Assembly: GCA_031425655.1 (NCBI GenBank)
Contig: JANPJS010000070.1
Location: forward strand, 1 to 64,000
Source of the DNA: Abditibacteriaceae bacterium
GTDB lineage: Bacteria; Armatimonadota; Abditibacteriia; Abditibacteriales; Abditibacteriaceae
DNA: 64,000 nucleotides
Direction: 5' to 3'
Below are positions 1 through 64,000 of the stretch, one piece after another. Position numbers and translations under genes: made by a program. Within the stretch, counting starts at the first letter, position 1. Every line of letters begins with the position of its first letter. The notes beneath the pieces are model-generated. The model did no database searches and was not told the origin of the DNA. It worked only from the letters and a program-made list of their open reading frames with translations.

Positions 1-3000
1 ATGCGCGCTCATCAACGCCCGCCCGCACTCGATAAGCGGCCAAAACAGCGCGGCGTCGTTGGTGAGCGGCACGCGCGGGAAATCTATCTTGAGAAACTCG
101 GCGTAGCGGCTGCGATAACTCGGCGCGTGAAAAACCGCGTAAATGTAGGCCAGCACATCCTCCGGCCCGAAACTGCTTTGTCCATCGCCCGACCCGTCCG
201 CCACCCATTTCAGTTTCAATCGCGTGCCGATTTGCGCCACGAACTCCGGCGCTAAATTCGCCCGCCGCCCGCCTTGCCCCGTGCCTAAAAGCTGCGTGTC
301 CCAGTTAATCGGCGGGTTGTAGAGGTAAAGCGGGAAGAGGTAGTTGACTTCTTTGATCGAAACGGTGTGAAGTTGGATAAGCGAATCGCTCAAGAAAACG
401 TGTTCAAAACCTCGTTCAATTTCTATATTGCGGGTAGACGAAATTCCGAAATTATGGCGTGCGACCATGTTTTTTGAAACTTCATCACGAGGCATACAAA
501 TAAAACCACGAGAATTTCCTGTGTAGTAAGTCCAACGAATATCAAATGGGCGATATAAAATCGGTGCAAGATATTTTTCGTTTGGCCCTGATTTTTTTAC
601 ATCAGCCTGAGCCATTTCAACCTGCCAGTCGCGTGCATCTTTTCCTAAGTCGTATTTTGTTCGCGCAGTTTCAGGAGCTAATTTGGCAAAATCACAAACA
701 ACTTTCCACATCTTTTCTTTACTTTCCTGCACACAAAACGCATCACGCGCGGTAGCCATTCCGAGGCTATTCTTCGGCAAAACTTCGGACACTTTCGGGC
801 CGCATTCATATTCATCGCGGGTGTCGGCGTTTTGCGGGATGAAGAGATAATTCGGCGATTTGGCTTCGACGGGTTGCCAAGCGGCGCTTTCAAACTTCGC
901 GCGGCGCAGCCAAGCATATTTTTCGTCTTGCGTGCCCCACAAGTCGGCGTGAAAGACCTTCTCACGCCTTATAGTAGATAAGGCGTGCGAAGCACGCTCG
1001 GAGCTTGCTCCGGCTGCCGGAGGTTTCAAACCTCCGGGACTATGAGTCGGAGATTTAAAATCTCCGGCATCCGGCTGCGCCAAGCGTCCTGCGGACGCAT
1101 TTTTCACTCCAAAATTCAAACTCACGCCCTGCTGAATCTCGAAGACGTTTTCATCGGTGCGGCCATCGGGCGTCTTTTCTTTTTTCTTGCTGTTGCCGTG
1201 CAAATCAAGCTGCCACAGTTGCCCGAAAGTTTTCATCAGGCTTTGTCTCATGCCGCGAAACGTCGGGTTGTCGAGATAACCGTGATTGGTGATAAAACCC
1301 GCCACGCCAAACGGCGACGAAGACAAGCGATATTGCGCATAGCGCGTGAATTTCACATAGTCGTCGTTCAGCCATTTCGGGTTGCGCTCGCCCAAATCGG
1401 CGCCGTTCACTTTGAAATAACTATCGGCCTCGTCGGCCAGCTTCGAGCGCAGCAAGTTGCGAATCCACGGATTCTCGTTGGCCGAATGCCCGGCATACGG
1501 CGGGTTTCCCAGCACGACGGTAATCACGGTTTCTTTCTTGACGCGCTGCGCTTCCTGCGCTTCGTGCGACAAAAAGCCGGGCAAATCCAGCGACAACTGC
1601 TGCGATTCTTCGAGCGTGTTGGTCAGATAAACGCGCAAGCGTTCTCCCTGTTTGAACTGATAGCCGTATTCGGCCAGCTTGAGGCCGATTTTCAGATGCG
1701 CCACGGTATAAGAGGCCATCATCAATTCAAAGCCGTGCAGTCGCGGCAGCAAACTTTCGGCGACGTATTCGTTCCATTTGGCGCGCAACGCCGCTTCGCT
1801 GCGAATGCCTTCGCGCTTCCATTCGGCGCTCATCGTTTCGTGAACTTTTTCAACGACCGACACCAAAAAGGTGCCGGTTCCCGTCGCCGGATCGAGAATC
1901 GTCACCTTGAAACGATTTTTGTCATCCTTCGATGAATCGGCGAGGCCCAGCGGACAATCGAGTTCGCTTTTCAGCAGATGATCCACGCCGCGCACGATGA
2001 AATCCACGACGGGTTTGGGCGTGTAATAAACGCCGCGCTGCATTCGCGCTTTGGCGTCGTATTCCTTCAAAAAGCCTTCGTAAAAGTGAATGACCGGGTC
2101 TTCGGCGCCGCCGCCCGACTGCCGTCCGAAATCGTTTAATATGTTTTCCATCGGCACGTCGTTGAGAAACTCGACCAAATCCACCACGCCCAAATCGTCG
2201 AAATCCACTTGTTTTTCGTAATCGGCGCCCAGCCGCGCGAACTCGTTGAACAATTCGCGCAAAAACGGATTGGTTTCGGGAATGCGCCCCGCCAAATCGC
2301 TAAGCCGATGTCGTGCAGCTTGTCGCCCGTGGCGCGCCCGGCGAACAAGCCATAAGCCACGGTTTGCGCGATGGTATCGGCAAACGCTTCCGTCGTCAAA
2401 TCGGAAATCAAGGACTTTTGAAACGCCGTGTGCAGCAAATGCAGCTTGCCGCTCGGCTTTTCGAGTTGGTAAAGCGCCAGTGTGAGTTCGCGCGTGCGCC
2501 GCGCAAAATGCGCTAAGGCCACCGAAAGTTCGCGCGCATCTTTGATGGTGCGGCCATGCTCGGCGCTAAAGGCTTCGCTCCAATTGCCGTGTTTTTCCCA
2601 CTTCAGCTTTTCGAGATTGAGGTTTTGCAGCGAGTAAAAATGGGTTTCGCGCGCATCCCAGCCAAAAGTGCGAAGCTGGGCCAAATTGGCGCCCTACACG
2701 GCGCGAAAATGCGCGAAGGTGAGGCCGCGCTGCGCGCTTTCGCCGCCCGCGCAGATAAACAGCAAATCGTTGCGCTGCCAAACAGGTCGCTGCGCCGCAT
2801 TCGCCGATTGGCGTGCTTTGATGGCCAGAGCGCGCAGCACGCGCCGCAAAACCACCACGGGCAAACGCTTGCTTTCGAACTCGACGTAAAACAAACCCCA
2901 CGGCCCGGCTTCTTCCGAAGGCCGCAGTTGACGCACGCGCTTGATTTTTACTTCATGGGCCGCATCCAACCCGACTTCGTCGGCGGCATAATCGAAGGCG

Positions 3001-3101
3001 TGTTCCTCGTAATCGTCTTCAAGGAACGGCCAGTCCAGCTCGTCGCGCAGATATTCGATCAGCGATGCGAAGTCTTTAATGGTTTGGGGATGTTTGGGCA
3101 T
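1..3101 (-). pseudogene. Type IIG/ISP-like restriction-modification enzyme (N6-adenine methyltransferase plus specificity domain), disrupted; runs off the left edge
   Basis: Hand translation of the minus strand gives MPKHPQTIK..., DPVIHFYE, RGVYYTPKPVV, ILDPATGTGTFL (motif I), VVLGNPPY (motif IV), LNDDYVKF, YRPFD and YRSRYAEFLKIDFPRVP. There is an in-frame TAG at 2694-2696 and a frameshift near 2300. The portion from about 2300 to 1 is open and missing from the ORF track because it has no stop in the window. Confidence 0.85.
963..1098. repeat. REP-like palindrome cluster inserted in frame in the methyltransferase gene
   Basis: Contains GCGTGCGAAGCACGC, CGGAGGTTTCAAACCTCCG and CGGAGATTTAAAATCTCCG, the same units that flank the transposase at 3121-3292 and 3814-4011. 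Confidence 0.85.
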
Positions 3102-3120
3102 GATTTTCTTTTCTGCTTTT

Positions 3121-3292
3121 TCGGAGGTTTGAAACCTCCGGCAGCCGGAGCATAGCTCCCAGTTCTCGGAGGTTTGAAACCTCCGGCAGCCGGAGCATAG
3201 CTCCCAGCGTGCTTCGCACGCCCTCAATTATTCCTTTTGTGTGCAAAGCACACTTGGCACAGCCGCATGCCGGAGGTTTCAAACCTCCGACG
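3121..3292. repeat. REP-like palindrome cluster (3 core copies)
   Basis: CGGAGGTTT(G/C)AAACCTCCG hairpin x3, with conserved flanks GCAGCCGGAGCATAGCTCCCAG and GTGCAAAGCACAC. Confidence 0.9.
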
Positions 3293-3297
3293 ACCTT

Positions 3298-3798
3298 TCA
3301 TTCCGGCCACCAGATTTCAGGGGGCACAGGCAAAAGCGGGGCAGATTCGTCGGGAATTGTAAAATCGAGGCTCTCCACACTGTCCCATAGCGTTGCGTTG
3401 AGGTGATGTTCTTTCTGAAAGCGAATATAGCGGGAAACTTTCGACACATCACCCCGGCTGACACTAAATGCTGCATAGTTATCTTGCCAACCCGCCGCGC
3501 CGCCCACGACATGATCGCGGGCAAAGGCCGACGAAGTGCCTTTAGCACGCTTCATTAGCTCCGCCAGCGTGGTCTGCGAATTCATACACACTAACAGATG
3601 CACATGATCGGGCATTCCGCCGATGGCCCAAACCCGACAGCCGCAATGCGCAACCTGCTGCGCAATGCAGCGATAAACCGGCGTTTCCTCTTCAACTGTC
3701 AACCACGGAGTGCGCCGGTAAGTTGCCCAAACAAAATGAACGAACACATCCAAGCGCGAACGGCTGCGGCGCGCTTCGGGAATCAAAAGATCAGGCAT
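3298..3798 (-). mobile_element. tnpA: IS200/IS605-family HUH (Y1) transposase, REP-associated (RAYT-like)
   Basis: HFVWAT, GGMPDHVHLL (HUH), WQDNYAAFSVS and YIRFQKEHH motifs; REP clusters on both sides. Confidence 0.88.
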
Positions 3799-3813
3799 AT
3801 TATTTTGCTTTCA

Positions 3814-4011
3814 TCGGAGGTTTCAAACCTCCGGCAATCGGAGCATAGCTCCCAGCGTGCTTCGCACGCCCTCGATTATTCCTCTTGTGTGCAAAGCACA
3901 CTCGGCACAGCCGGATGCCGGAGGTTTCAAACCTCCGACGCCCTCAATTATTCATTTTGTGTGCAAAGCACACTTGGCACAGCCGGATGCCGGAGATTTT
4001 AAATCTCCGAC
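3814..4011. repeat. REP-like palindrome cluster (3 core copies)
   Basis: Same hairpin units as 3121-3292; the last copy overlaps the stop codon of the YhcG-like gene. Confidence 0.9.
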
Positions 4012-5024
4012 AAACGCAGTTCGGCGACTAATTCGGCTTCGCTGGGAAAGTGAAGCAAATAGCGGGAAGCGAAGATTTGCTCTTGCCCTTCGGCTAAGGT
4101 GTAACGCACAACGGCGTCGTTTTTGTCGGCGCAAAGCAGCAGGCCAATGGCCGGGTTTTCCCACTCTTCGCGCTGCTCGCGCGTGAAGTAATTGACGTAA
4201 AGCTGCATCTGCCCCAAATCCTGATGGCTGAGCTTGCCCAGTTTGAGGTCAATCAACACAAAACAGCGCAATAAACGATTGTAGAACACGAGGTCAATAT
4301 AAAAATGATCTCCGTCAATGGTGAGCCTTTGCTGCCGTGCCACGAATGAAAAACCGCGCCCCAGTTCCAGCAAAAACTCCTGCAAATGTTCGAGCAGCGC
4401 GCCTTCAAGCTGCGATTCGCTCAGCTCCGGCGCGTCTTTCAATCCGAGGAACTCCAAAACGTAAGGGTCTTTGACGAAGTCGGCGGGAGCATAAGTTTCG
4501 GCGCCTTCGCGCATCGTGTTCAGCGCGGAGCGCTTGTCGCGCGACATCAAGGCGCGTTGGTAAACCAGCGAGTTAATCTGGCGCTCCAGTTCGCGCGTTG
4601 ACCAGTTTTGCTCGGCGGCTTCGCTTTCGTAAAACGCCCGCGCCTCCGCCTTTTCCACTTTGAGCAGCAGGCGATAATGCGTCCAACTCAATTCTGCACG
4701 CACTGCGTGCAGAATTGGGAATTTCTCATGAAACTCGCGCATCCAATACAAATTGCGGACGCTAAAGCCCTTCAGCTTGTCGGCTTTCAGCCGCGCCGCC
4801 AGCGATTCAATCAGCCGCGCTCCATAATCGGCGCGCTCCTGCCCGCGCTGCTCTTGTTGCACGATGGCTTGGCCGATGAGCCAGTAAGCGCGCACCATTT
4901 CGGTGTTGACCGAGCGCGCAACGCGACTGCGCCCTTCGTCCAAAATGGCGCGCACCCGTTCGTAAAGCGGAGCCGCTTCAACGGCTTCCAAAAATTGCGG
5001 GTGTTCTAATCGTTTTTCGCTCAT
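3999..5024 (-). CDS. YhcG/DUF1016 family PD-(D/E)XK nuclease
   Basis: YWLIGQAIV, LSWTHYRLL, WSTRELERQI, KDPYVLEFLGL, FLLELGRGFSFVARQ, IDLVFYNRLLRCFVLIDLK and GQMQLYVNY motifs. Confidence 0.92.
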   Translation of the reverse strand: MSEKRLEHPQFLEAVEAAPLYERVRAILDEGRSRVARSVNTEMVRAYWLIGQAIVQQEQRGQERADYGARLIESLAARLKADKLKGFSVRNLYWMREFHEKFPILHAVRAELSWTHYRLLLKVEKAEARAFYESEAAEQNWSTRELERQINSLVYQRALMSRDKRSALNTMREGAETYAPADFVKDPYVLEFLGLKDAPELSESQLEGALLEHLQEFLLELGRGFSFVARQQRLTIDGDHFYIDLVFYNRLLRCFVLIDLKLGKLSHQDLGQMQLYVNYFTREQREEWENPAIGLLLCADKNDAVVRYTLAEGQEQIFASRYLLHFPSEAELVAELRLSEI

Positions 5025-5027
5025 GAT

Positions 5028-8000
5028 TTAGAAATCCTCCATCCAACAGCGCAGCAGTGGTTTCACTCCGGCAGGCGGCTGCAAACTTCGCATCAACCCG
5101 TCGCGCAATTGCTTTTCGACCGCCCGGCGCACATCGCCCAGCGTTTCTTTTTCGCCCGAACTGCGGCGCGGCGTGCCGGGCGCGCAGCGAATAAATTCGG
5201 CGATTTGCGCCGGAGCATCGAGTGTTTTCTTCGATTCCAAATCGTAAAGCAGCCACAAAACCGGCCCGCCGTCGTGCGTCCATTGTTCGCCTTCGGGCCT
5301 CGTTTCGTCTTTATTCGGCAAAACGTAGCAGAAAAACACGGCTCGCGCCCCCGGCTGAGGATGCGCTTTGCAGGAAAACACGCGTCCGGGAAGCGCATCG
5401 AGCTTGGCGGGCAGTGCTTCATCTTCGGCAGCCAACTTTTGCCATTCGAGCGAAAGCGCTTCCAGCGGCGATTTTGCCGGTTCGAGAAGCTGCGTAAAAT
5501 CGCGCAAATCGTCGTAATCGTCATCGGGCGTGAGCAGCTTTTTGCCCTCGATGCCCAGCGTTTTGGAAATTCGCAGCGTTTTCTGCGTGACGCGCTTGTA
5601 AAGCTTAAGCAACTCGTCGAGTTCTTCGGGCGGCAGGAAATTCCAATACGCAACCCGATTATTATCGCCGCGCTCGGCAAATAAACGCGGGTTATCGTTC
5701 ACGATTTGCGCTTCGATGTCGGGGTTCATGCGCCGGTCAACGCGGCCTATGCGCTGCATCAGGCGCACCGGATTCCAGTGCAAATCGTAATTTATCAGGC
5801 GCGTGGCGTCTTGCAGGTTGAGGCCTTCGCTTAACACGTCGGTTGAGATTAGAATCTGCGTTTCTTTCCAGCCGCGCTTTTTCAGTTCGGGCGCCGACAG
5901 CCCGTTGTAATACGGCGCGAAACGCCCGATGATTTCGTTGCGCGTGTTCTTGGAGCCGGAGTCAATTTCGTCCACGCCCTCAAAGCCTGCCTCGTTGAGC
6001 TGGTTTTGCAAATACTTCGCGGTGTCCGAAAACTGCGTAAAAATCAGGACTTTTCGCTCTTTCAATTCTTTTTTCAGCAGTTCTTTCAAGCAGCGCAACT
6101 TGTCGTCGTTGGCCGGCTTGAATTTGCGAAGCTCATTGAGAAATTCGGCGATCTGGTTGAGGTCATTGAAGCAATCTTCGATGATTTCATCCACTTTATA
6201 AGCCTTGCGGTCGAGCCTTTCGGCGCTGTTTTCGCTTTCCGGCTCGGCGTCTTCCTCACTTACGGCGCTTTCGCGTTCGCGTTCAGCGTTTTCGCGCTGC
6301 GTTTTCAAACGCTCTTCGTTCTGGCGCCGCGCGCCGGGCAAAATCGTGTCGAGATAATCCAGACTGGCGCCGTTATCGCGCTTCCAGCGGTCGAGGCGCT
6401 TGGTTTCGGCGCCGGGTTCGGCGTAGTCTTCGACCCAGTTCAGCAGCTTGACCATCAGTCGCGCGCAGGAGCTTTCAAAAGCGCACGTCGAGGATTCAAA
6501 GCGTTTGAGAAAGTTAGTGCGAATCAGCCCGACAACTTGTTGCTGCTGGTTTTCGACGCGCTTATCCTGCGCCAAAAGCCGCGCTTTTTCTGCGTCCCTG
6601 GCATAAGCGAGGGGATAATAAATCGCCAAAGCAAAGAGCGGATTCTTGCCGTTAAAAGCATCTTCGACTAATTTCAGCAGCTTGCCGTAGGTCTTTTTTA
6701 CCGAATAAGCGGCCACTTTAGGCGCTTCGCGGTCGGGGAAAAGTTTGAGATGATCGCCGTCTTTGCCTTGCGCCAAGGCTTCCTGAAGCTGGCTTTCGCG
6801 GGCATAAGTGCGCGAACGCTGCACCACGAGCGCCTCGAAAATTTTAGCGCCCTGTAGCACAGCTTCGGCTTCGATTTCGTTGGTATCGAGCGCCAAAGCC
6901 TGTTGCTGCGAAACCGGAAGACCGCGCACTTCGCCTTCAAGCTTTTTTTCCAGATCGCCAAAATAAGTCGGCAGCGAATGAATGCCGAGCTTGGGAACGA
7001 AATAATTGGGATCGTTGCGCGTAAACAGTTCGATCATGTGCTGAAAATCGCGCAGTGAGTTGTTGACCGGCGTGGCCGTGAGCAGAAACATTTTTTTGCC
7101 GGCACAAAGCCGCGCCAGCTTGCGATAACGCGATTCGCGCGATTTTTCGGCGCCGGGATTGCGAAAATGGTGCGCCTCGTCAATGACAATCGCATCCGCC
7201 TGCGTCGCCACTTCTTCCCAGAACTCTTCCCAGGTTCCGCCGCCTTCGCGCGGCCCGCTGCGGCCCAAATCGGTGTGCGAACACAAGCGCAGGCCGCCCC
7301 ACGCTCCAAACGCGCCGGGCAGATATTTTTGCAGAGTAGCTTCCCAGACCGGCTCTTTGGCGGCTTTGGGCGAAAACAAAACCACCTTTTTGCGGTCGTG
7401 CAAAAGCCTTTCAATCACCATCATGCCAACGAAAGTTTTGCCCAAACCCACGCCATCGCATAAAAACGCGCCGCCGAACTTATCGGCAATTTGCATGAGC
7501 GAAGCGTAGCCGTCCTGCTGATATTTGGCGAGAAGAGGCCAGATTTTCGATTGCGTTTTCTCCCATTCTTCAACATCCGGCACATGATTGCGCATCAGTT
7601 CGCGCAGGGCGCGGGCGTAAATCTCGAAGGGCGCATACTCCGTCGTGTGGCGCTGAATGGTTTTCAGAATATCTTGCGACACGTCTTCTGCGTCGTCCCA
7701 GTGGCGCTCATACCATTCCTGCAACTGATCCACTTCTCGGCGCAACTGCACGTTCAGTTCAATGTTGTCCGACAGTCCGGGAAACGTGAAATTGGAGGAG
7801 CCAACCAACGCCGCCGAGCCGACCACGCGCGAACGGGCATGAGTGATATAGGCTTTGGCGTGAAACTTTTGTTTGGCGTAAACGCGACACTCGATTTTGC
7901 CGCTTTGCATCGCTTCCACGATGGCGGGCACGCCGGACAGAAAATCGTTTTTTTCTTTTTCTTTTTCCAGCGAAGCGTCTAAAACCGCCGTGGCGCGCTG

Positions 8001-8252
8001 TGTGAGGCTTTCCAACAGGGCTTTTTTCGTGCGCTGCGTAACTTCATCGCCCATCAAGATGCGAATTTTATCGAGCTTTTGCCATTGCCCTTCCAGCGCC
8101 AGCAGAGCGCCGATTTCAAAGTAGCCCGTCGCGATGTCCATCGCCCGCGCCAATTCCGTCCACTCCCGCAGATAATCGCGCATTTTCCAGTCGGAATCGG
8201 AGTTGTCAACAATAAAAAGTTCGTCGCCAGTGCGTGTGTCGTTTTGTGCCAT
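5028..8252 (-). CDS. PLD-nuclease domain plus SNF2-like SF2 helicase
   Basis: N-terminal FHAKAY...GSSNFT (PLD/HKD-like), Walker A DGVGLGKT, DEAHHFRN, LTATPVNN, SEGLNLQ and QRIGRVDR motifs. Confidence 0.9.
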   Translation of the reverse strand: MAQNDTRTGDELFIVDNSDSDWKMRDYLREWTELARAMDIATGYFEIGALLALEGQWQKLDKIRILMGDEVTQRTKKALLESLTQRATAVLDASLEKEKEKNDFLSGVPAIVEAMQSGKIECRVYAKQKFHAKAYITHARSRVVGSAALVGSSNFTFPGLSDNIELNVQLRREVDQLQEWYERHWDDAEDVSQDILKTIQRHTTEYAPFEIYARALRELMRNHVPDVEEWEKTQSKIWPLLAKYQQDGYASLMQIADKFGGAFLCDGVGLGKTFVGMMVIERLLHDRKKVVLFSPKAAKEPVWEATLQKYLPGAFGAWGGLRLCSHTDLGRSGPREGGGTWEEFWEEVATQADAIVIDEAHHFRNPGAEKSRESRYRKLARLCAGKKMFLLTATPVNNSLRDFQHMIELFTRNDPNYFVPKLGIHSLPTYFGDLEKKLEGEVRGLPVSQQQALALDTNEIEAEAVLQGAKIFEALVVQRSRTYARESQLQEALAQGKDGDHLKLFPDREAPKVAAYSVKKTYGKLLKLVEDAFNGKNPLFALAIYYPLAYARDAEKARLLAQDKRVENQQQQVVGLIRTNFLKRFESSTCAFESSCARLMVKLLNWVEDYAEPGAETKRLDRWKRDNGASLDYLDTILPGARRQNEERLKTQRENAERERESAVSEEDAEPESENSAERLDRKAYKVDEIIEDCFNDLNQIAEFLNELRKFKPANDDKLRCLKELLKKELKERKVLIFTQFSDTAKYLQNQLNEAGFEGVDEIDSGSKNTRNEIIGRFAPYYNGLSAPELKKRGWKETQILISTDVLSEGLNLQDATRLINYDLHWNPVRLMQRIGRVDRRMNPDIEAQIVNDNPRLFAERGDNNRVAYWNFLPPEELDELLKLYKRVTQKTLRISKTLGIEGKKLLTPDDDYDDLRDFTQLLEPAKSPLEALSLEWQKLAAEDEALPAKLDALPGRVFSCKAHPQPGARAVFFCYVLPNKDETRPEGEQWTHDGGPVLWLLYDLESKKTLDAPAQIAEFIRCAPGTPRRSSGEKETLGDVRRAVEKQLRDGLMRSLQPPAGVKPLLRCWMEDF

Positions 8253-8391
8253 AAAAGAAACCTGTTCAGATTGGCCAAGTATAAATCATCATGCGAAAGG
8301 CCCCGCCAAAACTGGCAGGGCCTTCGAAGTGACTTTCAATCGCCGCGAACCAAAAAACCGCGAGACGGTGACGATAATCGCACAAAGCAAG

Positions 8392-9765
8392 TTAAGTCGC
8401 GATTTGTCCGGCTTTGGCGCGTTTGCGCAACCTGCCGTTTGGGCGCACGCCGTTCGGGCGATTCGCCTTATTTTTGCGCCCTCTGAGGCCCAATGGCGCG
8501 GCGGGCGGCGGCGCGTTTTTGCCGACTAAATTATCCAGCACAGTTTGCAACTCACGACGCGCGGCAACGGCTTCGGCATGAGTTGAATCTTTGGCGACGA
8601 GCGTTTCTTTGAACGGTGCATCTTTCATGTCGAAAAGCTCACCGGCGTTGTTCAGTTTCCAGTTGGGCGTGCGCACGTAGCGCCAGCCGGCCAACTCGAC
8701 GTAAACCCATTCGCGCGGCGTGCCGATTTGCCCTTTGATTTGCGGCGCAAGGCTGTGCCCGTCCAATTTGACGCCGGCAGGCAGCGTGGCGCCGGCCAAA
8801 GCAGCGAAAGTCGGCAAGTAATCGCTAAAATCGGTCAAGTCACGGCAAACTTTGTCCGCCGGCGTGGTGCCGGGCCAATTGACGATCATCGGCACGCGGC
8901 TGCCGCCTTCCAGCATCGTGTGCTTCATGCCGGAAATCGGCTTGCCGTTTACCGTCGCACGCGCCGCGTGGCCTTGCGCGGTGCCGTTATCGCCCACGAA
9001 AACCACCAGCGTGTTGTCGCGCAGGCCCAAGCGGTCGAGTTCAGCCGTCAGCTTGCCGACTAACTTGTCCATGTAAGCGATATTATCCGCATAATGATCG
9101 CTGTTCGGCGTGCTGTCGGGCGTGCGTAAAATCGGCCCGTGGATGTGCGACATCGCGTAATGCACATAAAACGGCTGCGCTTTGTGGCGCGCCATGAAAT
9201 CCGCCAAAAAATCGTGCATCATATCCGGGACGTAGCGATTTTCGGGAATCGCTTTCTCTTCGCCGTTGAGAATGTAATTTTTCGCCTTGCCCTGACTGGC
9301 CCAGTAAGCGCCGCTGCCTTGAAAGCGAAAATACTCATCGAAGCCCCAATCGCCCGGCTGAAGCGGCAACTGCGCCCATTTGCCGATCTGCGCCGTGACG
9401 TAACCCGCCGTTTTCAGCACGCGCGGAATCATAATTTCGTTCGCCGGTTGCAGCGCCGCACCCGTGTTGTTGTTCGTCATGCCGGTGCGAAAAGGATAGC
9501 GCCCGGTCATTATTTGGGCGCGCGACGGCCCGCACAGCGGCGTCGAAAAGGCGTTCTGAAACAGCGTGCCGCCCTTCGCCAGCGCGTCGAGGTTCGGCGT
9601 CGGATATTGGCCGCCAGTGCAATGCACGTTGCCCAGTCCAACGTCGTCGCAAAGAATGAAAATGATGTTCGGCTTGCGACCGGCATCGGCGCTTTTGGCC
9701 CAGCGCGGAACGGCGAGGGCAGCGGCGGCCAAGCTGCTGGTTTGTAGAAAATGGCGGCGATTCAT
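8392..9765 (-). CDS. Arylsulfatase A-like sulfatase, Tat-exported
   Basis: MNRRHFL Tat signal; KPNIIFILCDD; CGPSRAQIMTGRY (CxPxR); GDNG. Confidence 0.92.
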   Translation of the reverse strand: MNRRHFLQTSSLAAAALAVPRWAKSADAGRKPNIIFILCDDVGLGNVHCTGGQYPTPNLDALAKGGTLFQNAFSTPLCGPSRAQIMTGRYPFRTGMTNNNTGAALQPANEIMIPRVLKTAGYVTAQIGKWAQLPLQPGDWGFDEYFRFQGSGAYWASQGKAKNYILNGEEKAIPENRYVPDMMHDFLADFMARHKAQPFYVHYAMSHIHGPILRTPDSTPNSDHYADNIAYMDKLVGKLTAELDRLGLRDNTLVVFVGDNGTAQGHAARATVNGKPISGMKHTMLEGGSRVPMIVNWPGTTPADKVCRDLTDFSDYLPTFAALAGATLPAGVKLDGHSLAPQIKGQIGTPREWVYVELAGWRYVRTPNWKLNNAGELFDMKDAPFKETLVAKDSTHAEAVAARRELQTVLDNLVGKNAPPPAAPLGLRGRKNKANRPNGVRPNGRLRKRAKAGQIAT

Positions 9766-9810
9766 AACGAAATTCTCCTTGCGTCGAGTGATGCAATGGA
9801 CACGCAGGGC

Positions 9811-9839
9811 TTGCCTTCGTTGCCCCGCGAACCTATAAT
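9811..9839 (+). promoter_or_regulatory. Sigma70-type promoter for the cimA leader
   Basis: TTGCCT-17 nt-TATAAT. Confidence 0.65.
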
Positions 9840-9847
9840 CTCTTGCG

Positions 9848-9922
9848 ATGCGACGCGCGAATTACCAAATTATACGAATTACGTTTCCGGCAGTTTGCCC
9901 GGTGATGGTTTTTCGCGTCTGA
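9848..9922 (+). CDS. Candidate Ile/Val-rich leader peptide (MRRANYQIIRITFPAVCPVMVFRV)
   Basis: ATG lies 8 nt after the -10 box (apparently leaderless); 3 Ile codons (ATT ATA ... ATT) and 4 Val codons; followed by a terminator and then cimA. Confidence 0.55.
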   Translation: MRRANYQIIRITFPAVCPVMVFRV

Positions 9923-9948
9923 GTGTTCGCCGCTGAATTATCTATCCC

Positions 9949-9985
9949 GCGCCCGCTGCCATTTTCGTTTGGCAGCGGGCGTTTT
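9949..9985 (+). terminator. Intrinsic terminator (putative attenuator) upstream of cimA
   Basis: CGCCCGCTGCCA-loop-TGGCAGCGGGCG followed by TTTT. Confidence 0.7.
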
Positions 9986-10000
9986 GTGTTTGAGTTCAAA

Positions 10001-10124
10001 AATAGGACGCGGAGCTTCGCTACGCGGATTTCATGCGCGGATTTTCGCGGATTTTCGCTGTTTTTTTTCTGTAAAACCGCGAAAATCAAAGCCGTTTCCG
10101 CGTAGCGAAGCTCCGCGTCCTATT
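10001..10124. repeat. 28-bp inverted-repeat element in the cimA 5' region
   Basis: AATAGGACGCGGAGCTTCGCTACGCGGA (10001-10028) and its reverse complement (10097-10124). Confidence 0.85.
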
Positions 10125-10137
10125 CAAAAGGATTGCT

Positions 10138-11712
10138 ATGAACCAAGTTTTTCTTTACGACACGACTTTGCGCGACGGCGCGCAGGCCGAAGGCATCTCA
10201 TTTTCCGTCGCCGACAAGCTGAAAATCGCCGCCAAACTCGATGAGTTCGGCATCCATTTCATCGAAGGCGGCTGGCCCGGCAGCAATCCTAAAGACGAGG
10301 ATTTCTTCGCGCTCGCGCAAAAACACAAGTTCCAAAACGCGGTTTTGTGCGCCTTTTCGATGACGCGCCGCGCCGGCGTTTCGGCGCGCGAAGACGGCAA
10401 TTTGAAGAAGATTCTCGCCGCAAAAACGCCCGGCGTAACACTCGTCGGCAAAACGTGGGATTTTCACGTCACGCAGGCATTGCGCGTCTCGCTCGATGAA
10501 AATCTGCGTATGATCGAGGATTCTGTGCGCTTGATGCGCGAGGAAGGCCGCCGCGTTTTCTTCGACGCCGAACACTTTTTCGACGGCTTCCGCGCCAACC
10601 CCGAATACGCCCTCAAAGTGCTGGGCGCGGCAGCCGAAGGCGGCGCCGAAGCTCTGGTTTTATGCGACACCAACGGCGGCACCATGCCCGAATTTGTCGC
10701 CCACGCCGTGCAAACCGTGCGCGAAAAACTGGGCGTGCCGGTCGGTATCCACACGCATAACGATTGCGAATTGGGCGTGGCCAACGCCTTAGCCGCCGTG
10801 CAAGTCGGCGCAACGCAGGTGCAGGGCGTTATCAACGGATTTGGCGAGCGCTGCGGCAATTGCAATTTGGTTTCGGTCATCGCCAATTTGCAACTGAAGA
10901 TGGGCTACAACGTGCTGCCGGACGCGAAAATGCAGCAGCTCACGCATTTGTCGCACTTCGTTTCTGAGGTCGCCAACCTCACGCCCAACGAGCGCCAGCC
11001 GTTTGTCGGTCGCTCGGTTTTCGCGCACAAAGGCGGAATGCACGTTGACGCCGTGCAAAAAGCCGGCGGCGCGGCTTACGAGCATATCAATCCGGAATCT
11101 GTGGGCAACGAGCGGCGCATTCTTGTCAGCGAATTGGCCGGCACGTCCAACGTGCGCGGCGTGGCCGAAAGCTTCGGTTTTTCGATGGAAAAAGGCAGCA
11201 CGCAAGCCGCCGATGTGCTGCGCGAAGTCAAGCGCCTCGAATCCGAAGGCTTTGAATTCGAGGGCGCCGAAGCAAGTTTTCAACTGCTGGTGCGGCGCAC
11301 TTTAGGCCACAAAGAGCATCTTTTCGATTTGCGCGGCGTGCGCGTCATCAACGAGCTGCGCGAAACCGGCGAATGGCTGACCGAAGCGACTTTAAAAATT
11401 GCCGTCAACGGCGAAATCATGCACACCGTCGCCGAGGGCGACGGCCCGGTTCACGCGCTCGACACGGCGCTGCGCCTTGCGCTCAGCCGCTTTTATCCCG
11501 AAATGTCCGAGATTCGCCTGACCGACTTTAAAGTGCGCGTGGTGAATACGCGCGAAGGCACCGCCGCCAAAGTGCGCGTCCTCATCGAATCGGGCAACGC
11601 CGAGCAAAGCTGGAATACCGTCGGCGTTTCGACCAACATCATCGAAGCCAGTTGGCAGGCGCTGACCGAAGCGATGGAATACGGCTTGACTTGCGCGAAC
11701 GGAGAAAAATGA
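10138..11712 (+). CDS. cimA: Citramalate synthase
   Basis: YDTTLRDGAQAEG, IEGGWPGSNPKD, GKTWDFHV, FDAEHFFDG, HTHND, GERCGN and FAHKGGMH motifs; C-terminal regulatory domain. Confidence 0.93.
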   Translation: MNQVFLYDTTLRDGAQAEGISFSVADKLKIAAKLDEFGIHFIEGGWPGSNPKDEDFFALAQKHKFQNAVLCAFSMTRRAGVSAREDGNLKKILAAKTPGVTLVGKTWDFHVTQALRVSLDENLRMIEDSVRLMREEGRRVFFDAEHFFDGFRANPEYALKVLGAAAEGGAEALVLCDTNGGTMPEFVAHAVQTVREKLGVPVGIHTHNDCELGVANALAAVQVGATQVQGVINGFGERCGNCNLVSVIANLQLKMGYNVLPDAKMQQLTHLSHFVSEVANLTPNERQPFVGRSVFAHKGGMHVDAVQKAGGAAYEHINPESVGNERRILVSELAGTSNVRGVAESFGFSMEKGSTQAADVLREVKRLESEGFEFEGAEASFQLLVRRTLGHKEHLFDLRGVRVINELRETGEWLTEATLKIAVNGEIMHTVAEGDGPVHALDTALRLALSRFYPEMSEIRLTDFKVRVVNTREGTAAKVRVLIESGNAEQSWNTVGVSTNIIEASWQALTEAMEYGLTCANGEK

Positions 11713-11715
11713 GAG

Positions 11716-11783
11716 GCAGAGCGGGGTTTGCGCCCTCTTCCAATCAGTGAATCTAATGCAAGAGGACGCAAGCCCCGCTCTAC
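11716..11783. repeat. GTAG-type REP doublet (inverted pair)
   Basis: GCAGAGCGGGGTTTGCGCCCTCTT ... AAGAGGACGCAAGCCCCGCTCTAC; the right arm read on the minus strand starts GTAG. Confidence 0.7.
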
Positions 11784-11803
11784 TAATCAAAAAACCATTT
11801 CCC

Positions 11804-12436
11804 ATGAGAATTTTCTTTCTGACAGTTGCTCTGATTTCCTGTGCCCTGCCCGCCCCGGCGCAGGATTCCGCTACGCTGAATCGCGCGGTTGCGTTGCTGA
11901 AAAGCGTGCCGCCGCGCGCGAATTTGGCGCGTTTGAAGAAGCTTTTACCGCGCGGATGCAAACTCGGCATGACGCAAAGCGCGACGCAGGGGCCGGGCAA
12001 AAGCTGGATCGTGGTGCCTTTTCACGGCGCCTTGAACGGCCAATTCGTGTTTTTCAACACGCGCCGCGCGCCCGCTCAGAAATCGGGGATGCCGCCACCG
12101 CCGCCCTTCGACGGCATCAACACAATGCTGATGCCCGGCGACGGGGTGCATTACGTCGAAATATTTCTCGGCCCGGCGCGCAAAAGTTGGAAAAAAGGCG
12201 CGCTAACAATGGAAACCAGGCGCTACACAGACACGCTGACCAAGAAGTTAGGCAAACCGGCGCGCCGCGAAAACACCGGCGAGGAAGGCGGCCCCGATGC
12301 GATAGGCTGGATGGCGGACTGGAAGCTCCCCGGTAGTCGCCAAATCGGTTTTCTGCACAGTTTGGCTCTGCTTTCGGGCGACGAACGCCCGCTTTTAACG
12401 CTCGACTGGCCCTACTCACAAATTTACAGATCGTAA
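11804..12436 (+). CDS. Hypothetical secreted protein
   Basis: Signal-peptide-like MRIFFLTVALISCALPAPA-QD; no recognised family. Confidence 0.65.
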   Translation: MRIFFLTVALISCALPAPAQDSATLNRAVALLKSVPPRANLARLKKLLPRGCKLGMTQSATQGPGKSWIVVPFHGALNGQFVFFNTRRAPAQKSGMPPPPPFDGINTMLMPGDGVHYVEIFLGPARKSWKKGALTMETRRYTDTLTKKLGKPARRENTGEEGGPDAIGWMADWKLPGSRQIGFLHSLALLSGDERPLLTLDWPYSQIYRS

Positions 12437-12440
12437 AATC

Positions 12441-12507
12441 AACCACAGAGAACACAGAGGGCACAGAGATAATTAAATCTCTGTGCCCTCTGTGTTCTCT
12501 GTGGTTA
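12441..12507. repeat. Long hairpin of the 9-nt-periodic (CACAGAG) repeat family between convergent genes
   Basis: AACCACAGAGAACACAGAGGGCACAGAGAT-loop-ATCTCTGTGCCCTCTGTGTTCTCTGTGGTT. Confidence 0.85.
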
Positions 12508-12510
12508 ATT

Positions 12511-13125
12511 TCAGGCCGCAACGCGCGGTTTATAAGCCGGGCGCGACTGCTCGAAGCGCGTAATATCGGCTTCGTTTTGCAGCGTCATGCCGATGTCGTC
12601 CAGACCGTTTTCCAAGCGGTGTTTGCGAAACGGATCAATTTCAAACGCGAAACTCAGGCCATCTTCGCCGACGAGGGTTTGCGCCGTCAAATCAATGGTG
12701 ACTTGATAGCCGAGTTTGGCCTGCGCGCGTTGCATCAATTGCGCGACTTGCGCTTCGGGCAGGACAATCGGCAAAAGCCCGTTTTGGAAGCAGTTATTGT
12801 AAAAAATATCGGCATAGCTGGGCGCGATGACGCAGCGAAAGCCGTAGTCGTCCAAAGCCCATGGCGCGTGTTCGCGCGACGAGCCGCTGCCAAAGTTGCG
12901 CCCGGCGATGAGAATCGTGGCGCCGCGCAAGGCGGGCGCGTTGAGTTCAAAAGCCGCATCGGGCGTAACGCCGTCGGACTGGTAGCGCCAATCGTAAAAA
13001 AGGAACTGGCCGAAACCGGTGCGCTCGATGCGCTTGAGAAACTGCTTGGGAATAATCTGATCGGTGTCCACGTTGGCGCGGTCAAGCGGCGCCGCGATAC
13101 CGGTGAGTGTTTTAAATGGCTGCAT
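12511..13125 (-). CDS. leuD: 3-isopropylmalate dehydratase small subunit
   Basis: [29 protein letters not shown] and GLDDIG motifs; GGAG RBS before ATG at 13125. Confidence 0.96.
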
Positions 13126-13132
13126 GAAACTC

Positions 13133-13486
13133 CTATAAACCCAACGCGCCTCGCAAGCGCGCATCTATTTCGTTTTGCAAATCCGCGCTGATGCGTCCTA
13201 AGCGGCACACAATCAGCGACTCTTCAATGGTAATCAAACTGTGCGTTCGGAAAACTGACCGCACTTTCAAGCCTATCGCCGCGAAGTCGGAATGCGATGT
13301 CTCCAAAAGAAAATCGCTGGCGATTCCAATCGGACGCACGACGCTGGAAATTGCCAGCAAAATCACATCGTCGCCCAAAGCGCCCGCCGAAACGATCAGC
13401 GCCGGACGAACTTTAGAACCGGTTAAATCCGTAAAAGGAAACGGCGCCAACACCACGTCACCGCGCTGAAAGCGTGAGGCTCTCAA
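13133..13486 (-). CDS. PemK/MazF family toxin
   Basis: [26 protein letters not shown] motif. Confidence 0.88.
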
Positions 13487-13722
13487 ACCGGCTCCCCGTC
13501 GTTCAGCGTGTAAATATCTTCGCCGTCTTCGTGCCAGAAATCGAAACTGCCGCCTACCTGCGCCAAGTGCATCAAGTCTTGCGTGGTGATGTCATCGGCG
13601 GCGGACTCGACTTCAATCGCTTCGACGCGCCGCGCCAATTGCAGCAAACGCTCCAATTCGGCGCGCGGAATCAAAGCCTGTTCGCCTACTTCCTGAACGT
13701 GAATCGTCGTCATAACAATCAC
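13483..13722 (-). CDS. Putative antitoxin
   Basis: Small acidic ORF ending [13 protein letters not shown]; overlaps the leuC stop and the toxin start. Confidence 0.7.
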
Positions 13723-15146
13723 TTGCCCTTATTCTGCTTGTCCCAGTCACGCACATCCACGAGTTTGCCTTCAATGGCGGCGGCGACGGCCATCGGCACA
13801 GAAACCAAGTGCGTGCGCCCGCCTTTGCCCTGCCGCCCCTCGAAGTTGCGATTGGAAGTCGAGGCGCAGCGTTGGCCGGGCGAAAGCGTGTCGGGATTCA
13901 TGCCCAGACACATCGAGCAGCCGGCTTCACGCCAGTCGAAACCCGCTTCGATAAAAATCTTGTCCAAGCCTTCTTTTTCCGCTTGAATTTTCACCAATCC
14001 ACTGCCGGGAACGATCATGGCGTGAATATCGGGCGAGACTTTTTTGCCTTCGGCGAGATGCGCGGCGAGGCGCAAATCTTCGATGCGCGCGTTGGTGCAG
14101 CTTCCGATGAAAACGCGCTCCAGAGGCAAACCGTCCAGCGGCGTGCCGGGTGTCAGGCCCATGTATTCAAGGGCACGCGCGCACGATTTGCGGTCGGTTT
14201 CGTCGGAGAAATCGTCGGGCGAAGGCACGTTGGCCGAAATCGGCAAACACTGGCCGGGATTAGTGCCCCACGTCACTTGCGGCGCCAAATCGTCGGCGCG
14301 CAGAATCACGGTTTCGTCGTAAAGCGCGCCTTCGTCGGTCGGCAGCGTTTGCCACCACGCGATGGCCTCGTCCCAATCTTTGCCACGCGGCGCGTTGGGG
14401 CGGCCCACCAAGTAATGAAACGTGGTTTCGTCGGGCGCAATCAGACCGGCGCGGGCGCCGGCTTCGATGCTCATATTACAAATTGTCATGCGCGCTTCCA
14501 TCGAAAGCGCCTTTATCGGCGCGCCGGTATATTCGACGACGTAGCCGGTCGCGCCGGCTGTGCCGATTTTGCCGATGATCGCCAAAATGATGTCTTTGGC
14601 CGTCACGCCGGCGGGCAGCGGCCCGTCGCCTTCGACGCGAATTTCCATCGTTTTCGGCTTGCTTTGCGGCAGCGTTTGCGTGGCCAAAACGTGCTCGACT
14701 TCGCTCGTGCCGATGCCAAAAGCCAAAGCGCCAAACGCGCCGTGCGTGGCCGTGTGCGAGTCGCCGCACACGATAGTCATGCCCGGCTGCGTGAAGCCCT
14801 GCTCCGGCCCAATAACATGGACAATGCCCTGTCGCGGGTCACCCAAGCCGTAACAGGTCACGCCGAATTCGCGGCAGTTTTCGGTTAATGTCGCCATCTG
14901 CTTGGCCGAAATTTGGTCAAGAATCGGCAAGCTGCGGTCGGTCGTCGGCACGTTGTGATCCATCGTCGCCAACGTCAGTTCAGGGCGCCGCACCGTGCGT
15001 CCGGTGAGACGCAGCGCCTCAAAAGCCTGCGGCGAGGTCACTTCGTGGACGAGGTGCAAATCAATGTAAAGCAGAGCGCGCCCGTTGGCTTCGTGGACAA
15101 CGTGCGCATCCCAGATTTTTTCAAACAGTGTTTTTGGTTTCGACAT
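13719..15146 (-). CDS. leuC: 3-isopropylmalate dehydratase large subunit
   Basis: [37 protein letters not shown] and [12 protein letters not shown] motifs. Confidence 0.97.
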
Positions 15147-15166
15147 GGTTTTCCTCTGAATTACGG

Positions 15167-15382
15167 TCAGGTGACAGGCACTAATTCGCCTTTAGGTTCG
15201 GGAATCGGACGACCTTCTTCGCGCAGCACGTCCAACCAGAAGGGTATCAGAGCGTTCATCTCGCGCAAGGCTTCTTCGGGCGAAGCGCCATGCGCCGTGC
15301 AGCCTGCGCCTAACTCCGGCGCGTGTGATAGGAAAAGTTGATCTTCCTCGCTCCACCAGATGACAATTTCGTATTTGTGCAT
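15167..15382 (-). CDS. hicB: HicB family antitoxin
   Basis: [11 protein letters not shown]...PEL.GC.AHG.SPEEA...GRPIPEPK. Confidence 0.88.
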
Positions 15383-15633
15383 TACTCGTCCTCAATTTCC
15401 AAAGTTTGCAGCTTTTCGCGGGTTTGTTTGACCTTATAAGGTGCCGCGTGGTGCCCTGACGGTTGCAAATTGATGGGAATTTCCAAATCACTGCGAGTAA
15501 AGATATGGTGGCTGCCGCGCACTCGCAACGTAAAACCGAGCCTTCGCAGCAGCCACACCAAATCTTCAAACTCGATATTGTTGTCGGCTTCGCCGGACAA
15601 CACGCGGCGCAGCACCTTCTCGAATTTGCTCAT
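15382..15633 (-). CDS. hicA: HicA family toxin
   Basis: FEDL..LL..LGF..RVRGSHHIF...INLQP; overlaps the leuA stop. Confidence 0.88.
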   Translation of the reverse strand: MSKFEKVLRRVLSGEADNNIEFEDLVWLLRRLGFTLRVRGSHHIFTRSDLEIPINLQPSGHHAAPYKVKQTREKLQTLEIEDE

Positions 15634-17459
15634 GCTAAAGCGCGATTGACGGCGCTGACAACCGCTTTAATCGAAGCGAGTTCGATGTTAGTGTCAATGG
15701 CCGCGCCATAAAACGTGGCGCCGTCCGGCTGGCCGATCTGGATGTAAGAAACGGCACGCGCTTCGGCTCCGCCTTCCAGTGAATGTTCGGCGAAATTCAG
15801 AATGTCAAACGGCAAGACATTAGCATCACGCAAGGCTTCGACAAAAGCGTCAATCGGGCCATTGCCCTGCCCGCGCAATTCTTTGTTTTCGCCATTCCAG
15901 ACGACGTGGGCGCGGCATTCGACATCGCCGCTTTGCGTGGTCAGAGCGCGGAATTTTTCGAGTTTTATCGGCGTTTCGCGGCCCAGATATTCGCGCTCGA
16001 AAATCTCGTAGATTTCCTGAATCGCTATCTCGCGGCCCAATTCGTCGGCGACACGGTTCATGATTTTGCCGAACTCGACGCGCATCATTTTGGGCAGCGT
16101 GAAGCCGAAATAATTTTCCAGAATAAACGCCGCGCCGCCTTTGCCGCTTTGCGAATTGTAGCGAATAATCGCCTCGTAAGTGCGCCCGATGTCCTTCGGG
16201 TCAAGCGGCAAATACGGCACTTCCCACAGCGCATCCGCCTCGCTGTTCATGGCCGCGAAGCCTTTGTTAATCGCGTCCTGATGGCTGCCGGAAAACGCGG
16301 TAAAGACCAAATCTCCCGCATACGGATGGCGCTCGTGAACGGTCATGCGCGTGCAACGCTCGTAAACGTCGCGGATTAACGGCAAATCAGACAAATCAAG
16401 CTGCGGGTCAACGCCCTGCGTGTAGAGATTGAGCGCCACGGTCGTCACGTCCAAGTTGCCCGTCCGCTCGCCGTTGCCGAAAAGCGTGCCTTCGACGCGG
16501 TCGGCGCCCGCCAACAAGCCCAGTTCGGTCGCCGCCGTGCCGGTTCCGCGATCATTGTGCGTGTGCAGCGAAATAATCGCCGTTTCGCGGTTTTTCAAGT
16601 TATTGCAAAACCACTCGATTTGGTCGGCGTGAACATTGGGCGTGAAGCTTTCAACGGTCGCCGGCAAGTTGAGAATGATTTTGTTTTCGACTGTCGGCTG
16701 CCAAACGCCGGCGACGGCATCGCAGACTTCGAGCGAATACTCCAACTCGGTCAAAACGAAGCTTTCCGGCGAATATTCGAGTGTCCAGCGTGTTTGCGGA
16801 CGCGCGTCGGCGAGTTCTTTAATCAAAGTCGCGCCGCGCACCGCGATAGCCTTGATTTCGTCCTTCGACAAGCCGAAAACGATGCGCCGCTGCGCCGGAT
16901 TGGTCGAGTTGTAAAGATGAACAATTGCTTGTTTCGCGCCTTCGAGCGCCTCGAAGCTGCGGCGAATCAATTCTTCGCGCGCCTGCACCAAAACCTGAAC
17001 CGTCACGTCGTCAGGAATGAGCTTTTCTTCGATGAGGCGACGGCAAAAGTCGAATTCGATTTGACTGGCCGAAGGAAACCCGATTTCGATTTGCTTGAAG
17101 CCGATGTCGCACAGCAAGCGAAACATATCCAGCTTTTCTTCGATGCTCATCGGAATCGCCAGCGCTTGATTGCCGTCGCGCAAATCGACGCTGCACCAGA
17201 GCGGCGCCTTGGTGATTTGCTTGTCGGGCCAAGTGCGGTCTTTTAAGGGCACCGGCGCAAAAGCGCGATATTTGCTGATAGGATGCTTTTGCATTCCGGT
17301 CGCCGCGCGCTCGTTAATGGCGTGAACGCCGTTCGCTGGTGAAGGTGGCGTTGACGTAGGAAGCAGCGCGCCCACCACCTTTTCCTGAGTCGTGCCATTT
17401 ACGCCATTCGTGCCGTTGACCGCTGTTGCGGCCACTACATTTACGTCCGTTGGGGACAT
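15630..17459 (-). CDS. leuA: 2-isopropylmalate synthase (yeast/actinobacterial type) with a low-complexity N-terminal extension
   Basis: WCSVDLRDGNQAL, EYSPESF, HTHNDRG, GNGERTGN, AFSGSHQDAI and NSQSGKGG motifs; GGAGG RBS before 17459. Confidence 0.95.
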   Translation of the reverse strand: MSPTDVNVVAATAVNGTNGVNGTTQEKVVGALLPTSTPPSPANGVHAINERAATGMQKHPISKYRAFAPVPLKDRTWPDKQITKAPLWCSVDLRDGNQALAIPMSIEEKLDMFRLLCDIGFKQIEIGFPSASQIEFDFCRRLIEEKLIPDDVTVQVLVQAREELIRRSFEALEGAKQAIVHLYNSTNPAQRRIVFGLSKDEIKAIAVRGATLIKELADARPQTRWTLEYSPESFVLTELEYSLEVCDAVAGVWQPTVENKIILNLPATVESFTPNVHADQIEWFCNNLKNRETAIISLHTHNDRGTGTAATELGLLAGADRVEGTLFGNGERTGNLDVTTVALNLYTQGVDPQLDLSDLPLIRDVYERCTRMTVHERHPYAGDLVFTAFSGSHQDAINKGFAAMNSEADALWEVPYLPLDPKDIGRTYEAIIRYNSQSGKGGAAFILENYFGFTLPKMMRVEFGKIMNRVADELGREIAIQEIYEIFEREYLGRETPIKLEKFRALTTQSGDVECRAHVVWNGENKELRGQGNGPIDAFVEALRDANVLPFDILNFAEHSLEGGAEARAVSYIQIGQPDGATFYGAAIDTNIELASIKAVVSAVNRALA

Positions 17460-17589
17460 CGCTAACCTCCTTTGTCTAAACTTAAATTTTCACCTCCGAG
17501 ACGCAAAGACGTTGAGAGTTTGTGGAATCTCGGTGCCTCTGCGTCTCTGTGGTTAATTACATCTTTATCGGCCTGTATGCGGAGTGGTC

Positions 17590-17937
17590 TTAGGGAGCGT
17601 TTTTTTCGCCATCGTAAGGCTTCTTGCTGTAAATCCCTTTTCCCCATGGGCCTTGGCCTTTCGGTGGGAAATAGAACTTCATAAGAAGGGCAAACAACTT
17701 TTGGGGCAATGCGATTGACCACCAGCCGATGGTTCCCGCGACAGCCAAAACGGCGACGGTCAAGATCCCGAAAATGTAAGTTAGCTGATACATGTTCGCA
17801 GTGCCCTCGACCTTAATAACTGCGCCGGGGACCCGGTCAGCTACTATCTCTAAGACAAAAAGACCATGATACAGCCCAATTCCAAGGCCGATTAACCTGC
17901 AAGCTGCTGCCAACCATCTCAGATCTGGTTTCCACAT
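17590..17937 (-). CDS. Hypothetical membrane protein (lower GC) between ilvC and leuA
   Basis: 115-aa ORF with two hydrophobic segments. Confidence 0.45.
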   Translation of the reverse strand: MWKPDLRWLAAACRLIGLGIGLYHGLFVLEIVADRVPGAVIKVEGTANMYQLTYIFGILTVAVLAVAGTIGWWSIALPQKLFALLMKFYFPPKGQGPWGKGIYSKKPYDGEKNAP

Positions 17938-17970
17938 TTGATAGGATTGGCAGCAGGCGTCTGCCGCTTC

Positions 17971-18963
17971 TTACTTGCCCTTCATCCAACTCATGTTGCC
18001 TCGCAGTTCGGCGCCGACGGTTTCGATCTGGCTGTCGGCTTCTTCCTGCAGCTTCGAGGTGAAGTTCGGGCGGCCTGAAGTGTTTTCGTTCATCCATTCT
18101 TTGGCGAATTCGCCGGATTGGATTTCACCCAAAATCTTCTTCATTTCTTCGCGCGTTTGAGCGTTGATGATGCGCTTGCCGCGTGTCACGTCGCCCCATT
18201 TGGCGGTGTCGGAAATCGCGGCGCGCATTCCCGTGATGCCTTTTTCATACATCAGGTCAACGATCAGTTTCAGTTCGTGCAGGCACTCGAAATAGGCCAT
18301 TTCCGGCGCGTAACCGGCTTCGACTAAGGTTTCAAAGCCGGCGCGCACCAATTCACTGGCGCCGCCGCACAAAACGGCTTGTTCGCCAAAAAGGTCTGTT
18401 TCGGTTTCTTCCTGAAAGTTGGTTTCGTAAACCGCCGCGCGCGTGGCGCCCAAAGCTTTGGCGTAAGCGAGGCCGATGGCTTTGGCATTGCCGGTCGCGT
18501 CCTGATGAATCGCCAAAAGCGCCGGGACGCCTTTGCCTTCTTCATACTGGCGGCGCACGAACGGGCCGGGGCCTTTAGGCGCAACCATTAATACGTCCAC
18601 GTCGGTTGGCGGCGTGATGAAGCCGAAATGCACGTTAAATCCGTGCGAAAACAGCATCGCTTTGCCCGCCGTGAGGTGCGGCTTGACCTGATTTTCGTAA
18701 ATCTCGGCTTGCAAATGGTCTTGCGTGAGAATCTGAATCACATCGCCGCGCGCGGCGGCTTCTTCGGTTTCCACAACTTCCATGCCCTCGGCTAAAGCCG
18801 CATCGCGCGACTTGCCCGGACGCACGCCAATCAGCACTTTGACGCCCGAATCGCGCAAACAGAGGCTTTGCCCGCGTCCCTGACTGCCGAAGCCGATGAC
18901 CGACACCGTTTTGCCCTCAAGGGCCTTCAAATCCGCGTCCTGATCGTAATAAATCTGTGCCAC
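17971..18963 (-). CDS. ilvC: Ketol-acid reductoisomerase
   Basis: [34 protein letters not shown] and [15 protein letters not shown] motifs; GTG start with GGAG RBS. Confidence 0.96.
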
Positions 18964-18982
18964 GTTATCTCCTTGATTTTGA

Positions 18983-19123
18983 TTAACCGCAGAGGACGCG
19001 GAGGACGCAGGGAGGAATTGAGAGAAGGGGAATGGGATGTGAAATGTAATCACATTTGGTTTCTTGTTTTCCCGTTTCCGATCCCTCAAATCCTCTCTGC
19101 GTCCTCCGCGTCCTCTGCGGTTA
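18983..19123. repeat. Inverted pair of the 9-nt-periodic repeat family
   Basis: TTAACCGCAGAGGACGCGGAGGACGCAG ... CTGCGTCCTCCGCGTCCTCTGCGGTTAA. Confidence 0.85.
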
Positions 19124-19415
19124 ATTGAAACTTGCTCCACATCCAGCCCAACGCCGCGCCGAGCGCGACGAACAACACGACTTCGCCCAACAGCACGACC
19201 ACTTTATCCAAACCGAAATAGCCGGTTTGCGGGTCGAAGCGCGTCAGGTATTTGTGCATCTGCCACAACGGAAAAATCAGCGCGCCCGGAATGGCGCCGA
19301 TGAGTCCGCGTGGGCCGAGCGCGCGATAGCCGGCAAACGCGCCCCACAGCGCCAAAATCACAGCGCAAATCAGCACCAATTTTTCCGACTGCGCGGGCGA
19401 AATTAATTCTTGCAT
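19086..19415 (-). CDS. Hypothetical membrane protein, first gene after the T-box
   Basis: Three hydrophobic segments; C-terminus ([11 protein letters not shown]) is encoded by the repeat. Confidence 0.6.
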
Positions 19416-19429
19416 GGCTTTTCAGGCAC

Positions 19430-19775
19430 AAAAAAATCCCCCGCCCCGATGCCGCGATTGTCATCGCCAACTGCGGGACGAGAGATTATCTCCCGTGATA
19501 CCACCCACATTCCGCTGCGCGGAGTTGAAAGTTATGAGTGTTTAGTTTTGAGTTAAAACATCAACTCAAAATTTAAAACTCAAAACTCAAAACTACCGTT
19601 CAAACGGCACTTCATTAAACGCTGTTACGGGCGCTCCCGATTCAAACTACTCGGCAAATAGCTTTTCACTTGAATGGCTCCGAGGCGAGTTCGGCTTTGC
19701 GCGCTATCTCTTTCGCACCACATCAAGAGATTCTCTCAAACGCCCGACAGCTTACTACTCCTCATCACGGCCTTT
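19430..19775 (-). ncRNA. T-box riboswitch, leucine specifier (CUC)
   Basis: Minus strand reads GCCGTGATGAGGAGTAGTA (stem I), GAGAGA, GGTGCGA, specifier loop GAA-CTC (19687-19689), AGTA box, GCCCGTAAC, then T-box AATGTGGGTGGTATCACG (about 19493-19510) and a terminator ending in U7 at 19430-19436. It lies upstream of the ilv/leu genes. Confidence 0.88.
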
Positions 19776-19790
19776 CTAATTGTCGAAAAT

Positions 19791-19841
19791 AGGATAGGAA
19801 GATTGCGCGCCGTTGTCAATCGAAGCGCGCGGGGCTATCCT
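19791..19841. promoter_or_regulatory. Overlapping divergent promoters (T-box/leu operon and GH4 gene)
   Basis: Minus strand: TTGACA (19819-19814)-17-TATCCT. Plus strand: TTGTCA (19813-19818)-17-TATCCT. Confidence 0.55.
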
Positions 19842-19872
19842 CAACCGGAGCAACTTACAGGAGAACTTTTTC

Positions 19873-21339
19873 ATGGCTAAAGAAAACAGCAAAGGGCATT
19901 CGGAACACACCAAAGAAGCGGAAGCCAAAGGCTTGGCGGGCGTCATGCGCCGTCCGATCAAAATCACCATGATGGGCGCCGGCAGCGGATTTACGCCGCG
20001 CCTTGTCAACGATGTGATCGAAATTCCCGGCAATATGGGCGGCACCATCGCGCTCGTGGACATTGACACCGACCGCCTCAAAACGATGGAGCAGCTTATC
20101 AACAAGCTGTTTCAGCAAAAAGGCAAAGACAACTGGAAAGTTATCGCTTCGCCCGACCGTCGCAAGGTTTTAAAAGGCAGCGATTACATCGTCAATTGCA
20201 TCGAAGTGTCGGGAACGGCCTGCGTGCGCCACGACAACGATATTCCCGCCAAATACGGCATTGACCAGTGCATCGGCGACACCATCGGGCCGGGCGGCTT
20301 GTTCAAATCGCTGCGAACCATTCCTGTTTTCCTTGAGGTTTTGCGCGACGCCGAAAAGCTGTGCCCGAACGCGATTGTGCTCAATTACACCAATCCGATG
20401 AGCATGATGTGCCTCGCAGCGGGCCGCACAAGTTCGATGCCGGTTGTCGGCTTGTGCCATTCGGTTCAGGGCACCAGCCACTTGCTGGCGGGCCGCGCCG
20501 GTGTGCCGATTGACGAAATGGTCTGGGAATGCGCCGGAATCAACCATCTGGCGTGGTTCACCAAGTTGCAGCACAACGGCAAGGATTTGTATCCATTATT
20601 AAAGGAAAAAGCCGCCGCCGATTTGGAAAAAGCCATCGCCGAAGGCCAACCCAAAGCCAAAACCAAAGATAATAAGCACTTCGACGTGCCCGAACATCAC
20701 CGCGACATCGTCCGCAAGGACATGATGCTGCATTTCGGCGCGTTTATCACCGAATCGAGCGGACATCTTTCGGAATACCTGCCCTATTATCGCAAGCGCA
20801 AAGATTTGCTGAAAAAATATGCGCGTCCCGGTTATGATGGCGGCTCCAGCTTCTACGCCGACAACTGGCCGACGTGGCGCCAAAACGCCGACAAAGACCG
20901 CCTGGCGATGGTCAACGGCGAAAAAGAGATCAACTGGGAGCGCAGTTGGGAATACGCCAGTTGGATCATCGAAGCGCGCGAAAAAGACGTTCCGTTCCGC
21001 ATTCACGGCAACGTGATGAACGAAGCCAAAGGCGGCGGCCCGCTGATTTCCAATCTGCCCAGCGACGGCTGCGTCGAAGTCGCCTGCATGATTGACCAAA
21101 ACGGCATCAACCCGACGACCTACGGCAAACTCCCGCCGCAAATGGCCGCGCTGTGCGACAGCAACATGAGAATGTTCGACTTGGGCGCGACGGCTGCGAT
21201 GGAAAAGTCGAAAGAAGCCGCCATTTACTCGCTGATGCTCGACCCACTGACTGCCGCGATGTGCAGCCCGGCGGAAATCAAGCAAATGACGCTCGAAATC
21301 TTCGACGCCGAAGCCGAGTTTCTGCCCGGCTATAAATGA
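19873..21339 (+). CDS. melA: Glycoside hydrolase family 4 (NAD+-dependent alpha-galactosidase, MelA-like)
   Basis: KITMMGAGS, IGDTIGPGG, LNYTNPM, GLCHSVQ, AGINHLAW, TESSGHLSEY and LMLDPLTAA motifs. Confidence 0.9.
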   Translation: MAKENSKGHSEHTKEAEAKGLAGVMRRPIKITMMGAGSGFTPRLVNDVIEIPGNMGGTIALVDIDTDRLKTMEQLINKLFQQKGKDNWKVIASPDRRKVLKGSDYIVNCIEVSGTACVRHDNDIPAKYGIDQCIGDTIGPGGLFKSLRTIPVFLEVLRDAEKLCPNAIVLNYTNPMSMMCLAAGRTSSMPVVGLCHSVQGTSHLLAGRAGVPIDEMVWECAGINHLAWFTKLQHNGKDLYPLLKEKAAADLEKAIAEGQPKAKTKDNKHFDVPEHHRDIVRKDMMLHFGAFITESSGHLSEYLPYYRKRKDLLKKYARPGYDGGSSFYADNWPTWRQNADKDRLAMVNGEKEINWERSWEYASWIIEAREKDVPFRIHGNVMNEAKGGGPLISNLPSDGCVEVACMIDQNGINPTTYGKLPPQMAALCDSNMRMFDLGATAAMEKSKEAAIYSLMLDPLTAAMCSPAEIKQMTLEIFDAEAEFLPGYK

Positions 21340-21356
21340 TCTTGGACACAAGACGC

Positions 21357-21393
21357 AAAAACGGCGGCTCTCTTGACGAGAGCCGCCGTTTTG
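21357..21393 (+). terminator. Intrinsic (bidirectional) terminator after melA
   Basis: AAAACGGCGGCTCTC-loop-GAGAGCCGCCGTTTT. Confidence 0.85.
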
Positions 21394-21414
21394 ATTTCCT
21401 GCTTTTGCATCAAT

Positions 21415-22092
21415 TCATTGCTTTTCAAAGCGGGCGATGCGCCGCTCGATGTCCTCCACGACTTCGCGCACAGATTGCAAATCATCGGCGCTCAGATGCT
21501 CTTTTAATTCATCGAAGAGAGGCGGCAAAGCGGGGCGATACGATTGCAAAAGGGTCGCAACATCGTTTTCGTATAAGCCCACGCGCGCGAAATTTCTTAA
21601 GCGATAAAGCGCCGGCAGCGCGTAAAGTTTGAGGAGTAGCAAGCCGTTGACCGTCGCGCAGGCGATGGAGCGCTCAACAAAAGGCTGCCGCGTGGCCTGA
21701 TGGCGGCGCACGTAATCGAAAAGGCGATTGCGCGTCAGCAAAAAGTCAATGCGAAGTCCGCGATATTCGCCGCGCGCGAAATCGTCGTCCTGATGCGAAA
21801 TGGCAATTTCCGGCAATTTTCTCAAATCGGAAATGGCAACAATCAGATCAATATCTTCGGTGTTGCGCCCTTCCATGTATTGCAAAAGCGCGATGCCGCC
21901 GACCAGTAGATAATCAACCTCGCGCTCTTCCAGCAAGGCGAATAATTCGCTAACGATTTGGAGCAATGGTTCCATATTTTCGATTTCACCCATGCCGCGC
22001 TGCGATGCGTCGCGCCAGTTTTTGAAGTTAAAAACCCGCGCGTTTCGCACCACTTCGCCAATATGAACCGATCTAGAAAGAAGCGTCGCCAT
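21415..22092 (-). CDS. Nucleotidyltransferase-like protein (cassette 1 cargo)
   Basis: LVGGIAL...RNTEDIDL NTase motif; LLLLKL; start codon uncertain. Confidence 0.7.
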   Translation of the reverse strand: MATLLSRSVHIGEVVRNARVFNFKNWRDASQRGMGEIENMEPLLQIVSELFALLEEREVDYLLVGGIALLQYMEGRNTEDIDLIVAISDLRKLPEIAISHQDDDFARGEYRGLRIDFLLTRNRLFDYVRRHQATRQPFVERSIACATVNGLLLLKLYALPALYRLRNFARVGLYENDVATLLQSYRPALPPLFDELKEHLSADDLQSVREVVEDIERRIARFEKQ

Positions 22093-22184
22093 CGTGCCAA
22101 AAGTTTAGCAAGCGCCGGTGAAGCCGACACAGCGCCCTCAAAACAAACAGGCCACTGTCGCGGCTCTTTGTTTAACAACACTTC

Positions 22185-22298
22185 TACGCCCTGATGCCCG
22201 ACCCGCTGACTGCCGCGATGTGCAGCCCCGCTGAAATCAAGCAGATGACGCTCGAAATCTTCGACGCCAAAGCCGAATTTCTGCCCGGCTACAAGTAA
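22185..22298 (+). repeat. Direct repeat R1 of the melA 3' end
   Basis: Encodes YALMPDPLTAAMCSPAEIKQMTLEIFDAKAEFLPGYK*; matches the melA end (about 21226-21339). Confidence 0.95.
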
Positions 22299-22363
22299 AG
22301 CTGCAGAGTTAGAATAAGAGCGTGAACACCTTGCGTGTTCACGCTCTTATTTTTGGAGGCGCC

Positions 22364-22555
22364 ATGAAATCCCCGCACCTTTCCGTCTTTTTTTCGACGC
22401 TTTGTGTGATGGCCGCATCAAGCGGTTTCGGTGCTGCCTTGATGCTGCTCTTTCCGGGAAGGCTTTCCATCCCTTACTTTTTCTTTGTTGTGGCCTTTCT
22501 CTTCTCTTTACTGTCGCGCCGATACAACTCCACGAAGCCAGAGAAAAGCAGATGA
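22364..22555 (+). CDS. Small two-TM membrane protein (cassette 2 cargo)
   Basis: GGAGG RBS; MKSPHLSVFF...; its stop falls inside repeat R2; preceded by the hairpin AATAAGAGCGTGAACAC...GTGTTCACGCTCTTATT. Confidence 0.55.
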   Translation: MKSPHLSVFFSTLCVMAASSGFGAALMLLFPGRLSIPYFFFVVAFLFSLLSRRYNSTKPEKSR

Positions 22556-22605
22556 CGCTCGAAATCTTCGACGCCGAAGCCGAATTTCTGCCGGGTTACA
22601 AATAA
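22546..22605 (+). repeat. Direct repeat R2 of the melA 3' end
   Basis: Encodes KQMTLEIFDAEAEFLPGYK*. Confidence 0.95.
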
Positions 22606-22693
22606 TTTTTTCGCCACAATGGCACAGGAGCATAAAGAATCCTCTCTTTGTGTCCCTGTGCCTTTGTGATGAAATTGCAACAGTAGGTTCGAC

Positions 22694-22907
22694 ATGGCAA
22701 TGCACGCTTCTCCCGCAAAACTACCCCGCGCCGTTCGCAAGCAGGTCGCGCGTCCCCGCAAACTCAAAGAACCAGTCAGCGCCCGCGAACGCCTTCTCGC
22801 GGCCTTGTCCGCCGCGCCACGACTGAGCGCCCCCGACGCAGACCGCATCAATCAAGCGGTGCAGGCCGCGCGGGAGGCTTCGCTTGGCGACGACCTTTCT
22901 GCTTGCA
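22694..22907 (+). CDS. Putative antitoxin (cassette 3 cargo); natural stop apparently lost through a 1-nt insertion
   Basis: Small ORF directly upstream of and overlapping a PIN toxin; as sequenced it reads on to 22951. Confidence 0.55.
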
Positions 22908-23304
22908 CACCAATATCATCACGGCTCTGGCACAAGGCCACAGCACGGTGATGACGCATCTGCGCCAATTATCCCCGGACGATGATATTGGAACCTGCTT
23001 CATTGTAGTCGGCGAGTGGGAATACGGTCTGCTGAACGCTAAGGCCATGGCAAAGCAGGCTCAAATCCGCGCCACCGGAGCGCCGCTGTTTGCCGCCCTG
23101 ACCGCCATTTGGGATTCAACGCCCGCTATTGCTTTGCGCTACGGCGCCATTCATGCGGCGCTTCGTGCCGACGGCCAAATGATTCCCACCAACGATATTT
23201 GGATCGCCGCCACCGCACTGGAACAAAACGCTACCGTCGTCACAACCGACCCTCATTTTCAGCGAGTAGCAGGATTAAATGTTGTAGATTGGACGCAGCC
23301 GTAA
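22884..23304 (+). pseudogene. vapC: VapC/PIN toxin with a +1 frameshift near the start (cassette 3 cargo)
   Basis: IVVGEWEYG, NDIWIAATAL and VTTDPHF motifs; GGAGG RBS plus TTG at 22884; deleting C22906 restores FLLDTNII. Confidence 0.8.
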
Positions 23305-23339
23305 CCGACATCCAATCTACGGACGGCGCGAACTCCAGC

Positions 23340-23426
23340 GCCGCGATGTGCAGCCCGGCGGAAATCAAGCAAATGACGCTCGAAATCTTCGACGCCGAAG
23401 CCGAGTTTTGGCCCAGCTATAAGTAA
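23340..23426 (+). repeat. Direct repeat R3 of the melA 3' end
   Basis: Encodes AAMCSPAEIKQMTLEIFDAEAEFWPSYK*. Confidence 0.95.
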
Positions 23427-23439
23427 AACGCGCCAACAT

Positions 23440-23477
23440 AGAAAAGCCCGCCGCAAAGGGTCGCGGCGGGCTTTTCT
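23440..23477. terminator. Bidirectional terminator after R3
   Basis: AGAAAAGCCCGCCGC-loop-GCGGCGGGCTTTTCT. Confidence 0.85.
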
Positions 23478-23493
23478 ACAAGCTGGCCAATCC

Positions 23494-24057
23494 TCAAAAA
23501 TAAACAGCCCGTTTTCCTAACGTAATAATCACCGCTTCGATGGCCTGATTGACGGAGTTCGCAATTTTGTCGTCCGCGTGATTATAGAAAAAAGTGTCGG
23601 GATTCCACATCTTGAACTTCACTGTTGTGCCCTTTATCCTCATTTCTACTTCCACTTCCTGTCCGTCGCAGGCCAGCCAGTATCCCTTCCCTTGCTTTGC
23701 TGGACGTTTATTCAGATCAGCGAAGTATTTCTGATAGTCAATCTTCGGCAGCTTCAGTTTTTCTAAGCGGCGCACCAACTGAATACTGGAAAACGTCCCC
23801 AGTTCGGAAACTTTCTGGTTTTTGCCTGTAATCTGCACAACCTTAATTCCTTGATAGTTTGAATAGACAGTAAGCACGTTCCGAGGCCGTCGAAAATTCG
23901 GCAGGTCATCGGCTCCTTTGGTGATCTCGAAACGCGCGATAAGAACTTGCTTTTGTTCCGGATTCGCTTGCGCTGTCACGGAAGTTAGATTGGCCAAGAA
24001 CGCCAAAAAGGTGAGAAAGATTCTCACTGCGATGTTTTTAGAAATTGAAAGTTTCAT
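23494..24057 (-). CDS. Hypothetical secreted protein, low GC (cassette 4 cargo)
   Basis: Signal-peptide-like N-terminus; 187-aa ORF. Confidence 0.7.
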   Translation of the reverse strand: MKLSISKNIAVRIFLTFLAFLANLTSVTAQANPEQKQVLIARFEITKGADDLPNFRRPRNVLTVYSNYQGIKVVQITGKNQKVSELGTFSSIQLVRRLEKLKLPKIDYQKYFADLNKRPAKQGKGYWLACDGQEVEVEMRIKGTTVKFKMWNPDTFFYNHADDKIANSVNQAIEAVIITLGKRAVYF

Positions 24058-24118
24058 AAATGCTCACACCGTGCATGATTTCCTTGTTTGACCGAGTATA
24101 TCTTATGATTTTGTTCCA

Positions 24119-24205
24119 GCCGCGATGTGCAGCCCGGCGGAAATCAAGCAAATGACGCTCGAAATCTTCGACACCGCAGCCGAATTCCTGCCGGGTTATA
24201 AATAA
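24119..24205 (+). repeat. Direct repeat R4 of the melA 3' end
   Basis: Encodes AAMCSPAEIKQMTLEIFDTAAEFLPGYK*. Confidence 0.95.
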
Positions 24206-24220
24206 CGCGTCGAAAAAAGC

Positions 24221-24258
24221 AAAAAGAGCGACAAAACCAAAGTTTCGTCGCTCTTTTT
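24221..24258. terminator. Bidirectional terminator after R4
   Basis: AAAAGAGCGACAAAAC-loop-GTTTCGTCGCTCTTTT. Confidence 0.75.
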
Positions 24259-24289
24259 CGTGACGCTTTCAAAGGCATTTTCAGTTCGC

Positions 24290-24733
24290 TCACGGATGCA
24301 AGGGCAGAGGCGGCACGAAATCGGGCAATTTGAATTCATACATCGAGCCGCCGAGCGACGCGCGGCTGTGTTCGTATATGGAGAATCGCGTGGTCGCCAG
24401 CATTTCGCGCGACAAAGCGAACCAGTAAACAACGGTGTCTTTTTTGGTTTCGCCGGCCACCTGAGTGGAGAGCAGCAGCTTCGCGGCGTTGCGAATTTCC
24501 AGATTCGCCGTGCGTTTTATCGTCCATTGATGATCGGCGGGGAATTTTTGCTCCTTGTCCAAATAGCGCGTGATGGTGAAACCGAAGGTGCCGTCCGGGC
24601 GCTTGGCGGTTTCAACCGTGATGCCGTCCTCTTTTGTTGACTGCGGTGTGACGGTTTGCACGGAGATCAGGGCGAAGGCGGGAACGCTGATTAACGACAA
24701 CAAAACGGCGGTGGCAACGAAACGGATTTTCAT
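24290..24733 (-). CDS. Hypothetical secreted protein (cassette 5 cargo)
   Basis: Signal peptide MKIRFVATAVLLSLISVPAFA; AGAGGA RBS. Confidence 0.7.
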   Translation of the reverse strand: MKIRFVATAVLLSLISVPAFALISVQTVTPQSTKEDGITVETAKRPDGTFGFTITRYLDKEQKFPADHQWTIKRTANLEIRNAAKLLLSTQVAGETKKDTVVYWFALSREMLATTRFSIYEHSRASLGGSMYEFKLPDFVPPLPLHP

Positions 24734-24899
24734 GGCGACATTTCCTCTTTTTGGCGCGGCACGTCAGGCCGCAATCAACGACCTCAATAGAATTAAGTAT
24801 GTTCCACAAAGACGCTCCGACAAAAGATTTTAAAAGCCATTAGCTGTTAGTTTCTTTGTGCCTTTGTGCCTTTGTGCCTTTGTGGTGAAATGAAATCCC

Positions 24900-26405
24900 G
24901 TGACCGATTCCTCTTCTAAATTCAACGACGCGCATCTGGCAACGGCCAAGCGCGTCGTTTTATTCACAGTTTTCCTCGATATTCTCGGCTTCGGCATCAT
25001 CATTCCGCAATTGTCGGTTTACGCCGCGCAATATTCGGCCACGCCGGAGCAAATCGGGCTGCTCGCCTCGTCGTATTCGGCGATGCAGTTTCTCTTTGCG
25101 CCGTTTTGGGGGCGCTTATCCGACCGCATCGGGCGCCGTCCGGTTTTGGTGTGGAGCATCTTCGGCACGGCGCTCGGCTATGTGCTTTTCGCTTACTCCG
25201 GCTCATTGTGGATGCTTTTTGCCGCGCGCATTTTAGACGGCATCACGGGCGCCAATATCTCGACGGCGCAAGCTTATTTATCGGACGTGACGCCCGAAAA
25301 AGACCGCGCCAAAACCTTCGGATTGTTCGGCGCGATTTTCGGAATCGGCTTCGCCATCGGGCCTCTTATCGGCGGAATGCTGGCCAATTTGCCGGCGCCG
25401 TGGGGCGGCAACTTCGGGCTGGGCTGGTTCACCGCCACGCTCAGCTTCATCAACTGGGGCTTCGCTTTGTTGCGCCTGCCCGAAACCCTGACGCCCGAAA
25501 CGCGCCGCGCCAACGCCGCGCGTCAGCACGAGCAAGGCAGCAAATTCTCGATTATCAACCTGCATGGCTTTCGGCGCGCTTTTGCCATTCCCAGCCTGCG
25601 CCTCGTGCTGATTACAAGCTTTATCGGCACCCTTGCGTTTGCCACGCTGATGGGCACTTACACCACCTTCATTTTGGTGCGCTACGCCCGGCCCGAAGTG
25701 CAGCAGCAAATCAAAACCAACACGCAAAAAGCGGTCGTCGAAGCGCGAACGCACATGAGTCACAACGAAAAACAAAGCGGCCCGCACAGCGAAGGCGGCG
25801 CGCCGATTCCCGGATTACACGACGACAAACCGTTTGCCACAGGGCTGGGCGGCGATTTCACTTTAGATAAACCGCCGCCCGAAGGCTTATCGTGGCGGCA
25901 AGTGGAAAAGGTGCTGGTGCGCTACCGCACGACGGAAATGGTGAGTTGGATTTTCACCATCATCGGCGTGTTGGCGCTGATTGTCCAGGGAGGCCTGATT
26001 CGTCCCTTGAAAAAGCGCTTTTCCGACGTGAATTTGATCCTTCTCGGCACCTTTTTAGTAGCGCTGGCGCTGGCCTTAGTGCCGCTTCCGCACCAATTCG
26101 GCTGGCAGTTCCCCGGCGCGATGCTGATGGCGATTGGCAACGGCATTTCGTCGCCGATTTTGACTGCGATGGTCTCGCTTTTGGCGCCCGAATCTGAGCG
26201 CGGCGAAATCATTGGCGTGTTTCAATCCACGCAAAGCCTCAGCCGCATTTTAGGGCCGCAACTGGGCGGCATTCTCTTCGGTGTCATTTCGCCAAGTGCG
26301 CCTTATTTTGTGGGCGCCGCGATTATGATGATTTCTTTCTATGTGGCGCTGGGCCTGCGCGGTGTGAAAATCGAAGGCGCCGAATCCGCGACCGCCAAAG
26401 CCTAA
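24900..26405 (+). CDS. MFS transporter, TetA/DHA1-like
   Basis: DILGFGIIIP, WGRLSDRIGRRPVL (motif A), GFAIGPLIGG; about 12 TM segments. Confidence 0.9.
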   Translation: MTDSSSKFNDAHLATAKRVVLFTVFLDILGFGIIIPQLSVYAAQYSATPEQIGLLASSYSAMQFLFAPFWGRLSDRIGRRPVLVWSIFGTALGYVLFAYSGSLWMLFAARILDGITGANISTAQAYLSDVTPEKDRAKTFGLFGAIFGIGFAIGPLIGGMLANLPAPWGGNFGLGWFTATLSFINWGFALLRLPETLTPETRRANAARQHEQGSKFSIINLHGFRRAFAIPSLRLVLITSFIGTLAFATLMGTYTTFILVRYARPEVQQQIKTNTQKAVVEARTHMSHNEKQSGPHSEGGAPIPGLHDDKPFATGLGGDFTLDKPPPEGLSWRQVEKVLVRYRTTEMVSWIFTIIGVLALIVQGGLIRPLKKRFSDVNLILLGTFLVALALALVPLPHQFGWQFPGAMLMAIGNGISSPILTAMVSLLAPESERGEIIGVFQSTQSLSRILGPQLGGILFGVISPSAPYFVGAAIMMISFYVALGLRGVKIEGAESATAKA

Positions 26406-26437
26406 TTTCGGCAAACGATTTGCGTGGCGCCGCCGCG

Positions 26438-27481
26438 ATGAAAATTGACACCGATTTTTTACTGAAAACCCTGCTGCGCTTGGTCAATACGCCCAGTCCG
26501 GCGGGCGATACGCAACGCGGCACCGATTTATGCCACGAAATTCTCTGCGACATTGACGATTCGTTTGATATTCACACCACGCGCAAGGGCGTTTTGGTGG
26601 CAACGTGGCCGGGCTTGCGCGATGATGAGCCGCGCGCCGTTTCGGCGCACATTGATACCATCGGCGCAGTCGTCAAAGGCTTCAACCCGGACGGGCGTAT
26701 TCTGATGCAGGAAGTCGGCAGCCTGCCGTGGACATCGGTGGAAAACGAAGGCGTCACTATCAACGGCAAAAACGGCCCGTTGCGTGGCAGCGTGCTGATT
26801 AAGGAAGCCAGTTACCACTTGCACGAAGAAGACGAAATCGAAGACGCGCCGCGTAACGACCGCACGATGTCGGTGCGTCTGGACGCCAAAATTCACAGTG
26901 CCGCTGATACGCGCGCTTTGGGCATCGAGATCGGCGCTCCGATTTATTTCGATGCGCGCCCCGAAGTGAACAACGGTTTCGTGCGTTCGCGCTACCTCGA
27001 CGACAAAGCCTGCTTGGCCTGCGTTTTCGCGGCGGCTAAAGCGATTTACGAGTCCGGCACACGCCCGGCGCAGCGCACCACGTTTCACATTCCTAACTAC
27101 GAAGAAGTTTGTCACGGCGGCGCCAGCGGCGTGCCCGACGACGTAGCGGAGTTTTTGGCCGTAGACGTGGCTCCTACCGGCACGCGCCAAAATTCGGATG
27201 AATACTCTTGCACGCTTTGTTTAGCCGATGCCGACGGCCCCTACGACGCGCAAATGAATGCGAAATTGAAGGCTATCGCTGTGCAACACGGCGTCAAACT
27301 CAAGCCGGATGTATTCCCGCGCTTTTCTTCGGACGCCAAAGCCCTGTGGAAATCCGGCGCCGATGTGCGCTGCGCTTTAATCGGCCCCGGAGTCCACGCC
27401 ACGCACGGCTACGAGCGCACGACAATCGAAGCCTTAGAAACAACAGCGCGCTTAATCGCACTTTATTTGCTCTCAACGTGA
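26438..27481 (+). CDS. M42 family metallopeptidase
   Basis: PSPAG, SAHIDTIG, RYLDDKA, YEEV, AVDV and THGYER motifs. Confidence 0.88.
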   Translation: MKIDTDFLLKTLLRLVNTPSPAGDTQRGTDLCHEILCDIDDSFDIHTTRKGVLVATWPGLRDDEPRAVSAHIDTIGAVVKGFNPDGRILMQEVGSLPWTSVENEGVTINGKNGPLRGSVLIKEASYHLHEEDEIEDAPRNDRTMSVRLDAKIHSAADTRALGIEIGAPIYFDARPEVNNGFVRSRYLDDKACLACVFAAAKAIYESGTRPAQRTTFHIPNYEEVCHGGASGVPDDVAEFLAVDVAPTGTRQNSDEYSCTLCLADADGPYDAQMNAKLKAIAVQHGVKLKPDVFPRFSSDAKALWKSGADVRCALIGPGVHATHGYERTTIEALETTARLIALYLLST

Positions 27482-27500
27482 AAAATTGTGCCTTTTCGAC

Positions 27501-27529
27501 TTGGCAAAGCGTAGCGCTCCGATTAAAAT
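27501..27529 (+). promoter_or_regulatory. tRNA promoter
   Basis: TTGGCA-17 nt-TAAAAT about 20 nt upstream of the tRNA. Confidence 0.55.
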
Positions 27530-27548
27530 AATCTCGCGCAACGCGTAT

Positions 27549-27623
27549 TGCCCTGTAGCTCAGCGGTAGAGCAATCGGCTGTTAACCGATGGGTCGCTGG
27601 TTCGAATCCGGCCGGGGCAGCCA
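27549..27623 (+). tRNA. tRNA-Asn(GTT)
   Basis: TGCCCTG acceptor stem, TAGCTCAG-CGGTAGAGC D arm, ATCGG-CTGTTAA-CCGAT anticodon arm, GGTTCGAATCC T arm and encoded CCA. Confidence 0.97.
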
Positions 27624-29272
27624 TTCCGTTCGTTAGTTACGAACCATTTTTCGAGGTGTGACTCTTGAGAGTCATGCCTCGATTTTGGTATGTGGTGGAT
27701 TTCTACCCAGAACGACCCATCCGGCAACCACTCAATACGGTTGAAGATCAGCCGCATCAACCTTTGTAATTCTTCCGGCTCAGCCTCCTCAGCTAACTCC
27801 GAGAAACTCGACAAGACATCGCGAAGCGCCGCAGCGTCGGGACGTTGGCGCAAAACTTCCAAAGCGGCCAACCGCTGTTGCTTCTCGATATTAAGCCGCT
27901 CTCGCTGCTGAGTCAGAGCATCTACTTTCTCATTCATCAGGGCCAGCAGGGCATTATTCGCTTTACCTTGACCAATGGTTGTCAGGAAGTTGTTAATCTG
28001 CGCTTCCACTTCCAGCAAGGCTTGATTGGTTAGCTTAAGTGCCTCCGTTTCCGGAGACAGATCCCCTTCAAGTCGTCGCATTGCACCTTCTAAGGCAGTC
28101 TCAATCACCGATTCAGTTGCAGCGAGCCGCCAGATGCCTTGGAGGATCTGAGTCTCAGCTTGCTCGGATAGAACGCGGTTCTTATGCTCGCTCACTTTTG
28201 GTCCGTTCTTGTGCGTATTGGAGCAAGTGTAATAGTGAATTCGAGAAGCAGAACGACGCTTTTCTTTCAGATTCGGCTTATGTTGCACGTAATAGGGCGT
28301 CATCGCATGGCCGCATGTTGCACAATAGAAACGTCCCTGCAATGGATAAACGCGGCCACACTGGTTTCGGGAGTAACTCTTTGGCCTTCCACGGCGATTG
28401 GGGGACAAAAGCGCCTTCTCCCGCCTAATAACCTGTGCTTGGTCGAAGAGTTCCATAGGTATCAAAGGATCGAACGCATCAGCGAGGAGCTGATAAGCCA
28501 GTTGTTCCGGCACTCCCCGCCGTCCGCGATTCTTCTTGTTGATTTCGATACCACCCACATATCGGGGATTCATCAATACGTCTCGAATTGTGCTAACAGT
28601 CCATACAGGCTGGCCGGATGGTGATGGAATCTGATGCGTCTGTAACCACTCGCGCACTTTGTAATCAGAAGCTGTAGCTACGTAAACCTGAAACATCTTC
28701 AACACGGTAGGAGAGGTATCAGGATTTGCATCCAACTTTTGTGTTGTCTGGTTACTGACAAAGCCAAAGGGCACCGCGCCGCCGTTCCACATACCCTTCT
28801 CCGCCCGCATCCTCAGTTTCAGAGAAACCTTTTCGCCCGTCTGCTCGCGATCATATGCTTTGGCTCCAACAAGCATGTGTTCCATAAATCGCCCAGCCGC
28901 TGTGTCTCGATCCGCCTTATCATGCAATGTAACGAACTTCACTCCGTGTGCCCGAAACTCCTGATCCAAAATGAAGAACTCGCGCGTGCGGATAAGGCGG
29001 TCATACCATGTGCAGAGGACACAGTCCGCCTGTTTGGAGGTCACCAACTCACGCAGGCGAGCTAATCCTGGCCGTTTCAAGGAACCAACTGAATAGCCCG
29101 GATCTTGGATCTCCGCTGTAACTTCGTAACCCTGCTCACGACAGTAGGCACGAAGTTCCTCAAGCTGGGAGGCACAACTGGGGTAGTTACCACGAGTCTG
29201 CTCCTGCGTGGAAACACGGGCATAGGTGACAGCGCGCAGACTTTCGCCGTCATCCCGGTCAGATCTCTTCAT
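27560..29272 (-). CDS. Large serine recombinase (integrase); 3' end overlaps tRNA-Asn antisense
   Basis: YARVST (catalytic Ser), RPGL, DRLIR, GGAVPFGF recombinase domain, CATCG...YYTC zinc ribbon and coiled coil. Confidence 0.93.
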   Translation of the reverse strand: MKRSDRDDGESLRAVTYARVSTQEQTRGNYPSCASQLEELRAYCREQGYEVTAEIQDPGYSVGSLKRPGLARLRELVTSKQADCVLCTWYDRLIRTREFFILDQEFRAHGVKFVTLHDKADRDTAAGRFMEHMLVGAKAYDREQTGEKVSLKLRMRAEKGMWNGGAVPFGFVSNQTTQKLDANPDTSPTVLKMFQVYVATASDYKVREWLQTHQIPSPSGQPVWTVSTIRDVLMNPRYVGGIEINKKNRGRRGVPEQLAYQLLADAFDPLIPMELFDQAQVIRREKALLSPNRRGRPKSYSRNQCGRVYPLQGRFYCATCGHAMTPYYVQHKPNLKEKRRSASRIHYYTCSNTHKNGPKVSEHKNRVLSEQAETQILQGIWRLAATESVIETALEGAMRRLEGDLSPETEALKLTNQALLEVEAQINNFLTTIGQGKANNALLALMNEKVDALTQQRERLNIEKQQRLAALEVLRQRPDAAALRDVLSSFSELAEEAEPEELQRLMRLIFNRIEWLPDGSFWVEIHHIPKSRHDSQESHLEKWFVTNERNGCPGRIRTSDPSVNSRLLYR

Positions 29273-29573
29273 TTCTTTCTCCCAACTGCTCATTTGAGCT
29301 AAGAGCTGTCTCCCGCTTTTTAAGAATACGCAAGGCAATCCCACCCAAGATGTCCGCTATTGCGTCATGACGCTGGCTCGGCCTCATGAAATCACCAGAC
29401 AACTGTGCGAATGCCCGGTCGGAATCCAATTTGAAAACCACGCGCTCAGGCTCGTAAGCCAACTCTTTAGTCGGGCTGGGAATGGCTGACATAACTACGC
29501 CAGAACCAACCCCAGGCCTATCAATGTGAAAGCCGATGACCTTAATCATGAATTCCATCTCCTTTAGTCGCAT
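29259..29573 (-). CDS. Hypothetical protein upstream of the integrase
   Basis: 104-aa ORF overlapping the integrase start. Confidence 0.45.
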   Translation of the reverse strand: MRLKEMEFMIKVIGFHIDRPGVGSGVVMSAIPSPTKELAYEPERVVFKLDSDRAFAQLSGDFMRPSQRHDAIADILGGIALRILKKRETALSSNEQLGERNEEI

Positions 29574-29687
29574 TATACTTAATGGGATTCAACTTGTAAA
29601 CCAAATCTATTGAGGTAAACTCGACCAAGTTTTGCTCAGATCTCAGGATTCTGGGCATAAAACGACTTAAGGCAAACCACATTCGAC

Positions 29688-30164
29688 ATGGCACGACACA
29701 GTCACCGAAAGAAAACCAGCCCTTCGACGATCGAGTATTTTTTCGAGCGTCTCATAATCAAGAGAACAGATGGGCTTGAATTGGAAGTGCCACGGGAGGA
29801 ATGTTTATCCGTTGTGGACGTCACGCATCTCAAGCAGGTCTCGCGCACCGCGATCTACAAGGCAATCTTAGAGAAGCGCCTCGCCGCAGTTACAGTTGCA
29901 GGCCATGTGGTGATTCCTAAAATCGCTGCAGATTCTTGGATACCGGTCGAGTCCGAGGAGCGAGCTGGCGCCAAGCGGAGGGGAGGACGGCCTCGCGGCA
30001 GCAAGATGACCGAAGAGAGCAAAGCCAGGATTGCCAGGACACAGCGGTTACGCTGGGCCGACAGAAAGAGAGCGCAGTCCGATGCGGTGAAACCTCCTCA
30101 AGAGGACGAAACCAAGGCAGTCGAGAGCCAACGGAGGAGCCGCCGTCGTCGACAACCGGGCTAA
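29688..30164 (+). CDS. Excisionase-like HTH DNA-binding protein with a basic tail
   Basis: LSVVDV..LKQVSRTAIYKAI..KRL.A..VAG..VIP; basic RPRGSKMTEESKARIA motif. Confidence 0.6.
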   Translation: MARHSHRKKTSPSTIEYFFERLIIKRTDGLELEVPREECLSVVDVTHLKQVSRTAIYKAILEKRLAAVTVAGHVVIPKIAADSWIPVESEERAGAKRRGGRPRGSKMTEESKARIARTQRLRWADRKRAQSDAVKPPQEDETKAVESQRRSRRRRQPG

Positions 30165-30253
30165 CCTCACCAAAGAATTCTTTCGGATCCACGCCCCTCA
30201 ACTGCACTGCTGATGAGGCAGACGCTAATAACTATCCGTAACAGTAGCAAAAA

Positions 30254-31468
30254 ATGGCAACAAATTCCCCAGCACAGCATAGCGCAACGTCTTCGATCTC
30301 AGACGATGTCGGAGTGGATACCATGCGCCTCTATCTCTCGAACTATACCGTCCCACACAACTGCGATCTTCAAGTGGTTAGTGCTGCCAGGCTGCGCCTG
30401 AGTGGGCATGCTACAAGTTGGAGGGATCAGCCTTTGTGGGGAGCCGCCGGGCGCGAAGTCCATGGAGCGCTGGCTTTTCATATTGAAGAAGGTTTACACG
30501 TTCAGATCAGGCCGCTCCGTCCGGGCTTGTATGGCCCCCGCTATATAGCCTGTTACATCACTATATCTGTGCCAAAGCGATGCTTCGGTTGTAACCTGCA
30601 TCCGGTGAATTTAAATCAGATGCGCGGCGTCATTGACGGTATTATTGAGACCCTAAGAGAGATCGGTATTGAAGGGGATGTCTTAAGCGCCAAGATCTGT
30701 GGCATCGATCTTTTCCGTAACATCGTGCTTAACGAACCCTTCGAAAACTATATGCCGCTGCTTCGCTGCTTGCACCCTTCGCGAATCAACAACGTGCGAC
30801 ACTTTAAATCCGGGGCGTTGATGATGAATACGCAAAGAATCGTGCGTTTTTATGATAAAGGTGCTGAGATGCGCCGTCGTGGAGTTCGCCGTCGGGAGGC
30901 CGAGGAGAGACTAAACATCCTCCGTTCCGAATTTGGTTGGCGGAAAGGCAAAGTTGTCAAGAAGGAGTTGGACATTGAGACCGTCGAGGATCTTCTGAAC
31001 AGCTATGACCGTCTGCCAACCTTCCACCGAGATGCGATGCAGAAGACTTGGCACTTTCCACCTCCTCATCGCAACTATGCATCGCGTAGTGTCTCCGCAA
31101 TGACGCATAGCCAACAGATAAGCGATTGCATCAGGCTTCACGGGCTGAAGGGTTGGAAGTATGTATGCGAAGCCACTGGGCGGCGAGTTTTACAGGAGGC
31201 ATTGGGGGACGAACGGATTCTGCAAGAGATACTTTCCCAGTCCCGTGCATCCTCGCACAGTCGCTCCGACATTTGTAAGTTCAAACGTCAGTATCGGGAA
31301 GACCAATATATGCAGGCCGTGGCTGATGATCCGAGATTGCTATCTCTTCGGGATGAGGTTCTCAGCAAAGTGTTGAGAGACAAGTCTTTGATCCTAATAC
31401 CATCCCCCGTTACATTACCGTCGCCTCGTTATGTCTTACAGGAGCGCATGAAGTCTGTCGCAGCCTGA
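30254..31468 (+). CDS. Phage/plasmid rolling-circle replication protein (gene II/X, Rep_trans-like)
   Basis: SVPK..FGCNL, IDLFRN, RFYDKGAEM and NILRSE motifs. Confidence 0.7.
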   Translation: MATNSPAQHSATSSISDDVGVDTMRLYLSNYTVPHNCDLQVVSAARLRLSGHATSWRDQPLWGAAGREVHGALAFHIEEGLHVQIRPLRPGLYGPRYIACYITISVPKRCFGCNLHPVNLNQMRGVIDGIIETLREIGIEGDVLSAKICGIDLFRNIVLNEPFENYMPLLRCLHPSRINNVRHFKSGALMMNTQRIVRFYDKGAEMRRRGVRRREAEERLNILRSEFGWRKGKVVKKELDIETVEDLLNSYDRLPTFHRDAMQKTWHFPPPHRNYASRSVSAMTHSQQISDCIRLHGLKGWKYVCEATGRRVLQEALGDERILQEILSQSRASSHSRSDICKFKRQYREDQYMQAVADDPRLLSLRDEVLSKVLRDKSLILIPSPVTLPSPRYVLQERMKSVAA

Positions 31469-31522
31469 GAGGGTTCATAAGCCTTGTTACTGGCAAGGAC
31501 AATCGGCGACGACGGTTGCAGG

Positions 31523-31936
31523 TCACCGCAAGCGCTCATTTCCTGTCGCTTCATCTTGCATATGCTCAAGCAACCAACGGCCAATGACCCGCACAACATA
31601 GTGCTGCTCCGCCGCCGTCAGATCCTGCCCTTTTGGTAAACCATGCCATTTTGCAAGACAACCCCGGCAACAGGTGCCGGTGGCGTGCTGTGCGATAAAG
31701 ACCGGGTGTCCACGCCACGGAGTTTGCTTGCCGTCCTTAATGGGAAACGCCGGAGCCAGGCGACGCGCGATCAAATCGGCAGCGTGTTCCAGCACCAGAG
31801 GCAAACCCTTGTCATTCAAGTAAGAGCGCTCCTTGGGCAAAAGGAAAAAGCGGCTTCGAAAAGCGGACTTTTCCAGAGCAGCGAAGATTGTGTCAAGGTT
31901 GTAATTTGTCGGTAAACTTTCGTTTGTTGATCCCAT
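31523..31936 (-). CDS. DUF4186 family protein
   Basis: SAFRSRF...DGKQTPWRGHPVFIAQHATGTCCRGCLAKWH. Confidence 0.85.
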   Translation of the reverse strand: MGSTNESLPTNYNLDTIFAALEKSAFRSRFFLLPKERSYLNDKGLPLVLEHAADLIARRLAPAFPIKDGKQTPWRGHPVFIAQHATGTCCRGCLAKWHGLPKGQDLTAAEQHYVVRVIGRWLLEHMQDEATGNERLR

Positions 31937-32005
31937 TTCACCATGCCAAGAGTTCGCGGCTCTCTCTACAGCCTTTCGGCCCGGCATCACGTTTCTCAGC
32001 CTCGC

Positions 32006-32554
32006 TTATCGCCACATGAAAATTTCCATGCGACAGTTGAAGAACTTGGATAAGCGAATCATCATATCGTAGTCGTCGCAGCCCTCGTCTTCAATGCTCT
32101 GGTAATAGGCCAGGGAGATGCCGAAGTGATCGGCGACCTCCTCTGGTGTCAATCCCATTGATTCTCGCGCTTTTCGCCGTTGTTTATAGTTTTCCGTTTC
32201 CGCACCTTCGGTGCTTGCCGGAATGCCTTGATGGGCCTTCGACTTCCGGCGCTTCGGGTTCGCAGCTTTAGCCTCTTCTTCCTTGCTGCGTTCCCACTTC
32301 GCTTGCGCTTCCGCCGGACTGACCTCGTATTCCTCTTCTTGGGATTTCACACCCAGGCCGAACTTCTCAGCATCACGTTGGCAGTCCGCACTGAGATGAC
32401 CCACCCTATCCAGTAGATCCCGATATGACCGCCAGAGCCTGTCCACAGCGGTTTCAGCCGATTCTTTTGGCCCGGCGCCGAGCATTTCCCTTATCCGCTG
32501 GTGCTCCTGTTCCAGGCGATCTAAACGCTGGCGATCTTTTGCAGTTATGTTCAT
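32006..32554 (-). CDS. Protein with a C-terminal XRE-type HTH
   Basis: RKARESMGLTPEEVADHFGISLAYYQSIE. Confidence 0.7.
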   Translation of the reverse strand: MNITAKDRQRLDRLEQEHQRIREMLGAGPKESAETAVDRLWRSYRDLLDRVGHLSADCQRDAEKFGLGVKSQEEEYEVSPAEAQAKWERSKEEEAKAANPKRRKSKAHQGIPASTEGAETENYKQRRKARESMGLTPEEVADHFGISLAYYQSIEDEGCDDYDMMIRLSKFFNCRMEIFMWR

Positions 32555-32663
32555 AGGGTTACTCCGTCTATCTATTGTGCCATTCCGACGCGATGGTCGA
32601 AAAGGTCAGCGACGAACAGTGTCAGGCTGTGTCAAAAGCCCGGCTGAAAAGGAGATCCTCATC

Positions 32664-34130
32664 ATGGCAAGCATAACTCCGTTGAAGCGCAGCAGCCCGG
32701 AAGCAGAGGGCATTCCTTCCTCAGCAGTCTTGGAATTCATTCAGGCAGTCGAGCAGCACACACATCCTCTGGACGCAGTGCAGGGTTTCATGCTTCTGCG
32801 CTATGGCAATGTCGCAGCCGAGGGCTGGTGGACACCTTACGCGCCTCAGGTGCCGCACTCACTCTACTCGCTGAGTAAGAGTTTCACCTCCACCGGCATT
32901 GGCCTTGCGGTGGCTGAGGGGCTGCTCACCGTCGATGATCCCGTCCTGAAGTTCTTTCCTGACGACGCACCGGCGAATCCCAGTGAGAACCTAAAGGCCA
33001 TGCGCCTGCGACACCTCCTGTCGATGGACACCGGCCACCAGCAGGACACGACCAAGGATGTGTTTCGTGGCAAGGATGACAATTGGCCTCGCGCTTTCCT
33101 ATCACTGCGCGTCGAGCACCAGCCCGGCACATGGTTCGTCTACAATACCGCCGCCACCTATATGCTCTCCGCCATCATCACCAGGCTAACAGGTGAATCG
33201 CTGTCGGACTACTTGCAGCCGCGCCTGTTCGAGCCACTGGGCATTCAGAATCCCCGTTGGGAGACCGATCCATGTGGTATCAGCATCGGCGGGAGTGGTC
33301 TCCACATCACGACTGAGGACATCGCCCGTTTCGGGCAACTGTATTTGCAGAAGGGTCTATGGGAAGGCAAGCGCATCGTGCCGGAGACCTGGATAACAGA
33401 GGCGACGAGCATCCACTCCGACAACAGCAACACCGGAACTAACCCCGACTGGAAAGTTGGATATGGTTATCAGTTCTGGCGCTGCCGCCACAATGTCTAT
33501 CGCGGCGATGGCGCCTTCGGCCAATTCTGCATCGTCATGCCTGAATGGGACGCAGTGCTGGTTATCAATAGCGGCCTGCGGGATATGCAGGCGGTGCTGG
33601 ACAAGGTCTGGGAGCATCTACTGCCCGCCATGCAGCCCGAAGCGATTCCTGTGAACCCGCAAGCCTACCAAGAGTTGTGCGAGAAGCTGGCTACTCTGTC
33701 CCTACCACAGCCGCAGGGGCAGGCATCTTCTCCCCTGGAGGAGAAATGGATGGGAAAAACGTTCAAGCTGGAAAATAACGATTTGAAGCTTGAGAGCGCC
33801 GCCATCAACTTCATCAACGAACGTAACACACTCATCCTGCGTGACGAACGTGGCGAGCACCGAATCCAGATCGGCTACGCCAGATGGCTGACAGGAACAA
33901 CCAATTTACGTGGAAATGGCGACGAACCCGTCGCCGCGTGCGGCGCATGGACAGCGGAAGACACCTACGAGGTGCGGGTCTGCTACTATGAGAGCGAATT
34001 CTGCCCCGTCTTTCGCCTCCACTACACGAGCGACGAACTACAGATAGAAGTGGAACCAAATGTATCCTGGGGATCGGCGACGGTCACCACCATTTCTGGC
34101 CACAGAGCCGGTCACCTTCGCGATGAATAA
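32664..34130 (+). CDS. Serine hydrolase, beta-lactamase/PBP-like family
   Basis: SLSK (SxxK), HLLSM, FVYN, YGYQFW and GDGAFGQ motifs; AAGGAG RBS. Confidence 0.88.
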   Translation: MASITPLKRSSPEAEGIPSSAVLEFIQAVEQHTHPLDAVQGFMLLRYGNVAAEGWWTPYAPQVPHSLYSLSKSFTSTGIGLAVAEGLLTVDDPVLKFFPDDAPANPSENLKAMRLRHLLSMDTGHQQDTTKDVFRGKDDNWPRAFLSLRVEHQPGTWFVYNTAATYMLSAIITRLTGESLSDYLQPRLFEPLGIQNPRWETDPCGISIGGSGLHITTEDIARFGQLYLQKGLWEGKRIVPETWITEATSIHSDNSNTGTNPDWKVGYGYQFWRCRHNVYRGDGAFGQFCIVMPEWDAVLVINSGLRDMQAVLDKVWEHLLPAMQPEAIPVNPQAYQELCEKLATLSLPQPQGQASSPLEEKWMGKTFKLENNDLKLESAAINFINERNTLILRDERGEHRIQIGYARWLTGTTNLRGNGDEPVAACGAWTAEDTYEVRVCYYESEFCPVFRLHYTSDELQIEVEPNVSWGSATVTTISGHRAGHLRDE

Positions 34131-34474
34131 AACCTATGGCTCTCTCTTGGCTGTGTGCTATAGTGGGTCCATTACAGTCTTATGAATAAGCTGCCCAAAG
34201 CATAGCATTGAGGTTCGTAGTCCATGACGATGAAAACGAAGGTAATGGAGTCCGAGCCTGCCGTCGTCGACGCCGATAAACAAACCACTCTTTCATTACA
34301 CTTTTCTTGAACGATGCATCTGAAACGGAAACGGTTCTTTTGAAATAAAGCGATTACAAATAAACCTTTAAAGAGACACACTTCTGTCTTTAACCCCTCA
34401 ACGCTTCCCAAAAAATATCAGTTCATCAAGGATCATCCTGCCGTGAGTCCATCCAGTTCATAGAAAGGCTGTTT

Positions 34475-34523
<49 letters not shown>

Positions 34524-34959
34524 CAAACGGACAAGGATCATTAACTCTTCAACCGAGAATCCCACAGATTGGAAGGAAGGCATCATCGACATCGTCGGAC
34601 CAACATATCATTGAAAAACCAAAACCCTTTAAATACGCTATCCAAGGGACACAACCCTCCCCTTCCCCCTTCCTCCCCTCCGTGGCCAGAAGCCGTCCGC
34701 TTCTGGTCGGGGCCGTCCGCTCGCCGTTGGCGTCTCCGTCTCATCGTCGCCATTGGGTAGCGCGACACGCTGCAGAACAACTGAGTAGCCCTCTCCGACT
34801 GCTCTCTGCTTATCGTGCCTTCGCCGCGCGGGGCTGGGTAACACATCCGGCGTGCTCACAGGTGATGCTGATGATCAAGGCTGTTGTTGCTCACGAGGTG
34901 TGTTACCGTCACCGCGTCTCATTTTATACACCGCAGGTCAGGGGTCTGATCTCGGTCCC

Positions 34960-35418
34960 TCAGTCGTCGCGCCAGGCTACCCGCACGCGCCCGCCGCAGG
35001 TCTTGAGCAATTCATGGTCAATAATCCAGTGATACTGGTTTCGGCGACGGTGAATCATGAACAGCCCTTCACAAATCTCACAGCGACAGCGGCCAGCAAA
35101 CCACGAAAAGAGCCGTTCCCCGCAACAGGGACAATGACCGTGCAAGCCTTCGTCCAAGTCTATGCTCTCATCAATGATATCCAGGACTTCTTCGCCGTCG
35201 ACATCTCTGAGATCCGTAGCTTCTTGGACGCCGTTAACCCGACACAGCCAAATTTGGACATCCTGCCGTATTGCATAATACGGCACGCCACAACGCCAGC
35301 ACCAGACTCGTCCTTCCTCTTCAACCGGGAGTGCCGCGTCACAATACGGGCAAATGCCCTGGCCACTGATGACCGGCGTGGCGTTCTCTGGCACCTTCTT
35401 TTCTGTAATGTCCTTCAT
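34960..35418 (-). CDS. Hypothetical double zinc-ribbon protein
   Basis: CPYC, CWRC, CPCC and CEIC pairs. Confidence 0.55.
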   Translation of the reverse strand: MKDITEKKVPENATPVISGQGICPYCDAALPVEEEGRVWCWRCGVPYYAIRQDVQIWLCRVNGVQEATDLRDVDGEEVLDIIDESIDLDEGLHGHCPCCGERLFSWFAGRCRCEICEGLFMIHRRRNQYHWIIDHELLKTCGGRVRVAWRDD

Positions 35419-35700
35419 CGTTTATTCCTTCCCACAGTGGATTTTCATGGCGGACAAGGGGCTGTCAGTAAGGCCGAATCAGCTTCTCGCTCACCATATT
35501 CACCCCACTTTTACTATGGGCGGGTCAGGGGGGGGCTTAACCGGGGTTGGCAACTTCAAACTTCAAATACTTTGAAAAATATTCCAACGATTTTATGAAT
35601 CAGCAGCGAGAGTGCATGATGGTTGCACTCTCTAACATTACACTCAAATTAGATTTGCACTCCGATCCACAGGGAGGAAGCAAAACGGAGAGGCGAGGAC

Positions 35701-36369
35701 GTGACCCAGCGTGTAGAGAGTCCCGAATACGGCAGTGCAAGTGATCTCACACTATTGCTCAGCATTCTCAATGAGCTCGAATTGCTGGTTGAGCAGGGAC
35801 ACGGTTTGATGGGCGTAAAGCTCATTACCAAAGACCGGCTCACCGATCTGCTGGAATGCCTGCGCCAGACTTTGCCCGGCGCCCTCTTTGAACTGGACGC
35901 CGCGTTACAAGAGCAGACACAGTTCGCATCGGAAACGCAAGAGCAGGCCTACCAGATTGTTCAGCGAGCGAAGAAGGAAGCGACCAGCGTAACAGAGTTG
36001 GCTCGCCAACAAGCCACTCAGCGCATCGAAAACGCGCAGGCGCAACGGCAGCACATCTTGAGTGAGGCGGCTCGGCAGTCTCAGGCGATTCAAGATGAGG
36101 CGGCTCGCCGATCCGCACAACTTGTGCAAATCCATCCCACTGTGGTCAGGGCGCAGCAAACCGCTGATGAACTGCGGGAAGCGGCTCGGAAAGAAGCCAC
36201 TGAGTTACGTGCGGGAGCTGATGCCTATGGACTTGAAGTTATGGAAAAAGCCGAAGCTGCTTTCAGCAGATTACACGGGCGGGTGCGGGAAGGGCAGGCT
36301 CTTTTACGGCCTAACATGAACGATGAAGGCAGGGCCGGCAAAGGTGCGCCGACATCACAATGGCCCTAA
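35701..36369 (+). CDS. DivIVA/SepIVA-like coiled-coil protein
   Basis: LNELE.LVE...L..LL..LR..LP followed by A..EA/QA heptad repeats and GADAY. Confidence 0.6.
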   Translation: MTQRVESPEYGSASDLTLLLSILNELELLVEQGHGLMGVKLITKDRLTDLLECLRQTLPGALFELDAALQEQTQFASETQEQAYQIVQRAKKEATSVTELARQQATQRIENAQAQRQHILSEAARQSQAIQDEAARRSAQLVQIHPTVVRAQQTADELREAARKEATELRAGADAYGLEVMEKAEAAFSRLHGRVREGQALLRPNMNDEGRAGKGAPTSQWP

Positions 36370-36432
36370 CGCTGATGGCTTAACAGGATCAAGAAACGGT
36401 TAGATTGCAAGAGGGACTATAAGGAGCAAGTG

Positions 36433-36732
36433 ATGAAAACGATGTATCGTCAGGGCGACGTTTTATTGGTGCGGATTGAAGCGATTCCTTTGGGTGCCAA
36501 GCAGTGTCTAGGCCCTGTTGTTTTGGCAGAAGGGGAAGTCACTGGCCACGCCCATCAGATTCCCAGCGGCGCGCAACTCTGGCAGTTGGAGGAAACGCGC
36601 TTCGTGCTGGCTGAGCATGAAGTTGAAATGACGCACCAAGAGCACAGCAGCATCCAGCTCCTGCCTGGCGTCTACGAAGTTCGACGCCAACGCGAGTATG
36701 ACCTCAGAGCAAACCGCTACGTCGGCGACTAA
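36433..36732 (+). CDS. Small His-rich RQGDV-motif protein
   Basis: YRQGDVLL, LAEGEVTGHAH, HQEH and GVYEVRRQREY motifs; AAGGAG RBS. Confidence 0.8.
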   Translation: MKTMYRQGDVLLVRIEAIPLGAKQCLGPVVLAEGEVTGHAHQIPSGAQLWQLEETRFVLAEHEVEMTHQEHSSIQLLPGVYEVRRQREYDLRANRYVGD

Positions 36733-36771
36733 CCGGAACTGGCCTCTAACGTCATTTGACGAAGTTAATCT

Positions 36772-37980
36772 ATGCAACAATTTGGGCCATTAACCAACCA
36801 AATCCTCAGCCGTTTAGCGTCTGCGAACCGGCAACACGTCACTCTCAATCGGCAGGTGGTGGAGGATGCTTTCGCACAGCATTTCAAACTCCTTGGCCTA
36901 ACTCCGTTGCCTGTGCGGTGGATGGATGATGCCGAAGTTGCTTATGACAGGATGTCTCAAGTGTTTTGGAAAGCGGAGCAAGCGGCGACGACGGCGGAAG
37001 AGCGGGAGGAATACGACCTTTACCGGACGTCCTTTCTCTATGCCGACGTCTCCATGCAGGCTGTCGCGGCCAGGTTGCGCGCAGCACAGCTCTCGGTTCT
37101 CTTAGACGAGCGCCTGGCTGCCCTGTCCGCACTACGCGAACAGGCATCAAGGGCGTATCAGCCGGAAAAGCAAAAACTGGCCTGGCCGGATTTCCAGTTC
37201 ATGAAATGGGGGTCGAGTTATCAATCCGGACAATGGAAGACGGCATTTATAGGGAGTTGGTCCATGGCTGAGGAGGAAGCGGCGACGACGGCCATGTTAA
37301 GCAAGGGCCGTTTTCGAGAGGGTTTATGGGCCACAAGATGCGAAGTAGAATCGGCGGCGTGGCTGGCGTTGGAGGCGGCCTACTGGTTAGCGGCTCAGGC
37401 GCTGGCGAATTCCAGTTCTCCCATAGTTGAACATTGTGTCGCGGCCCACCTGCCCTTCCTGGAAGCTTATGAAGCCGGGTTGTGGTGCTTCTGGGTGCGG
37501 CGCCATGAAGTGGTGGCGGTGCCACGGCCTACTCTTCATATCCATAATAACCAACTGCACTGTGCGGATGGCCCAGCCGTATCGTGGCCCAATGGCACCA
37601 AATACTATTTCTGGAGGGGCATTCATGTCCCCTCCGAAGTGATTGAGTCTCCCCAATCCCTCACCGTCGCCGGCATCGACGCCGAGCGAAACGCCAAAGT
37701 GCGGCGCGTCATGGTTGAACGATTCGGACAGGAACGCTACCTGGTTCAAAGCGGCGCGTTAAAAGTCGATGACACGGACTGGGGAACGCTTTATCGCCGA
37801 CCAATGGAGGATGAAGAGGATCTGGTGATGATAAAGGTGATCAATTCTACGCCAGAGCCTGATGGCACATTCAAGGACTACTTTCTGCGGGTTCCACCTC
37901 ACGTTCAAACGGCAAAGGAAGCAGTGGCGTGGACCTTCGAGGAAAGCGCTGACGACTATGCACCCAGCGTGCAAACCTGA
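36772..37980 (+). CDS. DUF6745-like protein, paralog 1
   Basis: LHCADGPAVSWPNG..YFWRGIHVP, ERNAKVRRVMVERFG and NSTPEPDGTFKDYFLRVPP motifs. Confidence 0.8.
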   Translation: MQQFGPLTNQILSRLASANRQHVTLNRQVVEDAFAQHFKLLGLTPLPVRWMDDAEVAYDRMSQVFWKAEQAATTAEEREEYDLYRTSFLYADVSMQAVAARLRAAQLSVLLDERLAALSALREQASRAYQPEKQKLAWPDFQFMKWGSSYQSGQWKTAFIGSWSMAEEEAATTAMLSKGRFREGLWATRCEVESAAWLALEAAYWLAAQALANSSSPIVEHCVAAHLPFLEAYEAGLWCFWVRRHEVVAVPRPTLHIHNNQLHCADGPAVSWPNGTKYYFWRGIHVPSEVIESPQSLTVAGIDAERNAKVRRVMVERFGQERYLVQSGALKVDDTDWGTLYRRPMEDEEDLVMIKVINSTPEPDGTFKDYFLRVPPHVQTAKEAVAWTFEESADDYAPSVQT

Positions 37981-38127
37981 TCCTGGCCAGCACCAGTAGT
38001 AATGAAAAGGCAATAGATCAGAACGCCGGAATGGCCTTGGAACTCAGACCCACAACACCGTCTCGGAGAGACCAGTCGGTGTGCTGGACCCGGTGAACGT
38101 CGATGATAGTGGCCTAAGAGAACCCCT

Positions 38128-39342
38128 ATGAAACTGGAACGATTCGGACCATTAGCCAACCAGATCATCAATCGATTAGCCTCCGCAGACCGTCACCATG
38201 TCGTGTTGGATCGTCCGGCGGTAGAGCGGGCTTTTGCCGAGCACTTCAGGCTCCTTGGCATGGCACCGCTGCCGCTTTGTTGGATGGACGATGGCGAAAT
38301 AGCTTACGATGAGATAGCACAACGGTTCTGGGCAACAGAGCCGGAAACCGGCTCAGAAGCGGCGCGTGCGGAATACGATGTCTACAAATGCGTATTTCTT
38401 CATCGTGGTCCCTCACGGGAGCAGGAATTCTTGGATCGCATACAGGCGTCAAAGTTAGCCGTTCTATCGCGAGAGCGAATGGACGCGCGTGCGGCGATGC
38501 ATGAAGAGGCAACTCAGGCGTATCAAAAGGCGATTTGGAAGCTGGCCTGGCCGGATTTTAAATCATTGAGGTGGGGATCGCCTTCCCCATCGGAACAGTG
38601 GAAGACGGCCTTTTTGGGAAGTTGGTCATTCGCGGAAGAAGCTGCCAGGGAGGCAGCATATCGCCGGGGCCGTAATCGTCAGGGCATGGAATCAGCCAGC
38701 GAGGAAGTAGAGTCGGCGGCGTGGCTGGCGTTGGAAGCGGCTTACTGGGCAGCGGCACGGGCGCTGGCCGATGGCGAATCGCCCGCCGTTGAACATTACA
38801 TCGCGGCTCACTTGCCGTTCTTGCAAGCCTATGAGGCCGGCTTATGGTGTTTCTGGGTGTGTCGTGACGAGGTGGTAGCAGTGCCGCGACCTTCAATTCG
38901 CATCCACGACAACCAACTGCACCATGAAGACGTCCCCGCCGTATCGTGGCCCAATGGCACCGAATACTATTTCTGGCATGGCATTCCTGTCCCTTCGGAA
39001 GTCGTCGAGTCGCCCCAATCCCTTACAGTGGCTTGCATCGATGCGGAAACCAACAGTGAAGTGCGACGGGTAATGATAGAGCGCTTCGGGCAGGAAAGCT
39101 ACTTGATCGAGGGCGGAGCTGTAAAGGTGGACCAAACCGATTGGGGCACGCTTTATCGCCGGCCAATCGCAGGAGAAGAGGATCTGGTGATGGTGAAGGT
39201 TATCAATGCCACAGCGGAGCCGAATGGCACCTTCAAAGATTACTTTCTCCGTGTGCCGCCCCACATCCAAACGGCAAAGGAAGCCGTAGCGTGGACCTTC
39301 CAAGAAAGCACCGATGATTACTTACCCGTTGTGCAAACCTGA
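38128..39342 (+). CDS. DUF6745-like protein, paralog 2
   Basis: Aligns end to end with paralog 1. Confidence 0.8.
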   Translation: MKLERFGPLANQIINRLASADRHHVVLDRPAVERAFAEHFRLLGMAPLPLCWMDDGEIAYDEIAQRFWATEPETGSEAARAEYDVYKCVFLHRGPSREQEFLDRIQASKLAVLSRERMDARAAMHEEATQAYQKAIWKLAWPDFKSLRWGSPSPSEQWKTAFLGSWSFAEEAAREAAYRRGRNRQGMESASEEVESAAWLALEAAYWAAARALADGESPAVEHYIAAHLPFLQAYEAGLWCFWVCRDEVVAVPRPSIRIHDNQLHHEDVPAVSWPNGTEYYFWHGIPVPSEVVESPQSLTVACIDAETNSEVRRVMIERFGQESYLIEGGAVKVDQTDWGTLYRRPIAGEEDLVMVKVINATAEPNGTFKDYFLRVPPHIQTAKEAVAWTFQESTDDYLPVVQT

Positions 39343-39471
39343 TCCTGTCCCAGCCTGGCGAATAGCGGAACCTGGCTGCCTTCCGTCGACGCCTACGAGG
39401 CCGCGATCTGCGGAGTGTTACCCGATGAAGTGGTTTTACGCTTAACCTTCATTGAGAGGGGTGAACTATTT

Positions 39472-40491
39472 ATGAGCCAACGCCAACAACTCGAACGGGT
39501 TCTGGAAATCGACCGGCAGATTCGTGCCGGCCTCTATCCCAACGCGGACCGCTTGGCCGCCGAGTTGGAAGTCAGTCGGCGCGTCATCTTTATGGATCGG
39601 CAGTTCATGGTTGAGCGATTAAAGGCACCCATCATTCATGACCGTAAGCACGGCGGCTGGCGCTATCGAGATGCCACCTGGATGCTGCCTTCCACGATGG
39701 TGAGCGAGGGCGAGTTGCTGGCCTTCGCGTTGGGCATTGAAGCGGCCCGCCGCGCCGTTGGCACCGCCCTGGAAGCTCCTCTCAAGTCCGCCGTTGAAAA
39801 AATCACAAGGAGCCTGCGTGGGCCGGTGCAGGTGGATTTGGCATCGCTGCAAAGGCACTGCAGCTTTGGCTCATCGTCGGCGGTCGCAGTGGATGAACGC
39901 ACTCTGTTGAGCCTGCTGGCCGCGATCAGCGAGAGCCGGTCGGTGCGTATGGATTACTTCACAGCGGAAAGTAACACATCGTCCCGGCGAGTCGTTGATC
40001 CTTATCATTTGCACCATGTCAACGGCGCCTGGTATCTCATCGCATTCGACTATGTGCGCCTCAAGATACTGACGTTCCATGTCGGGCGTATCCGCTCCCT
40101 GGAGATCAAGGAGCAGAGCTTCACACGCGATCCCGGCTTTGATGCGGAGCAATGGCTCCGTTCCGCGTTTCAAGCCGAATCAGGCGAAGAAGTGGTGGAC
40201 TTTGCTATACGCTTTGACGACTATCAGGCCGTCTTCATCCGCGACCGTGTCTGGCATCCCTCGCAGCGCATCGAAGAGTTGCCGCACGGTGAGTTAATTT
40301 TGCATTTTCAAAGCAGCAGTTGGGGCGAAGTGTTGCGTTTTGTTCTACAATACGGCAGCCATGCCGAAGTCTTGTCACCGGTCGAGTTGCGACACGAAGT
40401 GGCCGTTGAAGTGGCAGTCCTGAACCAACGTTACAGTCGTGACTTTATGAACTCCGGTGAAACGACAATAGGGCCGGAAGGGAGCGACTGA
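39472..40491 (+). CDS. HTH-WYL-WCX transcriptional regulator
   Basis: N-terminal HTH LAAELEVSRRVI; RVVDPYHL....WYLIAF (WYL); WHPSQ; LQYGSHAEVLSP. Confidence 0.92.
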   Translation: MSQRQQLERVLEIDRQIRAGLYPNADRLAAELEVSRRVIFMDRQFMVERLKAPIIHDRKHGGWRYRDATWMLPSTMVSEGELLAFALGIEAARRAVGTALEAPLKSAVEKITRSLRGPVQVDLASLQRHCSFGSSSAVAVDERTLLSLLAAISESRSVRMDYFTAESNTSSRRVVDPYHLHHVNGAWYLIAFDYVRLKILTFHVGRIRSLEIKEQSFTRDPGFDAEQWLRSAFQAESGEEVVDFAIRFDDYQAVFIRDRVWHPSQRIEELPHGELILHFQSSSWGEVLRFVLQYGSHAEVLSPVELRHEVAVEVAVLNQRYSRDFMNSGETTIGPEGSD

Positions 40492-40492
40492 A

Positions 40493-40738
40493 ATGGACCA
40501 GCCACGCTTGCTGAGATCAAAGCGCCTGCGCGTCGTGTTTTGGCAGGCCGCCAATGGACGACGCCGGCTTTGTGGATGCCCTTTGCCAGTCGTGTGGCAC
40601 GCCGACCACGTTCAACCCTGCAGTCGCTCAGGACGCACCAACGTCCATGAAATGCAGGCGACCTGTCCACAGTGCAATTTGAAGAAAGGAGCCGGCCATG
40701 CTGCGCCGACATCAGGCCGAACTGCTGGCTCTCTGTGA
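40493..40738 (+). CDS. Small HNH endonuclease-like protein (possibly degenerate)
   Basis: CG.PL...WHADHVQP...CPQCNLKKG; the first Zn-binding Cys appears replaced by Arg. Confidence 0.65.
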   Translation: MDQPRLLRSKRLRVVFWQAANGRRRLCGCPLPVVWHADHVQPCSRSGRTNVHEMQATCPQCNLKKGAGHAAPTSGRTAGSL

Positions 40739-42497
40739 AGAAATCCAACAGGGCCAGCACTCGGAACTGCAAGACATCCTGTGCTCCGTCACGCCTGGCG
40801 GCGGAAAGAGCACATTACCCTTGATCGCGGCCGCCCGACTCATTGGAGAGTATGCCGACAAGCTGTGCTGGATCGTGCCACGCCTTTCCTTGCAGCGCCA
40901 AGCCGAGTTTGAGTTTCTGAAGACCGTCTTCCGGCGCCGTCTGAACCACCGACACGAAGTGCGCCAGAGCACCAACGACCTTGACCCTTCACGGGGCCTC
41001 AGCGGCTACATCACGACTTATCAGGCCGTAGCGCAGAATCCGGCGTTACACGTTCATGAGTTCAGCCGCTATCGTTACATCGTTGTGCTCGATGAGCCGC
41101 ATCATGTTGAAGAGGGTGGCGCGTGGGAAAGAGCCTTAGCGCCGGTCGTAGAACAGGCCACCTTGAGAATCTTGATGAGCGGCACGTTGGAGCGTGCCAA
41201 CGGACGGCGCATTGCCTTTTTCCCTTATCGTCTGCGCGATGGCGTCGAACACCTCGATCTCACGCCCGATAGCGGAACATCTGTCATTCGCTACTCGCGG
41301 GCGCAGGCACTGACCGAACGGGCCATCATCCCGCTTTTTTTTCGACACTTCGATGCGCGAGCTGAGTGGATGAACGGGAGTGGCGAACTGCGGAGCGCAG
41401 AGACTTTGAACAGCGCCGGCAAGGAGGCTGCGCAGGCACTCTATACCGCGCTTAGCACTCGATATGCTTATCAACTATTGGATGCCGCTGTGCAGGACTG
41501 GCAGGCTCATAAACGCGAAAACCCTCGTTCTAAACTGCTGGTCGTGGCAGCGTCGACGGCGGCGGCTCGCGAATACGTCCGCCACGTCAAACAGGCCGGC
41601 ATCGCCGCCGACATCGCCACCAGCCTGGAATCCGAGCAAGCGCTCCGTAACATCGAGCGATTCCGTAAAGTTGGGACTCCTGACGCCGTGGATGTGCTGG
41701 TGACGGTGCAGATGGCTTATGAGGGGCTGGACGTGCCCTCTATCACGCACCTGGCGTGTTTAACACATATTCGGAGCCGTCCCTGGATTGAGCAGATGTT
41801 CGCTCGCGCGACCCGCTACGATTCGCAGGGGCCAGCTTATGAGCAGCAGGCGGCTTATGCTTACGTGCCCGATGATCCACTCATCATGCGTATCATCAGA
41901 GACCTAGCCGAAGAACAGGAGCCGTTCATTGCCCGCCATGACCAAAATGTCGTTAGGAGCAGTGCGAACCCGAATGAAAATGAAGACGCTGCCGCACCAC
42001 AATTTATCGTTCCCTGCGATTCAGCGGTCACTCGTCAGCGGGCCAGTGTCCTCAGCGAAGATGTGGATGCGTTGAGTTACGAAGAGACACAAACGATTCA
42101 GGCCATGATGGCGCGTCATGGCGTAGTAGGACTCAGTCCGGTTCAGCTCAAGCGCGTGCTGGCCGATGCCGGCGTCCATTTGAGCAACGATGCATCTGTG
42201 GGAGGTGACTTCAAGAGCGGAGAGGTCCTACCGCGACCAGTCGTCGAAGGAGAAACCATGGCAACTGCCAGTGAGCGGGAACAACGCCTGCGTCAAGCGA
42301 TTCAGAAGCACTGCAACTCCGTAGATCGCCTACGCCATTGGGAGCATGGAACGTCTAATCGTTTGGTGTTGGAGCAGTTTGGAAAGTCGCGTGAGATGAT
42401 GACGATTGAAGAATTGACGACCGTCTGGCAGTGGTTGCAGCGAACTCAGCCGCGACAACGGCTTCCCGCATTCCCGCGCACCAGAGTTTATTCCTGA
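40698..42497 (+). CDS. SF2 DEAD/DEAH-like helicase
   Basis: TPGGGKS, DEPHH, MSGT, EGLDVP and QMFARATR motifs. Confidence 0.88.
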   Translation: MLRRHQAELLALCEEIQQGQHSELQDILCSVTPGGGKSTLPLIAAARLIGEYADKLCWIVPRLSLQRQAEFEFLKTVFRRRLNHRHEVRQSTNDLDPSRGLSGYITTYQAVAQNPALHVHEFSRYRYIVVLDEPHHVEEGGAWERALAPVVEQATLRILMSGTLERANGRRIAFFPYRLRDGVEHLDLTPDSGTSVIRYSRAQALTERAIIPLFFRHFDARAEWMNGSGELRSAETLNSAGKEAAQALYTALSTRYAYQLLDAAVQDWQAHKRENPRSKLLVVAASTAAAREYVRHVKQAGIAADIATSLESEQALRNIERFRKVGTPDAVDVLVTVQMAYEGLDVPSITHLACLTHIRSRPWIEQMFARATRYDSQGPAYEQQAAYAYVPDDPLIMRIIRDLAEEQEPFIARHDQNVVRSSANPNENEDAAAPQFIVPCDSAVTRQRASVLSEDVDALSYEETQTIQAMMARHGVVGLSPVQLKRVLADAGVHLSNDASVGGDFKSGEVLPRPVVEGETMATASEREQRLRQAIQKHCNSVDRLRHWEHGTSNRLVLEQFGKSREMMTIEELTTVWQWLQRTQPRQRLPAFPRTRVYS

Positions 42498-42543
42498 ACC
42501 GCAAGAACAAGTATCGAGAGACGGTGCGGCCAAGCCTACGATC

Positions 42544-42828
42544 TCAAGATTCCGTATCGGTATACCGTCGAAGTGCGGCATCATAGCGATCAATAAAGTC
42601 CGGCAATGAAATACCGAGGGCGCGACAGATCAAAGCCAGTTGGGCAATATCAAGGCGACGGTCACCGGTCTCAGCTTTGGTCACGAAGCCCTGTGATTTG
42701 TGGAGCCGTCGTGCCAACTCCTCCTGAGTTACCCCGACTCCTTCCCTCGCTGAACGTAGCTCGGCAAGGAAGATTTTATATTCAGGAGTGTAGATAGCTC
42801 CACGTTCTGGTCGCTTCCGTTCTGGCAC
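42544..42828 (-). CDS. XRE family HTH regulator
   Basis: LRSAREGVGVTQEELARRL.KSQGFVTKAETGDRRLD. Confidence 0.88.
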   Translation of the reverse strand: MPERKRPERGAIYTPEYKIFLAELRSAREGVGVTQEELARRLHKSQGFVTKAETGDRRLDIAQLALICRALGISLPDFIDRYDAALRRYTDTES

Positions 42829-43114
42829 ACCATCAGATTAGCCATTGCCCGCCTTTAGTCCATGAGGTCATAATTTGATGTGGCCCAGACGACCTGTCAG
42901 CTTTCCATTTCAGTCAAGAAAGCTGTTCTGCAGAAAAGTAACGGCGAAGCCTTTCGCTGATGAACCAAATATCGCAGCGGCGGTTAGTCATCGCCGCTGC
43001 GACAGAGTGGTAGGAGCGGGACATAGTGCCTCCAGACCGCACTGTCTTACGGCGTAACGAAAGATTTCAGACACATATTGAGCCTCAAAAACGAGGTTCC
43101 TAAAGGGGCTGTCC

Positions 43115-44206
43115 ATGGAAACACTCAGTTTGTTCAGTCATTTTGCACAACGCACCGGAGCACCGGAGCGCCATGCTACTGAAGCACTTTGCTTCATTTT
43201 GCAACGATCAATAGTCGCAAGGGAGGCATTGCAAGGGTTTCTCCGTCAGCAGGGGGTAACCCTGCCTGAAAAGTTGGACTATGAAAGTCAGGTTCTTTGC
43301 GGCGATGGCTGCATTCCCGACCTCGTCGCGTTTGATGAGAAAGGCCGTCGGGTGCTGATTTTGGAGGGGAAGTTCTGGGCTCCGCTAACGGATCGGCAAC
43401 CTGTTTCTTACTTGGAAACCTTAACCCCGGATGAGCCGGGCCTTCTGGCCTTCGTCGCTCCCGCCGTGCGCGTGCCAAAGCTATGGAATGAATTACTTCT
43501 TCGTTGCCGAGAATCATCAGTCAGAGTCCAGCCTTCTTCCAATCCTCTGGTCACGGATAGCTCCTGCATCGGCTCAGTTGGAGGAACTTCTACTACGCTG
43601 GCTGTTTTCTCGTGGCGCCAACTTTTGAATCTCCTGACCCAAGCGTTGAAGGAGGCCGGTGAATTCGGCGCCGCCGCCGATGTGCAACAGCTTGAGGGAT
43701 TGTGCGAGGCAATGGATGAATCGGCGTTCTTACCGCTGCGCGCGGAGGAACTGGATCCCAGTCACGGCTTGCGCTTGCACCAGTTCGGTCTTCTGATCGA
43801 CCACATCTTTGATCACTTAGAAGAATCATCAACGCCGTGGTTCAAGTCTCCAGGCCGCTATGACGCTGGCCCCGGATCGTTCGGCAGAAACCTTCAGATG
43901 CATGGCATCAGCGCATGGCTCGGAATCAGTGGGGATTTATGGGCCACCATGCGTGGGACCCCGGAGATCGCCACGCCCCTTTGGATTGAGTTCTATGGAG
44001 ACAGGCAACAGATTCGTAGACTCCGCCAGCAACTGCGGCAGTTGCCTGACGATGAAGAGACCAGACTCCGATCAGTGGACGATCCAGTCGTTGGTCCAAA
44101 TATTTCGGTAGCTATAGATCTCATGATAGGTGTGGACGAGCAGCGACTCGTTAAAAGCGTGGTGCAACAACTTAACGAGATCGCTGCACTTGTCGCATCG
44201 TCCTGA
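43115..44206 (+). CDS. PD-(D/E)XK nuclease-like protein
   Basis: E..ATEAL, PDLV, ILEGKFWAPLT.RQP..Y. Confidence 0.7.
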   Translation: METLSLFSHFAQRTGAPERHATEALCFILQRSIVAREALQGFLRQQGVTLPEKLDYESQVLCGDGCIPDLVAFDEKGRRVLILEGKFWAPLTDRQPVSYLETLTPDEPGLLAFVAPAVRVPKLWNELLLRCRESSVRVQPSSNPLVTDSSCIGSVGGTSTTLAVFSWRQLLNLLTQALKEAGEFGAAADVQQLEGLCEAMDESAFLPLRAEELDPSHGLRLHQFGLLIDHIFDHLEESSTPWFKSPGRYDAGPGSFGRNLQMHGISAWLGISGDLWATMRGTPEIATPLWIEFYGDRQQIRRLRQQLRQLPDDEETRLRSVDDPVVGPNISVAIDLMIGVDEQRLVKSVVQQLNEIAALVASS

Positions 44207-44226
44207 AAACTCCCGGCATGATCCTC

Positions 44227-44775
44227 TTAAGGAGCACGACGGCCTGATGCCGTATTGGCAGCCAGCCCATCAGCTTCTGCGCCGTAGGTTTGCTCGAACC
44301 ACAGGGCACGTGCGAGGGCAATCGCACGGATCCTCCCGCTGCGCCACAGCACGCCGATAAGGTGGCGTAGATGCTTGCAGTGATAGGTGCTGGTTAGGAT
44401 CGTGGGCCAGTGGTTTAACGCTTCAACGAGCGGATCGATGTCGTAGAGCGCCCTGTAACAGTCACACCAAACGAGGCCGGTTTCCTGGTCGTAGGAGGGA
44501 TGCCATTTCTGCCCACCAGAGTTGAGGGAAATGCCCACTTTCGGGCTGTAGGAGCGAACCGTAAAGACCAAGATGCCGCCAGGCAGTTCTTCGATGTTGC
44601 ACACCTCGATATTGCGTGACGACGGTCTTGGGCCATAGCACTTCTTGTGTGTAGGGCCACCTCGACGATGGCTCAACTGCTCAACCCCGGCTATGCTACT
44701 GAAACTCTCACTCAAGTTAATCTCCAGTGGCTTCTTTAGCGCTCGCCGTCGTCGACGTCGTTGCCGGTGTGCCAT
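44227..44775 (-). CDS. SWIM zinc-finger-like protein
   Basis: CDC...CKH motif. Confidence 0.5.
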   Translation of the reverse strand: MAHRQRRRRRRALKKPLEINLSESFSSIAGVEQLSHRRGGPTHKKCYGPRPSSRNIEVCNIEELPGGILVFTVRSYSPKVGISLNSGGQKWHPSYDQETGLVWCDCYRALYDIDPLVEALNHWPTILTSTYHCKHLRHLIGVLWRSGRIRAIALARALWFEQTYGAEADGLAANTASGRRAP

Positions 44776-44780
44776 GAGAG

Positions 44781-45095
44781 TTACTCTCCGTCCTGTGAAT
44801 ACGTTTCGCGGCTATGCACCTCTCGCCTGGGTGGCCTCACCGGTTGCCTTGGTGGCTTGATCTTTTCAGCCATGATCTGCTTCATGGCTTCACAATTCAT
44901 ACAGTCCTCATGCGAGCCTCCATGCTCGCCTACCTGCTTGCCAGAGAGCGCAGGAATGCGTTGTTCGCGCAGTTCGTTGACGGCGTCCTCGGCGTCCAGT
45001 CCGCTCATGTTGTGGCCAAACACGGTATAGACCCGTTGCTGCGGATCAAAAAGAACAACATTCCATAACTCAGTCTTTCGCATTATTTTGCTCAT
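44781..45095 (-). CDS. Hypothetical protein
   Basis: ORF in a co-oriented cluster; CMNC motif. Confidence 0.5.
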   Translation of the reverse strand: MSKIMRKTELWNVVLFDPQQRVYTVFGHNMSGLDAEDAVNELREQRIPALSGKQVGEHGGSHEDCMNCEAMKQIMAEKIKPPRQPVRPPRREVHSRETYSQDGE

Positions 45096-45100
45096 TTTTA

Positions 45101-45508
45101 TCAACAGATCGTATTGCCCAAACCTACCACATCGGCACAGAGAATTCCGCCGCGCAGCTTCAACATTTCGATGGTTTTGGCCTGATACTCTCGGGGCGGT
45201 TTGGCCATCTTGAACTTGGTGAGGTCTATGTTGTTCTCGTGCAGATGATCCATCTGTTCCTGCACTTCGTGGTATCGCGCTACTCGCAATGCCATCTCGT
45301 CCGGCGAGAGAACGTTCAACCGATAACGTTGGAGAAACCAGTCTAGGTCTTTGCTCGCTTCGTCGGTTGCTTTTAACCGGGCCGTCGTTCTGTCCAGCGG
45401 CTGTGTTCTGGTGATGGTGTTTGCCAATCGGGCGATGATGTGTGGCTCGGCCTTGATATGCCAGAAGCCTTCTTCCAGCGAAACGCTGCCTTTGTCTGTT
45501 CTGCTCAT
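45101..45508 (-). pseudogene. Truncated SNF2-like helicase N-terminus
   Basis: PREYQ (Q motif) and ILCADVVGLGNT (degenerate Walker A), then a stop. Confidence 0.6.
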
Positions 45509-45790
45509 GTTGTTCCTCGAGGTAGATTTGTCAGCAGTTTGGGCGTTGCTTTGTTCGAAGTTGTCATTTCGAATGGCCTTTGGCCGCGTGAAACTGCGTA
45601 ACCTGATGTTATTTTATATCCGGCTGATCGGAGGATAAGTTCCTTTATCATGCATCGCTTCGATATGAAGAAACAAGCCTAAAATCGCGTAACTACCCGG
45701 AGTTAAGCACCAGAGTAGGATGCGCCTGACCGGATAAAAAATCTTAAATAGAAATGTTACTACCGAAGGGCTGATACTATACTTAGATCT

Positions 45791-46795
45791 ATGGAAATCG
45801 AGCTTCTTCATCGACCCGAAGCCAGTTGGCAAGATACCTTCTCTGCAAACTTAGCGTTGCCTTCTGAAGTGGTTGAACGGTTGCCGGCGGTGATCGCCGC
45901 CGCCGGCGATAAAGCGGCTTTTCATTTCGTTGAGTTCTTCACAGCCAACATTAGGAACCGAAATACCAGACGCGCCTATGCTCGTGCAGCGTATGCGTTC
46001 ATGCGCTTCTGTGATCAACACGAAGTTTCGCTGCATCAGGTGACGCCTATCGTAGTTTCGGCTTACATTGAAGTCCAGAAAGGGGCACCGCAAAGCGTCA
46101 ACCAGCAACTGGCGGCCATCAGGATGCTGTTCGATCACTTGGTGATAAAGCAGGTCATACCGGGCAATCCTGCGGCTTCAGTGCATGGAGTGGCCCATGT
46201 TGCCAAGACAGGCAAAACGCCTGTGCTTTCAGGGGAAGACACGCGCCGCTTGCTGGATAGCATTGACGTTTCTACGCCCGTCGGCTTACGAGATCGAGCG
46301 CTTATCGGAGTGATGGTCTTTTCTTTTGCACGTGTGGGTGCGGTCGTGAAGATGAACGTGGGAGATTTCTACAAGAACGGACAAAGCCACCACATTCGGT
46401 TAACAGAGAAGGGCGGGCGCTTTCACGAAGTGCCTGCCCATTCGCAAGCAGAGCAGTTCCTGAGGACTTATGTAGCCGCCGCCGGCATCGCCTCTGAGAG
46501 AAAGAAGCCTTTGTTTCGCACAGCCCTGATGTTTTCAGATCTGCTGTCGGAGAATCGGATGAGCGAGAATGATGTGCTCAGAATGATAAAACGGCGAGCC
46601 GCTAACGCAGGTCTGGCGGAATCCACCTGCTGCCACACGTTCCGTGCTACCGGCATTACTCTCTACTTGGAGAATGGTGGAATATTGGAAAACGCCCAAA
46701 GACTGGCGGCGCATGAATCACCACGCACTACGAAGCTTTATGACCGGACAGTCGTCACTATTACATCCGATGAGATGGAAAGAATAGTCATTTAG
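45791..46795 (+). CDS. Tyrosine recombinase/integrase
   Basis: RDRALI...FARV, EKGG, HTFRATGIT, AHESPRTTKLY. Confidence 0.92.
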   Translation: MEIELLHRPEASWQDTFSANLALPSEVVERLPAVIAAAGDKAAFHFVEFFTANIRNRNTRRAYARAAYAFMRFCDQHEVSLHQVTPIVVSAYIEVQKGAPQSVNQQLAAIRMLFDHLVIKQVIPGNPAASVHGVAHVAKTGKTPVLSGEDTRRLLDSIDVSTPVGLRDRALIGVMVFSFARVGAVVKMNVGDFYKNGQSHHIRLTEKGGRFHEVPAHSQAEQFLRTYVAAAGIASERKKPLFRTALMFSDLLSENRMSENDVLRMIKRRAANAGLAESTCCHTFRATGITLYLENGGILENAQRLAAHESPRTTKLYDRTVVTITSDEMERIVI

Positions 46796-47062
46796 TGATG
46801 GATGACTTTGTTTCCAACAACTTCCACAAACGCAATGCAGAATAAATATCACGCCTCGCGTAGATAGATCAATGATTACCGAGAGCCTCACCCTAACGAT
46901 AATGCACATTAGCCCATGCTTAAGAGGGTTAAGTTGGCAATGAATTCGGTTCGAGCTATTATATATCCCCAAACGCATATATAATAGCTATCGTGTGTCC
47001 GTGTGTGTTCCCATTATTCAATTACTTGAAAGCATTCAATTTGCATCAAACAGAATCAAGCT

Positions 47063-47521
47063 ATGGCTCCTGTTCCCAGTTTCAAGGGTTTGAAGCCCGC
47101 CTCGGAAGCGGCCTCCCGCGCCAAGCAACGTAACGCGCGGCGCGACACAGTGCATGAGGTGTTACTTCGACGGGCGGTGTGGCGACTGGGCCTGCGTTAT
47201 CGCAAAAACGTGGAATCATTGCCAGGTAAACCGGACTTGGTATTTGTGAGCGCGCAGGTCGTCGTGTTTTGCGACGGCGACTTTTGGCATGGGCGCGACT
47301 GGCCCAAGTTACGGCAACAGTTGCAGCACCGGGCCAACCCTGATTATTGGGTCGCCAAAATCGAAAGTAACATGGCTCGTGACGCGCGCACGACAGCGCA
47401 TTGGCAGGAAAAAGGCTGGCAGGTCGTCCGATTGTGGGAAACGGACATTAAACGCGACACAGAAGGCACAGCCCGTCTTGTGCAACACGCCGTTACTAAG
47501 GGAGCATCCCCCAAACGCTGA
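47063..47521 (+). CDS. vsr: Very-short-patch repair endonuclease
   Basis: LPGKPDLVF, VFCDGDFWHG, YW..KI..N..RD and GW.V.RLWE motifs. Confidence 0.93.
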   Translation: MAPVPSFKGLKPASEAASRAKQRNARRDTVHEVLLRRAVWRLGLRYRKNVESLPGKPDLVFVSAQVVVFCDGDFWHGRDWPKLRQQLQHRANPDYWVAKIESNMARDARTTAHWQEKGWQVVRLWETDIKRDTEGTARLVQHAVTKGASPKR

Positions 47522-47565
47522 GCCATGAAGAAATCACAGCACACTTCACACAAGGGCGTGGCATT

Positions 47566-48981
47566 ATGAGATTCGTGGATTTGTTCGCTGGACTGGGTGG
47601 ATTTCACTTGGCTCTCGGACGCTTAGGTCACGAATGCGTCTTCGCCTGTGAGTTGGACGAGGGCCTACAAAGGCTATACTGTAATAATTTTGGCCTGAGC
47701 GAAGAACAGGTCAAGGGTGACATTCGAGATGTTGAAGCAGGAACAGTGCCACGTCACGACATCCTATGTGCTGGATTTCCGTGTCAACCCTACTCGAAAG
47801 CCGGAAACCGACAAGGCCCTCGCTGCCCTCGTTGGGGGGATTTGTTCCAAGAAGTGCTGCGGGTCATTCGTCACCATCAGCCCCACTATGTGATTTTAGA
47901 GAATGTTGCCAATCTTCAAGGACACGATAACGGGCAAACTTGGGCGCTGATGAAACAGCAGCTTGAGGAAGCGTTTCAGCCGCTCGATAGAGGCCGTTAC
48001 CAAGTGGAAACTCTGCGCTTATCGCCCCACCGCTTCGGTATTCCCCAAGTGCGCGACCGCTTTTTGATTGTCGCATCGCGTGAGCCGATTCCTCACTTTC
48101 ATACACAATTCGAACGGATGACAGCAGAGCATCAGGGTCGAGTGCCCAGCGTGCGTGATGTCTTGGAAACTGACCCAGTCGATGCAAAACCTATCTCGGA
48201 GCAGCGCAGACGCTGTATAGAGTTGTGGCAGGAGATGTTGGAACTCTTGCCGGGTGTCCACATTCCCTCGCCTCTCTGGGGAATGGAGTTCGACGCAACA
48301 TACCCTTACGCAGAGGCAACGCCGCACTCTCTTTCTCTTGATGAACTGAGTTCTTACAACGGGAGTCACGGGCGAGCGCTGCAGGGCATGACAAGCAAGG
48401 AAGAATTACTCAACGCACTGCCGTCACACGCGCGCACTGAGCAGGATAAGTTTCCATCTTGGAAGGTCGGGTATATTCGTGATAGCCGAGAGTTTTATGC
48501 GGAGCATCGGGAGGTGCTGGAACCTTGGCGCGAAAGGTTGTTAGAGTTTCCATCCAGCCTGCAAAAACTGGAATGGAATGTTGGCGACGGCGAGAGGAAC
48601 ATCTGGAATTATATTATTCAGTTCCGTGCGTCTGGGGTGCGCGTAAAGAGGCCGACCACAGCCCCGTCGCTCATTGCTATGACGACGACGCAGGTGCCCA
48701 TCATTGGTTGGGAGAGACGATATATGACAACAACCGAGTGTGCCCGTCTACAAAGCATGGAAGAACTGTGCAATCTTCCTTCGGCTACGACTAACGCTTA
48801 CAAGGCATTGGGCAACGCAGTGAATGTGGACTTAGTAGAGTGGGTCGCACAGGCGCTCTTTCGTGGTCACGAGCCACTTGTTTACCCCGAAACTGACTGT
48901 AGAGACACATGCCCTCTTCCCTTTGACAATGATATGGCTGCGCTTCTTCCTACGGCGCAATGTGAATTCGTGCCGGCTTGA
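47566..48981 (+). CDS. dcm: DNA (cytosine-5)-methyltransferase
   Basis: DLFAGLGG, AGFPCQ, LENV, PQVRDR, ECARLQ and ALGNAV motifs. Confidence 0.95.
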   Translation: MRFVDLFAGLGGFHLALGRLGHECVFACELDEGLQRLYCNNFGLSEEQVKGDIRDVEAGTVPRHDILCAGFPCQPYSKAGNRQGPRCPRWGDLFQEVLRVIRHHQPHYVILENVANLQGHDNGQTWALMKQQLEEAFQPLDRGRYQVETLRLSPHRFGIPQVRDRFLIVASREPIPHFHTQFERMTAEHQGRVPSVRDVLETDPVDAKPISEQRRRCIELWQEMLELLPGVHIPSPLWGMEFDATYPYAEATPHSLSLDELSSYNGSHGRALQGMTSKEELLNALPSHARTEQDKFPSWKVGYIRDSREFYAEHREVLEPWRERLLEFPSSLQKLEWNVGDGERNIWNYIIQFRASGVRVKRPTTAPSLIAMTTTQVPIIGWERRYMTTTECARLQSMEELCNLPSATTNAYKALGNAVNVDLVEWVAQALFRGHEPLVYPETDCRDTCPLPFDNDMAALLPTAQCEFVPA

Positions 48982-50621
48982 GTATTCAGAATCGCAGTGT
49001 CATGCCTATTCCCGAATCCTCTGCTCCAGATTCATCAGACTCACCTTCAGTAGAGAGCGTCAACATTCGGCCTGGTGTAAGCATCTTGTCGGTGTTGCGT
49101 CACCTTAACTATCGCCCGTGGTTTGCGATGGCAGAGTTCGTTGACAATTCACTGCAAAGTTTTCTGTCTCGGCGCCAAGAGTTACAGGCGGTTGAGGGAG
49201 ATAATTTCAAGTTGTGCGTGAGCATCGACCTAAACACATTAGAAGGTGGGCGTCTCACGGTGCGCGACAACGCAGCGGGCATCCAGACTCAAGATTATGG
49301 CCGTGCCTTTCGACCCGCCGCGGTGCCGACTGACCGCAGTGGCTTATCCGAGTTCGGTATGGGAATGAAGAGCGCTGCCTGCTGGTTCGCGCCGCGCTGG
49401 ATGGTGCGAACGTCGGCGCTGGGCGAAGCGACGGAGAAAAGTGTCGCCTTCGATATTGGCACCATTGTGCATGACAACTTGGAAGAGTTACAAGTGCGCG
49501 TGACGGCTGCGCCTGTCGAGCGGCACTTTACTGAGGTCGTGCTGCGTGACCTGCATAAAGTGCCACAAGGTCGCACAGTCGGCAAGATGAAGGAGCACTT
49601 GGCGAGCATTTACCGGGTTTATCTGCGTGATGGCCTACTGGAGCTACGCTTTGATGGTGAGGAATTGCGCTTCGACGAGTCGCGTATCTTGAGCGCTCCG
49701 CCCTTCAAAACTCCTGATGCCGCGTCGGTGTTGTGGCGTAAAGAGGTGGAGTTCGACTTCGGACAAGGCTTGAGCGCACACGGATTTGCAGCCTTGCGCG
49801 AAACTGGTAGCGTATCAACAGCGGGCTTTGCGCTGTTCCGCCGCAACCGTCTCATTGAGGGTAGTGGCGACGAGAGTTACCGGCCAGAAGTCATCTTCGG
49901 CAAATCGAACTCTTATGTGTATCAGCGGCTTTTTGGCGAGTTGCACTTGGAAGGCTTCGCAGTGTCGCACACCAAGGATGGCTTTCGATGGGACGAAAAC
50001 GAAGACACATTTTTGCAGTTGCTCAAAGAGCATCTGGACGAAGCACCGCTGCGCTTATTGCAGCAAGCCGATGGATACCGCGCTCGCCTCCGTGCAAGTG
50101 AGGTTCGACCCGCCGCTGAGGCCGCCATACAAAGCACCGCTGAGACCATCGAGCGCGAAGTGCCGCAAGTGTTAAGCGGACAAATTGAGACCACACCGGA
50201 AAGCTGCCCCCCGCCATTGGAGTTACCGCTTGCACTACCACAAACACTTGCCTCGCGCCGCGAAATCAGTGTGGACTTGGACGGCAAGCCGTGGCGTATC
50301 GTGCTGGAATTGACGACTGACCCATCGGTAGGCGACTGGGTAGAGTTGTGCGAACGCGTGGCAACGCCACAAGAGGAGAGCGAGCAAGCAACGCTTTTGG
50401 CAAATCCCAACGAGCGGCGCGTTGGTCTACGGCTATCGCTGACGCATCCGTTCATGGAGCGTTTCTGTGGCACAAGTGCGGCGCAAATCGAGCCGCTCCT
50501 GCGGGTTGCGGCGGCACTGTGCTTGGCTGAAGTCGCGGCGCGCGAAAGCGGCGTGCGTTATGCCGGGACTATCCGCCATAACGTGAATGAGTTGCTACGC
50601 GATGCTTTGTCTAAACCTTAG
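48978..50621 (+). CDS. GHKL (MORC/Hsp90-like) ATPase
   Basis: AEFVDNS, DNAAGI and GLSEFGMGMKSA motifs. Confidence 0.88.
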   Translation: MSIQNRSVMPIPESSAPDSSDSPSVESVNIRPGVSILSVLRHLNYRPWFAMAEFVDNSLQSFLSRRQELQAVEGDNFKLCVSIDLNTLEGGRLTVRDNAAGIQTQDYGRAFRPAAVPTDRSGLSEFGMGMKSAACWFAPRWMVRTSALGEATEKSVAFDIGTIVHDNLEELQVRVTAAPVERHFTEVVLRDLHKVPQGRTVGKMKEHLASIYRVYLRDGLLELRFDGEELRFDESRILSAPPFKTPDAASVLWRKEVEFDFGQGLSAHGFAALRETGSVSTAGFALFRRNRLIEGSGDESYRPEVIFGKSNSYVYQRLFGELHLEGFAVSHTKDGFRWDENEDTFLQLLKEHLDEAPLRLLQQADGYRARLRASEVRPAAEAAIQSTAETIEREVPQVLSGQIETTPESCPPPLELPLALPQTLASRREISVDLDGKPWRIVLELTTDPSVGDWVELCERVATPQEESEQATLLANPNERRVGLRLSLTHPFMERFCGTSAAQIEPLLRVAAALCLAEVAARESGVRYAGTIRHNVNELLRDALSKP

Positions 50622-50633
50622 GAAGAAAACAAG

Positions 50634-52916
50634 ATGTCAAACATCGCAAGCATTGGAACGAGCGGCCCTGAAATCGTGGAGATGGTGACGCCGCCAGCAC
50701 CACAGGGCGCGCTGTGGGCGCCGGTCGCTGGCGAAGAAGTCACCAATCTGCTGCAAATCCTGCCTGACGACAGCCGGGCGCGGGTGCGCGACGAAGCTGC
50801 TGACACGCTTTCTCGCTGCGTGCCAACTGCACAGGCGAGCGGATCACGCACAGGGCTGGTCATCGGCTACGTGCAAAGCGGCAAAACAATGTCATTCACT
50901 ACGTTGACGGCTATGGCATGCGACAACGGTATTCCCATCGTGATTGTCGTCGCCGGCACCTCGGTTCCGTTGTCCACACAATCGGAAGCCCGACTCCTAC
51001 GTGACCTACGCCTTGAGTCTCGCTCCGACCGCAAATGGATTCACTTCCACAATCCGCGCACCACGCGCCGCCGACAAATTGCCGACATTCTGGCCGACTG
51101 GCGCGATCAAAGTGTGCCGCCCGCCGAGCGGCAAACCGTGTTAATCACTGTCATGAAGCAGCATACGCATCTGCGCCCTCTGCGCAACCTGCTCGGTGCT
51201 TTGGAGCTGAATGGCTTACCTGCTTTGGTGGTAGACGATGAGGCCGACCAGGCAAGCCTGAACACCGAAGTTAACGCTGGTGGGCAAAGCACGACCTACG
51301 GCCTGCTGCTCGACTTGCGCGGGGCGTTGCCACAGCACACCTTTTTGCAATACACCGCGACGCCGCAGGCGCCGCTGCTCATCAACATCATCGATACGCT
51401 TTCACCCGACTTCGCACAGGTGCTAACGCCTGGCGACGATTATGTTGGGGGCCGAGACTTCTTTCTGCTGCACCCGGAACTGGTGCGCGTCATTTCACCC
51501 AGAGAGATTCCCAGCCCCAACAATCCTCTACAAGAAACACCGGAGTCTCTGTTGGAGGCCATGCGCTTTTATTTTCTGGGTGTGGCCTCCGCATACGCGC
51601 AAGGCAGTGCTCAGGGAAATCGCTCGATGTTGGTTCATCCCTCGCAGCGCACCTTGATGCATGGGCGCTATCACGAGCGCGTGCAAGCGACTAAGGATTT
51701 GTGGCACGCACTTCTGTCGCGCGCAGAAAACGACCCTGACCGGCAAGAGTTGGTCGAGGACTTCCGCCCCGCCTATGACGAGTTACGCGTGACTGTGCCC
51801 GACTTGCCGGAGTTTTCATCGCTGATGGGGCAGATGGCTCGTGCCATTCGCCGCACGCAAGTCGAGGAAATTAACGCGCGGCAAGGCCGAACGACCGAAA
51901 TCGTGTGGCGAAACTCTTACTCGTGGATTCTGGTCGGCGGACAAGCAATGGACAGAGGCTTCACCATTGAAGGCTTGACAGTAACGTATATGCCGCGTGG
52001 CGCAGGCGTAGGCAACGCCGACACCATTCAACAGCGGGCGCGGTTTTTCGGCTATAAGCGCCCGTATCTGGGCTACTGCCGCGTGTATCTGGAAAGCGCG
52101 GTGAGGGACGCCTACCGGCACTACGTTGAGCACGAAGAAAACATCCGAGACCAGATGCAGCGCTGGGGCGAGTTAGGCCGCCCTCTGTCCGAGTGGCGGC
52201 GCGCCTTCTTTCTGGACAGGCGCCTCAAGCCCACACGCGACAGCGTGCTCGACCTCGACTATATCCAAGGCTCGTTCAGCACTGACTGGTTCACGCCGCG
52301 CTCCCCACACGATGATGAGGAAGTGACGGCTCAAAACCGCGCTACTGTCGCGGCGTTTCTGAGCAGGTTAACTCTCCATCCTGATGAAGGACATCCCGAC
52401 CGCACCGAATCGCAGCGCCATCTGATTGCCCGCGATGTTTCGCTGCAAGACGCTTATACGGAATTGCTAACTCAGTTTCGCTTGCAGCGCTCCAGCGACT
52501 TGAACCGTCTACTCGGTTTATGTTTGCAAGTTGAGCGCTATCTCGACAGCCATCCAGATGCGCGATGCACGGTCGTGCATATAAACGGCGGCGCGATGCG
52601 CGAGCGTGGGCTGAATGAAGAAGGTGAAGTCGCGCAACTCTTTCAAGGCGCGGCTCCCGTCGAGCCACGCAACCGGCGCGGTGAGGTGTATCCCGGCGAC
52701 CGTGATATTCGCGCGCCACATGGCGTCACTATTCAAATCCATACTCTGCGTCTAAGGCAGAATGGGACGAACATCGCTGACAGTGTGCCAACTATCGGTG
52801 TCTTCGCGTCCGAGGCGCTGGAGCGCGGTTGGCTGGTGCAGCGCGAAAGCAGTGCCGCCGTTGCCAACGCTCCACAAGATAGCTCCACAAATAGCCCGGT
52901 GGCAGGCGGCGTATAG
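50634..52916 (+). CDS. Z1-domain SF2 helicase-like protein
   Basis: GYVQSGKT, DDEADQAS, YTATPQA, GGQAMDRGFTIEGL and DTIQQRARFFGY motifs. Confidence 0.9.
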   Translation: MSNIASIGTSGPEIVEMVTPPAPQGALWAPVAGEEVTNLLQILPDDSRARVRDEAADTLSRCVPTAQASGSRTGLVIGYVQSGKTMSFTTLTAMACDNGIPIVIVVAGTSVPLSTQSEARLLRDLRLESRSDRKWIHFHNPRTTRRRQIADILADWRDQSVPPAERQTVLITVMKQHTHLRPLRNLLGALELNGLPALVVDDEADQASLNTEVNAGGQSTTYGLLLDLRGALPQHTFLQYTATPQAPLLINIIDTLSPDFAQVLTPGDDYVGGRDFFLLHPELVRVISPREIPSPNNPLQETPESLLEAMRFYFLGVASAYAQGSAQGNRSMLVHPSQRTLMHGRYHERVQATKDLWHALLSRAENDPDRQELVEDFRPAYDELRVTVPDLPEFSSLMGQMARAIRRTQVEEINARQGRTTEIVWRNSYSWILVGGQAMDRGFTIEGLTVTYMPRGAGVGNADTIQQRARFFGYKRPYLGYCRVYLESAVRDAYRHYVEHEENIRDQMQRWGELGRPLSEWRRAFFLDRRLKPTRDSVLDLDYIQGSFSTDWFTPRSPHDDEEVTAQNRATVAAFLSRLTLHPDEGHPDRTESQRHLIARDVSLQDAYTELLTQFRLQRSSDLNRLLGLCLQVERYLDSHPDARCTVVHINGGAMRERGLNEEGEVAQLFQGAAPVEPRNRRGEVYPGDRDIRAPHGVTIQIHTLRLRQNGTNIADSVPTIGVFASEALERGWLVQRESSAAVANAPQDSSTNSPVAGGV

Positions 52917-53908
52917 TGACTGATCTCCATGCCCTGTTCGAGACGTTGGCTCCGTCACAAGTCCGCCAAAGCCAGGATGCCACGCGCGCCACGATGGTGG
53001 CGCGGCCCATCCCCAGTTTCGCTCGGCACCGATTGGCGCGGGCGGTTGATGGCTCGCCTGTCCTGCTCTTGTCGGTAGCCGACGTGGGTGAGCGTGGGCG
53101 GCCTGTCTCTATTGAGTTGGAGCATTTAAGCGTGCAGCACGACGTGACGTGTCGCCTTTTTGCGCCGGGCGGCACTGTCGAAGAAGACCGGTTTACCGTG
53201 ATTCGCTGCTCGGACGCGGACCGCGTGTTGCGCGCCTACTTCCTGCGCATAATTGGGACGGTGCTGCTGCTGCTCAGCCCCCATCCAACGCGGGATGAAG
53301 TCGCACGCGCGGTAGACAGCCTTATCGAGTTGTTTCGCGCGATGTCGCAGCCGCCGCGTAAGTCAGTGCAGGGTGTATGGGCCGAACTGCTGGTCATCGC
53401 ACGCTCATGCGACATAGCCTCAATGGTGCGTGCTTGGCACGCTTTGCCCGAAGACCGCTACGACTTCAACGCGGGTAGCGAGCGCCTCGAAGTTAAAAGC
53501 ACGTCTGGTCGCATTCGCCGGCACCATTTTTCGTTGGAGCAGTTGCAGCCGCCCGAAGATACTCGCCTGCTCATCGTCTCGCTGTTCACGGAGCGCGCTG
53601 GTGCGGGCACATCACTGCGCGAGTTGACTGATGAGGTGCGAGCACGACTAAGCGACGCTGAGTTGCTGCTGAAAATCGAGCGTGTGATGGCTCAAACGCT
53701 CGGAGAAGGATTGCGCGTTGCGATGGAAACTCGCTTCGACCGGCAATTGGCCGAGCGCTCGGTGGCTTTCTATGCACCGTCTGAGGTGCCATCCGTTGAC
53801 CCGTCCTTACCACCGGGCGTGGGCGAGGTGCGCTTCTTGGCAGATTTATCGAGTGCAGTGCCAACAGATGCGGCCCAGCGAAGCGGTGGGCTGTTCGACG
53901 CACTTTGA
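52916..53908 (+). CDS. PD-(D/E)XK protein, DUF4420-like
   Basis: QGVWAEL, W....DRYDF, LEVKST and SLEQL motifs; coupled to the Z1 gene. Confidence 0.85.
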   Translation: MTDLHALFETLAPSQVRQSQDATRATMVARPIPSFARHRLARAVDGSPVLLLSVADVGERGRPVSIELEHLSVQHDVTCRLFAPGGTVEEDRFTVIRCSDADRVLRAYFLRIIGTVLLLLSPHPTRDEVARAVDSLIELFRAMSQPPRKSVQGVWAELLVIARSCDIASMVRAWHALPEDRYDFNAGSERLEVKSTSGRIRRHHFSLEQLQPPEDTRLLIVSLFTERAGAGTSLRELTDEVRARLSDAELLLKIERVMAQTLGEGLRVAMETRFDRQLAERSVAFYAPSEVPSVDPSLPPGVGEVRFLADLSSAVPTDAAQRSGGLFDAL

Positions 53909-53954
53909 AGCAAGCCAATGGGAAGCGGTTCTCGCATCAGTGAGTAGGGCACAT

Positions 53955-55025
53955 ATGACTTGGCAAGAATATCAAGAAGCCGTTGGCAAGCTATACGAGC
54001 AGATGGAAGGCATTGGAACAGTTCGTAAGAACATTACCTTGCCTGACAAGATGACTGGTCAGCCTCGTCAGATTGACACATGGGTTGAGATTGAGAGCAA
54101 GGGACACAAACTCGGCATTTTGGTTGACGCGAAGTTCCGCAAAGAGAAAGTAGATGTGAAGGACGTTGAAGAAGTGCTGGCGCTGGCAGAGGCTGTCGGC
54201 GCAAACAAGAGCGCTCTGGTCGCTTTGAGTGGCTGGACAGAGCCAGCCGCAACAAAAGCTAACTTTGTGGGTTTAGACCTCAAGTTGCTGACGCTGGAAG
54301 AAGCGTTGGATTCGCTTGTTCCAGAAAAGTGGATGATGTGTTCCGCTTGCAACGAGGAATGCATTGTTGCTGATTCAGGCGGGATAATTGTCGATGGGAT
54401 GTGGTCGCTACTGGTCGCGGGCCAGTGTCGGGGCTGCAAATCAGCGCTCGTTTGGTGCATGGCTTGTGGAGATAACGTCATCGTTGCCCCAGAAGCCGAC
54501 TATGACTGCGGGTGTGGTCACACTTGGCGCAACGTTGCTGATGGTGTGTCAGTCAAGCAAAGCGGCACCGATAATTGGATAGCTATGTCCGATGGTTACG
54601 GTAGCATTGAAGCGTTCTTCATAGATATTCCCGAACCGGATGATCCATCTTCGGACGATGCAGGCTTCTATATTCGCCGAGGTATTGCTTTTCGTAATCA
54701 GAGCCGAGGCGATGAGGCTGTTGAAAGTTTCAATAAGGCCATCGCGTTAGACTCCGTATCCGCTCTGGGCTACTACCATCGAGCTTACACCTACGATATG
54801 GCTGACCTCCCAGAGCAGGCAATTCAAGACTACAGCAAAGCCATTGAGTTAGATTCTGGTCTGGCGATGGCTTTTGGGTCTCGTGGCTTTGTCTACTATT
54901 CTCAGGAGCGCTACCGCGAAGCGGCTGCGGATTTTAAGCACTTCCTCAGGCTGATGCCGGACTCACCCAATAACCAGGCCATACGCACTGCAATCATTCA
55001 TGCCGAGCTTGAGATTGCAGAGTAG
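53955..55025 (+). CDS. Mrr-like restriction endonuclease fused to a Zn ribbon and C-terminal TPRs
   Basis: WQEYQ, RQID, VDAK, SGWT..A; several CxxC pairs; TPR-like YSKAIELD repeats. Confidence 0.75.
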   Translation: MTWQEYQEAVGKLYEQMEGIGTVRKNITLPDKMTGQPRQIDTWVEIESKGHKLGILVDAKFRKEKVDVKDVEEVLALAEAVGANKSALVALSGWTEPAATKANFVGLDLKLLTLEEALDSLVPEKWMMCSACNEECIVADSGGIIVDGMWSLLVAGQCRGCKSALVWCMACGDNVIVAPEADYDCGCGHTWRNVADGVSVKQSGTDNWIAMSDGYGSIEAFFIDIPEPDDPSSDDAGFYIRRGIAFRNQSRGDEAVESFNKAIALDSVSALGYYHRAYTYDMADLPEQAIQDYSKAIELDSGLAMAFGSRGFVYYSQERYREAAADFKHFLRLMPDSPNNQAIRTAIIHAELEIAE

Positions 55026-55057
55026 CAGAATTGAGATGAGCATTTTTTGGATACAGG

Positions 55058-55522
55058 CTACCGCTTCGACTCGATTTTCACGCCGAACTGGTCCAAAAAG
55101 GTCAAATCAAGTTGCCAATGGTGTTTGCTACGCTCTCGCCAGCGCGCTGCCACGTCTCGCAGATAATCTCGCGTCTGCTCTGGCGTCCATCCGTTGATTT
55201 TGGCGAGATGCTCGCGGGCCTCGCGGCCCCTGCCTCGAATATTCGCCAAGCCTATGTGCTTGATCTCATGGCAGTTGGGACATAACGCGACCAAGCCAAT
55301 CAAAGTTTGAATGTGGGCTTGGTCGTCGTATTCAAAAATCTCGTGGCATTCGACCGGCCAGCGTGAGCCGCGCCCGCCACAGACTTCGCACCGATGCCCC
55401 GCTTTACGGTAGGCTTGCGAGCGAAGTGCATCCCATGTGTTTTTATCCACATGGTCGCGCACGTTAGAAAACCAACAGGTCTTCGGCACCAACTCGACGG
55501 ACAGCTTGACAGAGATGGACAT
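55058..55522 (-). CDS. HNH endonuclease
   Basis: CEVCG, ECHE and LCPNCHEIKH motifs. Confidence 0.85.
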   Translation of the reverse strand: MSISVKLSVELVPKTCWFSNVRDHVDKNTWDALRSQAYRKAGHRCEVCGGRGSRWPVECHEIFEYDDQAHIQTLIGLVALCPNCHEIKHIGLANIRGRGREAREHLAKINGWTPEQTRDYLRDVAARWRERSKHHWQLDLTFLDQFGVKIESKR

Positions 55523-58500
55523 CAGAGGCTTTCTTCAATGGCCTCCTCAATCCCTTCGAGTGCTGGTGCCATGACGTGAACTGTGTGTCCATTAATCTGT
55601 TCGTGCGCGACTTGACGCGAGCAGAGGGCGCGTAGCGATTTCCACAGCATCGCAGCTTCGTAGTGCTCCAACTCAACCGGAATGTGGCCGAGCAGGGACT
55701 CAGAACAGACGACGATCAGGCGTTCTTTCGCACGTGAAAAGGCGACGTTCGAGCGGTTCAGGTCGAGGATGAAGGAAGCGTTGGTGTCGATTGCTGTTGG
55801 CTCGCTGGCCGTCGCCGACACGATGACTACAGGCCGCTCACCACCTTGTAGCCGCTCCACAGTATCAATTACACCGACTGGCCCGTTCGGGGTCAGGTGC
55901 GGCTGCAACTCACGGCGTAGCAAGGCACGTTGGGCGCGGTGTGGAGTGACAACTGCGACCGAATCATCGCTTAGACCGGGGTTAGCGGCGAGAATGCGCC
56001 GGATAATCTCGACTTCGAGCGCGTTGCTCTGTCGTGAGGCACGCTCCGAGTGCAGCACCAGATAAAGACCCGTTTCTCCGTCCCACACACCCTGCCAGCC
56101 TGTGTTCGCGCCGCCGTGCGAGGCGCCACAAGGCCCCGTCAGAGTAATATCGTCGCGGCTATAAAGGCGCGTCAGAAGATCGCGAATGAGCGGCGGCAGG
56201 CGGAACGAGTAGCTTAGCGTTGAGCGCCGTGTCGTGTGGGGCGAGGGGTTTGACGATTCGGCGATGCGGCGCACCGCTTCATAAGCGCTCACAAAAGGTT
56301 GATACAAAGCAGAAGGTGGGCGGTCTTCGTTTTCCCAATCGTGCGCGACGATAGGCGAAAGCTGCCGGTGGTCGCCTGCCAGCATAAGAGAGCCGTCCAT
56401 CTGCACCAGCGTGGCGAGAGCGAGAAAGTGCGGGAACACCATCATGCTCGCTTCATCCACGATGAGTACCGGCGTCTGGAACCCGTCTGGCAACAGCCTG
56501 AACTTTTTGTATTTGTTCAGCCTATCGGCCAGTTTCAACAGCGCGCTTGTGGTGCCGCCGACAATCAGCACGCTATCGCCGCACTCTTCGAGGAAGGCTT
56601 TGGCCTCGTCCACACCGAAGTCGCTAAAACTGTCGCTGCTCGGCTCACCTGCTTCGCCCGACACCACTTTGCTCAGCACCAGCGACGGCAGCCTGTAGCC
56701 TTCGCCCTCAATGTGTGAGCGGAAGTTGTCCACCAGAAACCCGATGCGCTCCAACAGCGTATCCACGGCGGTGTGTGTCGGCGCGCCGACCAGAACCACA
56801 GAGCCTTCTTCTAAGCGCGTCATCACTCGTAGCAGGACGGCCAACGCGGTAGTTTGTGTCTTGCCAGTTCCAGGCGGGCCTTGTAGAAGTTGCACGCGCG
56901 TTTCCAACCCATCCAGAGCCGCCGCGATTTGGTCGGCGTCGGCGTGGCCCCCTGGCAGAGGCAGTGAAGCGAGTAGGTTCTCGTATTGAACGCGCTCATC
57001 GGGAGCCAGCGCGTTGGCCTCCGGCATCTGTGGGTCGAGCGGGTCAAGCCAGTCATAGGCATAACTGCCCAGATTCGAGAGCAGACGTTTTTCGACTTTG
57101 GAGGCGACGAAGTCGGAGACGCTCTCATCCAGTGTGGCGAAATCGAAAAGCAAGCCCGGCTCATCGGGTGGAATACTGCCCAGCGTGTAGCGCGTCGCCC
57201 TACCTGGCACGATTTCCAGGCTGACCTCGCCGGTGTGCCAGTTGAGCGCAGTGACGCGCGCGGTCTTGCCTCCCCTGACTAACTGCTTGAAGGTCTGGCC
57301 ACGATGCGGGTCGTTGGCACGCGGGGACAGGCGCACGAATGAGTCGGGGCCGAGTGAGCAACGCGAGGACAATTCGTGCGCCGATACGCTTTGGCCAGCC
57401 ATGTCAAGCTGCGCCGTAAATGTGCCGTCATCGTGCATCTCTACGTCGCGCACCGGGACGGTTCGCCCGGAGGAGACACGCTGCGACAGGGGTGCGAGGT
57501 AGTCTGATACCCATTCCGCGACTTTGACGTGTTGGTCGAGGCGTAAGAAATCCACGCCGGCTTGCGCTGCATTATGCACACCCAAATCGAAATGCACCAA
57601 CTCGGCGATGTTGAGTGAGGGCTTGATAATGTCCTCACTCTTGAAGCGCACGCGCTCCTCAATCCAGCGCAGCGCGTGACAGCGCGCCGACAGATACGCC
57701 TTCAGAACGCCGGGGGCACTCGCTTCCTTATAGCGGCGGATGGCTCCGGCAGTGTGGGCGTCCATCTTCACCTTGTCGGGGTCAGGCAGTGTGCCCCAAT
57801 AGGCGCGCCAATATGGGGCGGTAAGGGCATCTTGGAAGCGAGCGCGAATCTCGAACTTGTGCTTAGGGTCGCCTTCCTTGGGCTTGGGGTTCCACTGGCC
57901 GTTGGGCAGAAGTTCCAAATCAGTTTTGAAGTCGAAGATGTCCTGCTGCATCACGCGGTCGAGGCGCACTTCAGCCCCAGCGACGCGGCGCGTCCAGTGG
58001 AACACTTGGCCGAACCAGCGCAGCGAGGTCGCCACAGCTAAGCCGCGCCCCGTCCAGCCGAGCGCGTAGCGGCGGTTCACCTCGTCGCCCAGCGAGGAGA
58101 AGATAAGTTGCTCCAAGCTCTCGCGGCAGCCGAGCAGCTCACGCAGATGTGAGAGCAGCCTTGAATCCACCCGCGCGCACGCTTCGACCAAGCGACGCAT
58201 TTCGTTGCGCGACCAGACGTAAAAGTGAATCGGCGCGCTTTCTGCCTCGGCGACCTCAGCTATGGCCTCAACCAATTCCATTAAGAACCCTTGCAGCAGT
58301 TCCTTTTCCGCTCCTGTGTCGAGTCGGTAATCGCCCGTCCAAGGCGAGGCGACAAGCCGCGCCACCTCTTTGCCTTGGAGCGCCTGCTCTTGAAAGATGG
58401 GCCTTCCGTCTGCCCCGATTTGCGGCTCGCCGTTATTATCGAGAACGGGCAGTGCCTCTTTGACTTTGGGGTCGGGATATGCCTTATCGTTGGAATCGCG

Positions 58501-59853
58501 CAGCCAGCCGGTGCGAAGACTGCCATCACTGCGCGTGACGTGTGCCGATAGCGCGCCGATGCGGTTCTCGGTGTAGTCGTAGTCCACGCAAAGATACACC
58601 CGCACCAGTCGCTGCGGAGGCTCGCCTTCCGCACCCGGAATCTCATGCATCGGCAACTGGCTCTGCACGAACTGCGGCAAGGGTGTGACCTCGTGCGCGT
58701 CTGGGTCGGAGCCGCCGTTAGGCAGTGTGGTTCGGCGCGCTTTGGCGCGGGCGACGAGCAACTCCAAGCTCTCACTGAGGTCTGGGTTCTGTCGTGTCTG
58801 AGTTGCTTGCGTGCTGTCTAAGTCAAGGTCGGCAAGAGCATCCAGCGTGAGAATACCGGAGTCACGCAGCGCACGGGCTGTCGAAGGCGAGACACCCAGC
58901 AGTTCGTGGCGACGCAGGCGGGCGCTTTCGGGCAGACAATGCACGTTGAAGACGCAGCCGTCACACTTGGCGTCGAGTTGGTATGCAAGGTCATTCAGCG
59001 GCGTGTTTGCGATGTGCAGCAGCGGCCCATCAAAATCAAGCAGCCTCTCGATGTCAGCCTCTTCCATTTCCGAGTCGAGCGAGGGCAGGTCGAGCATAGA
59101 CTGGCTCTGGTTAGTATCCTCCTCAATGCGCGCAACGACGCACTCCACATCATTGGGGGAGAGGGGCACACCGCCCGCTAGCAACTGTTGCGACTCTAAC
59201 ATCTGCCGCACCATCATGCGATAAAGCGCGACTTGCACACGCTGATAGGTGCGGTCTTTGCGCGATGCTTTGCATTCCACAATGCGAAGGAGCGGTTTGC
59301 CATCTTCCCATAACAGCAGTAGAAAGTCCACGCGCCCTTCAACGTCGAACGCGCCAATATCGGCGGCAATCTCGACTTCACGCCCGAACACATTTTGGCC
59401 AACGGCAGCGCCTTCAACCGCCGCCCGAAACGAGGCCCACGAGGTGTTCTCGCCACTGGTGATGCTGGATAGCCCCGCTCCGTTGAGGTCGCCGGTCACA
59501 CCAAAAGGGGCGCCGCCGTTGGAATTGACGATGCCACTGGCAGCACTACTCCCAACCCCAGTTGTGGCTGTCGCCTTGCCGGTAGAAGCCGCGCTGCCGG
59601 ACGCGGAGGAAGCGAACGACGGCGCGATGGCCGCCACGCCACTTTGCAGCAGCGAGCTTTCCCAGGCGTTTTCACGGGCGCGACCGGCCTCTTGAAGCAC
59701 GGGGTCGAGGGCATTGAATAGGCGATTGGCGAAGGGCAGCGTCTTCGACTCGGCGCGGTTGTTGATTTCGAGCTTAAAGCGGCGCTCGCACGAATGGTGA
59801 CGAATGTATTCGCCAATCTCGCTGACGCGCACACGTGAAAATTGAATATTCAT
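55522..59853 (-). CDS. RecB/Cas4-like PD-(D/E)XK nuclease fused to an SF1 (DNA2/Upf1-like) helicase
   Basis: GRVDF, VECKAS, QVALY, C..C....C; GPPGTGKT, DEASM, GDHRQL, TVERLQG and NVAFSRAK motifs. Confidence 0.88.
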   Translation of the reverse strand: MNIQFSRVRVSEIGEYIRHHSCERRFKLEINNRAESKTLPFANRLFNALDPVLQEAGRARENAWESSLLQSGVAAIAPSFASSASGSAASTGKATATTGVGSSAASGIVNSNGGAPFGVTGDLNGAGLSSITSGENTSWASFRAAVEGAAVGQNVFGREVEIAADIGAFDVEGRVDFLLLLWEDGKPLLRIVECKASRKDRTYQRVQVALYRMMVRQMLESQQLLAGGVPLSPNDVECVVARIEEDTNQSQSMLDLPSLDSEMEEADIERLLDFDGPLLHIANTPLNDLAYQLDAKCDGCVFNVHCLPESARLRRHELLGVSPSTARALRDSGILTLDALADLDLDSTQATQTRQNPDLSESLELLVARAKARRTTLPNGGSDPDAHEVTPLPQFVQSQLPMHEIPGAEGEPPQRLVRVYLCVDYDYTENRIGALSAHVTRSDGSLRTGWLRDSNDKAYPDPKVKEALPVLDNNGEPQIGADGRPIFQEQALQGKEVARLVASPWTGDYRLDTGAEKELLQGFLMELVEAIAEVAEAESAPIHFYVWSRNEMRRLVEACARVDSRLLSHLRELLGCRESLEQLIFSSLGDEVNRRYALGWTGRGLAVATSLRWFGQVFHWTRRVAGAEVRLDRVMQQDIFDFKTDLELLPNGQWNPKPKEGDPKHKFEIRARFQDALTAPYWRAYWGTLPDPDKVKMDAHTAGAIRRYKEASAPGVLKAYLSARCHALRWIEERVRFKSEDIIKPSLNIAELVHFDLGVHNAAQAGVDFLRLDQHVKVAEWVSDYLAPLSQRVSSGRTVPVRDVEMHDDGTFTAQLDMAGQSVSAHELSSRCSLGPDSFVRLSPRANDPHRGQTFKQLVRGGKTARVTALNWHTGEVSLEIVPGRATRYTLGSIPPDEPGLLFDFATLDESVSDFVASKVEKRLLSNLGSYAYDWLDPLDPQMPEANALAPDERVQYENLLASLPLPGGHADADQIAAALDGLETRVQLLQGPPGTGKTQTTALAVLLRVMTRLEEGSVVLVGAPTHTAVDTLLERIGFLVDNFRSHIEGEGYRLPSLVLSKVVSGEAGEPSSDSFSDFGVDEAKAFLEECGDSVLIVGGTTSALLKLADRLNKYKKFRLLPDGFQTPVLIVDEASMMVFPHFLALATLVQMDGSLMLAGDHRQLSPIVAHDWENEDRPPSALYQPFVSAYEAVRRIAESSNPSPHTTRRSTLSYSFRLPPLIRDLLTRLYSRDDITLTGPCGASHGGANTGWQGVWDGETGLYLVLHSERASRQSNALEVEIIRRILAANPGLSDDSVAVVTPHRAQRALLRRELQPHLTPNGPVGVIDTVERLQGGERPVVIVSATASEPTAIDTNASFILDLNRSNVAFSRAKERLIVVCSESLLGHIPVELEHYEAAMLWKSLRALCSRQVAHEQINGHTVHVMAPALEGIEEAIEESL

Positions 59854-59858
59854 AACGT

Positions 59859-60851
59859 CTAAACTGTGCTTTCTGGTAGTGCGCTCAATCGTGGCGTAAG
59901 CCAGGCGATAATATCGGTTTTCAAAGCAACTGAAGCCCAATCAGCGCCGCTCGCACTTGCCGAGAGGAGACGGTAGCGGTCAAGCAGCATTCCGTCTACC
60001 TCCTTACAACGCCGATAAAACTCCGTGTCTTCCAGTGCAAAAGGCATAGCAAAAGCACGCTGCGGGCTGGAGGAAAAGTTAATTAAGCCTTGCCACGTTG
60101 ATATAACAGGAGTATGCAGTTTTTCTGTCCAATCTTTGCCGCTTGCACACTGCATTAGGTAAACTGGTTTGCCTCCGCGCTCGTCTCGAAAAGGCAGATG
60201 GCATACGATATCTAAGCCTTTCTCGTTCGCCGACTCGTAGAGAGCCACAATCGGGTTATTAATGAAACTCTCACGCAAATGGTCGGCGACATCTGTAACG
60301 ATTTGCTGAAATCGAGCCGTCTGGATGCCACTGGCCCAACCAGTGCGATGCACATTCCAGCCCAAGGCACTTAAAGATTCCTCTGATAGGCGCTCGAATA
60401 AATGACCTTGACCGATGTAATCCTCTTGGTTTTGCTTGACCCAATGGGTTACCGCAGTCCGATAATATAAGGCGAATGTCAAAAACAGGCAAAAAGCATG
60501 AGCCGGTGCATCTTCCCACGAATCAGATGTTTTTTCTATGGTCCGGCTGCCCAAGCGGAAAGGATACCCTTTATCCATCCACTGGGAACGCCGCCGCAGT
60601 TCGCTCCAAGTGTCCGATAAAATCTCCGCCGCGAAATCTTCACTGCTGTAGATGCCCTTTTCCTGTAATATATCGATGACGTCAGATTGGGAGATTTCGC
60701 CATCCCCAAAGAGGGCACTTCCTTCGACCCAGTCAACCAAGATGACCCGGTTCACATTGTGCTTGTCAACCGACCTCGCGAATCCAATCTCAGGCATTTC
60801 TAACATAATAGTGAAATTGGACTTACTTGGGTTCGCTATTACCGTCGCCAT
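59859..60851 (-). CDS. Restriction-endonuclease-fold hypothetical protein
   Basis: FERLS, GLDIV, MQCASG.DW..K and LDRYRL motifs. Confidence 0.6.
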   Translation of the reverse strand: MATVIANPSKSNFTIMLEMPEIGFARSVDKHNVNRVILVDWVEGSALFGDGEISQSDVIDILQEKGIYSSEDFAAEILSDTWSELRRRSQWMDKGYPFRLGSRTIEKTSDSWEDAPAHAFCLFLTFALYYRTAVTHWVKQNQEDYIGQGHLFERLSEESLSALGWNVHRTGWASGIQTARFQQIVTDVADHLRESFINNPIVALYESANEKGLDIVCHLPFRDERGGKPVYLMQCASGKDWTEKLHTPVISTWQGLINFSSSPQRAFAMPFALEDTEFYRRCKEVDGMLLDRYRLLSASASGADWASVALKTDIIAWLTPRLSALPESTV

Positions 60852-61959
60852 CCAAAACGGCTATTTTGAGGTGTGGAAAAATTCTTAAGAGTTGCATCAC
60901 GTCGTCGCCCAAGTGTTTAACTGCTTTTTCCAGCCGCTCTGAACCGCGATGATGATGCACCGTGCCCAGCGCTTGTTCGACGCTATAGTAGGCATCTTCA
61001 ATTAGCGCGCTAACCTGGGCCTCATCGCCACCTGCCAAGCGGTAAGCGGTGTCAAGAGTTGGATTCTTGGCCGTTTCCAAGTAGCGCACAGCTTCGGGAT
61101 TCTCCAATGCCAAACCAAACTGGTCAACCTGACGCGAATCTTTGAGAACAGGAAGCCGTTTCTTAGTGCCAAAAAGCCATGTCGAAAACCTGACTAAATG
61201 GTCAAGTTGCTCGCGTGGCACAGGAACTTTTGCATTGTCAGGGTCAGCTTGAATGTCGATATTGAGATAAGATTGAACACCTTGGGTGCGAAGTGAGAGA
61301 AATAGCACACTGAACCGCTCCTCGACTTGGTCTAACTCGATGCGCTCGTCATCCTCCATTTGTAGCAGAATGCGGTAGGCGATATAGTTTTGACGCACAG
61401 TTGGCGTCTTGCTGCCGATTTTGCGCATGACTTCTTGATAAGTCATTCCTTGCTCATCAATTAACTTGGAGATGAACTCTGCTTTCTCTGCTGGCGCCCA
61501 TTCCTTGATTCCAGTCACATGACGAAAGCCCAAATAGGCCTGAATCGACTGGCGCGAGTGGGCTTCGAGATAAGGAACCTGTTCCAACCGCGCGAAATCC
61601 TCATCGTTGCCGGACGCAGCAATCTCGGCCCATCGTTGCGAAATAGGGGCACCTTCCTTGGCTGCGAATAGAAGTTTCAACGCAGCCAAGCGGCGATTGC
61701 CTTCAACCACGACAAGTCGTTCTGTGCCTTCAAACGCTTCCCGAACACACAACAGCGCTTCTTGAATCCAAAAACCACTTTCCAAAAAAGAAACGGCCAA
61801 CTCGTCCAAAGTCCACTCGCGCATGAGTTCGAGCACTTGCTCTTGCGTTAACTCTTGGCGTGTGTGTTCGCGTCCCAGTCGGGGGTTACGTGGGTCAAGC
61901 CACAGTTCTGCCACCGTTACGGCTTGCGGGGCCGAATTCTTGAAAGGAGAAGTCATCAT
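60823..61959 (-). CDS. ParB/Srx N-terminal domain protein
   Basis: LDPRNPRL, VVVEGNRRLAALK and RHVTGIKEW motifs. Confidence 0.8.
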   Translation of the reverse strand: MMTSPFKNSAPQAVTVAELWLDPRNPRLGREHTRQELTQEQVLELMREWTLDELAVSFLESGFWIQEALLCVREAFEGTERLVVVEGNRRLAALKLLFAAKEGAPISQRWAEIAASGNDEDFARLEQVPYLEAHSRQSIQAYLGFRHVTGIKEWAPAEKAEFISKLIDEQGMTYQEVMRKIGSKTPTVRQNYIAYRILLQMEDDERIELDQVEERFSVLFLSLRTQGVQSYLNIDIQADPDNAKVPVPREQLDHLVRFSTWLFGTKKRLPVLKDSRQVDQFGLALENPEAVRYLETAKNPTLDTAYRLAGGDEAQVSALIEDAYYSVEQALGTVHHHRGSERLEKAVKHLGDDVMQLLRIFPHLKIAVLDGDGNSEPK

Positions 61960-62315
61960 GAGCATCAATTTGGACTTAGTATGCGTTCACATAGGAACGT
62001 GCATACAAACAGTAGTATTTGCCAACGTGGTGAGTCAGCCGAGGTGCCATTGCCATCCGCATTTCCTTGAATATCATCACATTCATTGATCCATCCACAA
62101 AATCTAAACCCTGAATTGGCATTTATATTTTCGGCGATTCCCACAGAACGCGCTATAGAGAGAATCTGCCGTCGCCCCGTCGAAGGTGCCAGTTATCGTC
62201 GTATGAGCGGCACATAGGCTTTGCATTGCTGTCCGCTGCCTATTGAACAGGGAGTAAAAAGGCGTCAACGACGGCGGATTACCAACCGCCGTCGATCGCA
62301 GCCAGAGAGTCAAAT

Positions 62316-62666
62316 CTATTGATGTTGTGCGGACTCCAACAAAGTAAGTAACCACTCCCATTTGGCTTCAAGTTGGTCAACCCTGTCCGCCGCATCACGC
62401 CAAGCCTTTTCACCCTTTCCGATACTTTCAGCAATGAGCTCAGCCACAAAACCTGCCATGCGCACATCGGCCTCAACTACAAGCAAGGCATATTGCAACA
62501 GCCGCAGGGAGGCTTGATCATTATTGCCCGTGATCAGACAGATCACCCGCTCTGGTTGAAGCGCATCGATCTCTGTTTGACCCGATAAGATTTCCAGCAG
62601 ACTCAAGGGTGCAGACAACACATTGCCCCGTTCGTCAACGCTCCCGGATTCCTGAAAGTTATACAT
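62316..62666 (-). CDS. Hypothetical protein
   Basis: Overlaps the upstream helicase stop; purine-rich RBS-like sequence. Confidence 0.5.
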   Translation of the reverse strand: MYNFQESGSVDERGNVLSAPLSLLEILSGQTEIDALQPERVICLITGNNDQASLRLLQYALLVVEADVRMAGFVAELIAESIGKGEKAWRDAADRVDQLEAKWEWLLTLLESAQHQ

Positions 62667-64000
62667 CTCGCCCTCTCCTATTGCGAGACACGAAGGAAAC
62701 GAAGTTAACGAGGAAATGGTTGAGGTTGGTTACCTCGTTTTCCTCGTTTTCCTCGTCATTAGAAGAGGTAGTTCCACTGTGGGGCCGATAGATCCAGAGG
62801 GAAGCAGGTCTTCCCGACTGCCCGGTTTTTTCCTTCTCCTGCACAACCAACCCATGTTGGGCAAGGACATTCAATGCAGCGTGCAGGCGGTCTGCTTTGT
62901 GATTCCGACTGAACAGGTTTTGGATTTCTTCTTGGCTTACACCACTTGGGTATGCGCTGCGCAACTTCACCAAAATGGTGTCAGCGACTGGGTCACCAGA
63001 TGAATCCCCGAAAATATAGGCTGCTGACCGTTCCGAATAATCCCAAAATGCCAGAGCGGCCAGCAGGTGTTCTTGACGAATGACAGGGGATCGATCAAGC
63101 AGCGCATAAACCCCAGATAATCTCAAAACTTGGGCCTCAGCTCGTGATGTGACCGCGCCCAGTAAACCCTGAGAATCGCGCGTCAAGTAAGGATAAACCT
63201 TGTGCCAGAGTGCTCTGGATTCTTCATCTCTCTTCATTTCTCCAACCGTTTTGGAAAAGTTGATAACATCCTGCAACCTCTTCCGAAGAGGTTGCAGGTC
63301 GTCATCGTTAAGGTTTCCACCATCAGGCAGTATCTTTGAACGTCGGACACCAATCCAGATAATGCGATTCGCGAACCCGTTAGCTTTTTCAGTCTCGGTC
63401 AGGTAACGGAGCAACTCCAATTTGGTGACATGTCCGATTAAGGAGATATGGGGATTAGTGGCTATCTCTGCACTGTTTTTCGTCAGAGTCTGCAGTATCC
63501 CACCGTCCCACCCTGAACGAAGAGTCATCGTCAGGGTATTCCCATCGCGTTGCGCATTCTTCAGAATGGCAGCAACTTCTTCCTCAATGATCAAAAGGCG
63601 TTTGTCCACAACGCCAGGATCAGCAACGATCGTTTCTTGGCCAGATACTTTGTTGCCGTCCCTGATAAGCTGTAGCCTCTCAACCGGATCTCTAACAGCG
63701 TGGATAAGACCTTCGCCAGATGAAAGTCCCCCAACTACTTTTTTGTCAGCCCATTCCATATCGAGGGGATGCAGAAGATTAAGGACGCGCCTCCATGCAG
63801 TCCCCTTGCGACCTTTCGAGCTTTCACCGACTAAACAGGCATAAAGGTTAAAGTGATGATGCGAGTCCTCAACGACACAATGGGCATTCCGGCCAACCAA
63901 ATTACCGACCGCAACTAATAACTGTGCCACAAGGGCCATCTTGTCTGATTCTGTATGTGGCTCGACTACACGGACGAACTCACCAACCAATCCGTGGAAT
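62659..64000 (-). CDS. DUF3987/YfjI-like replicative AAA helicase (5' end outside window)
   Basis: NLY..LVGESSKGRKGT, LSSGEGLI, EEE, GWDG and GFANR motifs; C-terminal wHTH-like region ending GRP...W. Confidence 0.8.
   Translation of the reverse strand, partial: FHGLVGEFVRVVEPHTESDKMALVAQLLVAVGNLVGRNAHCVVEDSHHHFNLYACLVGESSKGRKGTAWRRVLNLLHPLDMEWADKKVVGGLSSGEGLIHAVRDPVERLQLIRDGNKVSGQETIVADPGVVDKRLLIIEEEVAAILKNAQRDGNTLTMTLRSGWDGGILQTLTKNSAEIATNPHISLIGHVTKLELLRYLTETEKANGFANRIIWIGVRRSKILPDGGNLNDDDLQPLRKRLQDVINFSKTVGEMKRDEESRALWHKVYPYLTRDSQGLLGAVTSRAEAQVLRLSGVYALLDRSPVIRQEHLLAALAFWDYSERSAAYIFGDSSGDPVADTILVKLRSAYPSGVSQEEIQNLFSRNHKADRLHAALNVLAQHGLVVQEKEKTGQSGRPASLWIYRPHSGTTSSNDEENEENEVTNLNHFLVNFVSFVSRNRRGRDV

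Follow-up and report, generated by a model that had tools for sequence, protein, structure and literature searches.

The alpha-galactosidase-like gene melA of an Abditibacteriaceae bacterium is followed by four further copies of its own 3' end, with small unrelated gene units lying between them. The source is positions 1-64000 of contig JANPJS010000070.1 (contig C70) in the MAG GCA_031425655.1 (labelled G000), and this stretch of 64,000 nucleotides is referred to here as the window. The array probably arose (at a probability of roughly 0.6) as same-genus DNA was added at the melA end four times in succession, each time anchored by homology and without a recombinase. Recombinase-free gene addition is known in outline and is rarely seen so clearly.

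TA pairs, restriction-modification (RM) systems and orphan secreted proteins often occupy gaps between core genes without any signature of a mobile element, and their arrival is poorly documented. The present genome is an unusually clean record, with about two dozen gene-preserving insertions tagged by displaced gene ends; the codon pattern of these ends indicates donor DNA from diverged relatives, and four ordered events are stacked at melA. If plain homologous recombination with a circular or circularly permuted donor is responsible, any conserved gene end could serve as an attachment site, and addictive cargo would be enriched simply through its resistance to repeat-repeat deletion. This would constitute a general integrase-free route of gene gain, of which displaced gene ends would be a searchable marker in metagenomes.

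The melA gene, its repeated 3' end and the intervening units

The features of the locus are as follows.

19813-21339, + strand: melA, intact, GH4 alpha-galactosidase-like (Pfam Glyco_hydro_4, E 5e-48; 4C, E 3e-50)
21226-21339, + strand: repeat copy 1, the native melA end; 114 nt, stop TGA
21340-22184: cassette 1, with hairpin 21358-21392 and NTase-like ORF 21415-22092 (- strand); GC 0.523
22185-22298, + strand: copy 2, displaced melA 3' end; 114 nt, stop TAA, one E-to-K change
22299-22545: cassette 2, with hairpin 22313-22351 and 77-aa hydrophobic ORF 22322-22555 (+ strand); GC 0.498
22546-22605, + strand: copy 3, displaced melA 3' end; 60 nt, stop TAA
22606-23339: cassette 3, with long hairpin 22609-22674, VapB-like ORF 22694-22951 (+ strand) and PIN/VapC gene 22903-23304 (+ strand); GC 0.58
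23340-23426, + strand: copy 4, displaced melA 3' end; 87 nt, stop TAA, L-to-W and G-to-S changes
23427-24118: cassette 4, with hairpin 23439-23478 and 187-aa ORF 23494-24057 (- strand) having a signal-peptide-like N-terminus; GC 0.458
24119-24205, + strand: copy 5, the most distal displaced melA 3' end; 87 nt, stop TAA
24206-24899: stretch after copy 5, with hairpin 24221-24258, 147-aa ORF 24290-24733 (- strand) having a signal-peptide-like N-terminus, and an 8-mer tandem tract before the MFS gene
24900-26405, + strand: MFS transporter (Pfam MFS_1)
26420-27481, + strand: M42 peptidase (Pfam Peptidase_M42)
27560-29344, - strand: large serine recombinase gene, 2.7 kb downstream of the array, beside tRNA-Asn

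The melA product was observed to score 465 bits against the NCBIfam alpha-galactosidase subfamily, slightly below the cut-off of 486, and its orthologues in congeners show 91-92% amino acid identity. A repeat search of the window and BLAST against the whole 5.98-Mb genome detected the melA 3' end five times, always in direct orientation and nowhere else in the genome. BLAST matches of the displaced copies to copy 1 had E values of 3e-38 to 2e-17 and identities of 89-96% (copy 2, 91% over 110 nt; copy 4, 96% over 83 nt; copy 5, 93%). Copy 3 differs from copy 1 at five positions, all five synonymous, and is closest to the melA allele of the relative G002 (97%). Compared pairwise over shared regions, the five copies are 83-96% alike; they are 85-97% identical to the alleles of G002 and G003, and about 70% to that of G005, which belongs to another genus of the same family. 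A 21-nt core is invariant across all five copies and G002.

Alignment showed that each of the five copies runs in frame up to a stop codon, after which variable DNA starts; this codon is TGA in copy 1 and TAA in the four displaced copies. The left ends vary: in melA coordinates, copy 2 begins at 21226, copies 4 and 5 at 21253 and copy 3 at 21280. The left boundary is identical in copies 4 and 5, and 5-6 nt immediately upstream of it are also alike. The encoded tails differ by 0-2 residues within the repeat proper, with one more difference at the left edge of copy 2.

The units between the copies measure 845, 247, 734 and 692 nt; the distance from copy 5 to the MFS gene is 694 nt. Every melA copy has its own, different, strong terminator-like hairpin 3' of the stop codon, with folds of -35.1 kcal/mol (z -7.0), -31.9 (z -5.9), -37.0 (z -7.1) and -37.2 (z -6.0) in cassettes 1-4, respectively, and -26.3 (z -4.0) after copy 5; a terminator scan recovered only the last of these five. 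The NTase-like ORF has weak matches to PF14907, DUF6036 and AbiEii. A homologue of cassette 1 was found in one of 26 other genomes of the family, and NTase homologues are rare. The PIN/VapC gene matches PF01850 (E 7e-16) and, below their cut-offs, NCBIfam VapC models. Profile searches yielded no family for the 77-aa ORF of cassette 2 (Pfam, NCBIfam) or the 147-aa ORF, and none above cut-off for the 187-aa ORF of cassette 4. These results bear out what a sequence-only reading of this DNA had described: a melA tail of 60-110 bp recurring four more times in direct orientation, at coordinates that the repeat search and BLAST reproduced; a stop codon terminating each copy; unrelated units of 0.25-0.85 kb (247-845 nt as measured) between them; and a cargo of an NTase-like gene, a small membrane protein, a VapBC-like pair and secreted proteins, in agreement with the ORFs and profile matches.

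Displaced gene ends across the genome and in relatives

The same reading had treated the array as a platform based on melA and had proposed a search of the genome for other genes with repeated 3' ends. The search returned 23 further core genes with a displaced 3' end, including lepA, glnA, pyrG and carB, with two displaced copies each for glnA and mrp. Displaced 5' ends were detected for at least four genes (four clear cases). The scar is thus genome-wide and present at both gene ends, and the notion of a melA-based platform is set aside. Among 61 repeat pairs overlapping the end of a long ORF, the repeat stops at most 4 nt from the stop codon in 24 and at most 8 nt from it in 30. TA and RM modules are abundant in the cargo at such loci, where a NotI-like RM pair, TA pairs, methylases and an HNH nuclease were identified; the RM cargo lies at two loci elsewhere in the genome, not at melA. 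One more 5'-end case, uvrB with a TA pair, was found in G003, a MAG with contig_-named sequences that is probably long-read. The 800 kb of G003 contain this single 5'-end case and no 3'-end case, about three being predicted from the density in G000. Either G000 is unusually rich in scars, or part of the excess awaits long-read support.

Are the displaced ends fresh duplications or diverged alleles? In the 25 copy pairs open to analysis, drawn from 21 genes and covering 705 codons, differences at the three codon positions numbered 39, 27 and 107, and 100 codons were synonymous and 52 non-synonymous. This distribution departs from a uniform spread over codon positions (chi-square, p = 1e-14) and from a third-position share of 0.44 (binomial, p = 2e-6), the latter being our own estimate for one selected and one neutral copy. 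Since the differences are mainly third-position, the copies are functional alleles that come from congeners and have diverged; they are not newly duplicated target sequence. A transposon-type target-site duplication, identical at birth and decaying evenly, does not fit this pattern.

The melA 3' end is single-copy in each of five relatives. A comparison of the interval between melA and the MFS gene across relatives, which had also been proposed, showed that the region downstream of melA is different in every relative examined. In G005, the gene order is KARI, membrane protein, melA, MFS and M42, with a melA-MFS gap of about 290 nt. Window positions 24277-24360, just 3' of copy 5, match the DNA following melA in G003 (83% over 84 nt), and a remnant of the C-terminus of the 147-aa ORF was located by tblastn behind melA in G003. 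On this similarity, the flank of copy 5 is the ancestral flank of the genus. G001, G002 and G003 have empty sites at pyrG, where the gene end aligns with the distal copy; the flank of the distal copy also aligns in G002 and G003, and G001 aligns by the gene end only. The polarity suggested by these alignments at pyrG and melA fits an outward movement of older units, and the earlier proposal that older cassettes are pushed downstream sits well with the presence, beside distal copy 5, of the flank that follows melA in G003. A downstream melA fragment was found at none of 80 melA loci of other species; given this and the rarity of NTase homologues, turnover at melA is documented only within the genus.

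Less likely origins: assembly artefact, site-specific integration and target duplication

G000 was built from short reads and comprises 327 contigs, and assembly or binning might have chained the melA-downstream regions of co-occurring strains through their shared tail. The independent check was a Logan k=31 assembly of run X1, the probable source run of the MAG; if X1 is the source, its contigs re-assemble the same reads. Depth in these contigs was even over melA, cassettes 1-4 and the MFS gene (11.2-13.8), not divided among them, and one contig (21292-22581) bridges copy 2 with both flanks. In two runs of a second study, X2 and X3, the junction between the NTase gene and copy 2 is likewise bridged, with cassette 1 at about 96% identity. 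Because the Logan contigs break where a core exceeding 31 nt is shared, the order across copies 1, 3, 4 and 5 depends on the original assembly; this dependence, together with the far smaller number of such repeats in G003, speaks for a chimera. However, overlaps of about 117-141 nt between contig ends of the MAG mean that its assembly word (about 141) is longer than any of the repeats, which are moreover not identical to one another. Any chain would also require every cargo-to-fragment junction in the reads, and a 5'-end case occurs in the probably long-read G003. The array DNA is real and single-copy, and a chimeric origin of the array is highly improbable.

A classical integron exists elsewhere in the genome: BLAST with one of its own attC sites detected 65 attC-like sites on 28 contigs, none of them on contig C70. 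The sole IntI-like ORF seen, on contig C103, was named from its position adjoining an attC array and from a C-terminal motif identified by eye. The melA repeats are in-frame coding sequence with a stop codon, and attC and IntI are absent at melA, which rules out an integron or CALIN; the earlier label of an integron-like array does not suit a contig devoid of the attC sites that the real integron uses. Integrase-mediated accretion at gene 3' ends is exemplified by e14 in icd, SCC in rlmH/orfX, CIME/ICE at fda and tRNA islands. The element supplies a replacement gene end and displaces the old one, producing tandem arrays with att repeats in which some units have no recombinase of their own; the process depends on a dedicated recombinase of the tyrosine or serine type and on a defined core site. 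At melA as well, the direct repeats leave the target gene whole and finish where the gene finishes. Integrase-borne islands could have entered a site in the melA tail serially, each supplying a tail, with the integrases lost or one acting in trans; the tandem layout, in which an intact gene precedes repeats that differ in their left extent, the invariant 21-nt core and the serine recombinase gene 2.7 kb away would all suit such a history. This origin is nevertheless unlikely. Pfam searches revealed no tyrosine recombinase among the ORFs of window positions 18000-28000, the 36 cargo ORFs from 20 such loci contained no integrase, resolvase or transposase domain, and no melA unit is large enough to encode a recombinase. 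No shared motif was seen by eye at 30 left boundaries. Unlike accreted elements, the array and the cargo units showed neither a recombinase nor a common site in or beside them. In addition, 24 different genes would demand 24 specificities, and 5'-end cases also exist. The serine recombinase gene abuts tRNA-Asn and heads a separate island; the earlier statement that no integrase is adjacent holds within the array, but overlooks this gene.

Insertion with long target duplication, which Nobusato and co-workers reportedly described in 2000 for RM units, is a further candidate. Here an enzyme, or a restriction or toxin break with staggered-end repair, would copy 50-180 nt of the target, and only insertions spanning gene ends would survive. 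In the sections considered here, Furuta, Abe and Kobayashi (2010; PMC2853133) describe RM units without a mobility gene, flanked by direct repeats of 30 to ~420 bp (those listed as target duplications >30 bp being ~46-420 bp); the repeats align to a single target in the empty-site genome and often span a gene start or stop, the gene staying intact, and breakage by RM systems is proposed as the cause. The melA array resembles these sections' structural description, with repeats above 30 bp (60-114 nt), inserts below 20 kb (247-845 nt), no mobility genes and a single empty-site target (one copy in 5/5 relatives, with melA directly followed by MFS in G005). The restriction and modification genes described there are not found in the melA cargo, which is NTase-like, VapBC and small secreted or membrane proteins; RM and HNH cargo does occur in G000. 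The NotI-like RM pair, methylases, HNH nuclease and TA pairs elsewhere in the genome, and the near-identity of some copy pairs (97-98%), are in keeping with a target duplication. However, the third-position and 100:52 synonymous excess is unexpected for copies born identical, the repeats halt at the stop codon and do not continue into intergenic DNA, and the stop codons differ (TGA versus TAA), making a target duplication very unlikely. Unlike the single insertions with RM genes in those sections, four units are stacked at melA, about two dozen genes are affected, the cargo is mostly non-RM, and the codon pattern is that of diverged alleles, not of a duplicated target (PMC2853133).

Probable homology-anchored addition and related systems

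In the favoured scheme of homology-anchored addition, the incoming piece would consist of a diverged melA tail, the terminator of that allele and one small accessory unit. Recombination within the tail would rebuild an intact melA from the incoming end and leave the previous end downstream as a dead fragment, shifting older units outward. Joining would most likely take one RecA-type crossover with a donor molecule that is circular or circularly permuted (Campbell-type insertion-duplication), an intermediate that we infer; such a molecule could itself be generated when two flanking repeats recombine. A close alternative would be one-sided homologous recombination whose second join is illegitimate. 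The persistence of TA and RM cargo may reflect the resistance of addictive modules to repeat-repeat deletion. A circle integrating by single crossover had been the sequence-only proposal, and stacking behind an intact melA, with a tail and its own hairpin in each unit, agrees with it; the circles themselves were not seen. No circle, excision product or cassette-loss variant appeared in the contigs, which cannot show rare forms, and one joint in the run contigs that goes back is an ambiguous placement. The homology-anchored model does not account for the very first duplication at a locus, and the shared left boundary of copies 4 and 5 is unpredicted by independent events.

An experimental precedent for single-crossover addition is available from E. 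coli. With a plasmid carrying one homology, 56 of 60 recombinants were single-crossover duplications, not one-sided illegitimate events, and the duplications spanned 109-950 bp in 14 sequenced recombinants, according to the portion of that study drawn on here (Amarir-Bouhram et al., 2011; PMC3240628). As in the Campbell-type insertion-duplication and homology-facilitated illegitimate recombination of that portion, a molecule sharing one short stretch would integrate and duplicate the stretch; unlike its laboratory constructs, the events here are natural, repeated and gene-preserving, and affect core-gene ends genome-wide (PMC3240628). For rhs arrays, small circles with a conserved fragment and cargo, made and inserted by homologous recombination, were proposed in the passages relied on here (Jackson et al., 2009; PMC2935791). 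A full-length gene followed by fragments sharing a conserved segment of variable length, the older ones shunted downstream, is common to both systems, with four displaced fragments of 114, 60, 87 and 87 nt at melA. By these passages, the rhs piece swaps the C-terminal toxin tip and brings an immunity gene, whereas the melA protein is unchanged and the cargo consists of separate, unrelated genes (PMC2935791). Replacement of a C-terminal domain of the rhs type is ruled out at melA by the near-identity of the encoded tails (0-2 residues within the repeat proper). The claim that such a platform had not been described is therefore withdrawn, as the model of a circle and single crossover is in print for rhs (PMC2935791) and recombinase-free insertion with long target duplication is published (PMC2853133), on the sections of both papers used here.

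The array is also similar to integron arrays in its small promoter-less or single-gene units in tandem and in the TA-rich cargo, and differs from them in its repeat, which is coding sequence of the neighbouring gene, as well as in the absence of IntI and attC at melA. A broader view, which we put forward only tentatively, is that of a "homology integron", a host-RecA-driven exchange of cassettes at core-gene ends. Repeat-flanked units would loop out as circles, move between congeners and re-enter the same gene end without a dedicated recombinase, and the arrays could become self-reinforcing capture sites that preferentially keep TA and RM modules. Entry of the donor DNA into the cell is presumed, and homologues of ComEC and DprA are present in the genome.

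The melA array and its assembly

The terminal 60–114 nt of melA were found to recur behind the gene as four extra copies in direct order, and a search of the complete 5.98-Mb genome (G000, a 327-contig MAG) placed the melA 3′ end in exactly five places and none besides.

Layout of the melA array
19813–21339, + strand: melA, GH4 alpha-galactosidase-like (Pfam Glyco_hydro_4 and 4C), with copy 1 (native) at 21226–21339
21340–22184: cassette 1, 845 nt, NTase-like gene
22185–22298: copy 2
22299–22545: cassette 2, 247 nt, 77-aa hydrophobic ORF
22546–22605: copy 3
22606–23339: cassette 3, 734 nt, VapB-like ORF and PIN/VapC gene
23340–23426: copy 4
23427–24118: cassette 4, 692 nt, 187-aa ORF with a signal-peptide-like N-terminus
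24119–24205: copy 5
beyond copy 5: 147-aa ORF with a signal-peptide-like N-terminus, then an MFS gene, then an M42 peptidase gene

The copies have a common right end and differing left ends, copies 4 and 5 beginning at one melA position, and their in-frame stop is TGA in the working melA and TAA in the four fragments. A strong hairpin lies at most about 25 nt past the stop of each copy. The five hairpins have five sequences and were calculated to fold at −26 to −37 kcal/mol (z −4.0 to −7.1; 0 of 200 shuffles equal); folding was adopted in place of a simple terminator scan, which detected one of the five. GC content is 0.46–0.52 in four of the five array units, below the genome's 0.567, and no paralogues of the array cargo were found elsewhere in the genome. 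A 14-nt motif (CTTTGTG, A or G, TGAAAT) with an 8-mer tandem tract stands ahead of both the VapB-like ORF (22646–22675) and the MFS gene (24846–24891). The likeness of 22646–22675 to the MFS leader (24862–24891) was considered as a duplicated MFS 5′ flank and rejected, given that the motif occurs five times in the genome, about 50 times the chance expectation, with an inverted (hairpin) pair on contig C34; a small palindromic repeat family is more likely.

The order over copies 1, 3, 4 and 5 depends on the original assembly. A chimera joining the alternatives of different strains was weighed against read data. The run X1, which contains 98% of sampled words and may be the source of the MAG, was consulted through its Logan contigs, an independent small-word assembly. 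If the cassettes were strain alternatives, their depths would sum to that of melA; each was instead observed to equal it (melA, 11.7; cassettes 1 and 2, 12.8; cassette 3, 13.1; cassette 4, 12.8; MFS, 11.6 and 11.2). One X1 contig (21292–22581) starts in copy 1 and ends in copy 3, taking in cassette 1, the whole of copy 2 and cassette 2, and the remaining ones end solely within the shared melA core. The MAG's own contig ends overlap by about 117–141 nt, indicating that the assembly word exceeds every melA repeat. In X2 and X3, two runs from a different study, melA is present at about 94% identity; the NTase cassette is there at about 96%, together with its junction to copy 2, where one contig of 192 nt (22047–22238) spans the boundary at 22185. 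Contigs are not listed for X1 over 24180–24647 or for X2 and X3 over cassettes 2 and 4, gaps in cover that are not evidence of absence. A chimeric array is considered very improbable, and the array is read as genuine. No circle or deletion variant was seen among the contigs, which do not reach rare forms. One X1 joint, at which 23223 goes back 1967 to 21257 (depth 2.1), was rejected as a circle junction: its placement is ambiguous, as just 42 letters lie past the joint, where copies 1 and 4 are identical.

Scars at other genes

The sequence-only reading had suggested scanning the genome for other genes whose 3′ ends are repeated downstream, and such genes were indeed found. Whole-genome self-comparison (same-strand repeat pairs of 45–400 nt, less than 6 kb apart) yielded 273 pairs, of which 240 were left once attC pairs were removed. 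In 25 further genes the final 53–177 nt are repeated 0.4–4 kb downstream, the fragment ending at the stop. The final count is 23 genes, one on C104 (a tandem exbD paralogue) having been dropped on inspection and one on C143 (79% identity) set aside as doubtful; the count had already excluded cases on C113 and C153 (66–73% identity over 237–356 nt) and pairs classed as paralogous, in which each copy ends a long ORF. The targets of these scars, that is, spare gene-end fragments left beyond inserted cargo, are core genes: lepA, glnA, pyrG, carB, pyruvate carboxylase, a release factor, arc, mrp, fucose isomerase, two DUF1501 genes and others. Two displaced fragments apiece lie behind mrp and glnA. 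The cargo comprises toxin–antitoxin (TA) types (HicBA, a PIN toxin and a UPF0175/DUF3368 pair), restriction–modification (RM) types (a NotI-like endonuclease with methylase and a second methylase), and an HNH nuclease, a UDG-like protein, an AAA ATPase and a few large ordinary genes. No integrase, resolvase or transposase domain was detected in the 36 cargo ORFs scanned, and no common motif was seen by eye at 30 left boundaries. Gene-end copies far away or on other contigs were discarded as a signal, the 122 genes matched being mostly paralogue families and contig-end overlaps.

The 5′ ends of genes carry such scars too, with four clear cases in this genome (C150, C160, C178 and C326). The proposal that melA is a special gene-capture platform therefore does not hold. 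A 5′-end scar was also noted in the congener G003, a contig_-named and probably long-read MAG (L187:7151–8045, equal to G003:C8:687151–688045), where uvrB and a 93%-identical, 59-nt copy of its start are separated by a two-gene unit of 95 and 118 aa, read as a putative TA pair. In the 800-kb sample of G003 examined, 3′-end scars numbered 0 versus about 3 expected from the density in G000, suggesting that G000 is unusually rich in them. The glnA gene of the congener G001 has its own displaced fragment, of 65 nt, a length unlike that in G000. For arc, 24 of the 26 other family genomes matched in one place each and none in a second (E ≤ 1e-6, a threshold that short fragments could escape).

Relatives, repeat origin and a possible mechanism

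Comparison of the melA–MFS interval among relatives bore out variable DNA behind melA, and not a widespread stack. G005, of another genus in the family, has KARI, membrane protein, melA, MFS and M42 in this order, with a melA–MFS gap of about 290 nt, and this adjacency is ancestral. In G003, a C-terminal remnant of the 147-aa ORF lies behind melA, at 83% identity over 84 nt to 24277–24360. This segment is directly 3′ of copy 5; the most distal copy thus retains the old flank. The congener G002 has different DNA behind melA, including a HicBA pair. The G001 contig (L004, G001:C167:1–2866) stops within melA, 25 codons short of the melA stop; the break falls no more than about 10 nt from the left boundary common to copies 4 and 5, a hint that the same point varies in that sample. 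The melA tail is single-copy in each of five relatives, and none of 80 melA loci of other species has a downstream melA fragment. A 21-nt invariant core matched eight loci in metagenome contigs, all by chance and none with melA or cargo. NTase homologues, sought as travelling cassettes, were found in one of 26 other family genomes, at a locus from which a displaced fragment is absent. Overall, the region behind melA is variable within the genus, and the stacked array was seen in this genome alone, with part of it in X2 and X3.

How did the repeats arise? A fresh target duplicate would begin identical to its target, the dead copy then gathering changes evenly at the three codon positions. In 25 analysable copy pairs (four further pairs with indels were skipped), differences at positions 1, 2 and 3 numbered 39, 27 and 107 (36, 25 and 101 by subtraction of C104); the codon changes were synonymous in 100 cases and non-synonymous in 52. 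This distribution departs from an even spread (p = 1e-14) and from a third-position expectation of 0.44 (p = 2e-6), our conservative value for one selected and one neutral copy. The third-position excess indicates that most of the divergence arose in separate lineages, at a time when each tail still ended a working gene. The melA copies differ from one another (83–94% alike in shared regions) as much as from the G002 and G003 alleles (85–97%), and all are only about 70% identical to that of G005; on these identities, the donors were congeners. Repeats end at most 4 nt from a stop codon in 24 of the 61 pairs overlapping a long-ORF end, a sharp right edge attributed to diverged relatives ceasing to align past the stop codon. 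An in-frame stop or indel occurs in 6 of 29 displaced copies, which fits dead DNA. At pyrG, the G002 and G003 gene ends with their flanks align with the distal copy and flank of G000, and the G001 gene end aligns with the distal copy; this polarity marks the HicBA unit and the proximal tail as the incoming part. HicBA pairs lie both behind pyrG in G000 (L071:1895–2311) and behind melA in G002 (L032:1054–1470), with 324 of 417 nt identical. Their homology spans exactly start codon to stop codon and is therefore uninformative on unit boundaries.

Homologous recombination anchored in a conserved gene, adding rather than replacing DNA, is the simplest process that accounts for the scars. The donor would be a short piece of gene tail adjoining foreign DNA, in the form of a circle or of a permuted linear molecule excised from an existing repeat–cargo–repeat unit, and one crossover would integrate it, remaking the gene with the incoming tail and leaving the old tail downstream. 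Repeated integration at the working end would stack units with the oldest outermost. Recombination between the two repeats flanking a unit may release circles, and the unit would then be mobile among relatives. Such a model addresses units once formed rather than the first duplication at a locus, and independent events would not predict that copies 4 and 5 have exactly the same left boundary. The suggestion of small circles integrating by single crossover and pushing older cassettes downstream fits the old flank kept by the distal copy; no circle was seen, and, according to the part of the text available, a small-circle homologous-recombination model was already proposed for rhs arrays (Jackson et al., PMC2935791). 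In E. coli with a one-homology plasmid, as described in the accessible portion of PMC3240628, single-crossover duplications made up 56 of 60 recombinants and measured 109–950 bp in 14 sequenced clones, and true one-sided illegitimate events were rare. ComEC and DprA homologues, present here and likewise in most control genomes, weakly support the idea of DNA uptake. TA and RM cargo may be in excess through survivorship, since repeat-flanked units are readily deleted and addictive modules resist loss.

What distinguishes the melA array from known systems? It resembles integron arrays, and the accretion that integrases drive at gene 3′ ends, in layout only, as it has neither a recombinase nor a core site or attC. 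The features of insertion with long target duplication, as set out in the available part of PMC2853133, are found at the melA array, save RM cargo. Displacement at rhs has the same layout, but at melA the protein is unchanged. Added to these here are 1) a four-deep stack behind a housekeeping gene, 2) a genome-wide set of scars at both gene ends, and 3) a codon pattern that marks the repeats as imported alleles.

Integrons and other elements

The label integron-like, applied to the array by the sequence-only reading, goes no further than layout: about 65 attC-like sites were detected on 28 contigs of the genome and zero on C70, the contig of the window, although the genome has a true integron elsewhere. 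This classical integron, the first thing that the self-comparison brought to light, is located on C103 (4880–5845 and 6600–9895), where an attC cassette array comes after an ORF for an IntI-like tyrosine recombinase. Further integron-related contigs are C211, C100, C243 and C143, C211 alone having 7–10 attC-like sites in 5.5 kb.

Other elements were noted in the window. A large serine recombinase ORF extending to 29344 (594 aa; Resolvase, Recombinase and Zn_ribbon_recom domains) overlaps a tRNA-Asn (27549–27623) with its 3′ end, and many unassigned ORFs continue from it rightwards to about 47000. This region is probably a separate integrated island; a second copy of the tRNA-Asn end was not found on the contig. 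Upstream of melA, a palindrome of AGTTTTG/CAAAACT repeats (19523–19594) falls in a bin with an X1 depth of about 2000 versus about 13 in its neighbours. On C256 and C320, too, similar hairpins precede genes, and the palindrome resembles a REP-like family common to many organisms of the sample. ARAGORN reports a tRNA with anticodon TTA ('tRNA-Stop') at 1011–1089 on the − strand, which may be a false call. A 45-nt unit with an internal palindrome is present in four copies at 3118–4031 (spacings 45, 648 and 176 nt), together with a 131-nt repeat family. At 36772–39342, two neighbouring ORFs (402 and 404 aa), paralogous to each other, have common stretches of 300 and 101 nt at 73–79% identity.

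Follow-up and report, generated by a model that had tools for sequence, protein, structure and literature searches.

The melA-like gene of this Abditibacteriaceae genome is followed by four orphan copies of its own 3′ end, R1 to R4, which we read, with a probability of roughly 0.6, as displaced and formerly functional ends of different melA alleles, pushed downstream by the recombinase-free addition of the ends of relatives' genes together with their cargo.

The melA-like locus and its cassettes

The window analysed here is a stretch of 64,000 nt, and all coordinates refer to it. The live gene (19873-21339, plus strand) resembles GH4 alpha-galactosidases, with Pfam matches to Glyco_hydro_4 and Glyco_hydro_4C; against the NCBIfam alpha-galactosidase model PRK15076 it scores 464.9 bits, under the cut-off of 486. 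Its orthologues in three genomes of the same genus are 91-93% identical. The last 114 nt of the gene (21226-21339, plus strand, stop codon TGA) served as the reference copy, and downstream of it lie R1 (22185-22298, 114 nt), R2 (22546-22605, 60 nt), R3 (23340-23426, 87 nt) and R4 (24119-24205, 87 nt), all on the plus strand and all closed by TAA. The locus thus consists of an intact gene followed by 5′-truncated, same-strand copies of its 3′ end, five copies in total when the live end is included, with a repeated span of 57-114 nt. A pattern search allowing up to three mismatches found these five copies and none in each of 100 shuffles, and a whole-genome search showed that the melA tail is confined to this one locus.

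The homology between the tail copies stops at the stop codon. Beyond it, the sequence differs for every copy, and every displaced end keeps its own downstream sequence, with four distinct hairpins and five distinct cargos. Past the last of these lie an MFS transporter gene (24900-26405) and an M42 peptidase gene (26420-27481), both on the plus strand, assigned with Pfam and marked as ancestral neighbours by synteny with G005, a genome of a different genus. In G005, melA has a single tail and directly adjoins the MFS and M42 genes, from which it follows that the 3.5 kb between melA and the MFS gene is added DNA.

Cassette 0 (21340-22184, minus strand, 52.3% GC) begins with a hairpin (21358-21392; a perfect 15-nt inverted repeat, 18 nt past the melA stop), followed by a minus-strand gene for 225 amino acids (21415-22092) whose product is weakly nucleotidyltransferase-like, the Pfam matches to NTP_transf_5 and DUF6036 both being under cut-off. 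Cassette 1 (22299-22545, plus strand) has its hairpin at 22313-22351 (a perfect 17-nt inverted repeat, 14 nt past the R1 stop) and a putative hydrophobic ORF of 77 amino acids (22322-22555), which extends into R2 and has no family match in Pfam or NCBIfam. Cassette 2 (22606-23339, plus strand) carries a VapB-like ORF (22694-22951) and a VapC/PIN ORF (22903-23304); the latter matches Pfam PIN at 6.7e-16, with all NCBIfam VapC models under cut-off. Aligned with an intact homologue from G002 (73% nucleotide identity), this pair has a 1-nt shift in the LLDTN motif and has lost the antitoxin stop, and on this comparison it looks decayed. Cassette 3 (23427-24118, minus strand), with 45.8% GC against 55.1% for the window, has a hairpin at 23439-23478 (a perfect 16-nt inverted repeat, 12 nt past the R3 stop) and a minus-strand gene for 187 amino acids (23494-24057) that matches no Pfam or NCBIfam family above cut-off. 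Cassette 4 (24206-24899, minus strand) has a hairpin at 24221-24258 (a 17-nt inverted repeat, 94% complementary) and a minus-strand gene for 147 amino acids (24290-24733), with no function assigned and with paralogues in G001, G002 and G003.

Four of the five tail copies are thus followed by their own hairpin of 15-17 bp, 12-18 nt past the stop. Given that a simple terminator scan flagged only one of the four, that of cassette 4 on the minus strand, we name these features hairpins and not proven terminators. No attC-like sites bound the melA cassettes in a search of the genome with a profile derived from 17 of its own attC-like copies; the 66 sites found lie on 31 contigs, none of them the contig of the window.

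Silent differences and allele classes

The preliminary description had quoted the tail codons of the gene, R1, R2 and R4, and on realignment these were correct, as were the few amino-acid changes that it listed (P/K in R1, W/S in R3, T/A in R4). The private changes are L>P and E>K in R1, L>W and G>S in R3, and A>T and E>A in R4; R1 additionally has S>A, which equals the G002 residue, and R2 has no change. The observation that the copies vary mostly at synonymous sites is borne out, the variable columns among the five copies falling 5/3/11 on codon positions 1/2/3 (binomial p = 0.024). The count of synonymous against non-synonymous differences that had been proposed as a check gave 17 versus 5 gene-versus-orphan codons with a single difference, plus two codons with several, and these counts are not independent, since the copies share variants. 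The silent-site bias at melA is real but, on melA alone, statistically modest. When changes were polarised by the majority of G002, G003 and G005, all seven non-synonymous differences fell on the orphan side, the S>A of R1 being one of them, and the orphan-side changes numbered 5 synonymous versus 7 non-synonymous, which is not significant (p = 0.20).

Comparison with the relatives indicates where the variants come from. R1 is identical to the live end at 100 of 111 positions and to the functional end of G002 at 101; the corresponding values are 52 and 55 of 57 for R2, and 78 and 79 of 84 for R4. R3 is the copy nearest to the live end (80/84). Several silent variants are common to R1, R2 and R4 and the functional G002 allele, and the live tail and R3 have GAG/TTT/CCC/TAT in common with G003. 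By their codons, the copies fall into two classes, G002-like (R1, R2 and R4) and G003-like (the live tail and R3), both of which exist as working ends in sister species. No orphan tail had an exact match as a functional end in the genomes searched.

The further expectation, that relatives would carry a real melA terminus followed by the same cargo, held for one of the five cassettes. Behind the functional melA end of G003 lies an 84-nt remnant (83% identity) of the convergent 147-aa gene that stands after R4 here; for the other cargos the search was negative, as it was for exact tails, within a comparison limited by the DNA behind melA in G002, just 1.95 kb, and by the melA contig of G001, which breaks 10 nt inside the repeat. 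We infer that every cassette arrived with the gene end of its own donor.

Scans of the collection with the 21-nt block that is invariant across all five tail copies, and with its degenerate form, returned 4 genome and 13 metagenome loci, 15 of which (of 17) were chance matches; melA was present only in the G002 contig and in the metagenome contig L038. In L038, whose melA is 70% identical, an insert of 3.3 kb (45% GC) separates the gene from a second tail; of the 16 bases that distinguish the two tails, 12 are in third positions. In sister species, the scar recurs as a glnA orphan in G001 and an orphan of a DUF1501 gene in G002.

Within the genome under study, about 29 other conserved genes carry the same type of downstream 3′-end orphan. 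These anchor genes belong to the conserved core (glnA, pyrG, lepA, an hflX-like gene, a release factor gene, secA, a carB-like gene and pyruvate carboxylase), and the cargo at the scars comprises toxin-antitoxin, restriction-modification (RM) and unknown genes, the RM cargos being a NotI-like gene with a D12 methylase and a type III Mod/Res pair. In 35 of 273 local repeat pairs, the repeat ends no more than 6 nt from the stop of a long ORF, with the orphan downstream, as against 6 pairs with the reverse geometry and 5 that involve gene starts. The offset from repeat end to stop lies between -10 and +9 nt in 41 of 101 cases, and identity over the 30 nt past the stop is 0.13-0.57, mostly about 0.3, near random. 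In 31 of the 35 stop-bounded pairs, the orphan is 42-127 nt long; the remaining four measure 177, 252, 471 and 722 nt. The repeats on C74, C147, C13 and C37 proved to be tandem paralogues, not orphans.

Codons were counted in 31 gene-end/orphan pairs, 7 of 38 stop-boundary pairs having been omitted as gapped. Counted by codon position (1/2/3), the differences number 50/41/132 (p = 2.5e-15), and 45/38/114 with melA removed. Among codons with a single difference, 117 are synonymous and 54 non-synonymous, where local duplication would lead to 43% synonymous (p = 1.8e-11); a local duplicate that then decayed neutrally is therefore rejected as the origin of the orphans. Two dubious pairs, C24 and C143, which have many non-synonymous differences (C24 also overlaps an attC-like hit), were retained in these counts and excluded from the motif search and the list of anchor genes; without them, the ratio is 112 to 39. 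Polarised with outgroups, four loci gave 14 synonymous versus 8 non-synonymous changes on the orphan side, against a neutral expectation of 27% (p = 3.5e-4). The stop codon is kept at the homologous place in 25 of the 31 orphans, and in 21 of the 31 pairs both copies use unlike stop codons. Identity to the live end reaches 96-98% in some orphans.

The claim of the preliminary description that the copies are different alleles once under protein-level selection, not the outcome of local duplication and neutral decay, is supported by the sharing of variants with G002 and G003 and by the genome-wide synonymous excess. Together with the four-locus polarised test (the melA-only test being not significant), these results point to displaced ends that come from the functional genes of other strains.

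Origin of the orphans and competing explanations

In the displacement model, DNA of a related strain, made up of its own melA end and the accessory gene or genes downstream, would be joined by recombination, with the conserved gene end as its anchor, and each addition would push the resident melA end downstream with no dedicated recombinase. Two routes may be considered: a RecA-type single crossover of a circular piece of tail and cargo, as in the model for rhs loci, or homology-facilitated illegitimate recombination, with a homologous crossover in the gene and, within the resident tail, an illegitimate joint. The newest end would then adjoin the gene, with R4 and the 147-aa gene as the oldest arrivals, and R4 is likely the oldest resident end. 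Once displaced, the orphans would decay, which would give rise to their private amino-acid changes. The genome has a gene for the ComEC competence channel; a Ku gene was not found in this 97%-complete genome, so circularisation by end joining would lack an obvious enzyme.

Some features fit this model less well. Orphan lengths are near or below the length for efficient RecA recombination, which weighs against displacement, and the scarcity of 5′-end orphans (the five pairs that involve gene starts) is not obviously explained by a purely random process. Moreover, R3 and R4 have an identical left boundary, which random illegitimate joints do not predict and which could reflect a preferred site. 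The 21-nt invariant block would also fit the core site of a recombinase. It is conceivable, though in our view rather unlikely, that the tails are not just scars but working recombination sites of an integrase-free 'homology integron', in which RecA crossovers from tail to tail would free circles of one tail and its cargo, able to re-enter any relative at the same conserved gene.

Integrative elements that enter the 3′ end of a gene and restore that end are well established. The tails could be attachment sites of a site-specific recombinase, and the cassettes remnant or non-autonomous integrative elements that targeted the 3′ end of melA, brought a replacement end and piled up in tandem, as happens at tRNA genes and in tycheposon islands. 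The block invariant in five of five copies and the common left boundary of R3 and R4 speak for this reading, as do the occurrence of the same genes as hot spots in sister species and the presence in the window of a large serine recombinase, the nearest to the array (27560-29344, 3.3 kb past R4, beyond the MFS and M42 genes and adjoining a tRNA-Asn), and of a tyrosine recombinase at about 46.2-46.7 kb. We nevertheless consider it unlikely, given what the cargo and the tails contain. None of 73 cargo ORFs at 30 loci matches integrase, transposase or resolvase families at E <= 1e-4, and Pfam detects no tyrosine or serine recombinase gene between 21340 and 24899. About 29 target genes stand against only 12 recombinase matches in the genome (6 tyrosine and 6 serine, a true integron integrase being one of the 12). 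The 29 host-gene tails have no motif in common (the best 6-mer reached p = 7e-4 of 1076 tested, and no 8-mer occurred in at least four tails), and inspection by eye revealed no conserved sequence at cargo-orphan junctions or past the stops. The orphans are also variable in length, 42-722 nt genome-wide and 114, 60, 87 and 87 nt here, and the copies match one another inexactly, at 85-98% identity; the identical stretch that a serine recombinase leaves at its sites amounts to only a few bases.

A true long target duplication at insertion, as proposed for RM genes, would produce copies that are identical at first, after which the orphan drifts, with gene conversion perhaps resetting it. Insertions of RM systems with such duplications of 46-420 bp and without mobility genes have been documented (PMC2853133), RM systems occur among the cargos here, and the orphans that are 96-98% identical to the live end, as well as the melA-only polarised test, are compatible with such drift. 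Blind duplication does not, however, predict that homology ends at the stop codon, as it does in most loci, or that stop codons differ in two thirds of the pairs (21/31). The synonymous excess lies above what duplication and drift would yield (p = 1.8e-11), the orphan side has its own excess at four loci (14 versus 8), and the melA orphans share silent variants with the functional G002 allele. We regard this explanation as quite improbable. Very improbable indeed is an assembly artefact, in which strain variants behind melA were strung together in a draft, probably metagenome-derived, genome. The assembly consists of 327 contigs, the copies do resemble alleles of co-existing strains, and the G001 contig that breaks inside the repeat indicates that assemblers struggle here. 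Nevertheless, every orphan has a unique left junction with non-melA DNA, which a graph mis-join at shared words cannot make, the same architecture occurs in the independent assemblies L038, G001 and G002, and the private amino-acid changes of the orphans are absent from functional alleles.

Known systems and implications

Like integrons, the melA array lines up small accessory genes, most of them poor in promoters and many in toxin-antitoxin pairs, with a repeated element between them, but its separators are gene ends and not attC hairpins (the RYYYAAC ... GTTRRRY palindrome). In tRNA-linked islands and tycheposons, cargo modules are reportedly separated by partial 3′ ends of the target gene, in arrays said to require a tyrosine or serine recombinase together with a defined att core. 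The melA array is likewise composed of cargo modules split by partial 3′-end copies, but no recombinase and no motif common to the target tails was found.

The closest parallels come from systems in which gene ends are displaced. Jackson et al. 2009 (PMC2935791) describe rhs loci at which dissociated 3′ fragments, each with a conserved part of variable length and its own downstream gene or genes, line up behind an intact gene, and the model given there involves no recombinase: homologous recombination via a circular intermediate shunts the old end downstream. The melA array has the same build, an intact gene and downstream 3′ fragments that each have their own downstream gene or genes, with no recombinase found. 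In the rhs loci described in that paper, the incoming tip codes for another toxin domain and immunity genes accompany the orphans, whereas here the incoming end codes for the same end of a housekeeping or sugar enzyme, with mainly silent differences. The cargo here is unrelated to the host gene (toxin-antitoxin, RM and unknown genes), and about 30 unrelated genes of one genome are affected. All copies encode the same melA C-terminus, in place of a variable toxin C-terminal domain with an immunity gene; the locus therefore behaves as displacement would predict, but is not a polymorphic-toxin locus.

In the orphan immunity-gene arrays of the Vibrio cholerae T6SS, Kirchberger et al. 2017 (PMC5361080) describe modules of other strains that are added serially, with the resident end displaced and its downstream part kept, and put forward homology-facilitated illegitimate recombination, anchored upstream in conserved sequence, as the mechanism. 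As described there, the Vibrio cholerae case is limited to effector-immunity modules, and old immunity genes are retained by selection, whereas in the present genome the cargo has no apparent functional tie to its host gene. Insertion with long target duplication, in the account of Furuta, Abe and Kobayashi 2010 (PMC2853133), places accessory genes, including RM genes, between direct repeats that measure tens to hundreds of bases, and mobility genes are absent; many of the cases are in naturally transformable bacteria, and some repeats touch the 3′ end of a gene. The melA insert is likewise under 20 kb, has no mobility genes, is bounded by repeats longer than 30 bp (60-114 nt) and corresponds to a single site in an empty genome (G005). 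The RM repeats of that account are nearly identical and are read as target duplications, whereas the melA repeats end at the stop, differ mostly silently and match alleles of other lineages; the synonymous excess, the stop-codon boundary and the variants of other species speak against repeats that are the recipient's own target copies.

The displaced ends suggest that genes can be gained without any enzyme of a mobile element: the end of a conserved gene serves as the handle by which accessory genes of a relative are added, not exchanged, with a dated fossil of the previous gene end remaining after each addition. Earlier descriptions concern polymorphic-toxin loci and, read otherwise, RM genes; here, about 30 ordinary core genes are involved in one genome of the little-studied phylum Abditibacteriota. 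With displaced ends at so many core genes, the orphans record past transfers and their donors, and they reveal the entry points of toxin-antitoxin and RM genes into the genome. For annotation, they account for short pseudo-ORFs, contig breaks at gene ends and false 'repeats'. If the tails do work as a 'homology integron', core genes throughout the genome would be collecting platforms for defence and toxin-antitoxin cassettes.

The melA-like gene and its five end copies

The draft genome under study (G000; 5.98 Mb in 327 contigs, the window being contig C70) carries at 19873-21339 a GH4 glycosidase gene with the Pfam domains Glyco_hydro_4 and Glyco_hydro_4C. Its score lies just below the cut-off of the NCBIfam alpha-galactosidase model (464.9 vs 486 bits), and it is therefore called melA-like. 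The final 57-114 bases of this gene recur in four further copies downstream on the same strand, namely R1 (22185-22298, 114 nt), R2 (22546-22605, 60 nt), R3 (23340-23426, 87 nt) and R4 (24119-24205, 87 nt). A block of 21 nt is invariant across all five copies; a pattern search allowing up to three mismatches matched the five and had no match in 100 shuffles, and the tail was found nowhere else in the genome. The gene terminates with TGA, and R1-R4 each with TAA. Homology among the copies ends at this codon, the following 60 bases being unrelated in all five; past its stop, every orphan has DNA of its own. A hairpin, distinct each time, with a perfect or near-perfect stem of 15-17 bp, is located 12-18 nt past the stop of the gene, R1, R3 and R4; only the last was flagged by a simple terminator scan.

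The DNA behind the five ends (cassettes 0-4, in order) encodes a weakly nucleotidyltransferase-like protein of 225 aa on the minus strand (cassette 0), a hydrophobic ORF of 77 aa (1), a VapB/VapC pair (2), and two minus-strand genes of unknown function, of 187 aa (3) and 147 aa (4). Gene order in relatives indicates that these cassettes are insertions. In G005, from another genus of the family, MFS transporter and M42 peptidase genes are found within ~300 nt after melA, and in G000 the same genes lie beyond R4 (24900-27481). The preliminary description had proposed that each cassette was acquired with its donor's gene end. One of the five cargos does occur, as a remnant, behind a functional melA in the same-genus relative G003, where 84 nt, 83% identical to the R4-adjacent 147-aa gene, lie 145 nt after the stop; the neighbourhood past this remnant is rearranged. 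The melA contig of a second relative, G001, ends 10 nt into the repeat, which is consistent with, and no proof of, an assembly break caused by the repeat.

The VapBC cassette (22694-23304) looks inactivated when judged against its intact homologue in a third relative, G002: a 1-nt shift in the PIN ORF of VapC removes the conserved LLDTN aspartate, and the stop of the VapB antitoxin ORF is lost. The motif CTTTGTGCCTTTGTG(G/A)TGAAAT, in part as 8-nt tandem units, precedes both the VapB ORF (22646-22675) and the MFS gene (24854-24891). It occurs at many places in related genomes (G001, G005), and may be a promoter or operator typical of the lineage.

Allelic origin of the melA ends

The codons quoted in the preliminary description for the EFLPGYK* tails, and the amino-acid changes in R1, R3 and R4, were correct on recheck. 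From these it had been argued that the copies were once functional alleles, and not products of local duplication followed by drift. Variation among the five copies is indeed uneven over codon positions (5, 3 and 11 variable columns at positions 1, 2 and 3; p = 0.024). Among gene-versus-orphan codons with a single difference, 17 are synonymous and 5 non-synonymous; two more codons hold several differences, and shared variants are counted repeatedly. Polarised with outgroups, all seven non-synonymous differences fall on the orphan side, and of the 17 synonymous ones 11 are assigned to the functional side and 5 to the orphan side, with 1 unresolved, parsimony being error-prone at silent sites. 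At melA alone, orphan-side changes (5 synonymous to 7 non-synonymous) do not depart from the neutral expectation (p = 0.20). Taken alone, melA agrees with the proposal without proving it.

The allele pattern of the copies is more telling than the codon counts. Identity to the functional tail of G002 (R1 101/111, R2 55/57, R4 79/84) exceeds identity to the live G000 tail (100/111, 52/57 and 78/84, respectively), in a same-genus comparison of three genomes, of which two are fragmentary here. The apparent S>A change of R1 is the residue of G002, and the codons GAG, TTT, CCC and TAT are common to the live G000 tail, R3 and G003. The other six amino-acid changes are seen in orphans only and are absent from all six functional tails in the comparison.

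Gene-end scars across the genome

Self-comparison of G000 yielded 273 pairs of local direct repeats (40-2000 nt, at least 78% identical, no more than 15 kb apart). In 35 pairs the end of the repeat is no more than 6 nt from a long-ORF stop and an orphan copy lies downstream; the reverse geometry occurs in six, which are tandem paralogues, and gene starts are involved in five. Offsets from repeat end to stop lie between -10 and +9 nt in 41/101 cases. A functional copy extending across a long-ORF stop is present in 51 pairs, and codons were analysed in the 31 of these that are ungapped and have the repeat boundary no more than 12 nt from the stop. Identity in the 30 nt past the stop is 0.13-0.57, mainly ~0.3; the stop is retained at the homologous place in 25 of the 31 orphans, and the stop codon differs between copies in 21 pairs.

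Differences at codon positions 1, 2 and 3 number 50, 41 and 132 (p = 2.5e-15), or 45, 38 and 114 without melA. Random single-base changes in these sequences are expected to be synonymous in 23-29% of cases, and a local duplication with the live copy under selection and the orphan drifting would give ~43%. The observed single-difference codons are 117 synonymous to 54 non-synonymous (24 others hold several differences), an excess over duplication and drift (p = 1.8e-11 vs 43%) that supports the earlier claim of different alleles under protein-level selection. Outgroup polarisation at four loci (melA, glnA, a DUF1501 gene and an Mrp-like gene) places 14 synonymous and 8 non-synonymous changes on the orphan side (p = 3.5e-4 vs 27%), and 9 and 1 when melA is left out. 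Orphan and live tails of the DUF1501 gene differ at 10/171 bases, 8 of them third positions, with one amino-acid change. These copies are 94% identical to each other and 82-87% to sister species, which points to a near relative as donor. Diverged alleles once had these orphans as their working ends.

Conserved core genes predominate among the 28 other hosts, which encode glutamine synthetase, CTP synthase, LepA, an HflX-like GTPase, a peptide release factor, SecA, carbamoyl-phosphate synthase large chain, pyruvate carboxylase, Mrp/NUBPL, an Fe-S assembly protein, a proteasomal-type ATPase, and sugar and sulfate enzymes. The cargo (73 ORFs surveyed at 30 loci) includes HicA, PIN and DUF3368 proteins, a NotI-like nuclease with a D12 methylase, a type III Mod/Res pair, an HNH nuclease, a UDG-like protein and surface-repeat proteins, and many ORFs belong to no family. 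Behind the 2257-aa SecA (C306:29501-36274), the orphan lies 6.3 kb downstream, past a type III restriction-modification pair. At the start of another contig (C326:1-2825), four 3'-end copies of a 110-aa gene are separated by cassettes of 0.5-1.3 kb, an architecture of displaced ends as at melA with a small accessory gene as host.

Recombinases and the proposed displacement of gene ends

No recombinase, att motif or attC site accompanies the orphans. None of the 73 cargo ORFs matches an integrase, transposase or resolvase, and the recombinase matches in G000 (six tyrosine and six serine only) all lie outside these cassettes. The tails of 29 loci have no common k-mer motif above chance, and no conserved sequence was found at the junctions. 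G000 does possess a true integron integrase (C103:4883-5809; TIGR02249, 428 bits vs a cut-off of 265), which adjoins an array of attC-like sites (6617-9900). A profile from 17 copies gave 66 attC-like matches on 31 contigs (C103, C211, C100, C243 and 27 more), many of which stand alone or in small groups distant from the integrase; the window's contig has none of the 66. G000 possesses a ComEC gene, and a Ku gene was not found.

Elsewhere in the window, at 27549-29344, a large serine recombinase ORF (594 aa, minus strand) overlaps by 64 nt a tRNA-Asn (27549-27623, plus strand), its last residues thus being tRNA antisense; the region has the look of a tRNA-integrated element. There is also a tyrosine recombinase at ~46.2-46.7 kb. 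A putative Y1 transposase ORF (3298-3798, minus strand), IS200/RAYT-like by its sequence pattern, is placed between 131-nt direct repeats, 94% identical, with a partial third copy (3166-4011). A long methylase-like ORF encloses the 'tRNA-Stop(tta)' called at 1011-1089, which may be spurious.

A relative's DNA, comprising a gene end and its cargo, would have been added by way of homology to the conserved gene, an addition that would have shunted the resident end downstream. Two routes have been published: Jackson et al. 2009 (PMC2935791) describe homologous recombination between core fragments that frees a circle, with re-entry by single crossover, and Kirchberger et al. 2017 (PMC5361080) describe homology-facilitated illegitimate recombination; the present data do not separate them. 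The live melA tail is G003-like in its distal part, and the body of the gene has greater identity to G002 (86.7% vs 82.1%), which, on few sites, is consistent with the live tail being the incoming piece. The left boundary common to R3 and R4, the invariant block, the short orphans and the rarity of 5'-end orphans are not readily accommodated. The array functions in the manner of the C-terminal displacement known from rhs, CDI and T6SS loci. Its incoming end codes for an unchanged protein end, however, so that it is no polymorphic-toxin locus. The array also fits the description of 'insertion with long target duplication' (PMC2853133), but departs from its premise that the repeats are the recipient's own target copies.

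The same scar is found in relatives. A metagenome contig (L038) has a melA 70% identical to that of G000 and a second tail 3.4 kb downstream, with three genes between the tails, none a recombinase, of 45% GC vs 61-64% in the flanks. These tails differ at 16 bases, 12 in third positions (synonymous codons 12, non-synonymous 3). The hairpin that immediately follows the live stop reappears ~175 nt after the orphan's stop (2546-2600 and 6055-6270), indicating that both alleles inherited one ancestral terminator and are set apart by an indel of ~165 nt. At glnA, the G001 orphan bears the ancestral hairpin type, common to the functional ends of G000 and G003, and the live G001 end has another hairpin and then a Calx-beta gene, as predicted if an incoming end displaces the resident one. 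G002 retains a decayed orphan of the DUF1501 gene. The glnA and DUF1501 orphans in sister genomes show the same genes to be hot spots across the genus.
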